Shown here: positions 1 to 64,000 of the stretch, piece by piece
Layout of the letters: each line of letters begins with the position of its first letter
How positions within the stretch are numbered: the stretch's first letter is position 1
Assembly (NCBI GenBank): GCA_964106915.2
Contig: OZ066922.1
Strand: one strand, 5' to 3'
Source of the DNA: Podarcis gaigeae
Taxonomy: Eukaryota
Length of the DNA stretch: 64,000 nucleotides
Notes under the pieces: generated by a model
What the model was told of the DNA's origin: nothing
Database searches by the model: none
What the model saw: the letters and a program-made list of their open reading frames with translations, nothing else
Position numbers and translations under genes: made by a program

Positions 1-2
1 AT

Positions 3-803
3 GGTAACATTCTAGTACACCAGTCACGTAAAATTGCTGATGTGTTAAGCAAACTAAACCTGATGGATGCTAACCCTGTAGACACACCGATGACAACAGG
101 TTATCAGGTAGATGACACTGGAGAAGCATTTTCTGATACTACACTGTACAGAAGTGTGCTAGGCAAGCTAAACTTCATTGCCAGATGTTCAAGACCTGAC
201 ATTGCTGTTAGCTGTAATTTGCTAAGCAGACAAGTCAACAATCCTACTGTTAAGGATTGGAAAGCTCTGAAACGCATAGCGCGGTATTTAAAAGGCACTA
301 TGCATTACAGACTGAGATTTAACAATCAGAAGTCTGGTGGTCTTGAGATATTTGCAGATGCAAGTTTTGGAAGTGACACTACAGACAGGAAAAGTACGTC
401 TGGAGTTTGCTATAAGTACAATCAGGGTCTATTTGATTGGTCATGCAAGAAGCAAACAACAGTTAGCTTAAGTACTTGTGAAGCTGAACTGAATGCACTG
501 TCTTATTCACTTAAGGATTGTGAATGGTTGTTACAATTGTGCAAAGACATAAAAATTCCTGTCAAATGTCCAATCCAGGTTTACCAGGACAACAAAGCAT
601 GTTTGGCTTTGCTGAATTCTGAAGGTTGTAAGCAAAGCACAAAGCACTTGCAATTGAAGTTGCAACATGCTAGGGAACGTATTCAGAAGGGACTCGTAAC
701 GGTGTCCTATATGCCAGGTAATGAAATTCCTGCTGATGTATTGTCCAAGATTGTATCAAGGGATCAACACTGTACCTATGTGCAGAAGTTGGGTTTGTAC
801 TGA
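3..803 (+). CDS. pol: Ty1/copia retrotransposon pol, C-terminal RT + RNase H (5' partial, ORF enters from the window edge)
   Basis: Frame is open from nt 3 (GNILVHQSRKIADVLSKL...). Copia motifs YRSVLGKLNF, RPDIA, ADASFG, DRKSTSG, KKQTTVSLSTCEAE, DNKAC, TKH, PADVLSK. No stops or frameshifts. Confidence 0.95.
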   Translation, partial: GNILVHQSRKIADVLSKLNLMDANPVDTPMTTGYQVDDTGEAFSDTTLYRSVLGKLNFIARCSRPDIAVSCNLLSRQVNNPTVKDWKALKRIARYLKGTMHYRLRFNNQKSGGLEIFADASFGSDTTDRKSTSGVCYKYNQGLFDWSCKKQTTVSLSTCEAELNALSYSLKDCEWLLQLCKDIKIPVKCPIQVYQDNKACLALLNSEGCKQSTKHLQLKLQHARERIQKGLVTVSYMPGNEIPADVLSKIVSRDQHCTYVQKLGLY

Positions 804-840
804 TATTGTACGAACACGCTGCCCAGTGATGTTCACAGAA

Positions 841-1175
841 AGGGGGAGGATGTTGGTTTCTGCTTCCTTCACTGAGCAGCGAAGTGCTTGTCACAAGACA
901 ATGTTTACATTCCACAGTCAAATGCTGTTGGGTTTTCTCACGGGAAAGGAGACTGGATGTGACGTACACTGGTTTCCTGTTTTTCACTGTTCTTTGCAGT
1001 TCAGTGTGATTCTCTCCGTGCTTTACAGGAGAGAGGATGCCTTTCTCTGCTCCGGCAGAGGGAAAATGTTTTTCTGTAAATTACCAGCTTTGAAGTGTAA
1101 ATAAAGTAATATAGAGCATGTTGGCACGTACTTTTCATCATTCCGCTGTGCACTGGACACTGCTTATCTCCAACA
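841..1175 (+). mobile_element. Polypurine tract (841-850) and 3' LTR (851-1175) of the Copia element
   Basis: AGGGGGAGGA directly precedes TGTTGG; the LTR ends CCAACA (6-bp terminal inverted repeat); AATAAA at 1100-1105; SINE sequence starts abruptly at 1176. Confidence 0.9.
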
Positions 1176-1480
1176 GTGCGCCCATCTCACTCAAGAGGCC
1201 AGGGGCCAGCGCTGTCCGGAGACACTTCCGGGTCACGTGGCCAGCGTGACATTGCTGCTCTGGCGAGCCAGAGCCGCACATGGAAACGCCGTTTACCTTC
1301 CCGCTGGTAAGCGGTCCCTATTTATCTACTTGCACCCGGAGGTGCTTTCGAACTGCTAGGTTGGCAGGCGCTGGGACCGAGCAGTGGGAGCGCACCCCGC
1401 CGCAGGGATTCGAACCGCCGACCTTTCGATCGGCAAGTCCTAGGCGCTGAGGCTTTAACCCACAGCGCCACCTGCGTCCC
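1176..1480 (-). mobile_element. Sauria SINE, young subfamily, interrupted by the Copia insertion
   Basis: Near-identical to the copies at 39330 and 40721; B-box GGTTCGAATCCC on the minus strand; the 3' tail is absent (displaced by Copia). Confidence 0.9.
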
Positions 1481-2050
1481 ATAACCTCTGCTTAGAAACC
1501 TCCTATGAAGGAGACTCCACCACCTTCAGGATTTTCCTTTTCATATTAGATTCAGGTATCATTAGCAAAATTAATAAAATCAGGAAAATTTTAAACTGAT
1601 GTAAAACAGAAGAATACAGAATGCTAAAATTCTGCATTGTTTTTGACCTGCAACATATAGTAGCTAGGTAATAAAATGAAGCAACACATATGTGTATACC
1701 AGCTTGCTAAACAATTGTGTTCTGTAGCACTTAGTGATCACCTAATAAAGACATTCTCTCATTTTCTAAGTGGTGAGTGGGAGTGGTAATGAGCCGTGTC
1801 CATGGCATTGATAATAATAGATAGCACAAAGGAGGATTGTAGGAGTATCTCTTATAAAGACACATATAAAGCAATTTAAGAACAGAAATTACAGCATATG
1901 AAGGAAACTACTTTATTAATACATGATGGGGCACTGTGATCATTCCATAATGTAATGCCATAGTCTGGAGGGAGTCCTAGGCAGGTCTTAGATGCCATGC
2001 AGACTAACAGTGTTACTTGGTAGTACCAGGCTGGGAACAAGCACCCTAAT

Positions 2051-2178
2051 TAAGGATGGGAAACCTGTGGCTCCCCAGACGTTGGACTCCAACTCCCATC
2101 AGTCCCAACCACCATGGCAAGGGATTATGGGATTTGTTGTCGAACCACATCTGGAGGACCACAGTTTCTCCACCCCTG
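2051..2178. mobile_element. Palindromic hAT-like MITE (related decayed copies near 14830-14900, 24475-24606, 42390-42480, 60650-60779)
   Basis: Imperfect inverted structure GGATGGGAAACCTGTGG...CCACAGTTTCTCCACCCCTG with the internal AACTCCCATC/ATGGGATTT motif recurring across the window. Confidence 0.65.
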
Positions 2179-2479
2179 CTTTAAAAACTTGCAATTTTTA
2201 GGTTCATTTCAGAGCTAGAGGTTCTGCCTCATGGTTGCTTAGTTTTTTACAGGTTTTGCTGTGACATGGTCTCCTGAGTTCAGAAACTCCAAACTACTGC
2301 TAACAAGCTTTGAGAATCTATGAAGCCCTATGGGGGGGGGGGGGAGGGTTGTTCAGAAGATTGAAATCTTCTTCCACATGAAGAAACAAATGGAAAGTAA
2401 AAGAATAAGACAATGGCCATTCATCACGTTGGGAAATCTTGAACTGTGTGCTTGTTGAAGCTGGCCACAGAGGCCAGAA

Positions 2480-2629
2480 AGGGGGGCAGGGCTAGCGGAG
2501 AGCGTCCTGGGGGGGTGCCACCCATGGTGAGCAGTGAGCGTCCCAGGGGGGCGGCACGGCGATGTCACCCCCCTCTGGGATGACACCCGGGGTGAACCCC
2601 CCCCCCACTGCCCCCTTCCTCTGCCACTG
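2480..2629. mobile_element. GC-rich non-autonomous DNA transposon fragment
   Basis: Abrupt GC-rich island ending in GCCACTG (CAGTGGC-type terminus) with an internal GTCACCCC...TGACACC inverted motif. Confidence 0.4.
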
Positions 2630-3879
2630 GCTGGCCAACAACACTTTTACTCATACTATGCAAGATATTCAAAACAGATAAGCTACTACAGTACTATTCG
2701 TGAAATCACAAATCAGCTTTATGGAATTTTGTTATGCAACAAAGTTGTAAGCTATAGTAAATCAGTGCCTCCCATCTCCAATAAAATATTTCACCCAAGG
2801 TATTTTTATTGCATTTTTTGAAACTCAGATGCTAGCAAGGCAATGTGGAGTGGAGCACCAGTAGATCTTTTAATCTAATGAAAATGCATGAAACCCAATT
2901 TATTTTGAATTATCGCTATAAGGAGCATCTAAGTGTGTTCCTTTGTTTGTTCACTGCATTTCATTTAAAATAAATTGCCATTTAAAAGCCTATTATCTGT
3001 TTCACACCTGGAAACAGTCTTCCCTTGTGCTACAAACACAGAACATCTTAATGCAAAACCATCTGTGGCTGATTATTACAAGTTTTAAAATAGCACACGA
3101 TTCCGATTGCTTAACAGTTAGTTGTAAAATAAATTAGACCCCATTCCCCCCAAAAAATATGCTTGAAAAAAGTTGAACATGTTGGTCCTTGTTTATCACC
3201 CAGTTTAAAAAACAACAACAATTCAAACACACCTTCAAATATTTACACAGTGCTGATGATGATTAACACCTATTATTTTTTGTTTGACAAAAGATACCGA
3301 CTAATTGCTGATTTCTGCTTTGACTGCTTCCTCTCCCTGCAACAGGCATCTAGCTTAGATTGCAGGCTGCAGGATGCTTACTAAAATTTCTTCACCACTG
3401 TAACAATCTGAGGCCAGTTTCTGATGTTATTTCCTGTCCTACTTAAAAATGTGTGAAAGGGAGTACCCAGCAAATTGATATACAAATGGCAGTGTGGCAA
3501 CATTATGGGATACACTGGTACAGACATCATTCTCTGCTATTTGCTATTTGGAGTAATGGCACCCGGGGATGGTTGATTGTCCCCCTTGATATTTTAAGAT
3601 GGGGAAATGGTGGAGAACCTAAACGTAAGCAAAAATCCCAGCAGATCCATTTAATGGCTGTGGTCTTTACAGACAGTGACTGCATGCTTCTGAATGCCAG
3701 CAGCTCCAGATTTAGGATGGTGTGGGCAGTCCCCTTGCACAGGACACCAAGCTGAGGGGGGTGCAATATGATAAGAATAACAACAACCATCTATATTGAT
3801 ATGGGTACCTACTCAATTATTGTGAAAATAAGAAATGGGGAGGGGATTTTATCAGTGCTCAGGGCGCCATGTTACCAAA

Positions 3880-4045
3880 ATCTGCTCCAATGCTAGTTGC
3901 TGGAAAGTTCAGGAGGGAAGAATGCTCTTGTGCTCAGGTTTTCCTTGAGGGTTTTACCACAGAAATCTGTTTGGCCGCTGTGAAAACAGGATGCTGGATT
4001 AGGTGGGCTATTGGTCTGATCCAGCAGGCATTTCTTAGGTTCATA
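3880..4045 (+). mobile_element. CR1-type LINE 3' UTR remnant
   Basis: Matches the 3' UTR of the CR1 copy at 44090-45310 (…AACAGGATGCTGGA…TGGTCTGATCCAGCAGG…TTCTTA). Confidence 0.55.
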
Positions 4046-4180
4046 TGGCTCTGCTGTGTAACATGTACTCTGACCAATTCTACAGGAGGTAGCCATAAAG
4101 CTTGGTTAGAGTGACCACAGATCTTGGTGCCCCTCTTACAAATTGGCCTCTGGTACTGTATCTGGTACTGATACAGGGAT

Positions 4181-4520
4181 GGGATGCGGGTGGTGCTGTG
4201 GGTTAAACCACAGAGCCTAGGACTTGCTGATCAAAAGGTTGGCGGTTTGAATCCCTGTGACGGGGTGAGCTCCCGTTACTCGGTCCCTGCTCCTGCCAAC
4301 CTAGCAGTTCGAAAGCACATCAAAGTGCAAGTAGATAAATAGGTACCGCTCTGGCGGGAAGGTAAACGGCGTTTAAGCAGCTTAGTCATGCTGGCCACAT
4401 GACCCGGAAGCTGTACACCGGCTCCCTCAGTCAGTAAAGCGAGATGAGCGCCGCAACCCCAGAGTCGGCCACGACTGGACCTAATGGTCAGGGGTCCCTT
4501 TACCTTTACCTTTACCTTTA
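4181..4520 (+). mobile_element. Sauria SINE, full length
   Basis: tRNA-like head, core CCAACCTAGCAGTTCGAAAGCAC…AAGTAGATAAATAGGTACC, (ACCTTT)n tail. Confidence 0.92.
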
Positions 4521-7500
4521 CTGGATTTGCATTAATGCTACTCTGTGGACATAGAAGGGATGGAGAAAATGAAAAGGGATGAACTTGTGAATATACGTTT
4601 TCCCATCCTGTTTCTACAGCTATGGTCTTAAAATATAATTTATCTGTTGCCAATTGTCATTTTTTTATGGAGAAAGAAAGAATCAAAGCTGTGCTTCTTG
4701 GAGTGCTTGAAAATAGGAGATGAGATATATTTCAGAGCACAAAAATGGTAAAATCTGAATGTGGATAATGTAGTTTTTAAAATTTATTTACAGAATTTTC
4801 AACTATGTTTTATTTGTTGGTTACATGCATTATAACCTGATTTTCCACTCAAATTTGGGTCCATGAGCTGGCTAACAACTTGATGGTTTCATAAAAACTC
4901 ACATTTAGGCACCACAAAAATGTCCCTCTGGGACCAACGCTAATAGAAACCTACAATGCAGAAATTAAAACATAATTCCCAAACACCAAACATTATAGTG
5001 ATGTGAATAGTGTCACATTGCCTGATATCAGCCTTTAAAGGCAGTGGTAACTGGTGAGGTTTCCAGAAAGGAAACCAAATACTATTCCCGTAGCAAAATA
5101 TCCTTTGCCAATTCCAGTTGCACAGTCCTCCTTGATTTATATTGTTCCTCCATCTTGACCTTTCAATAGCTGTTCAGCACGGAGGCCCATCACACACTCA
5201 TTCGTTCCTGATTGACACTCAGCAGGTGATCCTTTTCTCATCCAGAAAGCAGCAAAGCCATTCAGTTCTCTTCCTTGATGCTGCACTGCAAGGCATCAGT
5301 CAAAGTCAGCAGTAGGTCGCAATTGACATCAGCTGTAGCTCATTACTGGGAAACAAGATTGTCATGCTGTTCAAAATAGAGTGATCCATGATTGGAAGCT
5401 TGGCAGTGATCAGTGAGACAATTTTATTATCACGTTCATACTAAGTAAATGAGGCAGTATGAATCTGTGCTATATAGCTCCCTGGGCTACACAGCACAGA
5501 TTCCTTGGCATGGGATGGATAAGCTTCAGGGACTTCGATAACACAGTCTTTCTCGCAGGAGGCTCAAGTGGGTTATAAATGATCATATGCTTGGGTAAAT
5601 GGAGACTGAATCTAATCTATATGCAATACTGAACATCTCTCACATATTTAAAATTAAGGAAACGGTGCCTACCATATCCAAAATTCCTCCAAAAGTGTTA
5701 TCTGTATCTGTGAAAAACATATAAAATGATAAACAATGTTAGTTAGATGTCTTGAAATCAGCTTAAATGACTCAAGTCCACTTAAGGCCAGTCATATCAT
5801 GTCTCTACATATTCAGTGTATGTATTGGAAAGCACTTCGGAAAAGGACTATTCGAAATGAAGGACTTGCAATGAATTCAATCATGTCATTGAAAACCATT
5901 TATTTGATTATACAGATACTTGGGGTGACATTCAGGCCATACAAATAAATGAGATTTTACTTTCCCTTTAGGAGAAAGTCCAGTGATAGACTGTGTGATA
6001 TGTTCTCTGCAACTAAAGATTGTTTAATCTTCTTGGGGAAACTTGGGGAAATTTCACAGATTATCATCTACTGCCTGGAGATTGATAGACTGTCTGAATG
6101 ATATCTAGGTGCTCTCAGACTGATTTTCAGACACATTGTCCTTTCAGATGTAATCCTGCCACGTAAATTGCACACTCAAACATTTAGGACTGATTCTCTT
6201 GGCTATAAATAAGGTCAACAATCCTATGCATACTTACTTGGGGGTGAGATCATTGGCCTCAGAGGGATTTCTGCTGCAGTCCTAACCCCTGGCAGGGAGT
6301 GGCAGGGCTTTATGAAGTGGTACATCAGGCATAGTACTGCCACTCACGCCATCCTGGGCAGAACGTAGGAGGCTGTGCCATCTCCCAAGATGGTGCATTG
6401 AGGAGGCTTGTTTCACATGACAGTAGTAGGGGCAACTCAAGATCCTGCAGATCCTGTGCTAGCCCCACCCCAAAATGCCTATGCTGCCAGCATGGGTGAC
6501 ACTAGCAGCAGCTTCCCTCCTGCCACTTGAGTGGGTACATTGGAGCATTCCTTGCCAGCAGGACTATACTGCCAATGGAAAATGGGGAGCTCCTCCTGCT
6601 AATGGGCAGTGCTGGTCAGGGGGACACTTTCATTCCATCCAAACTCCCATCCAGCACGGTGAATTGTTGGGTGGGGGTGTTGGGTTGCTCTGTTATCACC
6701 AGGCAGATAAGCATGAAACCAGGCTGTGAGATCAATTAACAAATAAAACATCTATTCCTGAAGAGGAAAATGGTGGATCCTGGGGATTGACTGGAAAGAA
6801 TTTCTGCTCATGCATGGATGTGTGTATCTTAATTCCTGCTGATTTCCACACCTCACCTTCCACCACAAGAGAACAAGATAGCGAGATCCGTGCTTCATCC
6901 ATTTCTATTTCAGCTGATCCCCGAAGAGCAGCTGTTGAGGCAAGCTCAGGAGATTGCAGATGGAGGAAGGAGGCAAGAAAACCCAAGTCTGCAAGCAGAA
7001 TGGTAATTTGGATCCAAATCATAGTATTAAATATTTGCAGTGCTTTGATGTTACTGATTATAGGGATATATGTTACTTTAAAATGGGAAGAAGTAATAAA
7101 ATTGGGCAAAGCAGCTCAAAATGAAGATGGGTTTCAATGTCTAATACAATGAGGCCATTTTTAAACATATAATGCTTAGCACCCTGTTCTCCTGTTGCAC
7201 TGTTAAGTCACAAATCATCCACACTTCTTTTTATTTTAGTCCAGTGGCACAATAATCGTGGTTAAAGAGATGTAAGTGCAGTCTGTCCAACTGAGGAGCA
7301 ATTTATACAAGCAGGAATCTCCCATTTGAGGTCACGACAACATTCTTCTGAAATCATAAATGGGTTTTTTACAATCCTGTCCTAAAATGGTGGCAGCCCA
7401 TAAGTGCATGGAGCAAGTATACGAAAAGCTATAACTCATGTAACATTATAAAGCACATTGTTAGGGAAAACAGTACTGTAGGCACCTATGCCAGCGAACG

Positions 7501-7741
7501 TCTTTGGTATTAATCTTCTAGTAGCTGAAAATGGGAAATGCATTACATGCTGAGAAATGTTCTGATGAAAGATTTCCACGGAAACATTGAAATATTTATT
7601 TATCTGCCAAATGCCTCTTTGGAGTAATTGTCCATCTAGCACAGTGTTGTTATCTCTGACCAAGCAGCAACTCTTCAAGGTCACAGGTTTTTGCCATCAG
7701 CTGCTTGGTGCTCGATCCTTTTATCTGGAGATACCAGGGAC

Positions 7742-8120
7742 TGACAAGTGCCAGAGCACACGGAAATGCCGTTTACCTTCCCGCCACAGTGGTATCAATT
7801 TATCTACTCGCACTGGTGTGTTTTCAAACTGCTAGGTTGGCAGGAGCTAGGACAGAGCAAGGGAAGCTCACCCCATTGTGGGGATTCAAACCACTGACCT
7901 TATGATCAGCAAGCCCGAGGCTCAGTGGTTTAGACCATAGTGCCACCTGCTTCCCTACGTACCGTGCTCCAGAAGCAGTTTCATCATGCTGGCCGCATGA
8001 CCTGGAAAAGCTGTCTGTGGACAAATGCTGGCTCCCTCAGCCTGAATGTGGAGATGAGTGCTGCACCCCATAGTTGAATTCGACTGGACTTAACCGCCCA
8101 GGGGTCCTTTACCTTTACCT
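7742..8120. mobile_element. Sauria SINE with inverted 5' half (7742-7955 minus; ~7961-8120 plus), inserted in an older tRNA-derived SINE (~7700-8178, minus)
   Basis: The 5' half reads antisense and the 3' half sense with an ACCTTT tail. TSD-like GGGACTGA 7737-7744 / GGGATTGA 8124-8131. Confidence 0.85.
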
Positions 8121-8974
8121 GTTGGGATTGAACTTGGAACCTTATGTACACAAGGAATGGGTTCCATCATTGAATTATGACACAAAATCAAGAAGGTACT
8201 TGTTATTCTTTGCGCAGCCCCCCCCCCCCAAGTTGGAGTGATTTAGCATCCTTCCTTGGAGTCTGAGCCTTCGTATTGGCTCTGTGCTATGAAAGTTGTG
8301 ACAGTGCATATAAATCGCAGCTCATTGCTATGGCCACAAGCTGGGATCTGAAGCAAAACATTTTGAGTAAGATGCATAGTTGTTGGGCAAGTACTCCTCA
8401 TATCAGTTTACAACCAGAATAAGGGAAGAAGAAGAAAACCGACCGCCCACTCTAGTTCTCTGGAGAAAGAGTGACATCTTGTGGATTGATCATACGGATT
8501 TCCCATCTGGAAAACTGAATTCCTATCTCCACTCCCCTGCTCCTTCTGTTAAAAAGCTGGCAGTCTGCATTCATGTGGCATCTGCTGCCATTTGTTTAGA
8601 GCAACTCCTGATTTGACAGAAGGATTAAAAGATGGGCAACAGGATTCATCGTCGTTTATTATGCCATGGGCACACAAAAGAAACTTTGTTTCCAGGCTCA
8701 TTTAGTTGGAAGGTAGCATTTTAACTCAAGTTTTCAAGTTTCTAAGTTTATTGTTCTACCCAAAAACCATAACATGCTTGTATTAGGCAACAGTATTAAT
8801 AAAATAATATGGAACATATATCTATAATATTAAAAATACATAATATAAAAGACTTTGCCAAGTTCCTGAGTATTAAACACAGTTTTCCTTGTGTATCCAA
8901 TTCTATTTTTTTTTACCTTTTAAAAAATCCAATTTTGCATTTTAACTGAAAATTGACTGATTATTTATTTCATA

Positions 8975-9460
8975 TCACAGAATCTTAGAGTTGGGAGGGA
9001 CTCTAAGGGTCATCTCGTCCAGCCCCTTGCAATGCAGGAATCTCAGCTAATGTATCCATGACAGATGGCCATCCAACCTCTGCTTAAAAACCTCCAAGGA
9101 AGGCTAGTCCACCACCTCTCGTGGGAGTCTGTTCCACTGCTGAACAGCTCTTACTGTCAGAAAGTTTTTCTGAATGTTTAGTGGGAATCTCCTTTCTCGC
9201 AACTTAAAGCCATTGGTTCGTGTCCTACTCTCCAGAGCAGGAGAAAACAAACTTCTTCCCTCCTCCATGTGACAGCCCTTAATATATTTGAAGATGGCTA
9301 TCATATCTCCTCTCAGTCTCCCCTTTTCTGGGCTAAACATACCAGCCCCTTCAAGCGCTCTTCATAAGGCTTACTTTTCAGACCCTTGATCATCTTGGTT
9401 GCCCTCCTCTGCACACATTCCAGCTTGTCAAAATCCTTCTTAAATTGTGGTGTCCAGAAT
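8975..9460 (-). mobile_element. CR1 LINE, 5'-truncated (ORF2 C-terminus and 3' UTR)
   Basis: ORF 9104-9340 RLRGDMIAIFKYIKG…RTRTNGFKL…KNFLTVRAVQQWNRLPREVV is the typical CR1 ORF2 end; ATTCT-type tail on the minus strand. Confidence 0.93.
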
Positions 9461-10089
9461 CCTAAATGACTTTAGGATTGCAGCCTTAAATATTTTAAAC
9501 ACATTGCTGATGATTTACCTTTAGTTATCATCTTCATTCTTTATATATTTATCCTGTATATGTGCATCATCAATTCTGTACCATGAGAATAGAGTACTGC
9601 ATCAGAATTCCATGCCTGGGTCTACATGGATGAGGAATTTTGCCCTTCTAGAAGTTATTATGAGTTTTCTTTTCTTCTATCTAATAGACTCTTCCCTCTA
9701 TCATTAAATGATTTTCTTGTTAATATAGCATCTACAAGAATGCACTTGTTGGGATGAGAACTTTAAATGTGAATGAATGTGAAAGGTAGTCAGAACCCTA
9801 TAATCTACTAATCTTCTAAAGTGGTAATTCATCAACAGTGCTTTCTGTTTAGAAAGATTATAAATCAGATGGCTTCACAGACTCATTACCTTTGACAGAG
9901 CTGGCTTGTTAGTGTTTTCAATCTCTTAAAAACAAATTATGAGAAATAACATGCAGGCACTCTTATCTGTTTCAGAAGCACATTGTGTATGACTTCCAAC
10001 AAATGCAATCTATAAATGCTCCATATTTTTTTGTCCAAATGATATAGTCCTTTATAGATTTGTAAACATTTATTGATACATTTTAATTA

Positions 10090-10292
10090 TTACATTTATA
10101 TTCCACCTTTCCTCCAAGGAGCTCAAGGTGACATACGTGGTTTTCCTCCTCTCCATTTTATCTTCAAAACAGCCCTGGGAGACAGCTTAGGCTTAGAGAT
10201 AGTCACTGGCCCAAGGTCACCCAATGAGAGCTTCATAGATTAGGACTAAGACTAAGACCTGGAACCCAGGTCCCAGGTCTTAGTCCAGCCAC
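10090..10292 (-). mobile_element. MIR/CORE-like tRNA SINE
   Basis: Reverse complement of the GGTGACCTTGGGCCAGT core also seen at 25912 and 31602. Confidence 0.65.
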
Positions 10293-10687
10293 CGTGATAT
10301 ACTTGTAGATATTATTCTCTTTCTCATGTACATCCATTAACAATGATCATACTTACATAGTAAGGGATTTGTGATCATATTCAGATGAGCATTTTTATCA
10401 CATTGTACAATGGCTCCCTTACAGAACTGAGTTGTTTGAATAAATTCATTCTCTGTTGTCTCCTGATGCATCCATGTTTTCAAGAAGCAAATGTTTTGTC
10501 ACTATGCTCTTGGGAGATGATGTTTAACTTCCCCAGAGTCCACCTTCTAATGATCAACTGGCATCTTCAGTTACAAACAAACCTTTTGTCTATTTTAGGG
10601 TTTGTGGGTTCATTAATCATATATCTATATGATGCAATCCTGTGTACACTTACATGGAAGTTAATCTCATTGAACTCTATGGGACTT

Positions 10688-12078
10688 GAAATAGATCCAA
10701 GAACAATCTCAGACCATAACCCAGTATGGGTCAAGTTTAAACAAGAAGAGGAAATGATAAAAAGATGGTGACTTAATGAAAGCATGTTAAATGATGAAAA
10801 TACAGTAAGGCCAAACAAAGCTTAGATGAATACTTTAAGTTTAATTTAAACCAAGGATATCATGGATATCAGAATGGTCTGGGATGCGAATAAAGTAGTC
10901 CTAACAGGTCTCTTTATTCAACAAAATGCTTACCAAAAGAAAAAAGAAGAAAAAAAGAAATGGAAATATGGGAAGAAATTGATAAGAGTGAAAAGAAATT
11001 ATTCCAAAAACCAGATGATGAATCAATCAAACAAAATATAAAAATATCCAAGACACAATTCTCAATGATAATTAACGAAGAAATAGAATGGAAGATTAAA
11101 TGGTTAAAAAAATAGAAGTTTCGAGCATGCGAATAAGCCAGGCAGATTATTGACCTGGCAACTAAAAAAGAAGCAAGAGGTCGCAGCGGCCATGGTTAAG
11201 TGGTCCCAGGATTTTGGATACACGATAACCTTGAAACCTTGGGAAACTTTGTGGAAGATAAACTGGAAATTTACTTCTTGTTATACTCTGAGAGAGAACT
11301 TCCTAAAAATGCAACCTCGGTGGTATCTAACCCCGTGGAAACTCTCTAAAATGTATAAAAATATCAAGCAATTGTTGGCGATGTAAGGAAAAACCAGGTA
11401 CCCTGTACCACATGTGGTGGCAGTGTAAGGAAATTGAGACATTCTGGGAGGAGATTCACTCAGAGTTGGAAAAAATGTTAAAAGTTCCCTTAAAAAAACC
11501 ACCAGAAGCCTTCCTTTTGGGAATTACAGACCTGGATATTCCCCAAAAAGCAAAATATATTATATGCCACGGTGGCTGCGAGAGTTCTTATAGCAGCAAA
11601 TTGGCAGAGTGATAAAATACCCTCAAGGAAAGAATGGATTTCAAAATTAGTGGAATATGTGGAATTAGATAGCCTGTCTGAAAAAAACAAAGAACAAATC
11701 AAAACAAATATTTATTTCAATATGGGAAGCCTTTAAAATATATCTGAAAAATAATTATCCCAGTTCAAATTCTGTCACAGCATTTGAGTAACTTTAGTAG
11801 CAGTTCTAAGTTTGCAGTGAAAGATAAGATAGTTCAATCATATCTAAATTTTGATAAAATGTATTGTGTAATGAAAATTAATGAAAATTTGAAGTAAGGA
11901 GTGGACGGGAAGTTGGCTCTATAGTAATAAGACCATTTTCAGTGTGTTATTTTGTGTTTAACATAGTGCTTAGGATTTTTTTCTTTTTGATGTAGATGTT
12001 GTTGTTGAGGTTGTTGTATTTTTCTTTTATGTTTTTGGGATGATGTATGTGTATATCGGGTTGAATAATAATAAAAAA
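10688..12078 (+). mobile_element. L1-clade LINE, 5'-truncated and internally deleted (endonuclease end joined to C-terminal domain, no RT)
   Basis: SDHNPV endonuclease motif, W*LNES, EHANKPGRLL, then directly MVKW…LRENF…CWRC…HMWWQC zinc knuckle; A-rich tail. TSD GAACTCTATGGGACTT 10672-10687 / GAATTCTATGGGATTT 12079-12094. Confidence 0.88.
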
Positions 12079-13595
12079 GAATTCTATGGGATTTATTTTT
12101 GAGCAAAGCCATTGCATGATGATCAAGTTATTATTTAAACCCAAATATGTAAAATGTTGGTGTGTGTTTTAATCTGTTCTAAAGTTATCACAGTTTTAAA
12201 TTTTTAAATATTTAAAATAGCTGTTTTAAACAATGAAATTTCCTGACAAGTTTTCAAAAATTCCCTTGATGTAGGCAATAATTGCTGGTAAGCCGGTGTT
12301 TGCCTAAATTAGGACACACCTAATCTTATGCTGAAGCATGTACTTTAGAAACTAAATGTTAAAAATGCCCTGTAAAGCACCATTGCCCTTCCCAATGGTA
12401 TGTGATAGCTTGGAACTAAATCCTGCATGCCTTTGTAATGGGAGCCATCCTTTATCATATGACTAATTCTGCTAAATCATCATATCCTCCCTAGATTTGT
12501 TGTCGTTGGGTACCTTTCTTGTGGGTTGAGCTACAGTGGAGGATAAACTAAGTAACTGGAGAATTAAATATAATGAAAATACAAAATACTGTATATATTT
12601 TGAAAATCTTGGCTGCCAGCAGGCCCTCTGTTGTCATATATACCGTCACTGACCAACACTGCCCTTATTCAAATAAGAACAAAAAGAGTGAATAGAAGTA
12701 AGACAGACCTTAAAGAAATCTGGAATAAACAAGTATAATGAATAATGATAATAATTGCAGTCACAGACTGGCTCATATGTGCTTTCAACTACTGAACGTG
12801 TGAAGCTCAGGGGTGGGTCAGGCACACCCAGTGCTTGCATACTTACTCCCACTCTTCATCAAAAGTCCTCACACATTTTCTTTTGAACACATGAACGGGG
12901 CTTATTTCTTTGACCTTATGAATTCTATGCTAACAAATATTTCAGGGTGTAATTGGTGCGTAAGGCTAGAGAACTGGAGTTTAGTTTACATATCTGACAA
13001 TACTTCTTAAGGATTCAGTAGCAATTATGGGCATGTGATAAGGGCTTTATGGGATCTAATTATCTCAGCAGAGGTCCTTTGCTTGTTGTTTTCCCATTAG
13101 GTTCAGAAGTGGTGTTTCACACAGAGAGACAGACAGACACTAGATATAGATTTTAGCACTTTTTTTTTTCACTTTCGAAGTGCCAAAATATGCTGAATTC
13201 AGAATAAGAATTCCAACTGCAGTGATAGCAGATCCCAATGAAGCAATAAAAATACAAATAGAGCAATAAAACATGAAAAGATGGATGTCCTATTAAAACC
13301 AATAAAAAGGCAGATTAAAAAGAGAAAGTTCAATATGCAGATAAAAAAATAAGACATTTTCGGCTCCCGAAAAAAAGTTGAACTTTCTTTTCCAGATCCA
13401 TAAATCGTGGTGTTACAGATTCTCTCCCACTTTCCTCAGGTTTGCAGAGTGTAGGGACTCTGCTTTGGATTTGTGTAGGGTTGACTCCGTAGCCTTTTCT
13501 TCTCCACAAGGTGAAGTTATACCACAAAGTGGCAGGTATGGATTTTCTCTCAGGGTGGACTCCTAAAGTCTTTCTCACAAATGACAAGGCATATA

Positions 13596-13835
13596 CAGTG
13601 GTACCTCTGGTTATGAACTTAATTTGTTCCAGAGGTCCGTTCTTAATCTGAAACCGTTCTTAACCTGACGTACCACTTTAGCTTATGGGGCCTCCCGCTG
13701 CTGCTGCCACCACTGCACAATTTCTGTTCTTATCCTGAGGTAAAGTTCTTAACCCGAGCTACTACTTCTGGGTTAGCCGAGTCTGTAACCTGAAGTGTTT
13801 GTAACCCAAGGTGTTTGTAACCCAAGGTACCACTG
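13596..13835. mobile_element. Tc1/mariner (pogo/Tigger-like) MITE
   Basis: TIR CAGTGGTACCT…AGGTACCACTG, TA TSD on both sides. Confidence 0.9.
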
Positions 13836-15175
13836 TATAGTGTGCTGTTGCAATAAAGTGGTGTACAGCATAATGAAACAACTGGACAACAGTTATCTTC
13901 CACTTGGCAATTTATGCCAAGCCTTCCTCCCCAGTTCTTCAGTTTTCCCTCTAGCCATCAATGTACATTCTCTGTCCACTAAGCACATTCATTTTCCATT
14001 GCACTGTTTTATCCCGCCCCCGCCCCCCCCCCCACTTTTAAGGGAGGGAGAGTGTACTCTCATGTTGCCACAACAAGGCACCTTTGCTTGATCCCTCCCA
14101 GGGACATGAGGCATTGAGAAAGCTCCCTGCTTCACTAGTAGTTCTCCCCACTCAGGGAGGGCAATGTGGGGCAGGTATAGCTAGAATCCTCGTTTTTGCT
14201 CATCCCCATTGCATACCGGTTGACTACAGAAGTAGAGCACCTTTTTATCTTCTTGAATTCATGCAAGTGAACTGCAGATTTTAAAAAGACTCGTGATTCA
14301 TATTGAAATAATACGCAAAGGAAGATATAAAATGGTTTGCTGGTTTTATGCCTAAAGTATTACATATGTTTCATAACCTATTCCTTCTGTTTTACCACCC
14401 AATAAGAGCTCATTCAAATGAGGAGGAGACATAAGGGTTAAGATGGTTCAGGTTTATAGGCATTCAGGCTAATATTGCATTATTTGCTGTGTTAATAAAA
14501 ATTAAAATGTTCCGGACAAATTAATCCCAGGCTTTATCTCATTAATGTCTATGGAATTATGCTAAAAATTGGATTTTTGTCCATTCTATAATACTTTTCA
14601 AAAGAAGGCAACTGATGAGATTTATTTGCAGTTAATGATTTCACTCAGTTTTTATCTCCCCGACGTGTTTTAATCATTTTTCTCTGTTGCTCCTAATTTT
14701 GTTTTCTATCCCATTCATAATAATGAGCAAAATAGGTTTTGTTCTTTTTCAGCTTGCTGCAGACTTGCATTCTCCTCTGCCAACATGGTATCTATGGTAC
14801 CCTCCTGATGTTCATTCCTATGAAACCCAGCCAAAATACCCAGTGGCTGGGGTGATGGAAGTAATAGTCCACAACATCTGAAGGGCACCATGTTGGCAAA
14901 CACTGTAAATAGTTATGGTTGAAGAAAGATACATTTTGTGAACAACTTTCCTATGATTTCTTATTGGTTTAAAAAATCAAGTTCAAATGATGGTTCATTC
15001 CTGCATCCTGTGAAAAAACTTGTACTCTGTTTTTGGTAAATTTGCACCCATTTTTGAAAGCATGTGAAAATATTGTGAAGTGGTGAACACTAAGGGTAGA
15101 GTAAAAGTTCATCTGGTGCCAAGGCAAGCAGGTCAACCTTGCTCCACACATGCTCAGTTGACTACTGGGGCAAAA

Positions 15176-15556
15176 GGGACATGGGTAGTGTTGTGGTCTA
15201 AACCACTGAGCCTCTTGGGCTTGCTGATCCGAAGGTCAGCGGTTCGAATCCCCACGACAGGGTGAGCTCCTGTTGCTCTGTCCCAGCTCCTGCCAACCTA
15301 GCAGCTTGAAAGCATGCCAGTACGAGTAGATAAATAGGAACTGCTGTGGTGGGAAGGTAAACTGTTTCCGTGAGCTCTGGTTTCTGTCACAGTGTCCCAT
15401 TGCACCAGACGCAGTTTAGTCATGCTGGCCACATGACCTGGAAAGCTGTCTGTGGACAAATGCCAGCTCACTTGGCCTGAAGCAAGATGAGCACTGCACC
15501 CCATAGTTGCTTTTGACTGGACTTAACTGTCCAGGGGCCCCTTACCCTTTTTTACC
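15176..15556 (+). mobile_element. Sauria SINE, full length
   Basis: 14-bp TSD CTACTGGGGCAAAA at 15162-15175 and 15557-15570; B-box GGTTCGAATCCC. Confidence 0.93.
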
Positions 15557-15632
15557 CTACTGGGGCAAAATATGCACTTTCAAAACAAAGTCCTGGTAGA
15601 CAATATTTTCATTGTGACAATATGGTGCCAGG

Positions 15633-16240
15633 AGAGGGCTGTAGCCCAGTGGTAGAGCATGGGCTTTTAAGGTCCGAGGTTAAATCCCTGGCATCTCCAG
15701 TTGGGACTGGGAGAGGCTGTTGGGAAACTGTGTACGTGCAGCTACTCACACAATTAAGGTTTGGCAGACAGCCAGAAGGCAATCTGAAGGAGTTAGTCTG
15801 CCTGGTGATAATGAAGACATGAAGACCGCTCCCTGATTGGTCAAGCTCTCTCAAGGGAGTGATAATTAATGGCCTACTAACTGGTAGTTCAGAGTTTGAA
15901 TTCAGAGTTCTGTGTCAGTGTAGGAGTTGTGAGTTGTATAAGAGAGAGCTAGCAAAAGATCTGTGTTCTGTTCCTGTAAATAGTCCACTGTATATAATAA
16001 ACACCTAACTACAAGTTCCTGGTTCCTGCTTTGTCTATCCTGTCTGCAGCCAAGTTGCCAATTGCTTCTTTGCTAGGTCTGGCTAAGGTCCTGCAACTAG
16101 TCAGAAAGTTGTGAAACACCAATAGGTTTTGCCAATAGAAGCTCCTGCCTGGAATCCTGGAGAGACACTAGTTGCCAATGTAGACAACACTGAGCTTGTT
16201 GGACCAGTGCTCTGACTCCGTGTAAGGCAAGTCCTATGAA
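15633..16240 (+). mobile_element. Old tRNA-derived SINE split by a solo LTR (related copies ~17935-18100, 21575-21665, 24100-24275, 43912-44085, 51665-51850)
   Basis: A-box TAGCCCAGTGGTAGAGC and GCATCTCCAG; resumes at ~16143 CCTGCCTGGAATCCTGGAGAG…TAAGGCAAGTCCTATG. Confidence 0.7.
15718..16137 (+). mobile_element. Solo LTR
   Basis: TGTTGG…CCAATA termini; 5-bp TSD GAGGC/GAAGC (1 mismatch); AATAAA 15996-16001; cleanly interrupts a SINE. Confidence 0.75.
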
Positions 16241-16249
16241 AAACACAGT

Positions 16250-16372
16250 ACTTCTTGGGTCTGATGAAGTGAGCTGTAGTCCACAGAAAAGTATGCCATA
16301 ATGAAATGCATTAGTATATAATGTGCCATAAGACTTCATTGTTTTTGCTGGAAAGAACTACCTCTCTGGAAA
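16250..16372 (+). mobile_element. Decayed Penelope-like 3' end with degenerate hammerhead core
   Basis: CTGATGAAGTGAGCTGTAGTCCACAGAAA followed by the TTAGT…GTGCCATAAGACT tail; a similar tail occurs at 63160-63225. Confidence 0.55.
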
Positions 16373-16399
16373 GTACCTCCAGAAGTTATTGAGGCTAGG

Positions 16400-16730
16400 A
16401 TTATGATGAGACTCTAGGGGGAAAGTGTTCTACAACTGTGAGTCAGACACTGAGGGTGCCATTCTGTGTGACCTTGCTTTTTGAGCTTGATGCATGGATG
16501 GTAGATTTGAGAATGTGCTGATAAAAGGTTGCGACGGAATAAATGAGAGCCAGTGGTCTGAATGATGGAGGGCTCAACCCATTAATGGCTTTACAGGTCA
16601 AAAACAACATATTGAATTGTACCCAGAGGACAAAAGGGAGCCAGTGCTGATATTAGTGCAATGGTGTGATGTTCTCTCGGTGTCTTAACCCCTTTGAGAT
16701 GAGTCAGGATGTTCTCCACCAGCTGGTAAA
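16400..16730 (-). mobile_element. Decayed L2 LINE fragment
   Basis: GGCTTTACAGGTCAAAAACAACATATTGAATTGTACCCAG…GGGAGCCAGTG resembles antisense L2 ORF2 3' region; no ORF remains. Confidence 0.5.
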
Positions 16731-18121
16731 GCTTTTAAACCATTACTGAAAGCAATCTCATAGAGAATGCATTACCGTCATTTATCCTTCAGAACAAACA
16801 TGATTGACAAGACATGAAGACAATCATGAGGGCAAGAAATGAATGACAGTCTTTCGATCCTGAAGTGATAGAAAAGGGGAAAGGGTTTATAAGACAAGCC
16901 TTGCAGACTTTACTTTGGCACCTGCCCAGAGTGAGTCAAGCCTTACAAAGGAGTGATAGAGGGGGATACTCACTTACAACCAAAGTGAGGGGGGCACCAG
17001 ATTAGAAGCATAGGAGGTTGCCATATGGGCATGCCTGCATCAAATTTGTCTACGCTCTCAAATACCAGGATAGCTCCAAAATGTGCATACTAGTGTGAAT
17101 CACAGGAAGAATAGCTTTTTAATTTATTCCACTTATCAGGTATTGAATTCATTTATTCACTTCACATCTACATTGTGCACACTACCTTCAACAAACCCTC
17201 CTGCCCCCCTTTTGTTCTATTTTATAGTTATAGTTGCACTGCAGTTGAATATCATTTTGTCTGCTGATGATTCCTATTAACTACCTTTACACCACTGATG
17301 ATATCAGCCTTAAGATGTTTCCTCCCTTAAGCCATTGTGGCATTGCCCCCTTCAGCTTCAAGCCAGCTTTCAGTAAATACAATATGAACCTTCCTCTTAG
17401 TTTGAAAAAAACTGCAAAACATCAATTCATTGCAAAGAATTTCACGCAAGCCTTTCTGCTTCGCATGTATTAAGTCGTATTATGACAAAATCACATGCAG
17501 GGCATTGATATTTTTCTTTATTTCAGTCAACCAGCAGGTCTAATAAACAGAGTACCCTAAGACTCTCTTGTGTGAGAGTCTGAATAATGTTTGCTTTGGA
17601 ATGTACATTCCTATTAACCATTCACAATGATGTGACAATCTTACATCACTTGGATGCTTGCTTATTTTCTGCCCTGTGTGTATTCCTTCGCATTGCCACT
17701 CAGAATTTGTAATGCATTATGTATATCTTGAGGTATGACTTTATTTTGGAATATTTATGTGCACACAAGTATCAGTGAGAGTCACCTTGAGCAAAGCACC
17801 ATCTGCAAAGAGATAATAAATAGCATTCATTCATAAAGTGGTTGCAGCATACTATTGTCACAATAGATATTTGGTTTCTGTACTGCTTCATGAGCAAAGG
17901 TGAGAATGCTTTGGAATAATTCACCATTGGTTTCCTATAGCTTAGTGGTACAGCCTCTGCTGAGGTCCCAGGTTCAATTCCCAGCATCTCCAGGTAGGGC
18001 TGGGAGAACCCCTGACTAAAATCCTGGAGATCTACTGTAGGCAGTATTGAACTAGATAGACTATTGGACTGATTCAGTATAAGGCAGCTTTCTGTGTTTC
18101 TACAGAATCATGTGACAAGGT

Positions 18122-18187
18122 GAAGAAGAAGAAGAAGAAGAAGAAGAAGAAGAAGAAGAAGAAGAAGAAGAAGAAGAAGAAGAAGAA
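18122..18187. repeat. (GAA)22 microsatellite
   Basis: Perfect trinucleotide run. Confidence 0.97.
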
Positions 18188-19699
18188 GGGGGAATTAAAT
18201 GCAATGGTACATTAGCAGGGTTGGGCTGCCAATCCTGGGCAGACATCAGTTGTCACAAATAAGAGCAGCTATCACATCAGCTCAGAGAAGATCAATGTAG
18301 AAAACTAAATGAAATCAGACAATGAATTGGACAGCATCCTTAAGTGACTCTGAGTATTAAGGTCCATGTTGAAACACCTGGGCCTGCCTGAACATCCATC
18401 CATCAAAACAGGTGGCATGAGAGAGTTGAATGAGTTCATGCACACAGCAGCATTAACACAGGACCTGTGACCTTCTAATCACATCTGTATAAATCTAAAT
18501 TCCTACTGCATTCAGTGATGTATATTTCTGTGCTGGCAATATCATGAGTTCAAGAGCTACATAGGGAATGCTCATGAAGTGTTAGCATCCTGTTGGTGAC
18601 TTTGCCTGGAAAGGGGATATTTTAAAGAAGCAGATAATAGAATTGTAGAGCTGGAATGGACACTGCAGATCATGTAGTCCAACTGAGCTATCCAGTGGTT
18701 CCCACTTCCCACCATAATGATCTGTCCATGTAACATTGTGATTGCAGGATACTGATGCCCTTTCCCATGATCATTTGGTGACACATGGTATTGTCAATGA
18801 GTGCATGCTCCGGAAACAGTTTTGACTTCTCACTTGGACTCAAAAGTTATCACAAGAACCAACACAAAGGGTCTAAGATTCATTGTTCAGCCACCTAACC
18901 CTTGGACTACATTGGCTTTCCATCTCACAGTTCTTGAAAGATAGAGAGACTACTGGCTCCTGTCTTTGAACAGGCTGAATGCTTTCATTGCCATAACTGC
19001 TCCCACGGTTATTGCACGATGCCTGAATTCATGTATAGGAAATAGGAATGGCATCTTTCAAGCGATGTTGTAGTTTTATAGCCCTTTATGGATCTGATTG
19101 CAATGAGTGCCCTGGGAATACAGAATTCATACAACATTATTCAAGCAGGACAAGGACAATCAGATGAGAGGCTTAGATATAGTGGAAACAGGAAAAAAAA
19201 TGACTGAAGAAATGAAAAGAAACAAGCAACTTTGGCCAAGGTTCCTAGGAAGCTACTTGTCAGTGATATAAATAGTCTTCAGCTAATGTAGAAAGTTTGC
19301 TTTTTAGCTCTCTGTTCTGTTTCTATTTTCACTTCTCTCACACACTTTCTCTTAAGCTACACTGTTCCTTGAAGGTTTTGCCATTTTCATTTTTTCCATG
19401 ATTTCCCGTGTATTAGATGCTGTGTTAGAAACTTGTCTCAGGAATATAATGCTGTATCCTCACAACTCCCAAATCAATTATATTTTTAATGAGATTTCTT
19501 TTTTTCCCTCTAAAAAAGGAAAAATAAAAATAAAGAATGCTTGAAATTGCATGTATTCTGGCTTTTCCTGATAAGAATGGTGAGCTCTTTGGGCATAAGA
19601 AGTCATCTGACAAGGAGGGTCACTCTAGACTGTCACTCTTTTGTGGGAGGGATTCAAATACACACCATAACTTTTGGATTGCACTCTGTTGCTCTCTTT

Positions 19700-19840
19700 T
19701 AAGCACCATAAACAAACTACAATTCCCTGGATTGTTGTTAACCACCCTTAAACTACAATTCACAGGATTGTTGTTAAACACCTTAAACCACAATTCCCAG
19801 GATTGTTGTTAAGATTCCTTAACAAACTACATTTCTTAGG
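19700..19840. repeat. ~35-bp tandem repeat, about 4 units
   Basis: AAACTACAATTCCCAGGATTGTTGTTAA-like unit repeated; related to the MITE motif AACTACAGTTCCCAGG at ~34175 and ~61970. Confidence 0.8.
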
Positions 19841-20688
19841 GGGCGCCATTTTCTGGTTTGCCTCAGGTAGCAAAATATCCTGGGCTGGCTCTGCCTAGGG
19901 CAATGTATCCACTTTTTAAAAAGAAAGAGGCATTTTGCAGTTAGTGATAACAAAATGTATTGAAAAATATAGGGTGAATGAATGATTAATGGGACAAGGT
20001 GTAAACACCAACAAACAAATCAGGATGTATGTCCACCTCATTTGTAGAACCAATTGGTGAAAATGTTCTGGGAGGCCTGTAAACGGCATCTTGGTAGTCA
20101 AGATAACCCTGGGACTAATTGTTATTTGCTGCAGGAAGGAGCTCATATATGTTTATCTGCTTTGAAGTCTTGAAGCCTTAGTTTTGGTTCAGTTAGTTGG
20201 GAAAGGAGAGGCTTCTCAATGCTGTCAGCTACTCCCTTATCTGAGAGATGGATGAGGCAGCCTCTTAGCCAGGGGTGAGTTAATTGGGCTGGCGATGCCA
20301 GTTTATGTAGCTTGCTTTATATTTAAGTAATGCTTAACCTGGACATGTCATGTGACTGCTTGCTGCTTTGGTGTCTCTCAAGAGTCTGTAGTGGCAGCAA
20401 AGCCTTTGCTGGTTGTGTTGTAAGTTTACTCTTCTAAAAATAAAAATAAATCACTACAACCAACCATTTTGAAGTTTTTCACATCTTTCTTCAGTATCCC
20501 TGCACCAAAACATTCACACGTGTCCTCCTTTGGGCCTATGGATCAGGACAGCGGTCTGCAAACAATTCAGAACAAATGCTCACTAGAGAATGGCCATAGT
20601 GGGCATTCAGATATGGGGATTATTGCTAGTGCTTCTGTCCCACTTTCTAAATTCCTTTTAAACTGCATAACCGATTGTGTTATGGAAT

Positions 20689-20997
20689 CAGGGCTGTCTT
20701 ACCCATAGGTGCTAGGGGTGTGGGGCACCCGGGCGCCGGGCTCTCAGGGGCACCAAGCCAAGAGTCCAGGGTCCGAGAGTTGAGTCTGGGGAAGAGCCTG
20801 CCTGTCAGTCAGAGTGCCACGACGGGCTTTTCTGCTACAGGCAGATCTGCACCACAAGTTCGGGCGGGACCGAGCCAGTGAGACGCTGAGGTGGCCGGCC
20901 AGCTCCGCCCTCCTGCGCACCTGGGACTGGGAAACTGGGGGAGGGGCTCTGGGCAGATCTTTGCACCCTGGCGCCGCATATACTTAAGACAGCCCTG
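20689..20997. mobile_element. hAT-family MITE, 309 bp
   Basis: 13-bp TIR CAGGGCTGTCTTA/TAAGACAGCCCTG; perfect 8-bp TSD TATGGAAT (20681-20688, 20998-21005); CpG-rich. Confidence 0.93.
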
Positions 20998-22129
20998 TAT
21001 GGAATTGTAGTTTTTTGATTGGTATAACACTATGTTGTGCTGAATTTCCTTCACACCAGTAAATGTGGTGTAACACAACAGCAGATGTCACTGGGCATGT
21101 CACCATCTTTAGCGCAGATGCGTGCTTCTGCTTTCCCATGATTCACCGATGAAAACAGTGGGAAAGTACTGTATGCTAGTTACTGCACCAAATTTCATCA
21201 CATTGTATGATGTATGAAAACTACAGGAAAATTACAGTGAAGAACTCCTATGACTTTCCTGATTAACAGGGATGCAGACAGATCCCCCCCCCCCAAGCAA
21301 TTAACACAGAAATGAGCACTTAACAACCACTAGCTTTGCTGAAGTGGCTTTCATGCCATGTGAAAGATCACAGAAAATGCAGAAATTATCAAGTGAGGAA
21401 ATGTCAGGAAAATGGAATAAAGTGCTGCTTAAATGCAGCTAGAGTCTAACCTCCATGTAAACTTTGTGCAAGTCAACCAGGATGAATGCTGAATAAATAG
21501 GCCATGTGGAGGATTCCATTGGCCTTAACCCCTTGCTGTCTACTCTGTTTGACAGCAAAGTCTGTAGGATCTCAGTCAGAGGCCTGTTTCATTACCTGCT
21601 TCTTAATCCTTTTTAAACTGGAGATGCTGGGAACACACAAAGCATCTGCTCTGCCACTTGCTATAGCTGCAATAATTTTGGAGACTGACATCTCCCCCAA
21701 TATGCCCCCTCTCTCTTTCCCTTTCTCTGTATCCGATAAGCATCTGGGGGAAAGGTAGGCTTTTCACAGCATTCATTTTTCTATCTTACAACATTATCTT
21801 TGCTAACCTCAGAAATAAACTATTTTTAAAGAACAAAAACCAGAACTTGAACACATTTTAGTATGAGTCATTGGCATTGCGTTGCTTGAAATATGATGAC
21901 TGGATTGTTATCCCTGCTAAACATACCAAACTCTATTTACATCAGAATAGCTTCATACTAGTAGTCAGTTCCATTAACTGCAATTCCCAGACAGGGATAA
22001 CACAAGGATGATGTTTAGATTTAGAGCAGCAAATGTAAACAAAACAAACTAAAAATGCAGAATGACTGTATTTTTGACACAGTACCAAATAATAGAAAAC
22101 AGGCCCCTTTGCAAATGGAGATTGATATC

Positions 22130-22460
22130 AGGTTCTCCAAGTGTCCCTATTTTCCATGTCCCTGATTTAGAGAAGCTGTCCTGGTTTCTGATTTGATCCT
22201 GGAATGTCCCGCTTTTCCTTAGGATGTCCCTACTTTCACTGGAGAAATATTGGAGGGTATGGAGTTATCTGATTCCCAAGCCGTCTGAAGGCAATCCTGA
22301 AATTTAATTGTTTTTAAATGTTTTATTATGTTTTTATATATGTTGGAAGCTGCCCAGAATGGCTGGGGCAACCCAGTAAGCTGTGTAGGGTATAAATAGC
22401 AAAATTATCATTATGGAATGGGACATCCCTATTTTCATGGAAGAAATGTTGGAGGGTATG
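22130..22460. mobile_element. Non-autonomous DNA transposon-like repeat with duplicated terminus and an embedded L2-like tail
   Basis: TCCCTA…GAAAT(A/G)TTGGAGGGTATG occurs twice (~22227-22261 and ~22426-22460); 22310-22410 matches the L2 tail at 53160-53240. Confidence 0.55.
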
Positions 22461-22933
22461 TGATATATGCTGATGAGACCAAGAGATTTGGGGTTATAGT
22501 CATGACTTTCCATATCAAGTCCCAGTCAGGTTTATGTGAAGGCTGTTACAAAGTGCTCAGTAAACATAACCATAATATCTGGATTAAAGCTTGCAGTGCA
22601 TAAGCCCAAACAGTCAATAACCATCATGGTAGCAGGATGTGGAATTGAAATGGAACAGTAACCTCATGGATTAGCAGTATACAAAAACAACTCAAACATG
22701 ACATCCCATTGGTACCATTGCAGTCTCCATTTCTGCCTGTCAAGTTTAAAGATCTGTGGCATCACCTTAATATATGCTACTTTAAATTCATCCCCCTAAA
22801 AATGTGTTATTCCCCAAGATGCAACCTCCAACACTCCCTGCACATTCCATTTGGTGACACTTTTTGGCAAATATAGTGAGATGGTTCCCTAATACCATAA
22901 TGCAACTCACTCAAATCTCTGGCTTGCTAGTTA

Positions 22934-22936
<3 letters not shown>

Positions 22937-22964
<28 letters not shown>
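22937..22964. repeat. (TG)n microsatellite
   Basis: Dinucleotide run. Confidence 0.95.
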
Positions 22965-22968
<4 letters not shown>

Positions 22969-23096
22969 GCACATGTATTTATTTCAGTCTCTCTTTTTCT
23001 ATATGGTAGTAGTCCTATGTAGTCCAGTTTCTATGTAGTCCATAGAAGGAAATAATATTAGTCCTTCCATCAGTCAAGAAAACTAGAACACCAGTA

Positions 23097-23341
23097 CAGT
23101 GGTACCTCAGGTTACAGATGCTTCAGGTTACAGACGCTTCAGGTTACAGACTCTGCTAACCCAGAAATAGTACCTCTGGTTAAGAATTTTGCTTCAGGAT
23201 GAGAACAGAAATCATGCTCCGGCAGCGCTGCGGCAGCAGCAGGACGCCCCATTACCTAAAGTGGTACCTCAGGTTAAGAACAGTTTCAGGTTCAGAATGG
23301 ACCTCCAGAACAAATTAACTTTTTAACCCGAGGTACCACTG
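23097..23341. mobile_element. Tc1/mariner MITE, same family as 13596-13835, opposite orientation
   Basis: TIR CAGTGGTACCTC…GAGGTACCACTG; TA TSD. Confidence 0.9.
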
Positions 23342-23368
23342 TACAAGATTCAGAAAGATACCACATTT

Positions 23369-23504
23369 NNNNNNNNNNNNNNNNNNNNNNNNNNNNNNNN
23401 NNNNNNNNNNNNNNNNNNNNNNNNNNNNNNNNNNNNNNNNNNNNNNNNNNNNNNNNNNNNNNNNNNNNNNNNNNNNNNNNNNNNNNNNNNNNNNNNNNNN
23501 NNNN
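23369..23504. other. Assembly gap (136 N)
   Basis: Run of N. Confidence 1.
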
Positions 23505-23666
23505 AAATCATGCAAAGGCTGTATTAAAAAGATAATCTAGAATAATCTAGAAGAGGATCAGTATGGGACGAGGAGGTAGCATTTGCAAAGGTGAAAGGAG
23601 TAAGATAAAATAAAAAAGAAATTTAGCAACATAGAATAATGCTGATGTATTAAATCTAAATGATAG

Positions 23667-24074
23667 TGTGATGGGATAATGAGCTGCTTGTGCGTAAAAG
23701 CTTGATCCCTCTGGGGTTTGGCTGGTCACCCAAACCTAGGCACTAACGGAGCCCCCAAAGCATGACTCCGTCAGTCGCTGGTAGAATCCGACAGTGGGCG
23801 TCTACGGAACTTACTCCAACATAAAAGTTGTTTGACGGACATGCGCCTCCTGGACTCTCTGCGTGACAGCTTCCGGCGAGGGGTGGGGGTTGCTAAAGGG
23901 GGTCTTGTTACCTCCTCACTGTTCTCACTAGAAGTATCCCAGAGCCTCTCCCCCGATTCCCTTTCCGCTGGAACTCCTGCTCTCCCCCTACTGGTTCCTT
24001 CTTCTGCTGTAGAGTCTCTCCTATTCTTCTGGAGCCTCTCCACCACCTGTCCCTCCGATGGCAGTTCCCTGACA
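23667..24074 (-). mobile_element. Solo LTR-like element (408 bp) containing a 100-codon open frame
   Basis: TG…CA termini; perfect 5-bp TSD GATAG (23662-23666, 24075-24079); CpG-rich. No AATAAA seen on the minus strand. Confidence 0.8.
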
Positions 24075-25911
24075 GATAGCTTTACGTAGTGGGAAGATAT
24101 AGGCAGAGTACATGTGCTGTGTCCCAAATTCAGCTCCTGGCATCTCCAGCTAAAGGACCAGGTAGCAGATGATGGCAAAAATCTTAGATGCTGGAAAGCT
24201 ACTGCCAATCCAAGTAGAAAATACTGCCCCAGGTGGACCAAGGATCCAGCTGAATAGAGGGTAGATTCCTATATAATGTTCCAGGACCTAGCACAGGGAT
24301 GAGATTGTGCTCTAACAATGAAATTAAATGACTTGTTTCCTTTCCCAGGAAACATTGTTTCAACTTATTCATAGAGAAACACTTGTTTCTCATACAGTTT
24401 GTTTAAGAAAATGTTCCCAGAATAGTCTTCTCAGACTACTACAGTACACCTGTAGAAATCAAAGTCTAGCATAGTCTCCCCCAAGATGATGTTGTCCAGA
24501 TTTCGTTGGACTACAACTCCCATAATTCCTTACCATGTTGGCTGGCTGGTGCTGATGGGATTTGTAGTCCAAATCATTTGGAGGGCACCAACTTATGGAA
24601 GGCTGGTCTAAGAGAAACCACATGGATATGCACCAGATATGACTCTTCTGGTGGTGGGCAGTAGCAGCTGGTGGGATGGCATGACTGGGGTGCTGCTGCT
24701 TTCCAGGCTTCCTGGCACTGTGGGTTGCTGACACTTGTGAGAGGGAGAAGGGGAGAGGAAAGGCATGGGGAGCTTGGTGCAACACGTGGCATCAAGAGCA
24801 TCAGATTGGCTGTGCTGCCACATGCCACACTGCACTGAGTTCCCTATGTCTCACCCCGCTCCCTCTCAGTGACTTGCAGTGTTGGGAAACCAGGAGAGCA
24901 ACAGAGCCCCACCTGTGCCACCCCACTGGCCACTGCTGTATGGAATATAAGGAGCAATGCTTTATACTACAAAGGGACTCAAATGTAACTCAGAAGTAGC
25001 TCATCCTCCAGGCCATGAACAGGCCAAAGTACACCGTGTTTTGCCATCTGTGAGCTGGCAGTACCAGAGCCTGAGTGGCGTCAAAACAGCTGTGTTATTG
25101 AAAGGCAAGCAGGACATGCAAGGGAATGTACTTAGTCTTTTATTCATATAAATGCAATTGATTGTAGTCAACAACTTAAAGTAGGGCGTGATATCTGTGG
25201 AACAGCCTGAGCATCTGGCCTTGACATCTTCTAGTTTCAAATTTCCATACATCACTTCCAATCTATTTTATACTGACATTTGGTTGGAGGATTGTCTGCT
25301 TCCAAAAGCTGGATGTTTGCCCACCTGGTGGCAAGAGAACTTTGTGGGGAGAGCCAGAAGAACAGCAGCTAGGCCTGCAAAGGGAAATATAGGGAGCATA
25401 TGGTTGGGCAAAATTCCTGTACCTTGGACAGACGGAGACTTGTTCTGGGAGGCTCCAGCATCTATGGGCCTGAAACTGAACAGTATATATATTTTTCAGC
25501 TTAGATTTTTCCATTAACACATTAGAAAAGCTCTCACTAATGAATGGCCCAGTCTGCCTAATGAGTTTCCTGTCCCCACCCTTCAACTTCATATTTGTCT
25601 TCTCCCAGACAAGACATGGAAGCATTTTTAATAAGAAACTATCAAGGAAGTGTTGCATTTACATCCATAGATAAGTCCTATTTATCTATATATTACGTAA
25701 TAACAATTTAGACATTGCCAAAAAAAAAAGAAGAAAAGCGTCACCAGAAATGAGAAGAAAGGAGGGTAGATTTGTGAGATTTTTGCATATGCTAATTTAT
25801 ATGTAGAAATGCAAATTTAGAAATAATCAATATTATGCCAGAGATAGTGGAGAAGACTGTGTGTCTGCTCAATCTGCTGTTCAGGTGCTAACTGTTGATG
25901 GGCATTTCCAC

Positions 25912-26135
25912 GAAGAGCCAGTTTGGTGTAGTGGTTAAGAGCGGTAGTTTCCGCTCCTCCACATGCAGCTGCTGGGTGACCTTGGGCCAGTCACACTTCT
26001 CTGATGTCTCTCAGCCCCACTCACCTCACAGACTGTTTGTTGTGGGGGAGGAAGAGAAAGGAGAATGTTAGCCGCTTTGAGACTCCTTCGGGTAGTGATA
26101 AAGCGGGATATCAAATCCAAACTCTTCTTCTCCTC
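25912..26135 (+). mobile_element. MIR/CORE-like tRNA SINE
   Basis: A-box TGGTGTAGTGGTTAAGAGC, core GGGTGACCTTGGGCCAGTCAC, CTT/CTC-rich tail. Confidence 0.75.
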
Positions 26136-28559
26136 CTCCTCCCTTTTATTATAGTTATTTACATTGAAATTGGATTTGACCTTCAATTAGATGATGCCTT
26201 CAAATAAAAAAAACTACCTTATGAGATATCTTCAAAAGAGACTAAATGCTTTTGTACACATATCAATTAGTGTAAAGGCACAACTAGATGTGATGCTGAA
26301 GTTCAGTTCTAGAACAAGAAGACTTCCCACCAACTTTCAAAAAGGCAATAGTAGCTACGTGGGTCCAAACAGGATCACAGCTGATAATGGGAGATAGGTG
26401 TGGTGGTCAACCCTTTCTTTCTGTCCTGTTTTCCCTATTAAAATTGCCTCTCCCAAAGCTGCTATTTGCCTTATGGGGGAAATCGTGCCATCATCACCCC
26501 AAGCCTGTCCTTCACTTAAAAAGCAAACAAGAGATCTTTATTACCCATCTCCCATGTGACATTTAGTATGGCCTTAACGTGGCATTTTCTTTAATGCTGG
26601 CATTTGGTGAACCAGATTGTTTAGTGAGAGCAATGTAACCCTCTACTGGAGTGCTAAATTATGCCTAGGAGACCTAAGTTCAAATCAAAAATTGCCCTTA
26701 ATGTTGCTGGTTATCTGTTAGCAGACCATTAGTCTCAGGATGAAGACATGCCCTACATTCCAAGTGTGGTGAAAATAGTATTGACGCAGATTCTCTGCCT
26801 TGAAAAACAAATGCCTCAGAATGTGGTGTATGTGTATTTAAACCACTCCTTCCATATTTTAGGTCCGTTTTCATCCAAACAGGCCTACAGTACAAAATAG
26901 GGACCAGAAATTCCTATACTGGAAAGAGATGGTGTGGAAGATAACAATAGTAAATATACTGCATATGAATATTTATGATTTATTATCAACACTCCATTAG
27001 GTTTTTAAAAGGTGAACTAGATCCATAATCATTCAGATTATTTTTTAAAAAGGTACGTATAATGATGTTCTAATGACTGCTGTGTCAACCAAACTGGAAA
27101 TAGAATATCAACAGCATTGTCTATTCTAATTTATGGCTTTTAAAATGTGTTTTGTGTCTCTCTGTGTATGACACAATTCAGGGACATAGGCTGCAGTTCT
27201 GTTCACTCTGACCTAGGAGTAAATCCTACTCAATTTAATAGGTCTTACTTCCAAGTAGACATTCAGAGACTCATTCTGTTGAGCTGCTTACCTGGGATTC
27301 AGCTCCATTGAACACAGTGGGGTTTACTTCTGCTCCTGTGTGTGCACAGCACTTTCCTGCTGCTTAATCTGAATTCACTTCAAGACAACCTGAGCATTCA
27401 TTGCACAAAGTTTGTGAGCATGTTGAATGAGAATTGCCATGTACTGAGCATTCATTCCTATTTGTTTCTAGATATATTAGAGGATGACACTTCTCAGTGC
27501 ATTTTCCCGACACTTTCTGCACCATAAAGTTCAATTTTTGGAGGAAGCAGGATTATTTTGCAAGAGCTCAAAAGCAAGTTTAATTTGTGCAGCCAGAATT
27601 TGTTGGCAAGTGTCGGAATCTTGGCCGAAAACAGGGACTGTCTGAAAGTGCCATGACTCATCATGGCCTTTCTTCTATGCCTTCAAAAGAAAGACAGGGA
27701 GATAGAAAACACTGGACATTACATATAATTTTAGATTAAAGAATATGATTTGAGTAACTTTATTTGGCTAGGATAACTTAACTTTATGAGACACCCTCAT
27801 TTTGTCTCTATAATCATGAGTATGTATTCATCACCACTCAACCATTGGCAGTTGGGTTAGTAAAGTAAGACTGGCACAGTTAGTACACAGTGTATTCTCC
27901 AAATGCAAACTCACAAAAGCACTATAGTCTCATTAGAGAGGGTCATGTTGCTGCCACCTGTCTGATGACAAAAAGGGGTTTAATCTATAATGGATAAGTA
28001 AGTTCTTGTAGACTCTCAGTCCCAATGCTATTTCTCATGGCTGCATGTCATCTATTTTATGTGAGCTTCTGATCCATTCTGACAAGATCTTATATATGTT
28101 GCCCATAAAGGTCAAAGCTGCTTCTCGCTGACAAATGAAAATATTGGTGTTTAGAAAAATGACACCCATAATAGGTTAATCTAATCTTTATCAGCCGAGT
28201 TTGATAGAATGTTCTCAAGAAATGACTGGGGATATTCATAGGAAGCACCACCAGGTTTCTGAAAAGCCTGGATCAAGTTTCCCTTTTTAAAGGCAATAAA
28301 GTTAATCAATGCAATGTCTGAAAAAAATATTGCAGGATCAAGGTGAATGGCAAGTTTTTAGAGTGATGGTTTTATTTTAAATTAGTCTATCCAAGTCTTT
28401 GCAAAACTGAGCCCTCATCAGTCAGGCTTTTCAGAACATCAGTTTTATATCTGTTGCGTGATAAAATAAATAAATTGAGGTGGATATTTTCATATACACT
28501 GGAAAACTTAGTCAAGTTTACAATAGCCCTTCAGAAATCTGTAGAGCATAGTTTTACCA

Positions 28560-28682
28560 GGCTGGATAGCTCAGTTGGTTGGAGAATGGTGTTGGCAGTG
28601 CCAAGGTTGCAGGTTTGATCCCCATATGGGACAGCTGCATTGTTGGGGGTTGGACTAGATGATCCTTAGGGTCCCTTCTAAG
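28560..28682 (+). mobile_element. Short tRNA-derived SINE with CR1-like tail
   Basis: A-box TAGCTCAGTTGG, B-box GGTTTGATCCC; tail GGGGTTGGACTAGATGATCCTTAGGGTCCCTTC matches the CR1 3' UTR at 8975-9030. Confidence 0.75.
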
Positions 28683-31601
28683 TGATGACACATGTAGTGC
28701 TTGACAAATCATGGTAATGAACTTGGTGAAACATCTAACACCAACTGGTGGAGGTGATTTGAGGTGCATCAAATTGCAATGACTATCAACTTGAACTGAG
28801 CTGCAACCACCTCCTGCATTTAAGTCATTCTAGTTCTGGACAATGAAATGAGAGGCATTGTACTCGACTTCAACCTACAGCCCAATCTACTGACACCCAT
28901 CTGGACCCTCTTAGCTTTCATTCTCAAACAAAGATGGCTTTCTTCTGTTCAGACCCCTGACATAAAGTTACAGCATCATAGGATAACAAGAAATCAGAAT
29001 CTGGAAAAAAAATATGTCTAAATGACAGATGGGAAGTAGGCTTGTTATCCATGAAGATTACTGTTAAAAAAGCAACACCTATAAAATTGTTATGCCCAGT
29101 TTAATTTGAAAATTGAGTCTTTATAGCATGTCGTGCAGTCATGTTTCTTGAAAAAGACAAGCAATGAGAAATTGTCCTCCTCTGCCTTCCTTCTGTCATC
29201 ACATTTCAACTTGATTTTGTGTAAAACAGTAAAATTATTTGATGAAATATTATACATTATAGAGGGTGCTAAGAAAATGTTGAAAATAAACTATGCCTCA
29301 TCTCTTTTAGGACTGAAGGTTGCGATATCCATAATTTTACATCTAACTGCAATTCATAAACATTTAAGAAGAAACAAAATATGGGGGCCAATTGAACAAT
29401 ACAAAATGACATCATTTATTGCCATACATAAACATATGCCAGCAGTTCAATTCTGAAATGACCTCCATGGCTGTGGAAATGCAGTTCCAGAGAGTACGCA
29501 CACATACAAACACACATGGCCCAAATGGATCTGAATACAGACACTGAGTTACACATGACAGCCACTTTATTGCAAGCTGTCTCAAAGCATCTGATTATTT
29601 AAATCCAGTTCAAGGGTATAGTGGCAATAGGGAACCCAACTGTATCAGCAATTTGTTTTTTTTGGGGGGGCAGTATATTCACTCTCATTCTAAGAGAATT
29701 CTGCAGGAATACACCTTTAGGGTCATGAACATTATAGCAGGAGTGAAGGAGAGGGTTCTGTGGCTCGTAGGAAAAAACAAGAATCAGCAATATTGCCATT
29801 GCAGTAGCTTGCTCCAAAACCTAGCGGTTAAGAGTCTCACAGATGCCATTTTGTATTGTATTGTAATCTGCGTTTTAATAAAGCGAAGTGACACACCACC
29901 AACTTCAGGCAATTTCAACCCCATCTTCTCCCCCTTTTACTGGCTTGAGAATTCAGTTCTTTCCTCATCAAACGAAGTGTCTAGATTCCAGTTGCTTTTT
30001 TAAAAAAAATAAACCACAATATATCCATATGGTAATAACAACGGCACTCTGAGGGGGTTTAGGACTGCAAGTTCCTTCCTTTGTCTCCCAGGCATTATAA
30101 TAAAACTAGAAGCTGAACTGGTCTCTGTTCAGCAAGAAAAAAACAGCAGTGAGAAAGTATGGATACCCAGCTGTGGGGAAAATTAAGCAATGAATTGAAA
30201 TAATGGTAGAAAATTACTCCAAATGAGCCTTGATCACAGCCACAAGGCTGAGAATCCCGAGCGCCATATTTGCATTCTCATGAATGTACATTAACGTATT
30301 GTTGTGTACCCCGGTCTTTAGTTGTGTATTAACTTTATCAGATTTAAGTGTTTGTGATACCTCACCAAGCATGAAATGTAGTTACTTGGTTGCACCTGTT
30401 CATAATAATCAGATTCCATATTCATGAAAGCAAAGAAATATGTTGAGCAGCCATATGCATGAAGAGTGATCATTACGACAGACTTTTCTCACAGCTTCCC
30501 AAATGTTGTTCTGGGAATGATTCACAGGCTGTGAGGAAGCAAGCACTTATTAAAAAGCAGAAGACACTTTGCAAAAAAATATGTCCAGGTGATTCTGATT
30601 CACTTAGTGAAGGTAATAAATTGCTGCCTTGTTTGCAGATGGGATGCCCCCTCTGCACAGTAATTAGGGATTATGCCAGGTGGAATAGAACACTACTTAA
30701 GGTGAAAAGTTCGTGTCAAATGACATGACAACTGTTCACTGATTTTGAAAGAGGAAGTGCCCCAGGGGAATGTACATACATACATTGCATGTTTTAAGAA
30801 CCTGATCTTTACAAAGTCTGATCTGAACTTACCTGACCTGAGTTATTCAGCAGGGTTTGGGATTGTCCATTTTAACTCCTGCCTCACAAAACATATAGAA
30901 TACATTTTGAAAATGAGTATATTTTAAGAGTAAACACATTTAGAAATGCATGTTCTGAGAGAAAACATGTTTAAAAGTACATATGAAAGCATGTATATAA
31001 CTATGAATTTCCGTGAAGATTCTTTTTAAAAATTCAGATTAAACTGAAAAAGAGAGAACAGAATGAATTTGTAAGTGTATAAATGAACAATTGAGGCTGA
31101 ACTTGTGCTCATATACTAGGAAATAAAGAAATAAATGGAAAATGTTGATGGGTTGATTAGCACCATATCACACCCCACAAGTGTCCCAGAAAAAAAAATG
31201 TGACATGTTGTGTTGTTTTTTTATCACAAGAGAATGGCATTCATGTGGTTGCTGTGATCTCACACTACACCCCCCCCCCCGAATAAAGGGATTTCACACA
31301 CCATTCCTGAAAAAGCACTTTTGAGGGGAGAACCACAGCATGAAATTGCTCAAGATCATGGGAAACAAAATGTCCACTGTGCTCTCCTAATAATAAATAA
31401 ATAAATAAATAAATAAATAGGAAGATGACATCCTGGATGTGGGCTTCAAAGTGTTGGAGAGTATGCCATATTTATTCCCATTTCTTTATCAACCCCAGTC
31501 CCTTTGCCGCTGTGGAGATCTAAATGGGTAAATATCTCACAATGGCATGAAGATCAAGGGGTAGTCAAAATCAGAGCCCTTTGAAAGGTTTGCCAATGTT
31601 T

Positions 31602-32395
31602 TAGTGGTTAGAGTGCTGGACTAGGACATGGGAGTTCAAATCGCCACTCAGCCATGAAGCTCACTGGGTGACCCTGGCCAAGCTTGTTGTTGTTGTTTAG
31701 TCGTTTAGTCGTGTCCAACTCTTCATGACCCCATGGACCAGAGCACGCCAGGCACTCCTGTCTTCCACTGCCTCCCACAGTTTGGTCAAGCTCATGCTGG
31801 TAGCTTCGAGAACACTGTCCAACCATCTTGTCCTCTGTCGTCCCCTTCTCCTTGTGCCCTCAATCTTTCCCAACATCAGGGTCTTTTCCAGGGAGTCTTC
31901 TCTTCTCATGAGGTGGCCAAAGTATTGGAGCCTCAGCTTCACGATCTGTCCTTCTAGTGAGCACTCAGGGCTAATTTCCTTCAGAATAGATAGGTTTGAT
32001 CTTCTTGCAGTCCATGGGACTCTCAAGAGTCTCCTCCAGCACCATAATTCAAAAACATCAATTCTTTAGCGATCAGCCTTCTTTATGGTCCAGCTCTCAC
32101 TTCCATACAGCACTACTGGGAAAACCATAGCTTTAACTATATGGACCTTTGTTGGCAAGGAGATTTCTCTGCTTTTTTAAGATGTTGTCTAGGTTTATCA
32201 TTGCTTTCCTCCCAAGAAGCAGGCATTTTTTAATTTTGTGACTGCTGTCACCATCTGCAGTGACCTGGCCAAGCTACTCTCAGACTAACGTATCTCACAG
32301 GGTTGTTGTGGGGATTAAATGAGGAGGAGAAGCATGTCCACCATCTTGAGCTCTGGATAAAAGGTGGCACATTAATGCAATAAATAAAATAAATA
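31602..32395 (+). mobile_element. MIR/CORE-like SINE split by a Bov-B insertion
   Basis: Head TAGTGGTTAGAGTGCTGGAC…GGGTGACC; resumes at 32276 …CTCACAGGGTTGTTGTG…; AATA tail. Confidence 0.75.
31685..32263 (-). mobile_element. Bov-B (RTE) LINE, 5'-truncated
   Basis: RVPWTARRSNLSILKEISPECSLEG…KLRLQYFGHLMRREDSLEKTLMLGKIEG…; (CAA)n tail; 12-bp TSD CCTGGCCAAGCT 31673-31684 / 32264-32275. Confidence 0.95.
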
Positions 32396-33797
32396 TGTTC
32401 TGCCCAACAGCTTTACGGCAGCTTTTTCCATACCCTTAACATTAATGAAACCTTCAAAGACACTGGATTCTAGCCTGGTTTTCATCTCGCTATGGGTATC
32501 TCAGGTGAGAATACAGGCTTTGGGAACAGTTAAAATTGGCTGCACCACCCCCAGCACCCCAACTTCTCCACCATTCTTGTGGGTTTGAAATAGTAAAACT
32601 TCAATATTAAAAAAAAAAAAAAAACATTTCCAGTGACTGCAGTGCTCTACTTCTGTCATGGGTAAGTCCTGTTTGTCTGAAAAGCTATTAATGCGGTGTC
32701 ATATTTTAATTATGTACGATTTGTGCAACATGATTCCGTAGTTCAAACTCAAAAATCATTAACCTGCATAATGGAGAAAATGTCACCAGAGTATACATGA
32801 GTGAAAGCAAACATGTCCGGATTTCTCAGGAAACTGCTAATTCTTTTTGATAAGGTTTCAGGATATAATAAGTAGCTAGGATTGGAAGTCAAGATGTGGT
32901 ATCTGCTGCTTTGCTTGCAGAGCCGATTCACAAAGCCACTGTAAATGGAAGTTATAAATAAAGTTACCTTATTTATAGCAATGTACAACACATCTCCTTG
33001 ATAGTTGTTTTTTTACTGTGCGACACTGGTGAGAGCCAGTTCAAGTTACTGAAGTGCCATGATAGATGCTTCCCTGTGGCTTCATCCCAGGTTGGAGAAG
33101 AACAAATAATATGAGGGCTAATTCAGCTTCCATTGACATTTTGTTTTTGTTTTTTTATGGAGTACACCATCTAAAACTGATCTCTAGTTTTGCTAATAAA
33201 AACATTTCTGTGTTTCTCTTTACTGCTGTTCTCTGCTGCAAGGAATACTGGCATCAGTGAGGTCTGAGTGAAGACACTGTTTGCATGGGGGACTGTTGGA
33301 AGCTACCCACCTGTCAATCACACAGACTCTGAAATCATTTTGGAGTCACATGATTAAGAGGGGGTTGCTCCACCAACCTGTCAAAAACCCTTGCATAGGG
33401 TTCTGAAGCACTTGACAACCATCTGGCTTGGGAACTTTCTCACAAGGCACCTTGCTAACTCTATGCTTGGTGTGGTGGAAAGTACTGAGTGTAGGGCTGG
33501 CTTCTTTCCTCCCTCACCATCAAGGCTGAAGGAGAAAGAAACCTGCATTTCATAGGCTTTGCTGCATGCAAAGGAAGTCCTGTGGGTAGGGGCAGCTAGA
33601 GGGATTTCTTACTTGCTTGTGGGGGTGGGAGACAGGACTGGTTTATTTGGTTGCGTATGCCTATTCTCAACTGGCAAAACTGTGTGGAATTTAATTCCCC
33701 TTCCAAATCTATGTTCCCTTCACAGAGCCACAAATTACAGAGTGATTTAACAATCAAGTCATCTTCCTAGGGATTCTAGCAAGTGTAGCTCTGTGAC

Positions 33798-34151
33798 GGG
33801 AATAGGGTGGCACTGTGGTCTAAACCACAGAGCCTAGGGCTTGCCAGTCGGAAGGTCGGCAGTTTGAATCCCCGCAAAGGGTGAGCTCAGTCCCTGCTCC
33901 TGCCAACCTAGCAGTTCGAAAGCACGTCATGTGCAAGTAGATAAATAGGTACCTCTCCGGCAGGAAGGTAAATGGCGTTTCTGTGCACTGCTCTGGTTCA
34001 CCAGAAGCGGCTTAGTCATGCTGGCCACATGACCTGGAAAAACTTTCTGCGGACAAACACAGGCCTTGGCCTATAGAGCGAGATGAGCATGCAACCTCAG
34101 AGTCATCCATGACTGGACCTAGTGGTCAGGGGTATGTTTACCTTTACCTTT
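33798..34151 (+). mobile_element. Sauria SINE, inserted in an old MITE (~33745-37295)
   Basis: Standard head, core and ACCTTT tail; the flanks match the uninterrupted MITE at ~61900-62058. Confidence 0.9.
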
Positions 34152-34513
34152 AACAACCCTCAACACCCTTAACTAACTACAGTTCCCAGGATACTTTGTG
34201 GGGAGTCACACCTGCTTAATGTAGTATAATATTAATTTATATTGTTATAAGTTGGGGGCGGGCAAGGCTTACCTAAAATATCTGGATTCCGTAAAGTAGT
34301 TAGAATTTAAGCAAACCCCACAATTTCTGGTTTTAGTCAATGTGGGACTTTAATCAATGGATTTAGCAGTGTGAAAATACAGGCTGGACTTGTTTTCCTG
34401 AACAGAGAATCACCTAGGAATGGGCCGCTATGAAACAAAGCCATTAAGAAAGTCTTCAACATGTCATAAGACTCTCTGCTGGGCACAGAGAGTTGACACC
34501 CTGCCCTAAATTC

Positions 34514-35546
34514 TAGATAGATAGATAGATAGATTCTTTATTGTCATTACACAAGTGCAACATTGCACAAGTGCAACGAAATTGGATGCCATCCCTTAAA
34601 AACAACAAAAGCAACACAACAACAACAACCAAACAAACCACATTCTAGCCACACCCACACCCACACCCATCAAACTCCCAGGTCACACTATCGAGTTACT
34701 GCATTTAAGAAGGCCACAGCTCTTGGATAGAAACTATTTTTCAGTCTATTTGTCCTTGACTTGATGTTTCTGTATCTCCTGCCAGAAGGCAGTAGTACAA
34801 ACAGACTGTGTCCCGGGTGAGATGCATCCTGCAGGATATTGTTTGCTTTCCTAAGACAACGGGAACCGTACAGTTCTTCCAAAGATGGGAGGGGATGACC
34901 AATAATCCTTTGGGCTGTGGTTATGACCTTCTGGAGCACCTTCCTCTTCCTAGCTGTACAGCTGGAGAACCAGGCACAAATACAGTATGTGAGAATGCTC
35001 TCTATGGAGCCTCGGTAGAAGGACACCAGCAGTCTCTCACTCAGATTGTTCTTCTTTAAAAGTCTGAGGAAATAAATTCTCTGCTGGGCCTTCTTCACCA
35101 GAGCAGTGGTATTTGCGCTCCAAGTCATGCCCTGATCGATAGTCACTCCCAAAAACCTGAATTCCGCCACCCTCTCCACCCGTTCCCCGTTGATATACAA
35201 GGGCTGAATGTCCGCCTTTTTTTTCCTGTAATCCACCACCAATTCCTTGGTCTTAGTCGTATTAAGAGCCAGATTGTTCTCTTCACACCAAGCACAAAGC
35301 CGCTCCACCTCCTGAAATGAGCCCCACCACCGTAGTGTCATCAGCAAACTTGATGATTTTGTTGCTGGAATAAATGGCTGTACAATCATACGTATAGAGA
35401 GTATAGAGCAGGGGACTCAACACACAACCCTGTGGTGAGCCGGTGTTAAGGCTAAGGGCTGTGGACATATGTGACCCTACTCTAACCCTCTGAGAACGTT
35501 CTGACAAAAAGTCCAAAACCCAGAGACAGGTGGAGTTGGTGGGTAA
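34514..35546 (-). mobile_element. Rex1/Babar-clade LINE, 5'-truncated RT, with a small internal deletion/frameshift
   Basis: TGSPQGCVLSPLLYTLYT, IKFADDTTVVGLIS, WCEENNLALNTTKTKELVVD, FRFLGV, KKAQQRIYFLR, LLPSGRRYR…KNSFYPRA; 3' end AATGACAATAAAG + (TATC)n. Confidence 0.9.
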
Positions 35547-35772
35547 TTAGCAAAAGATAATCCCAGATTTAGAAGGGAATTTTTTTCTAGGATTGCAGTG
35601 GGCAATGAGGTAAGCAAACAGGGGAAAAAATGTCCCTGAACACAAGGCAGACAGTCTGTTTTATGCTGCAGAGAAGGTCAGACATGATGCTTGGGGTCCC
35701 TTGAAATCTGAGGGTGCAGCAATAGGAGGAAGAGGACACCAGCTGTATATGTGTGTAAATAAACCATATATC

Positions 35773-37135
35773 AAATTATATTATGAAGTATCCTGTATCT
35801 GTTGGCTTAAAGAATGGATGAGTCTGAAGAATATCTTAGATCTGGAAGGTTATGATAATAGATTTGAGTGGCATACATATTTGTGGTATGAAAAAACGAG
35901 GGTGCATAAGGGCTTCTTGAATCATATTGCTAGATGATCATTATACTCTATATGGGTAAAGTATAGGAATCTATTAGAAAAGAAGACCCCATGGTGAATA
36001 TCACCACTAAAAATGTTCTCAGCTAAGAAATTAAATATGGAAAAAGAATGGATAACATATAGAGAGTTGTGGGTGGAGGAGGGAAATCAGAAACTGAAAA
36101 AATATGAGAATATAAGATATTTACTTACTGATTGGCTCCAATATCATCAACTAAATGATATTTTTTTAAATGGATAAAGGAGTGGGGTTTAGGAATGAAT
36201 TATCAAGATTACAAAAAGATCTCTTGGAAAACAATGAAAAGGTTCTGTCAAAAGTATATAAAATGTTGCTGGAACGGGAGACAAAAGATGAAGTAAAATC
36301 GGTAATGATACACTGGGCAAAAGATGTGGGTCATAATATAAAGTTTGATTCATGGGGAAAGTTGTGGAAAGTGGACCTACAATTTACTGCTTGCTGTTTG
36401 TTAAAAGAGAATTATATGAAAATGATGAACTTAACTCCTACAAGAATTGCAAACAATGTATTTAAAAATGTCTGATTTATGTTGGAAATGTAAAGAGAAT
36501 GAGGGTATATTTTATCATATATGGTGGACCTGTGAATCAGCAAAGGCCTTCTGGGAAATGAAGTACAATGAGCTAAAAAAAATGTTTAAAATATCTTTTG
36601 TTTAAAAAACCCAGAGGCTTTTCTATTAGGTATAATAGGAGAAGAAATACCGAAGGAGAAAAAGGTCCTATTTATTTATGCGATGACAGTGGCAAGAATG
36701 TTATATGCCATGGGATGGAATGAAGGAAGAACTCCATAGAAAGAAGAATGGATATTGAAACTGATGCACTATGCTGAAATGGCAAAATTGACCAGGAAGA
36801 TTAGACACCAAGAGGACAATAAATTTAGAAATGAATGGATTAATTTTATAGAATATATGACGGAGTATTGTAAACATTTAAAAACGTTAGCAGGATTGGA
36901 TTAGCACTTGTAATATCATTTGATAGAGGGTATTGAAAAAGGAGATTTAATAGTTTGGATAAAAGTGTTTAGTCGCAGAAAAGAGAAGAGACAATTATTA
37001 GAAACTGGGAAGAGGAGTGGGGGTGGGAGTCTGGGGATCGGAAAACCCCTATAAAGATACTGAATTTGTTTATGCATTAATGCCAATAATACTGTATGTT
37101 AAAAAAAAAAGTAAAATAATATATATATAAATAAA
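35773..37135 (+). mobile_element. L1-clade LINE 3' fragment
   Basis: KLYYE…WLKEW…DLEG…WHTYLWY; VKSVMIHWAKD…LKENYMKM; CWKC…HIWWTC. 17-bp TSD TAAATAAACCATATATC 35756-35772 / 37136-37152. Confidence 0.9.
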
Positions 37136-37885
37136 TAAATAAACCATATATCCTAAAGACACCATAGACTCTGCTGTGCCTCATTGTCCCAAATGGGAAC
37201 ATAGACCTTGGTAAGCATGCCTGCAACCCCTAGAATCTCACACTACTCGTGGAGATTGGGGTGACGTGTAACAATATGTATAGGTCAGAAGGGGTCTATG
37301 TAGCATTTTTCTTTTCAGATTCCCTTGACAGTGGATGATTTCTTTTCTTCCTTGCCTCCCTTTTTCTTTTTGACACAGTTTCAGAAAATTGATTTGGAAT
37401 GTTTTCTGTCTAACACATGATCTTACACCAAAGCCTTGTACTCCTTAGCTTATTAGAAGCAGCAAGTATTTAGTGAAAATCTGAGACAGTTTGGTAGACT
37501 AATTATAACATGCCATTTCGATTCTCTGACATTATAGTTTGCTTGAAGGCGGGTATTCACAGCAAGGGAAAACAATTAGATACCACAATATTACAACACC
37601 AACTCACCAACTCGTCTCTTTTGCGTCACTTTTAAAATAATGTGCTATTAAAATCATATGTAATTCAGATAGCAAACTTTGGATTCAGATTTCTGTGGGA
37701 CTAAAGTGTAAAGCAGGCCCTGTTATATTTTTTTAAAACTTCCTATAGTTTCAGAAGGCCTGTCCTCTATGTCCTAGTTAGATCTCAAATTACCTTGTTC
37801 CTTTTCGGTATCTTCCCTTGTATTTTTGTAGGATATTACATGCAACTGAATGTCTGAAGCAACCCTCGGGCAGAGAGCCAATTCT

Positions 37886-37886
<1 letters not shown>

Positions 37887-37925
<39 letters not shown>
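37887..37925. repeat. (AC)n microsatellite
   Basis: Dinucleotide run. Confidence 0.95.
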
Positions 37926-37928
<3 letters not shown>

Positions 37929-38609
37929 AATGGAGGAAATGAAACTCCATGGATGCTCCTACTACTTGATGACGTTTACATGGATCATTTTAAACCACAT
38001 TCTCAACATATTATGAGTGGAGAACCTTGTTTTCTCTGAATAGTGATTGTCCCATGGGAAAGGACAGTTGGGATCTGTGTGCAATGGTGGGTGGAACAAG
38101 GTCCAATGATGGGCAGAGACACTCGTTTTCTTTTTCTATCACCACTTCTTCTCAGCATCACTTTTCAGCCATTTTTCAGACTGTCCATCTAGGCTTCATC
38201 TCTATGTTCACTTCATCTGTATGGTCACTTCATCTCTATGGCTAGATTGCTCATCCCCGCCCCCCCTAACCAGAGTTATCTTTCCATATAAGGAGAAGCT
38301 GTAGGCAGAGAAAACAGCAGCAGTTGAGCAGCAAAGGATAACGTGTGTGGAAGGGATTCAGGAAGAAGCAATATCTCTGAGCCAAGAGGGGAAGGCAGTG
38401 GTGGGGTCTGTTGTGGGGCAGTTGTGGAGGGAGGGCTGTCATGAGGAAGCAGCAAATGACTGAGTGACAGCAACTGTGGTGAGGAGAGGCAGTGAAAAAG
38501 TGGCTATTTCCCACCCTGAGTGGGTACTGAGAGGGAAGCAGGTATCATGCTCCAGGAAAATGGCTGATGGGCTAAGGTTCTAGTTACAGGAGTTATAAGC
38601 CTTTGCCAA

Positions 38610-39015
38610 TGTACTCACCAATGAGGTCAGGGTTACAGATGCAGCACAGTCCAAACAAGCCAAGGGTCAAGCACAAAGTATCAGTCGAGGTCCAAACGTG
38701 AGCCAGAAACAGTTCAAGATCAAAATCACAGAAAGTCCTGCCAAGGTACAACACAGCAAGACAAGGAAACTAGTATCAGGAATGAGGAGCCAGAGACTAG
38801 TTTTGTTTCCACCAACTGGAAGGCTCAGTAGTTCCTGGCCATTCCAGGGGTTCCCCATCATGTATCAATTCAGAGAGCTCCTCAGGGGAATTCTCTGCAT
38901 TGGACTCAGGGGGCCCTGGCTGTTCCTCAAAGCCATCTACCTGTGGGGTGACTGATTCACCCTCTGATCCAATCAATTCATCCATGAATTATTCAGGCCA
39001 GAAATAGGCATGACA
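38610..39015 (-). mobile_element. Probable decayed solo LTR with an acidic reading frame
   Basis: Minus strand begins TGTCATG; acidic ORF MDELIGSEGES…EELSE (38797-38985); left boundary and TSD (CCAA?) uncertain. Confidence 0.45.
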
Positions 39016-39329
39016 CCAAGTGAGAAGAAAATTGGAAAAGCACCAGAGTGATGTTGTGATTCACATAAAATTTGGCTGAGGGCTATGTGCAGCCTGCAGA
39101 CTGAGGGTTCTCTATCCAAGATCTGTATCTGTCTTTGACCCAGAGAAGTTTGCCTTACTTTTGCCCATAATAGAAGTATATTTAAAAATAATATTATTGG
39201 TTTGGATTTTTCAGATCACTAACATAACCCTCCCCACCAACCCCCCCCCCCCATTAATAACCTTAATAATTCTAGTATTTCTTTCTAGAAATTCAATCTT
39301 GCCATTTCCCAGCTGCTATACATACCACC

Positions 39330-39692
39330 GGACGCAGGTGGCGCTGTGGGTTAAAGCCTCAGCGCCTAGGACTTGCCGATCAAAAGGTCGGCGGTTCGAA
39401 TCCCTGCGGCGGGGTGCGCTCCCGCTGCTCGGTCCCAGCGCCTGCCAACCTAGCAGTTCGAAAGCACCTCCGGGTGCAAGTAGATAAATAGGGACCGCTT
39501 ACCAGCGGGAAGGTAAACGGCGTTTCCGTGTGCGGCTCTGGCTCGCCAGATGCAGCTTTGTCACGCTGGCCACGTGACCCGGAAGTGTCTCCGGACAGCG
39601 CTGGCCCCTGGCCTCTTGAGTGAGATGGGCGCACAACCCCAGAGTCTGGCAAGACTGGCCCGTACGGGCAGGGGTACCTTTACCTTTACCTT
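39330..39692 (+). mobile_element. Sauria SINE, young subfamily, full length
   Basis: 13-bp TSD TATACATACCACC 39317-39329 / 39693-39705; CpGs retained. Confidence 0.95.
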
Positions 39693-40149
39693 TATACATA
39701 CCACCAAATTGGTTTTGACAATTTAAGATTAATATAAAATGTAGGTTGCTAACACATGACAGAGCCCAAAGCTGGAGTGTTGGGAATATTTAACTCAAGC
39801 AGAAATTGCCCCAACAGCAAGACATCTGATTCTTCATGGATTCATGGAAACATCTGTCTTAGTGCTGTTGTTTACATCCCTTGAAGACAGAAGTCAAGCA
39901 AGTGACACAGGCTGTTTCATCACAGCAGAATGATCCGAGAATGGCTAAACAGGCAAGAGAGAACAGAAGGTTTGGGTGAAGTGTCTGATGCAGAAATGTT
40001 AGTGTACATCTTGGAGATAAATTGGATAAAGGAGACAAGCTACTCTTGAAATAGGACATTACTTACATCATATAAGTTGCTATAGCAGTGGTGGCTGGGG
40101 TGGGGTGGAGACAAGCACCATTTCAAAAAGGAAAGTCAATAGAAAATCA

Positions 40150-40530
40150 TAAACATTGACAAGGCAACACTACATTGCCACAAGTTTGCAAGATCACTGC
40201 AATAAACTACTATGACCATAAGGATAGACAAAAGCTATGGAGCTAAATGCACATGATTAACGATAGCCTCTAGTTAGATTACCTTTTAAAAGTATGCAAC
40301 AAATTTATGAGGGATAGGTCTTATTAATGGCAATTAAACACAACAGCTTGATTAAATGTCAATCTTCAGAGGAAGCAGATCCTGAATACCAAAGGCTGGG
40401 GGCAAATAAGAGAAGAAGGCTCCTGGCCTTCTCAGTTGTCTTGTTTGCTTGCTGGAGACTGCTAGTTGCTTGTTGCTGGAAACAGAATGCTGGCGTACCT
40501 TTGGTCTGATCCAGCAAGGTCTTCTATTTG
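40150..40530 (+). mobile_element. Decayed CR1 3' end
   Basis: Similar to 44090-44494, ending AACAGAATGCTGG…TTGGTCTGATCCAGCAAGG. Confidence 0.5.
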
Positions 40531-40651
40531 TGTGATCATACAGATTATACAGACGTGGGTGGCGCTGTGGTCTAAAACACAAAGCCTAGGGCTTCCTGAT
40601 CGGAAGGTCGCCATTCGAATCCCCGTGATGGGGTGAGCTCCCATTGCTCAG

Positions 40652-41466
40652 TGTCCAAGTGGTGTTCCCTCTTCGCAGTAACACTCCAGCACACGCAGTG
40701 TGATATTTACAGTCTTTATTAAAGGTAAAGGTACCCCTGCCCGTACGGGCCAGTCTTGACAGACTCTGGGGTTGTGCGCCCATCTCACTCAAGAGGCCGG
40801 GGGCCAGCGCTGTCCGGAGACACTTCCGGGTCACGTGGCCAGCGTGACATCGCTGCTCTGGCGAGCCAGAGCCGCACACGGAAACGCCGTTTACCTTCCC
40901 GCTAGTAAGCGGTCCCTATTTATCTACTTGCACCCAGGAGTGCTTTCGAACTACTAGGTTGGCAGGCGCTGGGACCGAACAACGGGAGCGGGGATTCAAA
41001 CCGCCAACCTTTCGATCGGCAAGCCCTAGACGCTGAGGCTTTTACCCACAGCGCCACCCGCGTCCGCCACAGTCTTTATTACATATATACATAAGAACAG
41101 CTACAGTTCAAAATCATGCATCCAAACGTGTCAAGTCAGATTCGGGGAGTGGCTTCTTTCAATTCTGGCACCAACAAAGAAGGCATGGAAACCTCATGAG
41201 ACGTCTTTGATCTTTACATTTCATTTCCCTTCTTGTCTGTGCTGATGTGAAGGCTCCCCCCCCCCCTTTCTGAGTCTGAACTTCCTTCTCCCAGCTCTGG
41301 TGGGTTATAGGGCTCTCCACCATCTCTGAACCCCTGCTCTGCCTGACTACTCTCCACCTGTTGTTCTGCTTCATACATCATTTCCCTCTCTTCCTCTTCT
41401 GACAGTTCCTGCTCCGAACCCTCCCCTGCTACTGATGAAGCAATGCGTTCTGGTTCTTCCCCGACA
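40652..41466 (-). mobile_element. Solo LTR (Gypsy-like) with acidic/basic reading frame, interrupted by a SINE
   Basis: TGTC…GACA termini; 5-bp TSD CTCAG (40647-40651, 41467-41471); AATAAA on the minus strand. Confidence 0.88.
40721..41068 (-). mobile_element. Sauria SINE, young subfamily, nested in the solo LTR
   Basis: 12-bp TSD ACAGTCTTTATT 40709-40720 / 41069-41080. Confidence 0.95.
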
Positions 41467-44089
41467 CTCAGTCCTAGCTCTTGCCTACCTAGCAGTTCGA
41501 AAGCACATCAAAGTGCAAGTAGATAAATAGGTATACCGCTCCGGCGGGAAGGTCAACAGCGTTTCCATGCGCTGCTCTGGTTTGCCAGAAGCAGCTTAGT
41601 CATGCTGGCCACATGACCCGGAAGCTGTACGCTGGCTGCCTCAGCCAGTAAAGCAAGATGGCGCCACAATCCCAGAGTCCTCTGCAACTGGACCTAACGG
41701 TCAGGGGTCCCTTTACCTTTACCTTTACCTTACAGATTATAGTTCCATTGTTCTTCCAATAACCGTTTCATGGCTTTGATGGATGCTTTGTCATAAATTA
41801 GAGGCTTAAAGCAGTGAGTGGCAACATGCACTCATATCCAAATTATAAATCTGATAGGAGCATGCTGCCCAACTCACACCATCCAGTTTAGGCAGAGACT
41901 GCACTGGATGCATTCCACCTGAATATGGATCCGTGTTTAACCTTCTAATGCAGTTATCAGTATGATGATGCAACCCATCTACCTATTCTCCATGCTGTTC
42001 TTCCTCATTAGTTTGGGACAACTATGTTTTGGCAACATTGATCAGACTTATGGGATTATTTTAATGATACAAAAATGATGGTGGCCATGGAGTAGGGCTC
42101 CTCAACTGGTGACTCTATGGCCAGTATACCGAACCTTAAGTTCTACTAGTTGTATCACCAGCCTAGGGATAAGGGAAGTGCTTGGCAGTAATGGTGGTTC
42201 CCACAATGGAATTAGCTGAGTAATTGCTGTGGGCCACCTCCCTCCATCACCACCTCAAATTGACTCTCCCATAAATCTCTCCCATTGCTGACCAGAGCAA
42301 TATAGTCATTGCAGGAAGTGGATGTCACATGAGTTAATCTTCTCCCAGATACCATCCCAAGAAAACTGCAGAGTTAGATATATGCTGTAGCACAGGGGTA
42401 GCCACTGTGATGGCCAATGGTCAGGGCTGAAGGAAACAGTAGTCAACAAAACCTTGAGGGCAGCATGTTGGATTCCCTTGCTGCACTGAAGCAGGTATAT
42501 TTGTACAGGACAGGATAAACAGCAGTTTTCTCCTGTGGTGCATTACTTCTTGCTTATACTACAACAAACAGTTATGACTTCAGCATAAATAATTACTTTT
42601 TTGTGCAGAAGCCACATTATGTAAGCTTCATTAACGGAGCATGTTCTTCTAAAGAAAGGACCACACAAGGCCAAGGCCAAGAGAGAGGTAACAGAAATAG
42701 CAATGAGGAAAGTATCATTTATTTGTTTGTTGTTTAGGAGAGCGGGGAGGGGAAAGACTTGTGCCAATATGTTTCGCTCCCCACCTCAATACTTAAGAAG
42801 CTTTTGGGCTTGAGGGTATTCAATATCTCTTACTGATTCTTACGTTATTGCATCTGAGATCAGAAAAGAAGCTCTGCAGGCAATAATGAATGGCAGCAAT
42901 AACAAAAAACAAAGAGACATGAAAGTGCAATCAGTCCACCCCATGGCTAAGTAATTGGCGCTGGAGACGTTATGATCACAAACGGCACAAATGAATCCAA
43001 CTTTCCCTAAAGCCTTATTATTTGACTGATCCCGTGTGACATTCTCCCCCTTTCCCTTTTAAGGATCAAAGGGGGAGGAGGAAGTTTGCTCCTCGGGGAT
43101 AATCTGAAATGCCCAAACATATTAGCAGAATCTTTGCATCCAAGCAGAGGGCACAGCTAATTATTCAAGGATCAATGGAAAATGCACAAATGTCGTTTCA
43201 TACAGTCACTTTGCATTTCGTTGTTGTCTTCTTGTGGACTTTGGGGAGTAGCTCTTCTCATGCAAACTGTTTACAACAAACAAATTACTGTAATAGACGC
43301 ATATTCACTAGCTATTCTTTGAAACATAAAGCCATGCAAAGTCTCCCCACCCCAAGCGCAAAGCCTTATGTACGTGGGGGTGGGGATGGCACACACACAC
43401 ACCCCTGCACTAATCAGATTTATATCCCACCCTTTTCCCCCAGGAGCCCAGTGCAGTGAACATAAAATTTCCTTCCTGTTTAATCCTCACAAAAACACTG
43501 CCAATGTAGATATTGCTGAGGAATGGCCATTGGCCAAACATCACCAACTGAGCTTCATAAGAGTCTGCATTATGAACATGGCCACTCTAGTGCATGTCTA
43601 CAGACGGGCTAGCACACCACATTGGCATTGATTTACATGTTGCCTTACCAGTGATGTAGTGGTGCAGGAACACGGGGTTGGGGTGGGAGGTGGGCAAGAC
43701 CCATTACTATTTATGCAACAGGGTGCTCCCTTGAGCATCCTAGGGCCATTCAATAATAATGAAAAGGGAGCTCTTTAGCCAATGTTCTCTTTACCCTTTT
43801 TCTCAAGGTGAATCCTTTTCTTGGAGAATTGGAGGCTCTTAGGTGGTTGTGTTATGGTGTGCACCCATTTTGAGTCTGGACCAAACTTGAAGTGAGTTTC
43901 TTCAACTGGGGAAAGCCCATAGCTCAGTGGTGGAGCACATTATTTGTATGGGAATAGTCCCAAGTTCAATCTCCAGAGTGTTTTGGGAAAGAAAAAAAAT
44001 CAGTGGAAAGCAGCTGCAAGTCAGACTATACAATACTGAGTTTGATTAAATAATGGCCTAATTCTATATAAGGCAACTTCCCAAGTTAC

Positions 44090-45310
44090 TTAGTTTAATT
44101 GTGTATGGCATGCAGAAATTGGATAGAGAAAAGATTTTCTCACTGTCTCCTAGAACTTGGTGGATCCCATGAAGTTCAATGCTGGAAGATTGAAGATAGA
44201 CAAATGAAAGAACTTCTTCACACAATGCATAGTTATACTATGGAATTTGCTCCCATAAGTGACAGTGATGGCTATCAATTTGGAGGGCTTTAAAAGACGA
44301 TTCAAAAAATTCATGGAGGTGAAGGTTATCAAATAGCCATGATGCTCTGCCTCCACAGCTGGAAGCAGGATGTATCTGAATATCAGCTGCTGGAAACCAC
44401 AGGGAGAGTGCTGTTTCCTTCAAGGCCTGCTTTGAGGCTTCTCATTGGCATCTGGTTGACCACAGGATACTGTCTGAGAACAGAATGCTGGACTAGCCTG
44501 ATGCAATATCAACAACCTCAGATATGCAGATGACACAACCTTGATGGCAGAAAGTGATGAGGAATTAAAGAACCCTTTAATGAGGGTGAAAGAGGAGAGT
44601 GCAAAATATGGTCTGAAGCTCAACATCAAAAAAAACCAAAGATCATGGCCACTGGTTCCATCACCTCCTGGCAAATAGAAGGGGAAGAAATGGAGGCAGG
44701 GAGAGATTTTACTTTCTTGGGCTCCATGATCACTGCAGATGGTGACAGTCTTGGGAGAAAAGCAATGACAAACCTATACAGCATCTTAAAAAGCAGAGAC
44801 ATAACCTTGCCAACAAAGGTCCGTATAGTTAAAGCTATGGTTTTCCCAGTAGTGATATATGGAAGTGAGAGCTGGACCATAAAGAAGGCTGATCACCAAA
44901 GAACTGATGTTTTTGAATTATGGTGCTGGAGGAGACTCTTGAGAGTCCCATGGACTGCAAGAAGATCAAACCTCTCTATTCTTAAGTAAATCAGCCCTGA
45001 GTACTCACTAGAAGGACAGATCGTGAAGCTGAGGCTCCAATACTTTGGCCACCTCATGAGAAGAGAAGACTCCCTGGAAAAGACCCTGATGTTGGGAAAG
45101 ATTGAGGGCACAAGGAGAAGGGGACGACAGAGGATGAGATGGTTGGACAGTGTTCTCGAAACTACTAGCATGAGTATAACCAAACTGCGGGAGGCATTGG
45201 AAGACAGGAGTGCCTGGCGTGCTCTGGTCCATGGGGTCATGAAGAGTCGGACACGACTAAATGACTAAAGAACAACAGCCTGATGCAGCAGGACCATTCT
45301 TAATGTCTTA
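44090..45310 (+). mobile_element. Old CR1 LINE 3' end split by Bov-B
   Basis: Decayed RT-GH-KL…FFTQ…WNLLP coding remnant plus 3' UTR, which resumes after 45287 and ends TTCTTAATGTCTTA. Confidence 0.7.
44506..45276 (+). mobile_element. Bov-B (RTE) LINE, 5'-truncated
   Basis: NLRYADDTTLMAES, FTFLGSMIT, TKVRIVKAMVFPVVIYGSESWT, FELWCWRRLLRVPWTARRSN; in-frame stop and frameshift; 11-bp TSD AGCCTGATGCA 44495-44505 / 45277-45287. Confidence 0.95.
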
Positions 45311-47564
45311 TGACTCCTGTTTTCAAAATTTGTCCCATCCCTAATCAGCAATGACTGTTAGGTATGCATTAGTGTGTGACTCGTTTTTCTATACATATCC
45401 TTTTTTTTAGTCACAAAACTATCTTTGATGACATACATACAAAAATTATAGCTTTCTGTCTGCTGCGGTAGAACCTCAACCACTCTGATTACCCTCATCA
45501 ATGGGTGACTGCGTCAGCCAGTTAGTTGTAGCCCAGAAGCCTTTATAATATCACAAGCTTACTGACCCACTCATGCTGCGACTATAAAGAGCAACTACCT
45601 TGTCCTCCTTTAATGGACTTATAGGGAAAAAATATCTACCTGGCAACAGACTTTGAAAGGTCACAGTACATAGAGATAGCCTGGCATCATCTCTTCCTGC
45701 ATTTCTCATTTACTTTAACTACTACATTTGTTCCACTCCTTGTTATGAATAAGCACTTGGTCAGTTATAAATCATAAAGTAATCATTCTTGATACCAGAG
45801 ACACATTAGAAATTGCTGCTGTCAGCAGTTAACAACACGATTTAGATTGCTAAGCAAATGTGACTAAATGCAGAATTGCAAGTAACAGAGCAGTAAATGC
45901 CCTTCAGGCAATGCCTTGTCAATGATTGTCATTAACTCATTGACTATACAATCTAGCTTCCGGGCCTCTGCGCAAATCTATAGGGCACGGCAGAACCTTA
46001 TCACCATGCCAGCTTAGAAGTCTTCCAGGAGAAACACATGTTCTCTAGAACTGAGAAATGAGTATAGGGCTCCGAAGTGACTTTAAATAAATTACCTGCA
46101 CTGATTGTGCTTCCTTGGCATAAATTTCTAACTAGTGTCTGTTTAGTTAATTTTTTTATTTCCTTTGTAACTCCATATCTTAAACCAGGGCTGGATCCTT
46201 ATCTCTCCCACCCACAGGGGCCAACTTTGGCAGGTTGGTAGAGCTGTGCCACTCTCCCAAGCAATGTTACACAGAACACTTTAAGCACCCAGCTCCAATT
46301 TGGGACTGGACAGCTCCTTACTGAAGTAGTCTGAATGATAAAGAGATTAGGTATGATTTTGCCAAAGTTAAGCACTTCTGAGGATCATTGAGTTCTATCA
46401 AAGAAATGCAAAATGAAAGTGGAAAGGCACCAATCAGCAGAAAAGACAACCTCTAGGTGCAACAGGAACTATATTGGTTTATTAAGCCCACAGTTCTTCA
46501 GAGTTATTCCTCAGGGGCACACATTGAACCACACATTCGATGGTTTCTATGTGTTTCTAAAGAGGCAAGAACATCCTGTCCCATTACAAAATGGAAAATC
46601 CATTCATCACAAACACACCCCAAACTGGGAAATGTCAGCATAAAACCAGACCCGGCTAAGAACGTGTCATGACAGCTTTGGTTTAACCTGTATGTTCAAG
46701 CTATCAGTACATTTCTAGCTGACTGACTCTTGAAATGGATGCCACAAGAGATTTTTAAATCTTCCTACAATTTTATGTTATATTTTTCACCTGAGACATT
46801 ATCATTATTTGCAACTGATAAAAAAAATGTGCATGAGACTCTTGGGGAAAGGGGCTCCTTGACCTGGGCAAGACATGTTTAGCCTCTCATGTCCGCGTGC
46901 TTTTTATGTAATATTTGCCTCTACATCAGAAGCCAATGCCACAGAACATTGCATTTAATGAACTTTCAGCGTGCCTCTGTATACTGAATGTACAAAGCTT
47001 TTCTTAGCTGTACATAAGGAGTTACAGACTGCTCAGACAGCCGGTTTTCTTGAATCCCGCGTTGGCCCATTCTTTTTTTCCTCTTCTTTTTTAAAACTGT
47101 TTCCCACTCTCCCTTTTGTGTCTGGGATGCTACAGAAGTCCTTCAATAAATCTGGAGGGGAGAAAAATAGAATGACGCTTCTGTTCTTCCAGCATTTGAC
47201 AGCTTTTCATTACCTTCCACTCACTCTAAGCCAAAAAGAACATGTGGCCATCTGTTAATAAATCTCGACAGGGTTTCCAACAAGTGCCAGAAATCCCACA
47301 CTCATGACGATTTTGATGGATGTCACTTTGGGAATGTGAGGAAAGTGAAGGAGTTCTGTGATTTGTGTTTTAAAATAACTGCACAATCAAGTTGACCAAA
47401 ATAGCATTGCTGGAAACATGGCTCTAAAGGTTTAAGAAACAAATTTAAACAAAGAAAATATATAATCTATGCAGCACTTTTGAACTTATTAAAAGGGTAT
47501 CATATTCACACTGTCACCAGCACCCTTAAACAGGTCAGCACTGTATTATATTGCACATTGGCCA

Positions 47565-49370
47565 AATACCTGGGGGTTAATATGACTGCTAAGAATGTGA
47601 ATTTATTTAAAGATAACTATGAAAAATGCTGGTCAGAAGTGAAAAAGGATTTAGAAATATGGTCAAACTTGAAGCTTTCCTTGCTAGGCCGTATTGCTGC
47701 TATAGAAATGAATGTATTGCCAAGAATGTTGTTTTTGTTTCAATCATTGCAAATTTTGGATAAAATGGACTGTTTCAAGAAGTGGCAGAATGATATTTCT
47801 AGATTTGTCTGGCAGGGCAAGGAGCCCAGAATAAAATTTAAAATATTAAGTGATGCAAAGGAATGAGGTGGATTTGCCCTGCCAGACCTTAAACTTTACT
47901 ATGAATCAGCCGCATTTTGCTGGCTGAAAGAATGGCTGCTTCTTGAGAACACAGACATTTTGGATCTAGAAGGCTTTAATAATGTATTTGGGTGGCATGC
48001 ATATTTGTGGTACGATAAGGTCAAGCCACATAAAGCATTTAAAACCATATTGTCAGGAAAGCACTGTTTAACGTCTGGATAAGATATAAAGATCTACTTG
48101 AAAGTAAAACCCCAAGGTGGTTGTCACCGATGCAAGCGAAGGCTCAGAAAAAGCTCAATATAGAGGCCAAATGGCCGAAATATTGGGAGATTTTGGAACA
48201 AGAAGGAGATAATTTGAAATTGCAGAGCTTTGAGAAACTAAAAGATAAAGTGTGAGATTGGCTTCATTATTATCAAATAAGGGAGGCTTACAATCTGGAC
48301 AAGAAAATTGGCTTCCAGGTGGAAAAATCAAAATTGGAAACAGAACTGTTAGATCCCAAAACTAAGATACTATCAAGAATGTATAACTTGCTGTTGAAAT
48401 GGAATACTCAGGATGAAATGGTGAAATCTGCTATGATAAAATGGGCATAAGATGTTGGACATAACATTATGTTCGCTGACTGGGAACAGTTATGGACCAC
48501 AGGTATGAAATTTACGGCATGTAATGCCTTAAGAGAGAATATTATGAAAATGATATACAGGTGGTACATGACAGGAGTCAAGCTTGCAAAAATATATCAT
48601 TTGCCAGATAATAAGTGTTGGAAATGTAAAGAAAATGAAGGTACATTCTTTCACCTTTGGTGGACGTGCCCAAGGATTAAGGCTTTCTGGGAGATGATCT
48701 ATAATGAAATGAAAAAGGTATTTAAATATACCTTCCTGAAGAAACCAGAGGCCTTTCTCCTGGGCATGGTCGACCAATTGGTGCCAAAGAAGGATAGAAC
48801 GTTCCTTATGTATGCAACAACAGCAACAAGAATACTCATCGCAAAGTATTGGAAGACACAAGATCTACCCACCCAGGAAGAATGGCAGATGAAGTTGATG
48901 GACTACATGGAACTGGCGGAAATGACTGGCAGAATCCGAGACCAGGGAGAAGAGTCGGTAGAAGAAGACTGGAAGAAATTTAAAGACTATTTACAGAAAC
49001 ACTGTAAAATTAAGGAATGTTAGAGGGATGCTGGAATGAAGTTAAGTGGTTTTAGCAATAATGTTATAAAGGGGTATGTAAAAATGGATTGTCAACAGGT
49101 GAAAATGTAAATGTAAAGTTCCAATATATTAAGTTAATATATCAAGATAAAAGCAAAAAGGGTAAGGACTTGCTGAAACAACTACTGAACTAGAATACAA
49201 AAAAGGGAGGTGTGAGGAGGTCAGGGAAATAAGCAAATGAAAGACAAGACATGGAAAGACTGATTTGTTTTTAATTGTTTTTAATTTTTTCTTTATTTTT
49301 TCTGTATTTTGTATTTTTTGTCTTTTTTTCCTCTCTTTTCTTCTTTCTATTTTTGTAATTTCCTTGAAAC

Positions 49371-49413
<43 letters not shown>
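47565..49413 (+). mobile_element. L1-clade LINE 3' 1.8 kb (disabled ORF2) with (TA)n tail
   Basis: KYLGV…LSLLGRIAAIEMNVLPRMLFLFQ; GGFALPD; CWKCKE…FHLWWTC; stop at 49023. 18-bp TSD TATATTGCACATTGGCCA 47547-47564 / 50056-50073, which also encloses the Penelope insert. Confidence 0.93.
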
Positions 49414-49417
<4 letters not shown>

Positions 49418-49500
49418 CTTTCGTAGATTTTCACGGGTACAGGAATGCAGGTTTTGGTGTCCTCGGGTGTCTTCCCGTGTAAAAGTTGGGGTGTCTAGGC

Positions 49501-49534
49501 GACGTTTCGACGAGGTCTCACTCGTCATCTTCAG
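49501..49534 (-). ncRNA. Minimal type I hammerhead ribozyme motif (mirror copy)
   Basis: Exact reverse complement of 49945-49978. Confidence 0.75.
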
Positions 49535-49944
49535 GCTGGTGCTTTCGGCTTCTTGTTACTGGAACAGAGCGGGATCTCAATGTTTGAGTTCCTATAAATA
49601 CTGTAGAGGGGGTGTGGTGTCTAGCCTCCAATGTTCTGGGCAGAGAGGAAGTTCCCAGGCTAGTGTGCCTTTTCTTCTTTTGTTCCTTAATTACTTGAGA
49701 GATACCTTGAGTAATCCACACCTAATGACCCACCTAAGTGGTACTCAGGATATCACTCAAGAAATCACTCAAGGTATCTCTCAAGTAATTAAGGAACAAA
49801 AGAAGAAAAGGCACACTAGCCTGGGAACTTCCTCTCTGCCCAGAACATTGGAGGCTAGACACCACACCCCCTCTACAGTATTTATAGGAACTCAAACATT
49901 GAGATCCCGCTCTGTTCCAGTAACAAGAAGCCGAAAGCACCAGC

Positions 49945-49978
49945 CTGAAGATGACGAGTGAGACCTCGTCGAAACGTC
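49945..49978 (+). ncRNA. Minimal type I hammerhead ribozyme motif
   Basis: CTGAAGA-T-GACGAG(tgagac)CTCGTC-GAAA-CGTC: conserved core, 6-bp stem II, palindromic ACGT in place of stem III, GUC cleavage triplet. Stem I is only ~2 bp. Confidence 0.75.
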
Positions 49979-50029
49979 GCCTAGACACCCCAACTTTTAC
50001 ACGGGAAGACACCCGAGGACACCAAAACC

Positions 50030-50060
<31 letters not shown>

Positions 50061-50579
50061 TGCACATTGGCCAGATTGGGTTGAGGACACTTGCCACTTA
50101 TACATGGAGGCATTTCAAAAGCCATTTGGTAATTTCAGGTCTAAGGCAACGTTTGACCCTAGGGCTTTCTGCCTTACAATTTCAACTTTTAACTTCACTA
50201 TGTGTTAGGGGTTTCCCCTAAGTCTCAGATCTTAGTGCCAAAAACTAGAGGAACAAAAGACACTGTTGTAGCTGTAACTTTCCTGCAAAGGTAATTTAAG
50301 GTTGATGAGAAACACTCAATAGATTCAAAATGCAGTCCTATTGGTCAACATAATTATGACAATGCACTGTTATCCCAGCTACTGCTAATGAGGTGGCTTT
50401 TAGGCAGTTGGAGGCTCAGTCCCTCTACTGCCTTTTTTGGTAGATCATAAATCACTTTGTAAGCCACACAATCTTACTGTGACATAGCAGGCTTTGCAAA
50501 TGAGAAGACTTGTGGTGGGGGAGTGGAATATTTGGGGCATGGAATAACTCTCTTCCCATATCCTTAGGGGCCATAGGAA

Positions 50580-51008
50580 TGCATGGGAAGCAAATGGGGA
50601 GTTGACGTGGGATTTGGTTCATTTCGCATTTTAATGCAAAGCTATCTAATTCACAGTTCTCCAGACAACAAACAAACCAAAATACAGATATCCTTTGAAA
50701 TTTACAGCTCTCCAAATTTTGTGATGCCATTTGTAACCAAAAGATGGGTACAAAAATGTGTATATTGTTGGAAAGTTTGCATAAAAATGCATTATAAGGG
50801 GAAATTGCTTGCAAAAATGTGTCCATTAGACAAAATTGGCTACAAAAATGTGTTTATGAGGAGGAATGCACACTAAATTGCTCACAAAACTTCATGACGA
50901 TTTATTTATTTATTTTTAAATCCCAAACTCTGGTCTGGGAAATGTGATGATGTGAACTTCAGATTGGAAAAACAGGAAACTGAACGGAATTGAGAGATTC
51001 ATCACTAG
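50580..51008. mobile_element. Old AT-rich non-autonomous DNA transposon with internal ~30-bp repeats (related remnant ~30870-31120)
   Basis: Recurrent AAAAATGTGT…GAAA(A)TT units; family recognised only by pattern. Confidence 0.45.
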
Positions 51009-51100
51009 CCAAAGCACTTTCTCTCCCAGCTTTCAAACTGACAGCCAAGTAAATAATCTCCCATTTCATCCCCTGAAGTCCCATCCCAATTTGGCCAAAC

Positions 51101-51103
<3 letters not shown>

Positions 51104-51145
<42 letters not shown>
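51104..51145. repeat. (GA)n microsatellite
   Basis: Dinucleotide run. Confidence 0.95.
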
Positions 51146-51149
<4 letters not shown>

Positions 51150-52119
51150 CATTTTAGGCCCAACCTTAATTCATAAAGTTGTTGGAGAAACTCTGATCAT
51201 ACTCCAGAGGCAAGAAGTGAAAACTAACACGAGCAGAAATGTTGGAAAGGACGTACATGAGGGACAAGATGTTGCTTTGAACTTTCAGCAACATCTTAGT
51301 GAAGGGTGTCCAATAGTATACATTCCATCGTAGGAAACAATATTACACATCGTGATACAGCCAGAACATTGCCTATAAAGTGATGTGGCTTATGAAAGTT
51401 ATCTGTCCTCAGGTGTGTCATAACTGCAAACCATCTGAAGCGGATATTACTACATTTGTCTGCTCCTCAATAAAAAAAAGAAAAGAAAAAGTTCTCCAGC
51501 AAAATGATCAGTGTCTTAAAATGAATCATGCAGAAATTTAGAAAGACTAATAGACAACATCCAAGGGCATTTTGAAACCACAGGCATGGCTGGGCAATAC
51601 ATGCTTGAGTTTGTGATGCTGTAAATTAATTTGATGACCTGGATGCAGCTGTCAGAAGTGTGGGGAAGGGCAATAGCTCAGTGCTTTGAGCACACAATTT
51701 GCATGCAAAAGGACCCAGTACAATCCCTGACATAGTATGGTGTGGGGAAGACATGTTTCTGAAACTCTGGAAAGCCATTGGTAGTCAATGTAAGCAATAA
51801 AGAGCTGGGTTGACCAGTGATCTGACTTGGTGTGAGGCAGCTTTCTATATTCTCAACTACTGACAGGTGAAAAGGAAGGGCAGAGTATGGTTTTCCTTGA
51901 TAGGAAGAGGTAATGGAAATGAGTGGAGTAATGTGGGGGTGAATTGAAACAGGTGTCTCCAGTTTGCCACCCCATTTCATGGTAATGAATGGTGGGTGGA
52001 CGCTTTGGGTGAGTGATTCAGCTCCTGAAAAATTTTGGAGAGGAGAGGAGCGGATTTACCGTGGCACTGGGATGGGGCTTTCTACCTGACCCCCCTTTTT
52101 ATTGGTTTGTCTATTTCTG

Positions 52120-52473
52120 GGGGTGCGGGGGGCGCTGTGGGTTAAACCACAGAGTCTAAGACTTGCCGCTCAGAAGGTCGGCGGTTTGAATCCCCGCGAC
52201 GGGGAGAGCTCCCATTGCTCGGTCCCTGCTCCTGCCAACCTAGCAGTTCGAAAGCATGTCAAAGTGCAAGTAGATAAATAGGTACCGCTCTGGCAGGAAG
52301 GTAAACGGCGTTTCAGTGTGCTGCTCTGGTTCGCCAGAAGCAGCTTAGTCATGCTGGCCACATGACCCGGAACCTGTACACTGGCTCCCTCGGCCAATAA
52401 AGCAAGATGAGCGGTGCAATCCCAGAGTCGGCCACGACTGGACCTAATGCTCAGGGGTCCCTTTACCTTTTAC
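52120..52473 (+). mobile_element. Sauria SINE, full length
   Basis: 9-bp TSD CTATTTCTG 52111-52119 / 52474-52482; ACCTTT tail. Confidence 0.93.
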
Positions 52474-53109
52474 CTATTTCTGTTATTATTTTATAACACT
52501 TTTTGAACAACTTCAGCAGTTTAGCAGCTGGGTTGGGGCTATTGCCCCCTTCCCAAGTCTGGCAGCAACCTTTATAATAATAACTTTTTCAGGTCATGAT
52601 TACAGCAGAGTCTGTTCACCTGCCTCAGGTGGCAGAAGTGCAAGAGGTAACACGCTTCCTGCCCTACTGCTTATGATGCTGGTGCTCATCTTACCCACCC
52701 CTGGGGCAGAGAACATGAGCAGCAATGGTTTCTGGAGTACCCCAGCCCTGGAAGAGTTTGGCAAGAGGAGGGCATTCTGCCAGTGGCAGAAGTTGTGGGC
52801 TGCGCAGCAGGGGTGGGGCAGGGAGCAGCACATTCCCGTTTCACCTCAGGTGGCAAAACGGCATGGGTGCCCCAGAATTACATGTTGCTGTCATTCTTGC
52901 TTCTGCCATTTATTTCATCTATATTCTTTTGTTGTTGTTGTTCTGTCTTACAGTCAAATGGCCTCAAAGCAGCTTGCAATAACTAGATGGAAAACAGTAA
53001 AAAGTGCAAAACAAACAGCAAATAACCTAAATAATACTATGTGTTTTAAGCCCAATTAATTCATTGCTAAGCATCACAAAAAGAATTAAAAGGCTCTCAG
53101 ACAACAACT

Positions 53110-53236
53110 AGCTGACTTTTAAAAAGACTTCTGAAGTCAGCCCTGTTCAGAGAAGTTTTAATGTTTGATGTCATTGTGTTTTAATTTGTTGGAAGCCACC
53201 AGAATGGCTGGGGTAACCCTGTCAGATGGGCAGTAT

Positions 53237-53281
<45 letters not shown>

Positions 53282-53305
53282 TTTTTAGTAGTAGTAGTAG
53301 TAGTA
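53110..53305 (+). mobile_element. L2 3' tail with (ACTT)n/(TAG)n microsatellite
   Basis: TTGGAAGCCACCAGAATGGCTGGGGTAACCC…AGATGGGC followed by simple repeats. Confidence 0.6.
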
Positions 53306-53713
53306 TAAGAAAAATTCTCACAAAAAGGTACCAGACATGCATGTGTAGGGAGGGGATTTGGGAGGGGATTTTGGCACGACTGCCAAAAACGCCTTCTTTT
53401 TGGCAGGCACCTGCCCTACAGCAAAGGACACCCAAAAATCATAGTTAGAAATAAAATATTTGAAAAGATAGCATAAATGTCAACATGTCACACTGTAAAC
53501 AAGAATTGCCAGCCTGGCCACTCTTCCATTGTTCCAGCAAATCTACCACCTACTGCTGCATCCAACACTAACTCCTGGTGGTGTTGTCCTGCAGGCTCAA
53601 AAAGAAGTTGTGAAGGTGATTGTAACTGGCAGGCGTGTCTGTGTGGGTGAATGAGGCCCTTTTCCATGCAGAAATCTGAAGATTATGCAGGTGGAACACA
53701 CTCCACAACCCAT

Positions 53714-54375
53714 ATTTTATTTATTCACAGTATTTCTGTGCCACCCAATAATGAAAGTTCCCTGGGCAGCTTGCAGTGAAACAACAACAACCACAACAGC
53801 AATAAAATTTGCAAACAAAGCCATGAAACCTATGCCAGACTAAAAACAGACACCCAAAAAATGACACTCACAGCAGCACCAAATACTCTGCGGTTCTTAA
53901 AATGTCAAAAACATTCAGAGTATTTGTAATCATTACAAGATTTCAAAACTGAAAAAGTGTTGGAAAATAAACAATGTCGTCAAATCTCTGCAGAAGAACC
54001 ATAACAAAGCCATCCTCTCCAGGAAATCATCTCCATGGAGGGTGTTCCACAACTGAACATGTGCTTTCTTTAGTAGCTACTCATTGCACCTCATTTGGTT
54101 TGGGTACCCAGAGAAGGTCCCCCAGGGATGAGCACTAAGATTGAGAGTACAGTATGTATTTCTGTTGGAGGAGATAGTCTTTGAAGTAACCTGGTCCCAA
54201 TCTGATGAAGGCTAATTAAATGTTAACACCTGCACTTTAAACTGGGCCTCAAAACAGGCCACTGCGAAGGACTAAAATGGATGTAATACAATCACAATGT
54301 CCCATCCCTAATCTTGCTTCCCTGTTTTGAACCAACCAAAGTTTCTGTACCATTTACCAATGGCAGTTCCCATAT
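53714..54375 (-). mobile_element. Decayed L2 LINE 3' fragment
   Basis: TTTATTTATT tail, CTGGGCAGCTT, GGAGGGTGTTCCACAA, GGTCCCAA…GGCT…AACACCTGCACTTTAAACTGGGCC typical of antisense L2. Confidence 0.55.
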
Positions 54376-56789
54376 TTGCTCAGCCCAGGTCAGGAGGTAT
54401 AACACAACAGCAGAATTCTAAATGCAAAAATTGAATATAAATAGCAGATACCTCCCCCACTTCACTGTTGCCAGTATTACTGGAAACTCTGCAAAAGCCC
54501 ACGCATCAGGGACTGGGCTGGTGATTATACCCACATGCTTCCAAGTACATGGGAAGCCAAGGAACTTAAGACAAGGGAGACATGCCCCAAGACACATCAA
54601 TGCACCACAACATTCACATTCACAGCACTCCCAGTCTTCCAGCCCAGTGGCTTAGCCAGCAATGGTCCTCATACTGCTAGTCCCTACAGATATCGGCCCA
54701 AATGCTCTTATACTCTGTGCAACCACCACCTGATAGCGCAGCACAAGGGGATGGAAGAAGAGTCCACACAATGCAGTGTCTATATAGGTGTAGCATTTCC
54801 AGCATAGTCCTCCTGGGACCCACCTATGGAGGGAAATACCATTTTGATAGGCAGCCAAAGAGATGGGCCACAGACTGACACAGAAGCAATCTTACAGGCA
54901 ATAAAAAGGTCCCCTCTTTACTGAGTGTATATAGCAAAAGGACCTTTGATTCTATATAAATGGTAGATGGGATAATTTGCTCGCATTACTGATGACATAG
55001 TTATTATGGGACATTCAAAAGTAATCACAACATATTCTTCAAATGCACTTTTTTTGCAAGTTAATATTGAATACGTTCATGATCAGGCCTTTTGATTCCC
55101 ACCCCCCTAAATCTCTCCCCACCCCACCCCCCCGAAATGAGAAAGGGCACCCCTACATATAAACCATAATTTATATTTAGCATCTTTCTTTGTGAGTAAA
55201 ATCGGAGGAATTCAGGCCTTTATCTTCCACAAACCATAGTGCTTAATATTGTATATATTATGCAATAGTGTCATATAGAAAATAGAGCAACATCACACAG
55301 CCCATGTCCTTGGGGACATCAAGTCCTTTGGTAATTTTTCAATTTTATAGCATGGGCTTGAGAACCTTAAAAAAAAAAAAAAAGACTTGGCGTATTTTAT
55401 GGTGCCAGTGCCAATATATCAAATAATAATGAAAGTATAATGGAAACTTTTCTTTTTCTTTTTTCTTTTGCAAACAACCACCATTCTCCTTTGTACTTTC
55501 ATCAGGGTTTCAAAACTCAGAGGATTTTATGGCTGTGGTTGCTTAATCTATATGATTTGCTCCAATGGAAAAATCTCTATCTCCTGTATATCAAGAGAGC
55601 AGCTGGTAGATATATACAAGTTCTTTTTTTCTTTAAAAGGATGGACTGGGATGGACCAAGATGAGAACGGTAGTCAAATTTATGTAATGCCATTTCTGTG
55701 CACCCATAAGGATACAAGGAAAGAAATACAGTACCTGTGCACATTGAAATGAAGTTTTCATGCAGGTAAAGGTTGGACTGCCAATCTCTCCTGAATCCAG
55801 ACATATGACAATTCAGATCGGCTCCCAGAGATTGAAACTTTTTGCTGCTTCAGCATCAGCACCATTTGTCGTATTTATGCCAGAGCTTGTTATTAAATAA
55901 ATGGCTACCCTCCTTGCTACCCCATTCAAATACACATCTCTGCTGATTAAGGTTTTGATGCGTTGACTGATACCTTGACTTGCTTGGACAGTTGTGCTGT
56001 AATAGCATGAGGAATGGGGAATAGTTTGGCAAGACACGGCAGCACATTTCTTCTAATTTATTGCAAACACATAACGAGGTTACAGGGGACATCTTTACAA
56101 AGGACTGATGTATGACCAACTAATAGCTGCAAGTTCTGTCTCAATAAAGGAAGTTTCTTCCTGCCTTAAATTTGAATTCTCATATTCATCTTTTGGGATC
56201 TGGGCATGAATTATTCACAGCCTTTCCGTTAAGTGTTAATAGACAGCCATTCACCACACTTTGGAGACCTACCGGGTGTACAAGGATCTACTGTACCTTG
56301 ACAGGAACTGACCCATTTGACATTGCATTGATGAGCAGCTATATAAAATAATAAAAAGTGCATTTAACAGACAATTTACACGGAAATAGTTTAGCACAGA
56401 ACTATTATTGCAATGCCCTCACCAGTTAGACTTTGTTTTATTATTGAACAGCAATGCAGTTTGTGCCATTAATCATGCAGTTCCCATTAGCTCCAAAGAT
56501 GCATCTTTAAGAAAAGGGTGGTGGTGTTCTTTTTTTAATATCAAAGGGCAATGTAATATAGCACAGCACAAATGGCTAAATAAAATGGGCTTCAAAGCCA
56601 ACAAACGGGAGGCTGCAATGGACCATTTAGGACATAAAACCATTTTTTTAAAGCTGATCCTACTTCATTTATTTATTTTTAATTTGTGTACCACATTTCT
56701 TCCGTAGATCTCAGGGTAGTTCACATGATATTGCCACCAAATTCTGTGCACCGTGGCAGCATCAAGTATGTGTAAGCAAAGGGACAAGG

Positions 56790-57260
56790 GGGCTGCCTGA
56801 TGATGAAAGTCAGGAGTGATGATGGTCACTCTCTATATTTCAAACGGTGAGACAGGGACTGTAAATCTCCAGCAGTTTGACTTCATGTCTATTCTGTGGA
56901 CATCACCAAGCCAGCATAGACATGGCAGAGACAGGGGTGAGAATATGCTGGAAATGTGGGCTTGGAAGAGCACATCTTTGTTTATCTTTCCTGCAATGTG
57001 AAACACCCCCACCCAATCTTCCTGATGCAGTACATATGGAAGGCATTGAGGCATCACACCTGTTGCCCATGACTCACGTCCAAAAAGCAGTGTGCTGGGC
57101 ATGCAAGCCTGGTACATCTTCATCTTGGTATTGGTTATTTGCGTCATATTCTCCAATACCCTTTCGGAGAGGCGAGCCATTACTGTAGCTGCCTTGCCAA
57201 TACATTTGTCCATCTTAGCATCAATGGAAAGGTTGCTGTTTATGGCAGATCCCAGTAAAA
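56790..57260 (-). mobile_element. Old RTE-clade LINE fragment, distinct from Bov-B
   Basis: LGSAINSNLSIDAKMDKCIGKAATVMARL…TKMKMYQAC…STLLFGRESW…WLGDVHR resembles the RTE C-terminal region. Confidence 0.75.
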
Positions 57261-57306
57261 GCTAATATAAACTAATATATTAATGCAGATTTTGTATTTG
57301 TGTGTG

Positions 57307-57309
<3 letters not shown>

Positions 57310-57342
<33 letters not shown>
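57310..57342. repeat. (AC)n microsatellite
   Basis: Dinucleotide run. Confidence 0.95.
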
Positions 57343-57346
<4 letters not shown>

Positions 57347-58399
57347 TATTATAGATATATTGAGTCACCCTGTTTTGTTTCCAAGCTGCTAGACACAGGA
57401 CCAGCCATGATCAGTATGAGAGGTGTTGATGAAAATGAGGCGTGTGAAATATTCAGTGTTACTATTTTTAAAGATGACATCGAAACATAACTAAATCTTA
57501 TTAAGACATTGCTATTGGGCCCTTGAAACAGGCTTTATCAAGAGTGGCAGGCTGCAGTTAAACTTTCCTCATTTTGCCTTGTTTCCACTAACCATATTCA
57601 ATCACAACATTCTGAAACTGTGTGTACAGTCCATGCAAATGTTATCATAAACATATTATCCTCTTGGCTAAGTAAGAAGAAGGTTCCTTTCAGTTGCCTT
57701 TCCTTATTTCACGTGCTTCATCGAGCTGAGCAAGATCTTTAGAGGTGCGGGGATTTCTTTCTCCCAGGGCGGCAGCAAGGCAATCCACAAACACCTGCAA
57801 ACACAGTTGGCTGGTGTTCCATGGAATTAGTTGGGGATGTCATCTGTGCAACACCTGCTCATGAAACCTCTGCTGGAAGATGCACGCAATATTGCCAAGT
57901 AGAACATCTCAGTGGGATTATTATTTTTTGTTTCCCAGCTCTGAGCCCCTGTAGTTTATATCATTTAATTCATATTCTGTTTCAAAGCTAGCCAAAATAC
58001 AGCTTGCTGATGCCAGGTGATTGGAGTAGAGTTGAAACCAAAATAGGATAGAAGTAACTTGTGAGCCAAGCGTCCGGAAAGGAAAGGCACACAAGTGAGA
58101 CTATGTGAGACTTCAGGAGACATAGGATTTGTCAAAGACGTAGGAAACCCAGTGAAGTAAGTCTGGTTCCAGGTTTTGGGGGAACCTTGGGAAAGATGTT
58201 CAAAGCAGGATTCCCAACCCAGTGCACTACTCTCCAAGTGACCCTGCCTTCTCTACCTTGCTGAGATCTGGCTTAAACCTTGCTAAAATGGCTTTAGCAA
58301 GGGAGGCCTGCCTCCTATCATTGGGCCCCAGCTGCCATCTGAAATCCCCCACAATGCCCTACAGCAATGCTATGTCAGACACTCAAGAGCACTGAGCAT

Positions 58400-58525
58400 T
58401 GAGAGTGGTGTAGTTGTTGTGGGTTGTTGTGAAGATTAAATGAGATGGGGGAGAACCATGTGTGCCACTTTGAGATCCTTGGAGAAAAAGAGAAACTATA
58501 AATGCAATAAATAAATATAAATAAT
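58400..58525 (+). mobile_element. MIR/CORE-like SINE 3' half
   Basis: GGGTTGTTGTGAAGATTAAATGAG…AATGCAATAAATAAAT matches 32300-32395. Confidence 0.6.
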
Positions 58526-60814
58526 TGTGGAACATTTCAAATGGCAGGTGGCTTCCAGACCCAGTAACACACAGTGGGTGGGGGGTGGGGGTCTAATGGC
58601 TGGCATTAGCAGTAGGTGCAGAACTCACATAGCAGCAGCTAAGAGATGGTGCCAGTCATTTGTTACTGACTGTGGTCTGGGCTTCTATAAACTCCTTAAG
58701 TGACTGCACAGAAACACCGGCTGGAACCAGTCCTATATAAGCAGCAGCTATTTCACCAGTCTAGGTTTTCTGCCATGCATCTTTTCAGTGAGTTGGGGAA
58801 AATACTTGTTTTCACCTGCAATAGATATGCTGTCCCTTCAGTGCAATAATTTAGCAACACAGCATTCACATGGCCCATGCATGTAGTTGTTAGTCACACA
58901 GACGGGTGCAGACTGGCACACCCCAAATATATGTCTAGACTAAAATAAAAACACTGCTGCATACTGTCCAAGCTGTCAAACACATACCTTTTTGGTAAAA
59001 GGTCATGAATCATCCAGCCACGCTCACAGCTTATAAAACTATGGCTTACGGGATCCCTATGGGACATCATTGAACCCCATTTTACTTTGATTCACTCTTC
59101 TTTAGCCTGTTGCATAGCACACAGCTCTGTACATTGGGCCATTGAGTTGTATGGAGGATACATGTACTTTTGCCCTAGAATATTCCTTTGTGGTGCCCCA
59201 TAATTCTAGCCACTCTCACTTGGTGGAAGTGGATTGTACCCATAGTTATCAGACTATAGCAGTACAAATATAGAAATGAAAATAAACTGCTCTAAGCCCT
59301 GTGCATTACAAACGTATCAGTTCAGCTCTGCTGAAAGCAGGGCAAACATTCCAGAATTTTTTCAGGCAGAAGTAATTAATAAGCCCTAGTTGTAAAAGAG
59401 ACACTTTTTATCTCTAGACATATATGCACTTATTCGTGTAAAATTGTCAAGGGTATCTGGGATATAAATCTAGGTGGAGCTGAGCCACTGATCTATTAAT
59501 ATAATTAATTTGTGCAAGAAGGAAAAATATCCCAAAGATCTGACAGCCTTATAAAAAGTATTCCCAACGTGGCACAGTCTTTTAGAAAAAGAATAAATCA
59601 TACTCTATCTCTTTGTAAATTGACCTGTAAGTTACTGGCAGCAAATCAATAGGGAACAAATGAAAAATAATAATGCTATAACAATGTTGTGTATTATCTT
59701 GGGCCAAGATAAAAATGAGTACAATGATCGATATGAGAAAGATTTGGTGTTGCTACTTTTTAAGACGACATGACAATGTTACTAATCCATATTAAAGGCA
59801 TTGCTGTTACGATTACGTTCAGCCTTTTAAACGAGAGAACTAGAGAACCTAAATACTTATCTATTCAGAAGCATGGCTGACAAGTTGGGTTTTCCTAGGG
59901 TCATCTAATGTTTTTGTTTGATGCACTTTTGGAAAATGAGAATTATTCATTAAATAGCTTGCCTTGTTGCAAATCAGTGAAACACAGCAGAGCAGATGCC
60001 TGGCCTAAATTCAGCTGCATCCAGACAGCACTTCTTCCTGTTTTCTGATCTTTTCTTACCTGATTAATTTTTGCACTTTATGTGATTTTTTTCACATGAT
60101 GTATAAGTCTCTCTCAGAAATCTAATGGAATCTGTGAAGAAGGGTAATGCTCAGAGGAGCTTCTCACACCACTTTCCCATTGCTGCTACTTGGGTCTTAC
60201 TAAAAAAAAAAAAACATTACTTACTACTGTCTGGTAGTTACCTACAGGCCCAGAAATGGGGGCAAGATGGGGATGTATGGTTAACATCCTGGGAATCCTG
60301 GGATCCTGGACTACCACACCTTTAGCCAACCCTTTGCAATTTACACACAGTATAAAGCCAGATCTCCAGCCCTCTGCTTCTCCCTGAGAATAGGGTAAAT
60401 TCTTGGCTTTACCCACTCTGGTCTTAAACTTCCAATAGCATGGAACCCAAAGGAATCTAGGCGTGTGGGGACTCCTGAATCCTGACCCTGGCAATCACAC
60501 ACTAATCCCATTGTGAAGCTTTATTAGAAATAAAAGGTAAGGGGAAAGCAGGCAACAGATCAAACAGACAAAAGCAGACACTTCCTCACACAACACCTGA
60601 TTAAAATATGGAATCCACAGTCACTAGATGCGGTGATGCCCATTAGATCATGAGTAGGAAACCTTCCAGATCTTGTCGGAATACAGGCCCCATCATTCTT
60701 GAGCATTAGCTTTGCTGACTGGGGTTGATGGGATCTAGAGTCCAACAACATCTGTACGGTCACAGGTGCCCCCATCCCTTTATTAGACAAACATGTGTTC
60801 ACATCCAACAGTGC

Positions 60815-60856
60815 TGTTCTGTTAGCCAAGCAGACTTCTGCTTGGCTAACAGAACA
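60815..60856. repeat. Perfect 20-bp inverted repeat, 2-nt spacer
   Basis: TGTTCTGTTAGCCAAGCAGA-CT-TCTGCTTGGCTAACAGAACA. Confidence 0.9.
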
Positions 60857-62642
60857 TAACTTCTCTCCTCTCCCCTAAAGCCCTTTGCCCACCCTCTGTA
60901 GGAACCTCTACAGCAGATTTTGAGGTCATGCAAGGAGAGGAAAGAGAATTAATTGCATGGCTCAAGTGGAACTCCACATGTGCAATAGTAGATACAGCTC
61001 ATGGTGAATAGCTTTCATTAGCTATGACAGCAAATGACATGACAGTATTCAGCAGAAATGTAGCTCTGAATACAAGAGAACTGAGAGAAACAATGAAAGG
61101 TTCTACCCTTCTTCTTCTGCATCTAAGTTTCAAAGAGGCATATTACTGTTCACTGTTGGATATAGAATGCCGGAGTAGATGAACATTTGGCCTGATTAAT
61201 CAGGGCACTTGTTTGTTATGTTATTGAAATGTTTTATAAATGCCATTGTGACTTTATTTCAGGTCCCTACACATTACATTGTCTCAGATAATCACTGATG
61301 GCCTGCCATACATTTTGCTCCCCACAAGTCTTTGGGGTTTCAAAGTTTTGCATTTCTACATGCTGGTTCAAAGTATTCCACATAAAACACAGAAGTTAAG
61401 CATTAATTCTCTCTCTCTTTTTCAGTGATTCTAAAATTAATAGCTCGTGATGCAAAGGCTTTTATTTAAAGTTTCTAATATTTCCCAGGACACCATCACT
61501 TGAAAATGAACTGTGAAATTGTATAAACCTATTTGTAGCTTCATATTCATTTAGCTTAAAGATTCTTGAGGGCTCCGGAGCTTTGTATTTATTAGAAAAT
61601 AATTACTTGCTGCAGAACAATCCATCAAAACTTCTCAAATAAACCACAGAATTCACAAGGGGCCAACGCCAGCTTCTCTGAAGCCCATAGAAAAATGTTC
61701 TGACTTCATTAGTGGAAATATTAGTCCCATGAATGTTTGTTTTTGAGGTGTAATAGATTCATCATAAGAAAAATACATAATCATCTTCAGCTTTCATTGA
61801 CTTCAAAGTGTAGCAAAGCACTGAAGAAGTGGTTTTGAAACGTTGTTCCCAGAGAGCTTATATAAACAGAGTTCCATGGGAAGATCTGTAATGCTGGGTA
61901 AACTTCCCTGAATGCACAGGTAACTGGAGCTCTATGACAGGTCTCCTAAATACTTTCAGCACCCTTAACTGACTTCAGTTCCCAGGGTTTTTTGTGGGAA
62001 AGCCAAGACTTCTGAAGTGGTATAATAGTGTTTTAAAAGCATAGTGTGGATGAGACCCTAAACCAAGTTCAAGAAGGAGGGATGAATAAAAGCTCTAAGG
62101 GCAGTAGCACCCCACCCCAGTGTCTGTTCCATTGTTGGGCAGCTGTGTCACATATAAACAAATTACCCAAAATAGCAATTTCCCACGCTTAAGTCTTCAT
62201 GTGCTTATCTCATCACTTGACCATTTTTCTTCTTCTGCTGGCAGGAACAACTAATTCCATAGGCGATTGTCTATCAAGCATATCATGAGACTAGAGTAGC
62301 TGAATTTTAGTAGAATTTGCCTTTTTCTTCTCTGATCTCCCAGCACCAATCCCTTCCATCCACATTGCAAGTAAATCAGGAAAACATTGGTTCAAGCTGG
62401 GAAGAGAACATTGTGATAACAAGCTACTTGTTGCTTAGGGCAGTTCTGTAGCTCACATTCACCCCAAAGACCTCACTCTTTAGGGCAATAGCAATGAAGG
62501 AATGGGTTTCCCAAAACCCAAAACTGACTGTGCAGGCAGTTTTAAACTGCACCAAAATCCCTATTTTTCATTAGCTAAAATGCATAAACTGGAGCCGTTG
62601 AGCAAATGCATAACAAGAACACAGCTCTCTCCTTTATCAGTT

Positions 62643-63156
62643 TGTGACGTCAAGGATGACCCTGACTGTACCAGTAGAACAGAAAAAACACGTTTGTGCC
62701 TTATCTTATGTTCTGACCACAAAGACGCACAGATCCAAGTCTGGGAACAACGCCAGAGTGTGTTCTCGGAAATGGTGACCTCTGGCTCCAAGATAAGAGT
62801 AGGAACAGGAATATCCTTTTATGGTCAGGAGTGCAGGAAGGAAATCCCTTTTATGGTTAAGAGTGCCGGAGCAGGAACATCTGTGATGTCAACCTGCGTG
62901 GATAGGCTGACGTGGTTGGATTCCTGGGGAAGGAGGGAGAGGGTGCCTGGAGGATATATATACTGCATGAAATTTCCCATTTCTTTGGACTTGCTGTGGA
63001 CTCACCAAGCAAGTGCCTTCTGCTATCCGGAGAGCAGAATAAACTCTTTCTTTGAACCAACCCCGGTGTCATTTGACTTCCTTCCTCCTATCCCGAAGCA
63101 GCTCTGATAGGCAGCAGCAGCACGTTCAAGGCTGCTACTTAGACAATCGCATGGCA
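62643..63156 (+). mobile_element. ERV-like solo LTR with U3 direct repeats, TATA and poly(A) signal
   Basis: Starts TGTGACG; duplicated AGGAA…CCTTTTATGGT…GAGTGC unit; TATATATA ~62955; AATAAA ~63038; CpG-rich. Right boundary and TSD (CAGTT/CAGTA) uncertain. Confidence 0.65.
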
Positions 63157-64000
63157 CAGTAAAATTGTTAGTCTCTCAGGTGCCACAGTTCTGTTTGCTG
63201 ATTCTGCTACAGCAGACTAACATGGAATATAGCACACTATAGGCCTCTATTGCGTTATTAACAGTGGTTAATTCATAGCATGTAGCCCTTGGGCTGAATA
63301 AATATAGGCTTCCATGAAAACTGGTTCCTATAATTAAAGATCTATGCACAAGGGGGAATGATTATTTTGCATCAATAAGCTCAATTATTAAGTGCTTGGT
63401 CTGCAATCTTGTCAATATCTTGTGAACATGTTTTTGCAGTGCATGACTGTATTCTTTCTTTTCATCATAACACAAGGTCGTTGATACTGCTGTCACCTGG
63501 GGATGGGGGAAATTACTTCACAAGATATTCACCACTAGGAAGCCACCATTATGGAAGAATGTAATGTAACTGTGGACACTGCTGGTTGAGACTGATTTTG
63601 GCCTCCAATAATGAGTGTGAAGCAATAATATTACGATGTAAAATGTAACATTTGTTCATATAATTTAGTGGGCTGAGACACACAGCACAGTGTAAGTTAA
63701 TTGATCAGGTTAATTGTACATAGCCAAAGGCTACAATATGGAAATTTTTATTTTTTTATAAAGTAATACATGCATTAAAGGAGAAAGTTGTTACGTAAAG
63801 TCATAGGGCAACCATTAGTAGCCATGTATACCATCCACCAAGTGTAACAAAGCACTGGATTAAAATTTATGATTCATGATAATTCTTGATATGGCTAGAA
63901 CTCAGCTTCTTAGCTGCCAGTGTAAACTTAGTGGCCAAATTCATAGCACGCAATTGTTTGTCAGCTAAATGTTTGATCTCCACTTTCTGAAGTGTACAAC

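What the first reader, a model, noticed from the sequence alone, without database searches (positions are those of the whole stretch)
23667..41466. Two divergent solo LTRs share a ~100-aa acidic-then-basic reading frame with an RR-x7-RR-x-M-x4-LLCW motif
Seen: LTR 23667-24074 (minus) is open for 100 codons from its 2nd base: VRELPSEG…SSENSEEVTRPPLATPTPRRKLSRRESRRRMSVKQLLCWSKF…. LTR 40652-41466 (minus), read from its 2nd base, gives VGEEPERIASSVAGEGSEQELSEEEERE…GEGSSDSERGGG. Removing one G from the G11 run (C11 at 41256-41266) continues it as AFTSAQTRREMKCKDQRRLMRFPCLLCWCQN, 101 codons in total. The two share frame phase, length, a V-x-E-x-P start and an ungapped alignment RRKLSRRESRRRMSVKQLLCW / RREMKCKDQRRLMRFPCLLCW, with little obvious nucleotide similarity elsewhere. 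Established: U3-overlapping ORFs exist in retroviruses (HIV nef, MMTV sag). Inference: with no start codon at the LTR edge, this is probably the C-terminal tail of an upstream ORF (pol or accessory) reading through the PPT into the 3' LTR of a lizard Gypsy-like lineage, with an acidic tract, an NLS-like basic helix and a conserved LLCW. I do not recognise the domain; whether it is undescribed needs a search.
Basis: partly seen in the sequence, partly recalled or inferred. Interest (0 to 1): 0.72.

Follow-up and report, generated by a model that had tools for sequence, protein, structure and literature searches.

The report
Integrase tail encoded inside lizard LTRs
These two leftover end-repeats of lizard jumping genes hold a reading frame that, in many full-length relatives, continues the integrase gene for about 100 more codons and is conserved at the amino-acid level in one group of families; together with a nearby motif resembling a LEDGF-binding signal, this tail likely helps steer where the element inserts.

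Summary
Both repeats are solo LTRs (5-bp target duplications) of self-priming Tf1/sushi-group chromoviruses of a lacertid lizard. The LTR frame is not a separate gene. In natural copies of several families Pol runs from the chromodomain through the polypurine tract, across U3, and stops in R (22 of 28 junctions in phase). In the LTR1 group the 35 codons before CW evolve with omega 0.16; third positions vary as freely as non-coding R/U5. Against: most copies of LTR1's own young family stop just before the PPT (21 of 30); LTR2's family shows no codon signal and its junction is shifted. LTR2's '101 codons' is an accident: the window copy has its own frameshift, an early stop and a nested SINE. 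Read-through into the 3' LTR is described for plant CRM and Galadriel elements; I did not find it described for vertebrate ones. New lead upstream of the LTR: acidic-FxGF motifs like LEDGF/HRP2-binding TIMs occur in the families whose chromodomain has lost its methyl-lysine cage. Verdict: new variant of a known kind.

The parts
23667..24074 (-). Solo LTR (408 bp) of young chromovirus family A, 5-bp target duplication
   Evidence: (2263 candidates, best 40 scored, all about 100% identical)
23771..24073 (-). 100-codon frame plus stop: distal tail of Pol/integrase, spanning U3 and ending in R
   Evidence: selection
23816..23878 (-). Basic run ending in LLCW (LLCW at 23827-23816); predicted short helix over the CW
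23785..23795 (-). 11-nt self-primer, complementary to the PBS of full-length copies; inferred transcript start; lies inside the frame
40652..41466 (-). Solo LTR of older family B (about 455 bp without the nested SINE), 5-bp target duplication
41114..41465 (-). Decayed tail frame of family B: frameshift at the G-run (41256-41266), LLCW at 41182-41171, copy-specific stop at 41161-41159, family stop at 41116-41114
41140..41150 (-). Self-primer position of LTR2 (inferred from a family copy with PBS, 2 mismatches of 11, and from related B' copies, 0-1 mismatches)
40722..41068 (-). SINE inserted into LTR2 at its poly(A) signal, 13-bp duplication (name Sauria SINE recalled)
40549..41732 (+). Older SINE copy split by LTR2, with its own flanking duplication

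Best explanation
The LTR frame is the last ~100 codons of the Pol/integrase gene of self-priming (Tf1/sushi-group) chromoviruses, read through the polypurine tract across U3 into R and kept by amino-acid-level selection in the LTR1 group, and it likely acts as a disordered accessory tail whose basic CW helix helps bring or tether the integration complex to chromatin. Shown: solo LTRs, element anatomy, in-frame fusion in natural copies, selection. Inferred: translation of the tail; disorder with one terminal helix (prediction); a short-linear-motif role (nuclear import or chromatin/DNA binding for the basic CW helix; LEDGF/HRP2-type tethering for the upstream FxGF motifs). The LTR-encoded part is likely accessory: family A's dominant form stops before it but keeps the FxGF motifs.
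For: Full-length 5.5-kb copies have gag-CCHC, RT, RNase H, integrase, SH3 and chromodomain. One of five such copies has a 1208-codon open frame ending at the LTR stop. With a query that ends before the LTR, 22 of 28 junctions (30 loci, 2 without junction) are in phase and 10 stay open over 200 nt into the LTR (many are family C). Single natural copies read chromodomain to LTR stop in families A, C, E, F. Podarcis muralis UniRef Pols P0001 and P0003 end with the same tail, P0002 with most of it, and unnamed P0074 ends in a diverged LLCW tail. Codon model on the ungapped 35 codons before CW, 13 subfamily representatives: omega 0.16, 2dlnL 112 against omega 1. DNA-only alignment of 10 representatives: steps per site at positions 1/2/3 are 1.14/0.49/2.17 there (p 0.0001), 0.66/0.80/2.18 in the chromodomain, 2.33/2.15/2.19 after the stop (p 0.59). 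Other sense frames give pairwise omega 1.06 and 1.31 over the whole frame. L and C codons vary silently. Family A's own lineage has pN/pS 0.38-0.43. AlphaFold: chromodomain confident, tail low-confidence, one helix over the CW.
Against: 21 of 30 family A copies stop just before the PPT, 2 run into another frame, 7 read through; 63 of 100 listed junctions share one modal run length of the stop-bearing class (hand count); in-frame copies are scattered on a star tree. So the most abundant young family mostly lacks the fusion. Family B (LTR2): no third-position excess among 29 copies (p 0.87); U3 length is a multiple of 3 in only 16 of 30 copies (9 of 18 with TSD support); the B junction (one duplicated insertion) and the one B' junction are both shifted. 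The N-terminal half of the LTR frame is weakly constrained (omega 0.41; periodicity p 0.054). From CW to the self-primer all codon positions are conserved (p 0.22), which fits a DNA/RNA constraint. Family D has GW in place of CW and U3 lengths out of phase in 2 of 3 copies. Representatives for the selection tests were chosen as open and CW-bearing, which makes the CW column and the gap lengths circular. Family A copies are enriched on a small repeat-rich contig (7 of 40, at least 16 of 100; 1.9% of the genome), which does not look like gene-body targeting, though retention confounds this.
Confidence: 0.78

Rival explanations
1. The frame is a by-product: U3 is purine-rich and poor in stops, and the conserved CW-to-stop stretch is a core promoter plus self-primer conserved as DNA/RNA.
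For: CW sits 20-23 nt upstream of the self-primer in five families; CW-to-self-primer shows no codon periodicity; PBS and self-primer change together; family B shows no signal; family A amplifies mostly without the fusion.
Against: Omega 0.16 and free third positions in the 35 codons upstream of CW; silent L and C codon changes; 1.1% of shuffles open; in-phase junctions.
Confidence: 0.08
2. Read-through is kept for an RNA reason (stop codon close to the poly(A) site, short 3' UTR, escape from nonsense-mediated decay) and the residues matter only loosely.
For: The stop lies in R in every open family; the N-terminal half varies in length and sequence. The NMD argument is recalled knowledge.
Against: It does not predict omega 0.16 or a kept C-W across families whose LTRs do not align as DNA; family A's dominant form has the early stop yet is abundant.
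Confidence: 0.08
3. The LTR frame is made separately from Pol in some families: by low-level ribosomal slippage on the G-run before the stop, or as a short peptide from an internal start.
For: All 6 shifted junctions and the modal family A form are shifted the same way and sit at G-runs; family A's LTR frame has pN/pS about 0.4. Slippage on G-strings is recalled, not tested.
Against: G-runs vary among copies in both directions, so the shift fits replication slippage; the only ATG in LTR1's frame is at codon 79 and is not conserved; the pN/pS can come from before the stop arose.
Confidence: 0.06

Closest known systems
Vertebrate chromoviruses of the Tf1/sushi group (V-clade: sushi-ichi, Amn-ichi/ni/san; PMC6317226 and bioRxiv 10.1101/2022.12.06.519325, passages read)
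   Same: Gag with CCHC, overlapping gag/pol frames, RT-RH-IN, C-terminal chromodomain, 11-nt self-priming PBS, 5-bp target duplication.
   Different: A 120-200 residue tail after the chromodomain, about 100 residues of it inside the LTR; most lizard families lack cage aromatics 1 and 3, which PMC3350952 (passages) reports only for plant elements; acidic-FxGF motifs absent from 55 public chromodomain proteins with an intact cage.
Plant CRM group A chromoviruses and Galadriel Bingo1-4, 7 (PMC3059260, PMC3605345; passages read)
   Same: Polyprotein frame extends through the PPT into the 3' LTR; in CRM the LTR-encoded CR motif is a putative targeting domain.
   Different: CRM uses a tRNA-Met PBS and has the CR motif in place of a chromodomain; here a chromodomain lies upstream and priming is self-priming. 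Sequence likeness to the CR motif was not tested.
TND-interacting motifs (TIMs) bound by LEDGF/HRP2 (PMC9987994 and bioRxiv 10.1101/624023, passages read)
   Same: Hydrophobic segment, S/T-bearing acidic linker of about 8-10 residues, then FxGF, in a disordered region, once or twice.
   Different: Described from cellular proteins; the review cites lentiviral integrase as the viral user of LEDGF and does not mention transposons (0 hits for 'transpos'). It lies upstream of the PPT, not in the LTR.
Retroviral U3-overlapping genes nef and sag (recalled, no call)
   Same: Coding sequence overlaps U3.
   Different: Those are separate genes with their own start; this frame is fused to Pol, and the 5.5-kb element has no further long frame.

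Membership tests
Tf1/sushi-group chromovirus | Ty3/gypsy Pol order RT-RNase H-integrase | tested here: met
   Pfam on L062 Pol
Tf1/sushi-group chromovirus | Chromodomain at the integrase C-terminus | tested here: met
   PF00385 in 25 of 25 members of A1; also upstream of a family B LTR
Tf1/sushi-group chromovirus | Self-priming PBS complementary to the 5' end of R | tested here: met
   11 of 11 in family A; eight different self-primer/PBS pairs match fully across A, C, F, B'; B copy 9 of 11, D copies 8-9 of 11; several decayed copies gave no full match
Tf1/sushi-group chromovirus | RT/IN phylogeny with sushi-ichi and Amn elements | not tested
   Only an integrase C-terminal tree with fish-type public proteins was built; reference elements were not at hand
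Group I retrotransposon chromodomain (typical of vertebrate chromoviruses) | Aromatic cage residues matching HP1 Y24, W45, Y48 | tested here: not met
   First and third missing in A, C, D, F, G, B'; kept in B (L213), E, H; one of two kept in I
CRM group A | [quoted passage not shown] | tested here: met
CRM group A | tRNA-Met PBS; CR motif in place of a chromodomain | tested here: not met
   Self-priming PBS and a Pfam chromodomain
CRM group A | Sequence similarity to the CR motif | not tested
   No CR motif sequences were fetched; Pfam gave no family for the LTR peptide
Retroviral U3 accessory gene (nef, sag) | Separate ORF with its own start codon | tested here: not met
   No conserved ATG; frame continuous with Pol
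LEDGF/HRP2-type TIM | FxGF motif | tested here: met
   85 of 93 distinct chromodomain-linked copies have one (16) or two (69); F and G codons vary silently
LEDGF/HRP2-type TIM | Acidic linker of 8-16 residues with S/T | tested here: met
   Alignment A1, read against the definition in PMC9987994
LEDGF/HRP2-type TIM | Obligate short alpha-helix before the linker | tested here: inconclusive
   Hydrophobic pattern present; the free-chain model has low confidence and no helix there
LEDGF/HRP2-type TIM | Measured binding to a TND | not testable with these tools
   Needs a bench assay

The most novel reading that the evidence does not exclude
Lizard chromoviruses have swapped their targeting system: they lost the chromodomain's methyl-lysine cage and gained one or two host-mimicking FxGF motifs that tether integrase to LEDGF/HRP2, converging on the host factor that HIV uses but through a linear motif, with a second, LTR-encoded basic CW motif that can be switched off by slippage at the G-run before the PPT.
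Probability: 0.35. Interest if true: 0.82.

Novelty: new variant of a known kind. Interest (0 to 1): 0.58.

Why it matters
It shows a vertebrate retrotransposon promoter region (U3) doubling as selected integrase coding sequence, a layout described so far in the papers I could read only for plant chromoviruses. It also yields a directly testable idea about how vertebrate chromoviruses choose insertion sites: the families that lost the histone-methyl cage carry motifs matching the published LEDGF/HRP2-binding pattern. If binding holds, a retrotransposon and lentiviruses would have reached the same chromatin tether independently, and young families with and without the LTR tail in one genome give a natural comparison.

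Tried and rejected
Complex prediction of a lizard LEDGF IBD (P0167, 400-487) with the first FxGF region (A1 residues 52-84): no answer (score 0.19, mark 0.34, alignments not used); not used for or against. Sequencing runs: no RNA holder listed. Contigs of four runs laid on one family A copy show run-length variants at the G-run with the reference form carrying most depth in X1/X2; contigs are weak and X1/X2 may be the source sample. Homologue search with a family B tail found nothing (394 candidates). The representative search found only P0004 across the LTR part; other listed hits match the chromodomain. Atlas searches blank. PDB profile and fold searches hit only chromodomain proteins in the rows shown. 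No intact full-length family B element was found among the regions fetched. Chance openness rejected. Separate accessory gene rejected. A folded LTR-encoded domain rejected. Gene-body enrichment could not be tested without annotation. Literature: nine searches gave no paper on LTR read-through in vertebrate chromoviruses or FxGF in a retrotransposon integrase; Butler et al. 2001 is not held, Repbase entries and all supplements were unseen, and any of them may describe the read-through.

Full report
Observation. LTR1 (23667-24074, minus) is a 408-bp TG..CA repeat with a 5-bp target duplication and a 100-codon frame from base 2. The frame is open in 1.1% of 5000 dinucleotide shuffles and in 30 of 30 copies from the DNA search. 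LTR2 (40652-41466) also has a 5-bp duplication but contains a SINE of about 350 bp and itself splits an older SINE (the name Sauria SINE is recalled). Its frame is broken at the G-run and has an early stop shared by 3 of 29 family copies; 23 of 29 read to the family stop or beyond. The peptide match between the two LTRs is significant (0 of 2000 shuffles) while their DNA is not alignable (best E 0.066).

What the elements are. LTR1 belongs to a young, abundant family A (2263 candidates). Paired LTRs 99.5-99.8% alike enclose elements of about 5.5 kb (4 of 5 fetched; one is shorter) with gag-CCHC and RT, RNase H, integrase, SH3 and chromodomain. The PBS is complementary over 11 nt to LTR positions 280-290. 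Eight different self-primer/PBS pairs match fully across families A, C, F and B'; B and D copies have 2-3 mismatches, and several decayed copies gave no full match. Self-priming marks the Tf1/sushi group (PMC6317226 and bioRxiv 10.1101/2022.12.06.519325, passages). LTR2 belongs to an older family B (84 candidates, 40 scored, 74-89% identical), linked to the same kind of gag/pol and chromodomain in decayed copies. The host is a lacertid by inference: a PSIP1 exon is identical to the Podarcis muralis entry and the closest named Pol proteins are from that species.

The frame is the tail of Pol. One of five full-length family A copies has a 1208-codon frame ending at the LTR stop. In family C, 21 of the 30 best hits read from chromodomain to the LTR stop (that query included the tail). 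With a query ending before the LTR, 22 of 28 junctions are in phase (30 loci, 2 without a junction, many from family C). Natural read-through copies also exist in families E and F, and family D reads through the PPT into the LTR in phase in 6 of 6 loci. UniRef Pol proteins P0001 and P0003 end in the same tail, unannotated, and unnamed P0074 ends in a diverged LLCW tail. The frame spans U3, includes the self-primer and stops in R.

Selection. For 13 subfamily representatives of the A/C group, the ungapped 35 codons before CW give omega 0.16, kappa 2.9, 2dlnL 112 against omega 1. On a DNA-only alignment of 10 representatives, third positions there change as often as non-coding R/U5 (2.17 against about 2.2 steps per site) while second positions change 0.49, as in the chromodomain. 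Alternative sense frames give omega above 1. L and C codons vary silently, and C-W followed by basic residues persists in A/C, B, B', E and F; D has G-W. Representatives were picked as open and CW-bearing, so the CW column and gap lengths are circular; the substitution pattern upstream is not forced by that choice.

Results against. In family A, 21 of 30 copies stop just before the PPT, 2 enter another frame and 7 read through. Of 115 pattern matches 100 were listed, and 63 share one modal length of the stop-bearing class (hand count). In-frame copies are scattered on a star-like tree, so the dominant source element likely had the stop. Its LTR frame still shows pN/pS 0.38-0.43 on its own lineage, which fits a recent disconnection. 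Family B shows no third-position excess (p 0.87), only 16 of 30 U3 lengths are multiples of three, and its junction and the one B' junction are shifted; its frame is homologous but selection on it is not shown. The first half of the LTR frame is weakly constrained, and CW-to-self-primer is conserved at all positions, so DNA/RNA constraint overlaps the end of the frame.

Mechanism. AlphaFold on 25 natural tails gives a confident chromodomain, a low-confidence tail and one short helix over the CW. Pfam finds nothing in the LTR part. I infer a disordered tail of short motifs. The terminal basic CW helix most likely aids nuclear entry or chromatin/DNA binding (NLS likeness recalled, untested) and is accessory. 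Upstream of the PPT, 85 of 93 distinct copies carry one or two motifs of hydrophobic segment, S/T-acidic linker and FxGF with silent variation. This fits the TIM definition in PMC9987994 (passages), where FxGF is tied to LEDGF and HRP2. Families with FxGF lack cage aromatics 1 and 3; families B, E and H keep them and lack FxGF; of 70 public proteins parsed (153 examined), none of 55 with both aromatics has FxGF. On the tree this is one to three events, so it is suggestive only. Enrichment of family A on a repeat-rich contig does not fit pure gene-body targeting but is confounded by retention.

Comparison and novelty. Extension of the polyprotein into the 3' LTR is described for plant CRM group A and some Galadriel elements (PMC3059260, PMC3605345; passages). 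Cage-less chromodomains are described as plant-only in PMC3350952 (passages). PMC3601003 (passages) treats Sushi LTRs with no mention of a reading frame. BioRxiv 10.1101/624023 (passages) confirms FxGF as the LEDGF-binding consensus. Nine searches found no report of the read-through in vertebrate chromoviruses or of FxGF in a retrotransposon integrase. Butler et al. 2001, Repbase and supplements were not seen and may bear on this. Earlier scan notes e1-9370618 (Sushi-group solo LTRs in this genome) and e1-7587238 (extra motif after a fungal chromodomain) are unchecked leads that agree with or parallel this reading.

Verdict. Member of the Tf1/sushi chromoviruses by the tested features (RT phylogeny not tested); works like plant CRM read-through but is not CRM; new variant of a known kind. 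Interest 0.58. The LEDGF-tether reading has probability about 0.35 and would deserve about 0.8.

Noticed in passing
L062 and relatives, between chromodomain and PPT (outside the window): One or two hydrophobic-acidic-FxGF motifs like LEDGF/HRP2-binding TIMs in 85 of 93 copies; present in families lacking chromodomain cage aromatics (A, C, D, F, G, B'), absent where the cage is kept (B, E, H) and in I. A, C, F, G form one clade, so this is one to three events, not six.
   Followed up: partly
Public proteins P0070, P0146 (Labeo rohita) and similar: Fish-type Pol tails end with a glycine run, a V and about 15-20 residues closing in SPE[FY]; this may be a short read-through into the LTR in the same phase. 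No DNA was available to check.
   Followed up: no
window 40722-41068; L037; L040: SINEs sit at the poly(A) signal of family B LTRs in at least 3 of 30 loci, two at the same site, one in the opposite orientation (output partly cut): a possible insertion hot spot.
   Followed up: no
G000 contig C32 (29.5 Mb): Holds 7 of 40 best family A LTR hits, at least 16 of 100 listed family A junctions and many older copies; possibly the W chromosome (inference).
   Followed up: no
L205, L213/L214, L217, L220, L222 and modal family A: Every shifted PPT junction is shifted the same way, as is the modal family A form.
   Followed up: partly
window 49445-49715 and 49764-50034: Perfect 271-nt inverted repeat with a 48-nt spacer; young foldback element or assembly artefact.
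   Followed up: no
window 31688-32177 and 44788-45277: 490-nt repeat in opposite orientations, 95% alike.
   Followed up: no
Family B LTR copies L031-L060, L151-L200: Open copies range from 86 to 127 codons through gain and loss of an acidic repeat unit; B and B' share LTR tails but differ in cage and FxGF state, which may mean recombination.
   Followed up: partly
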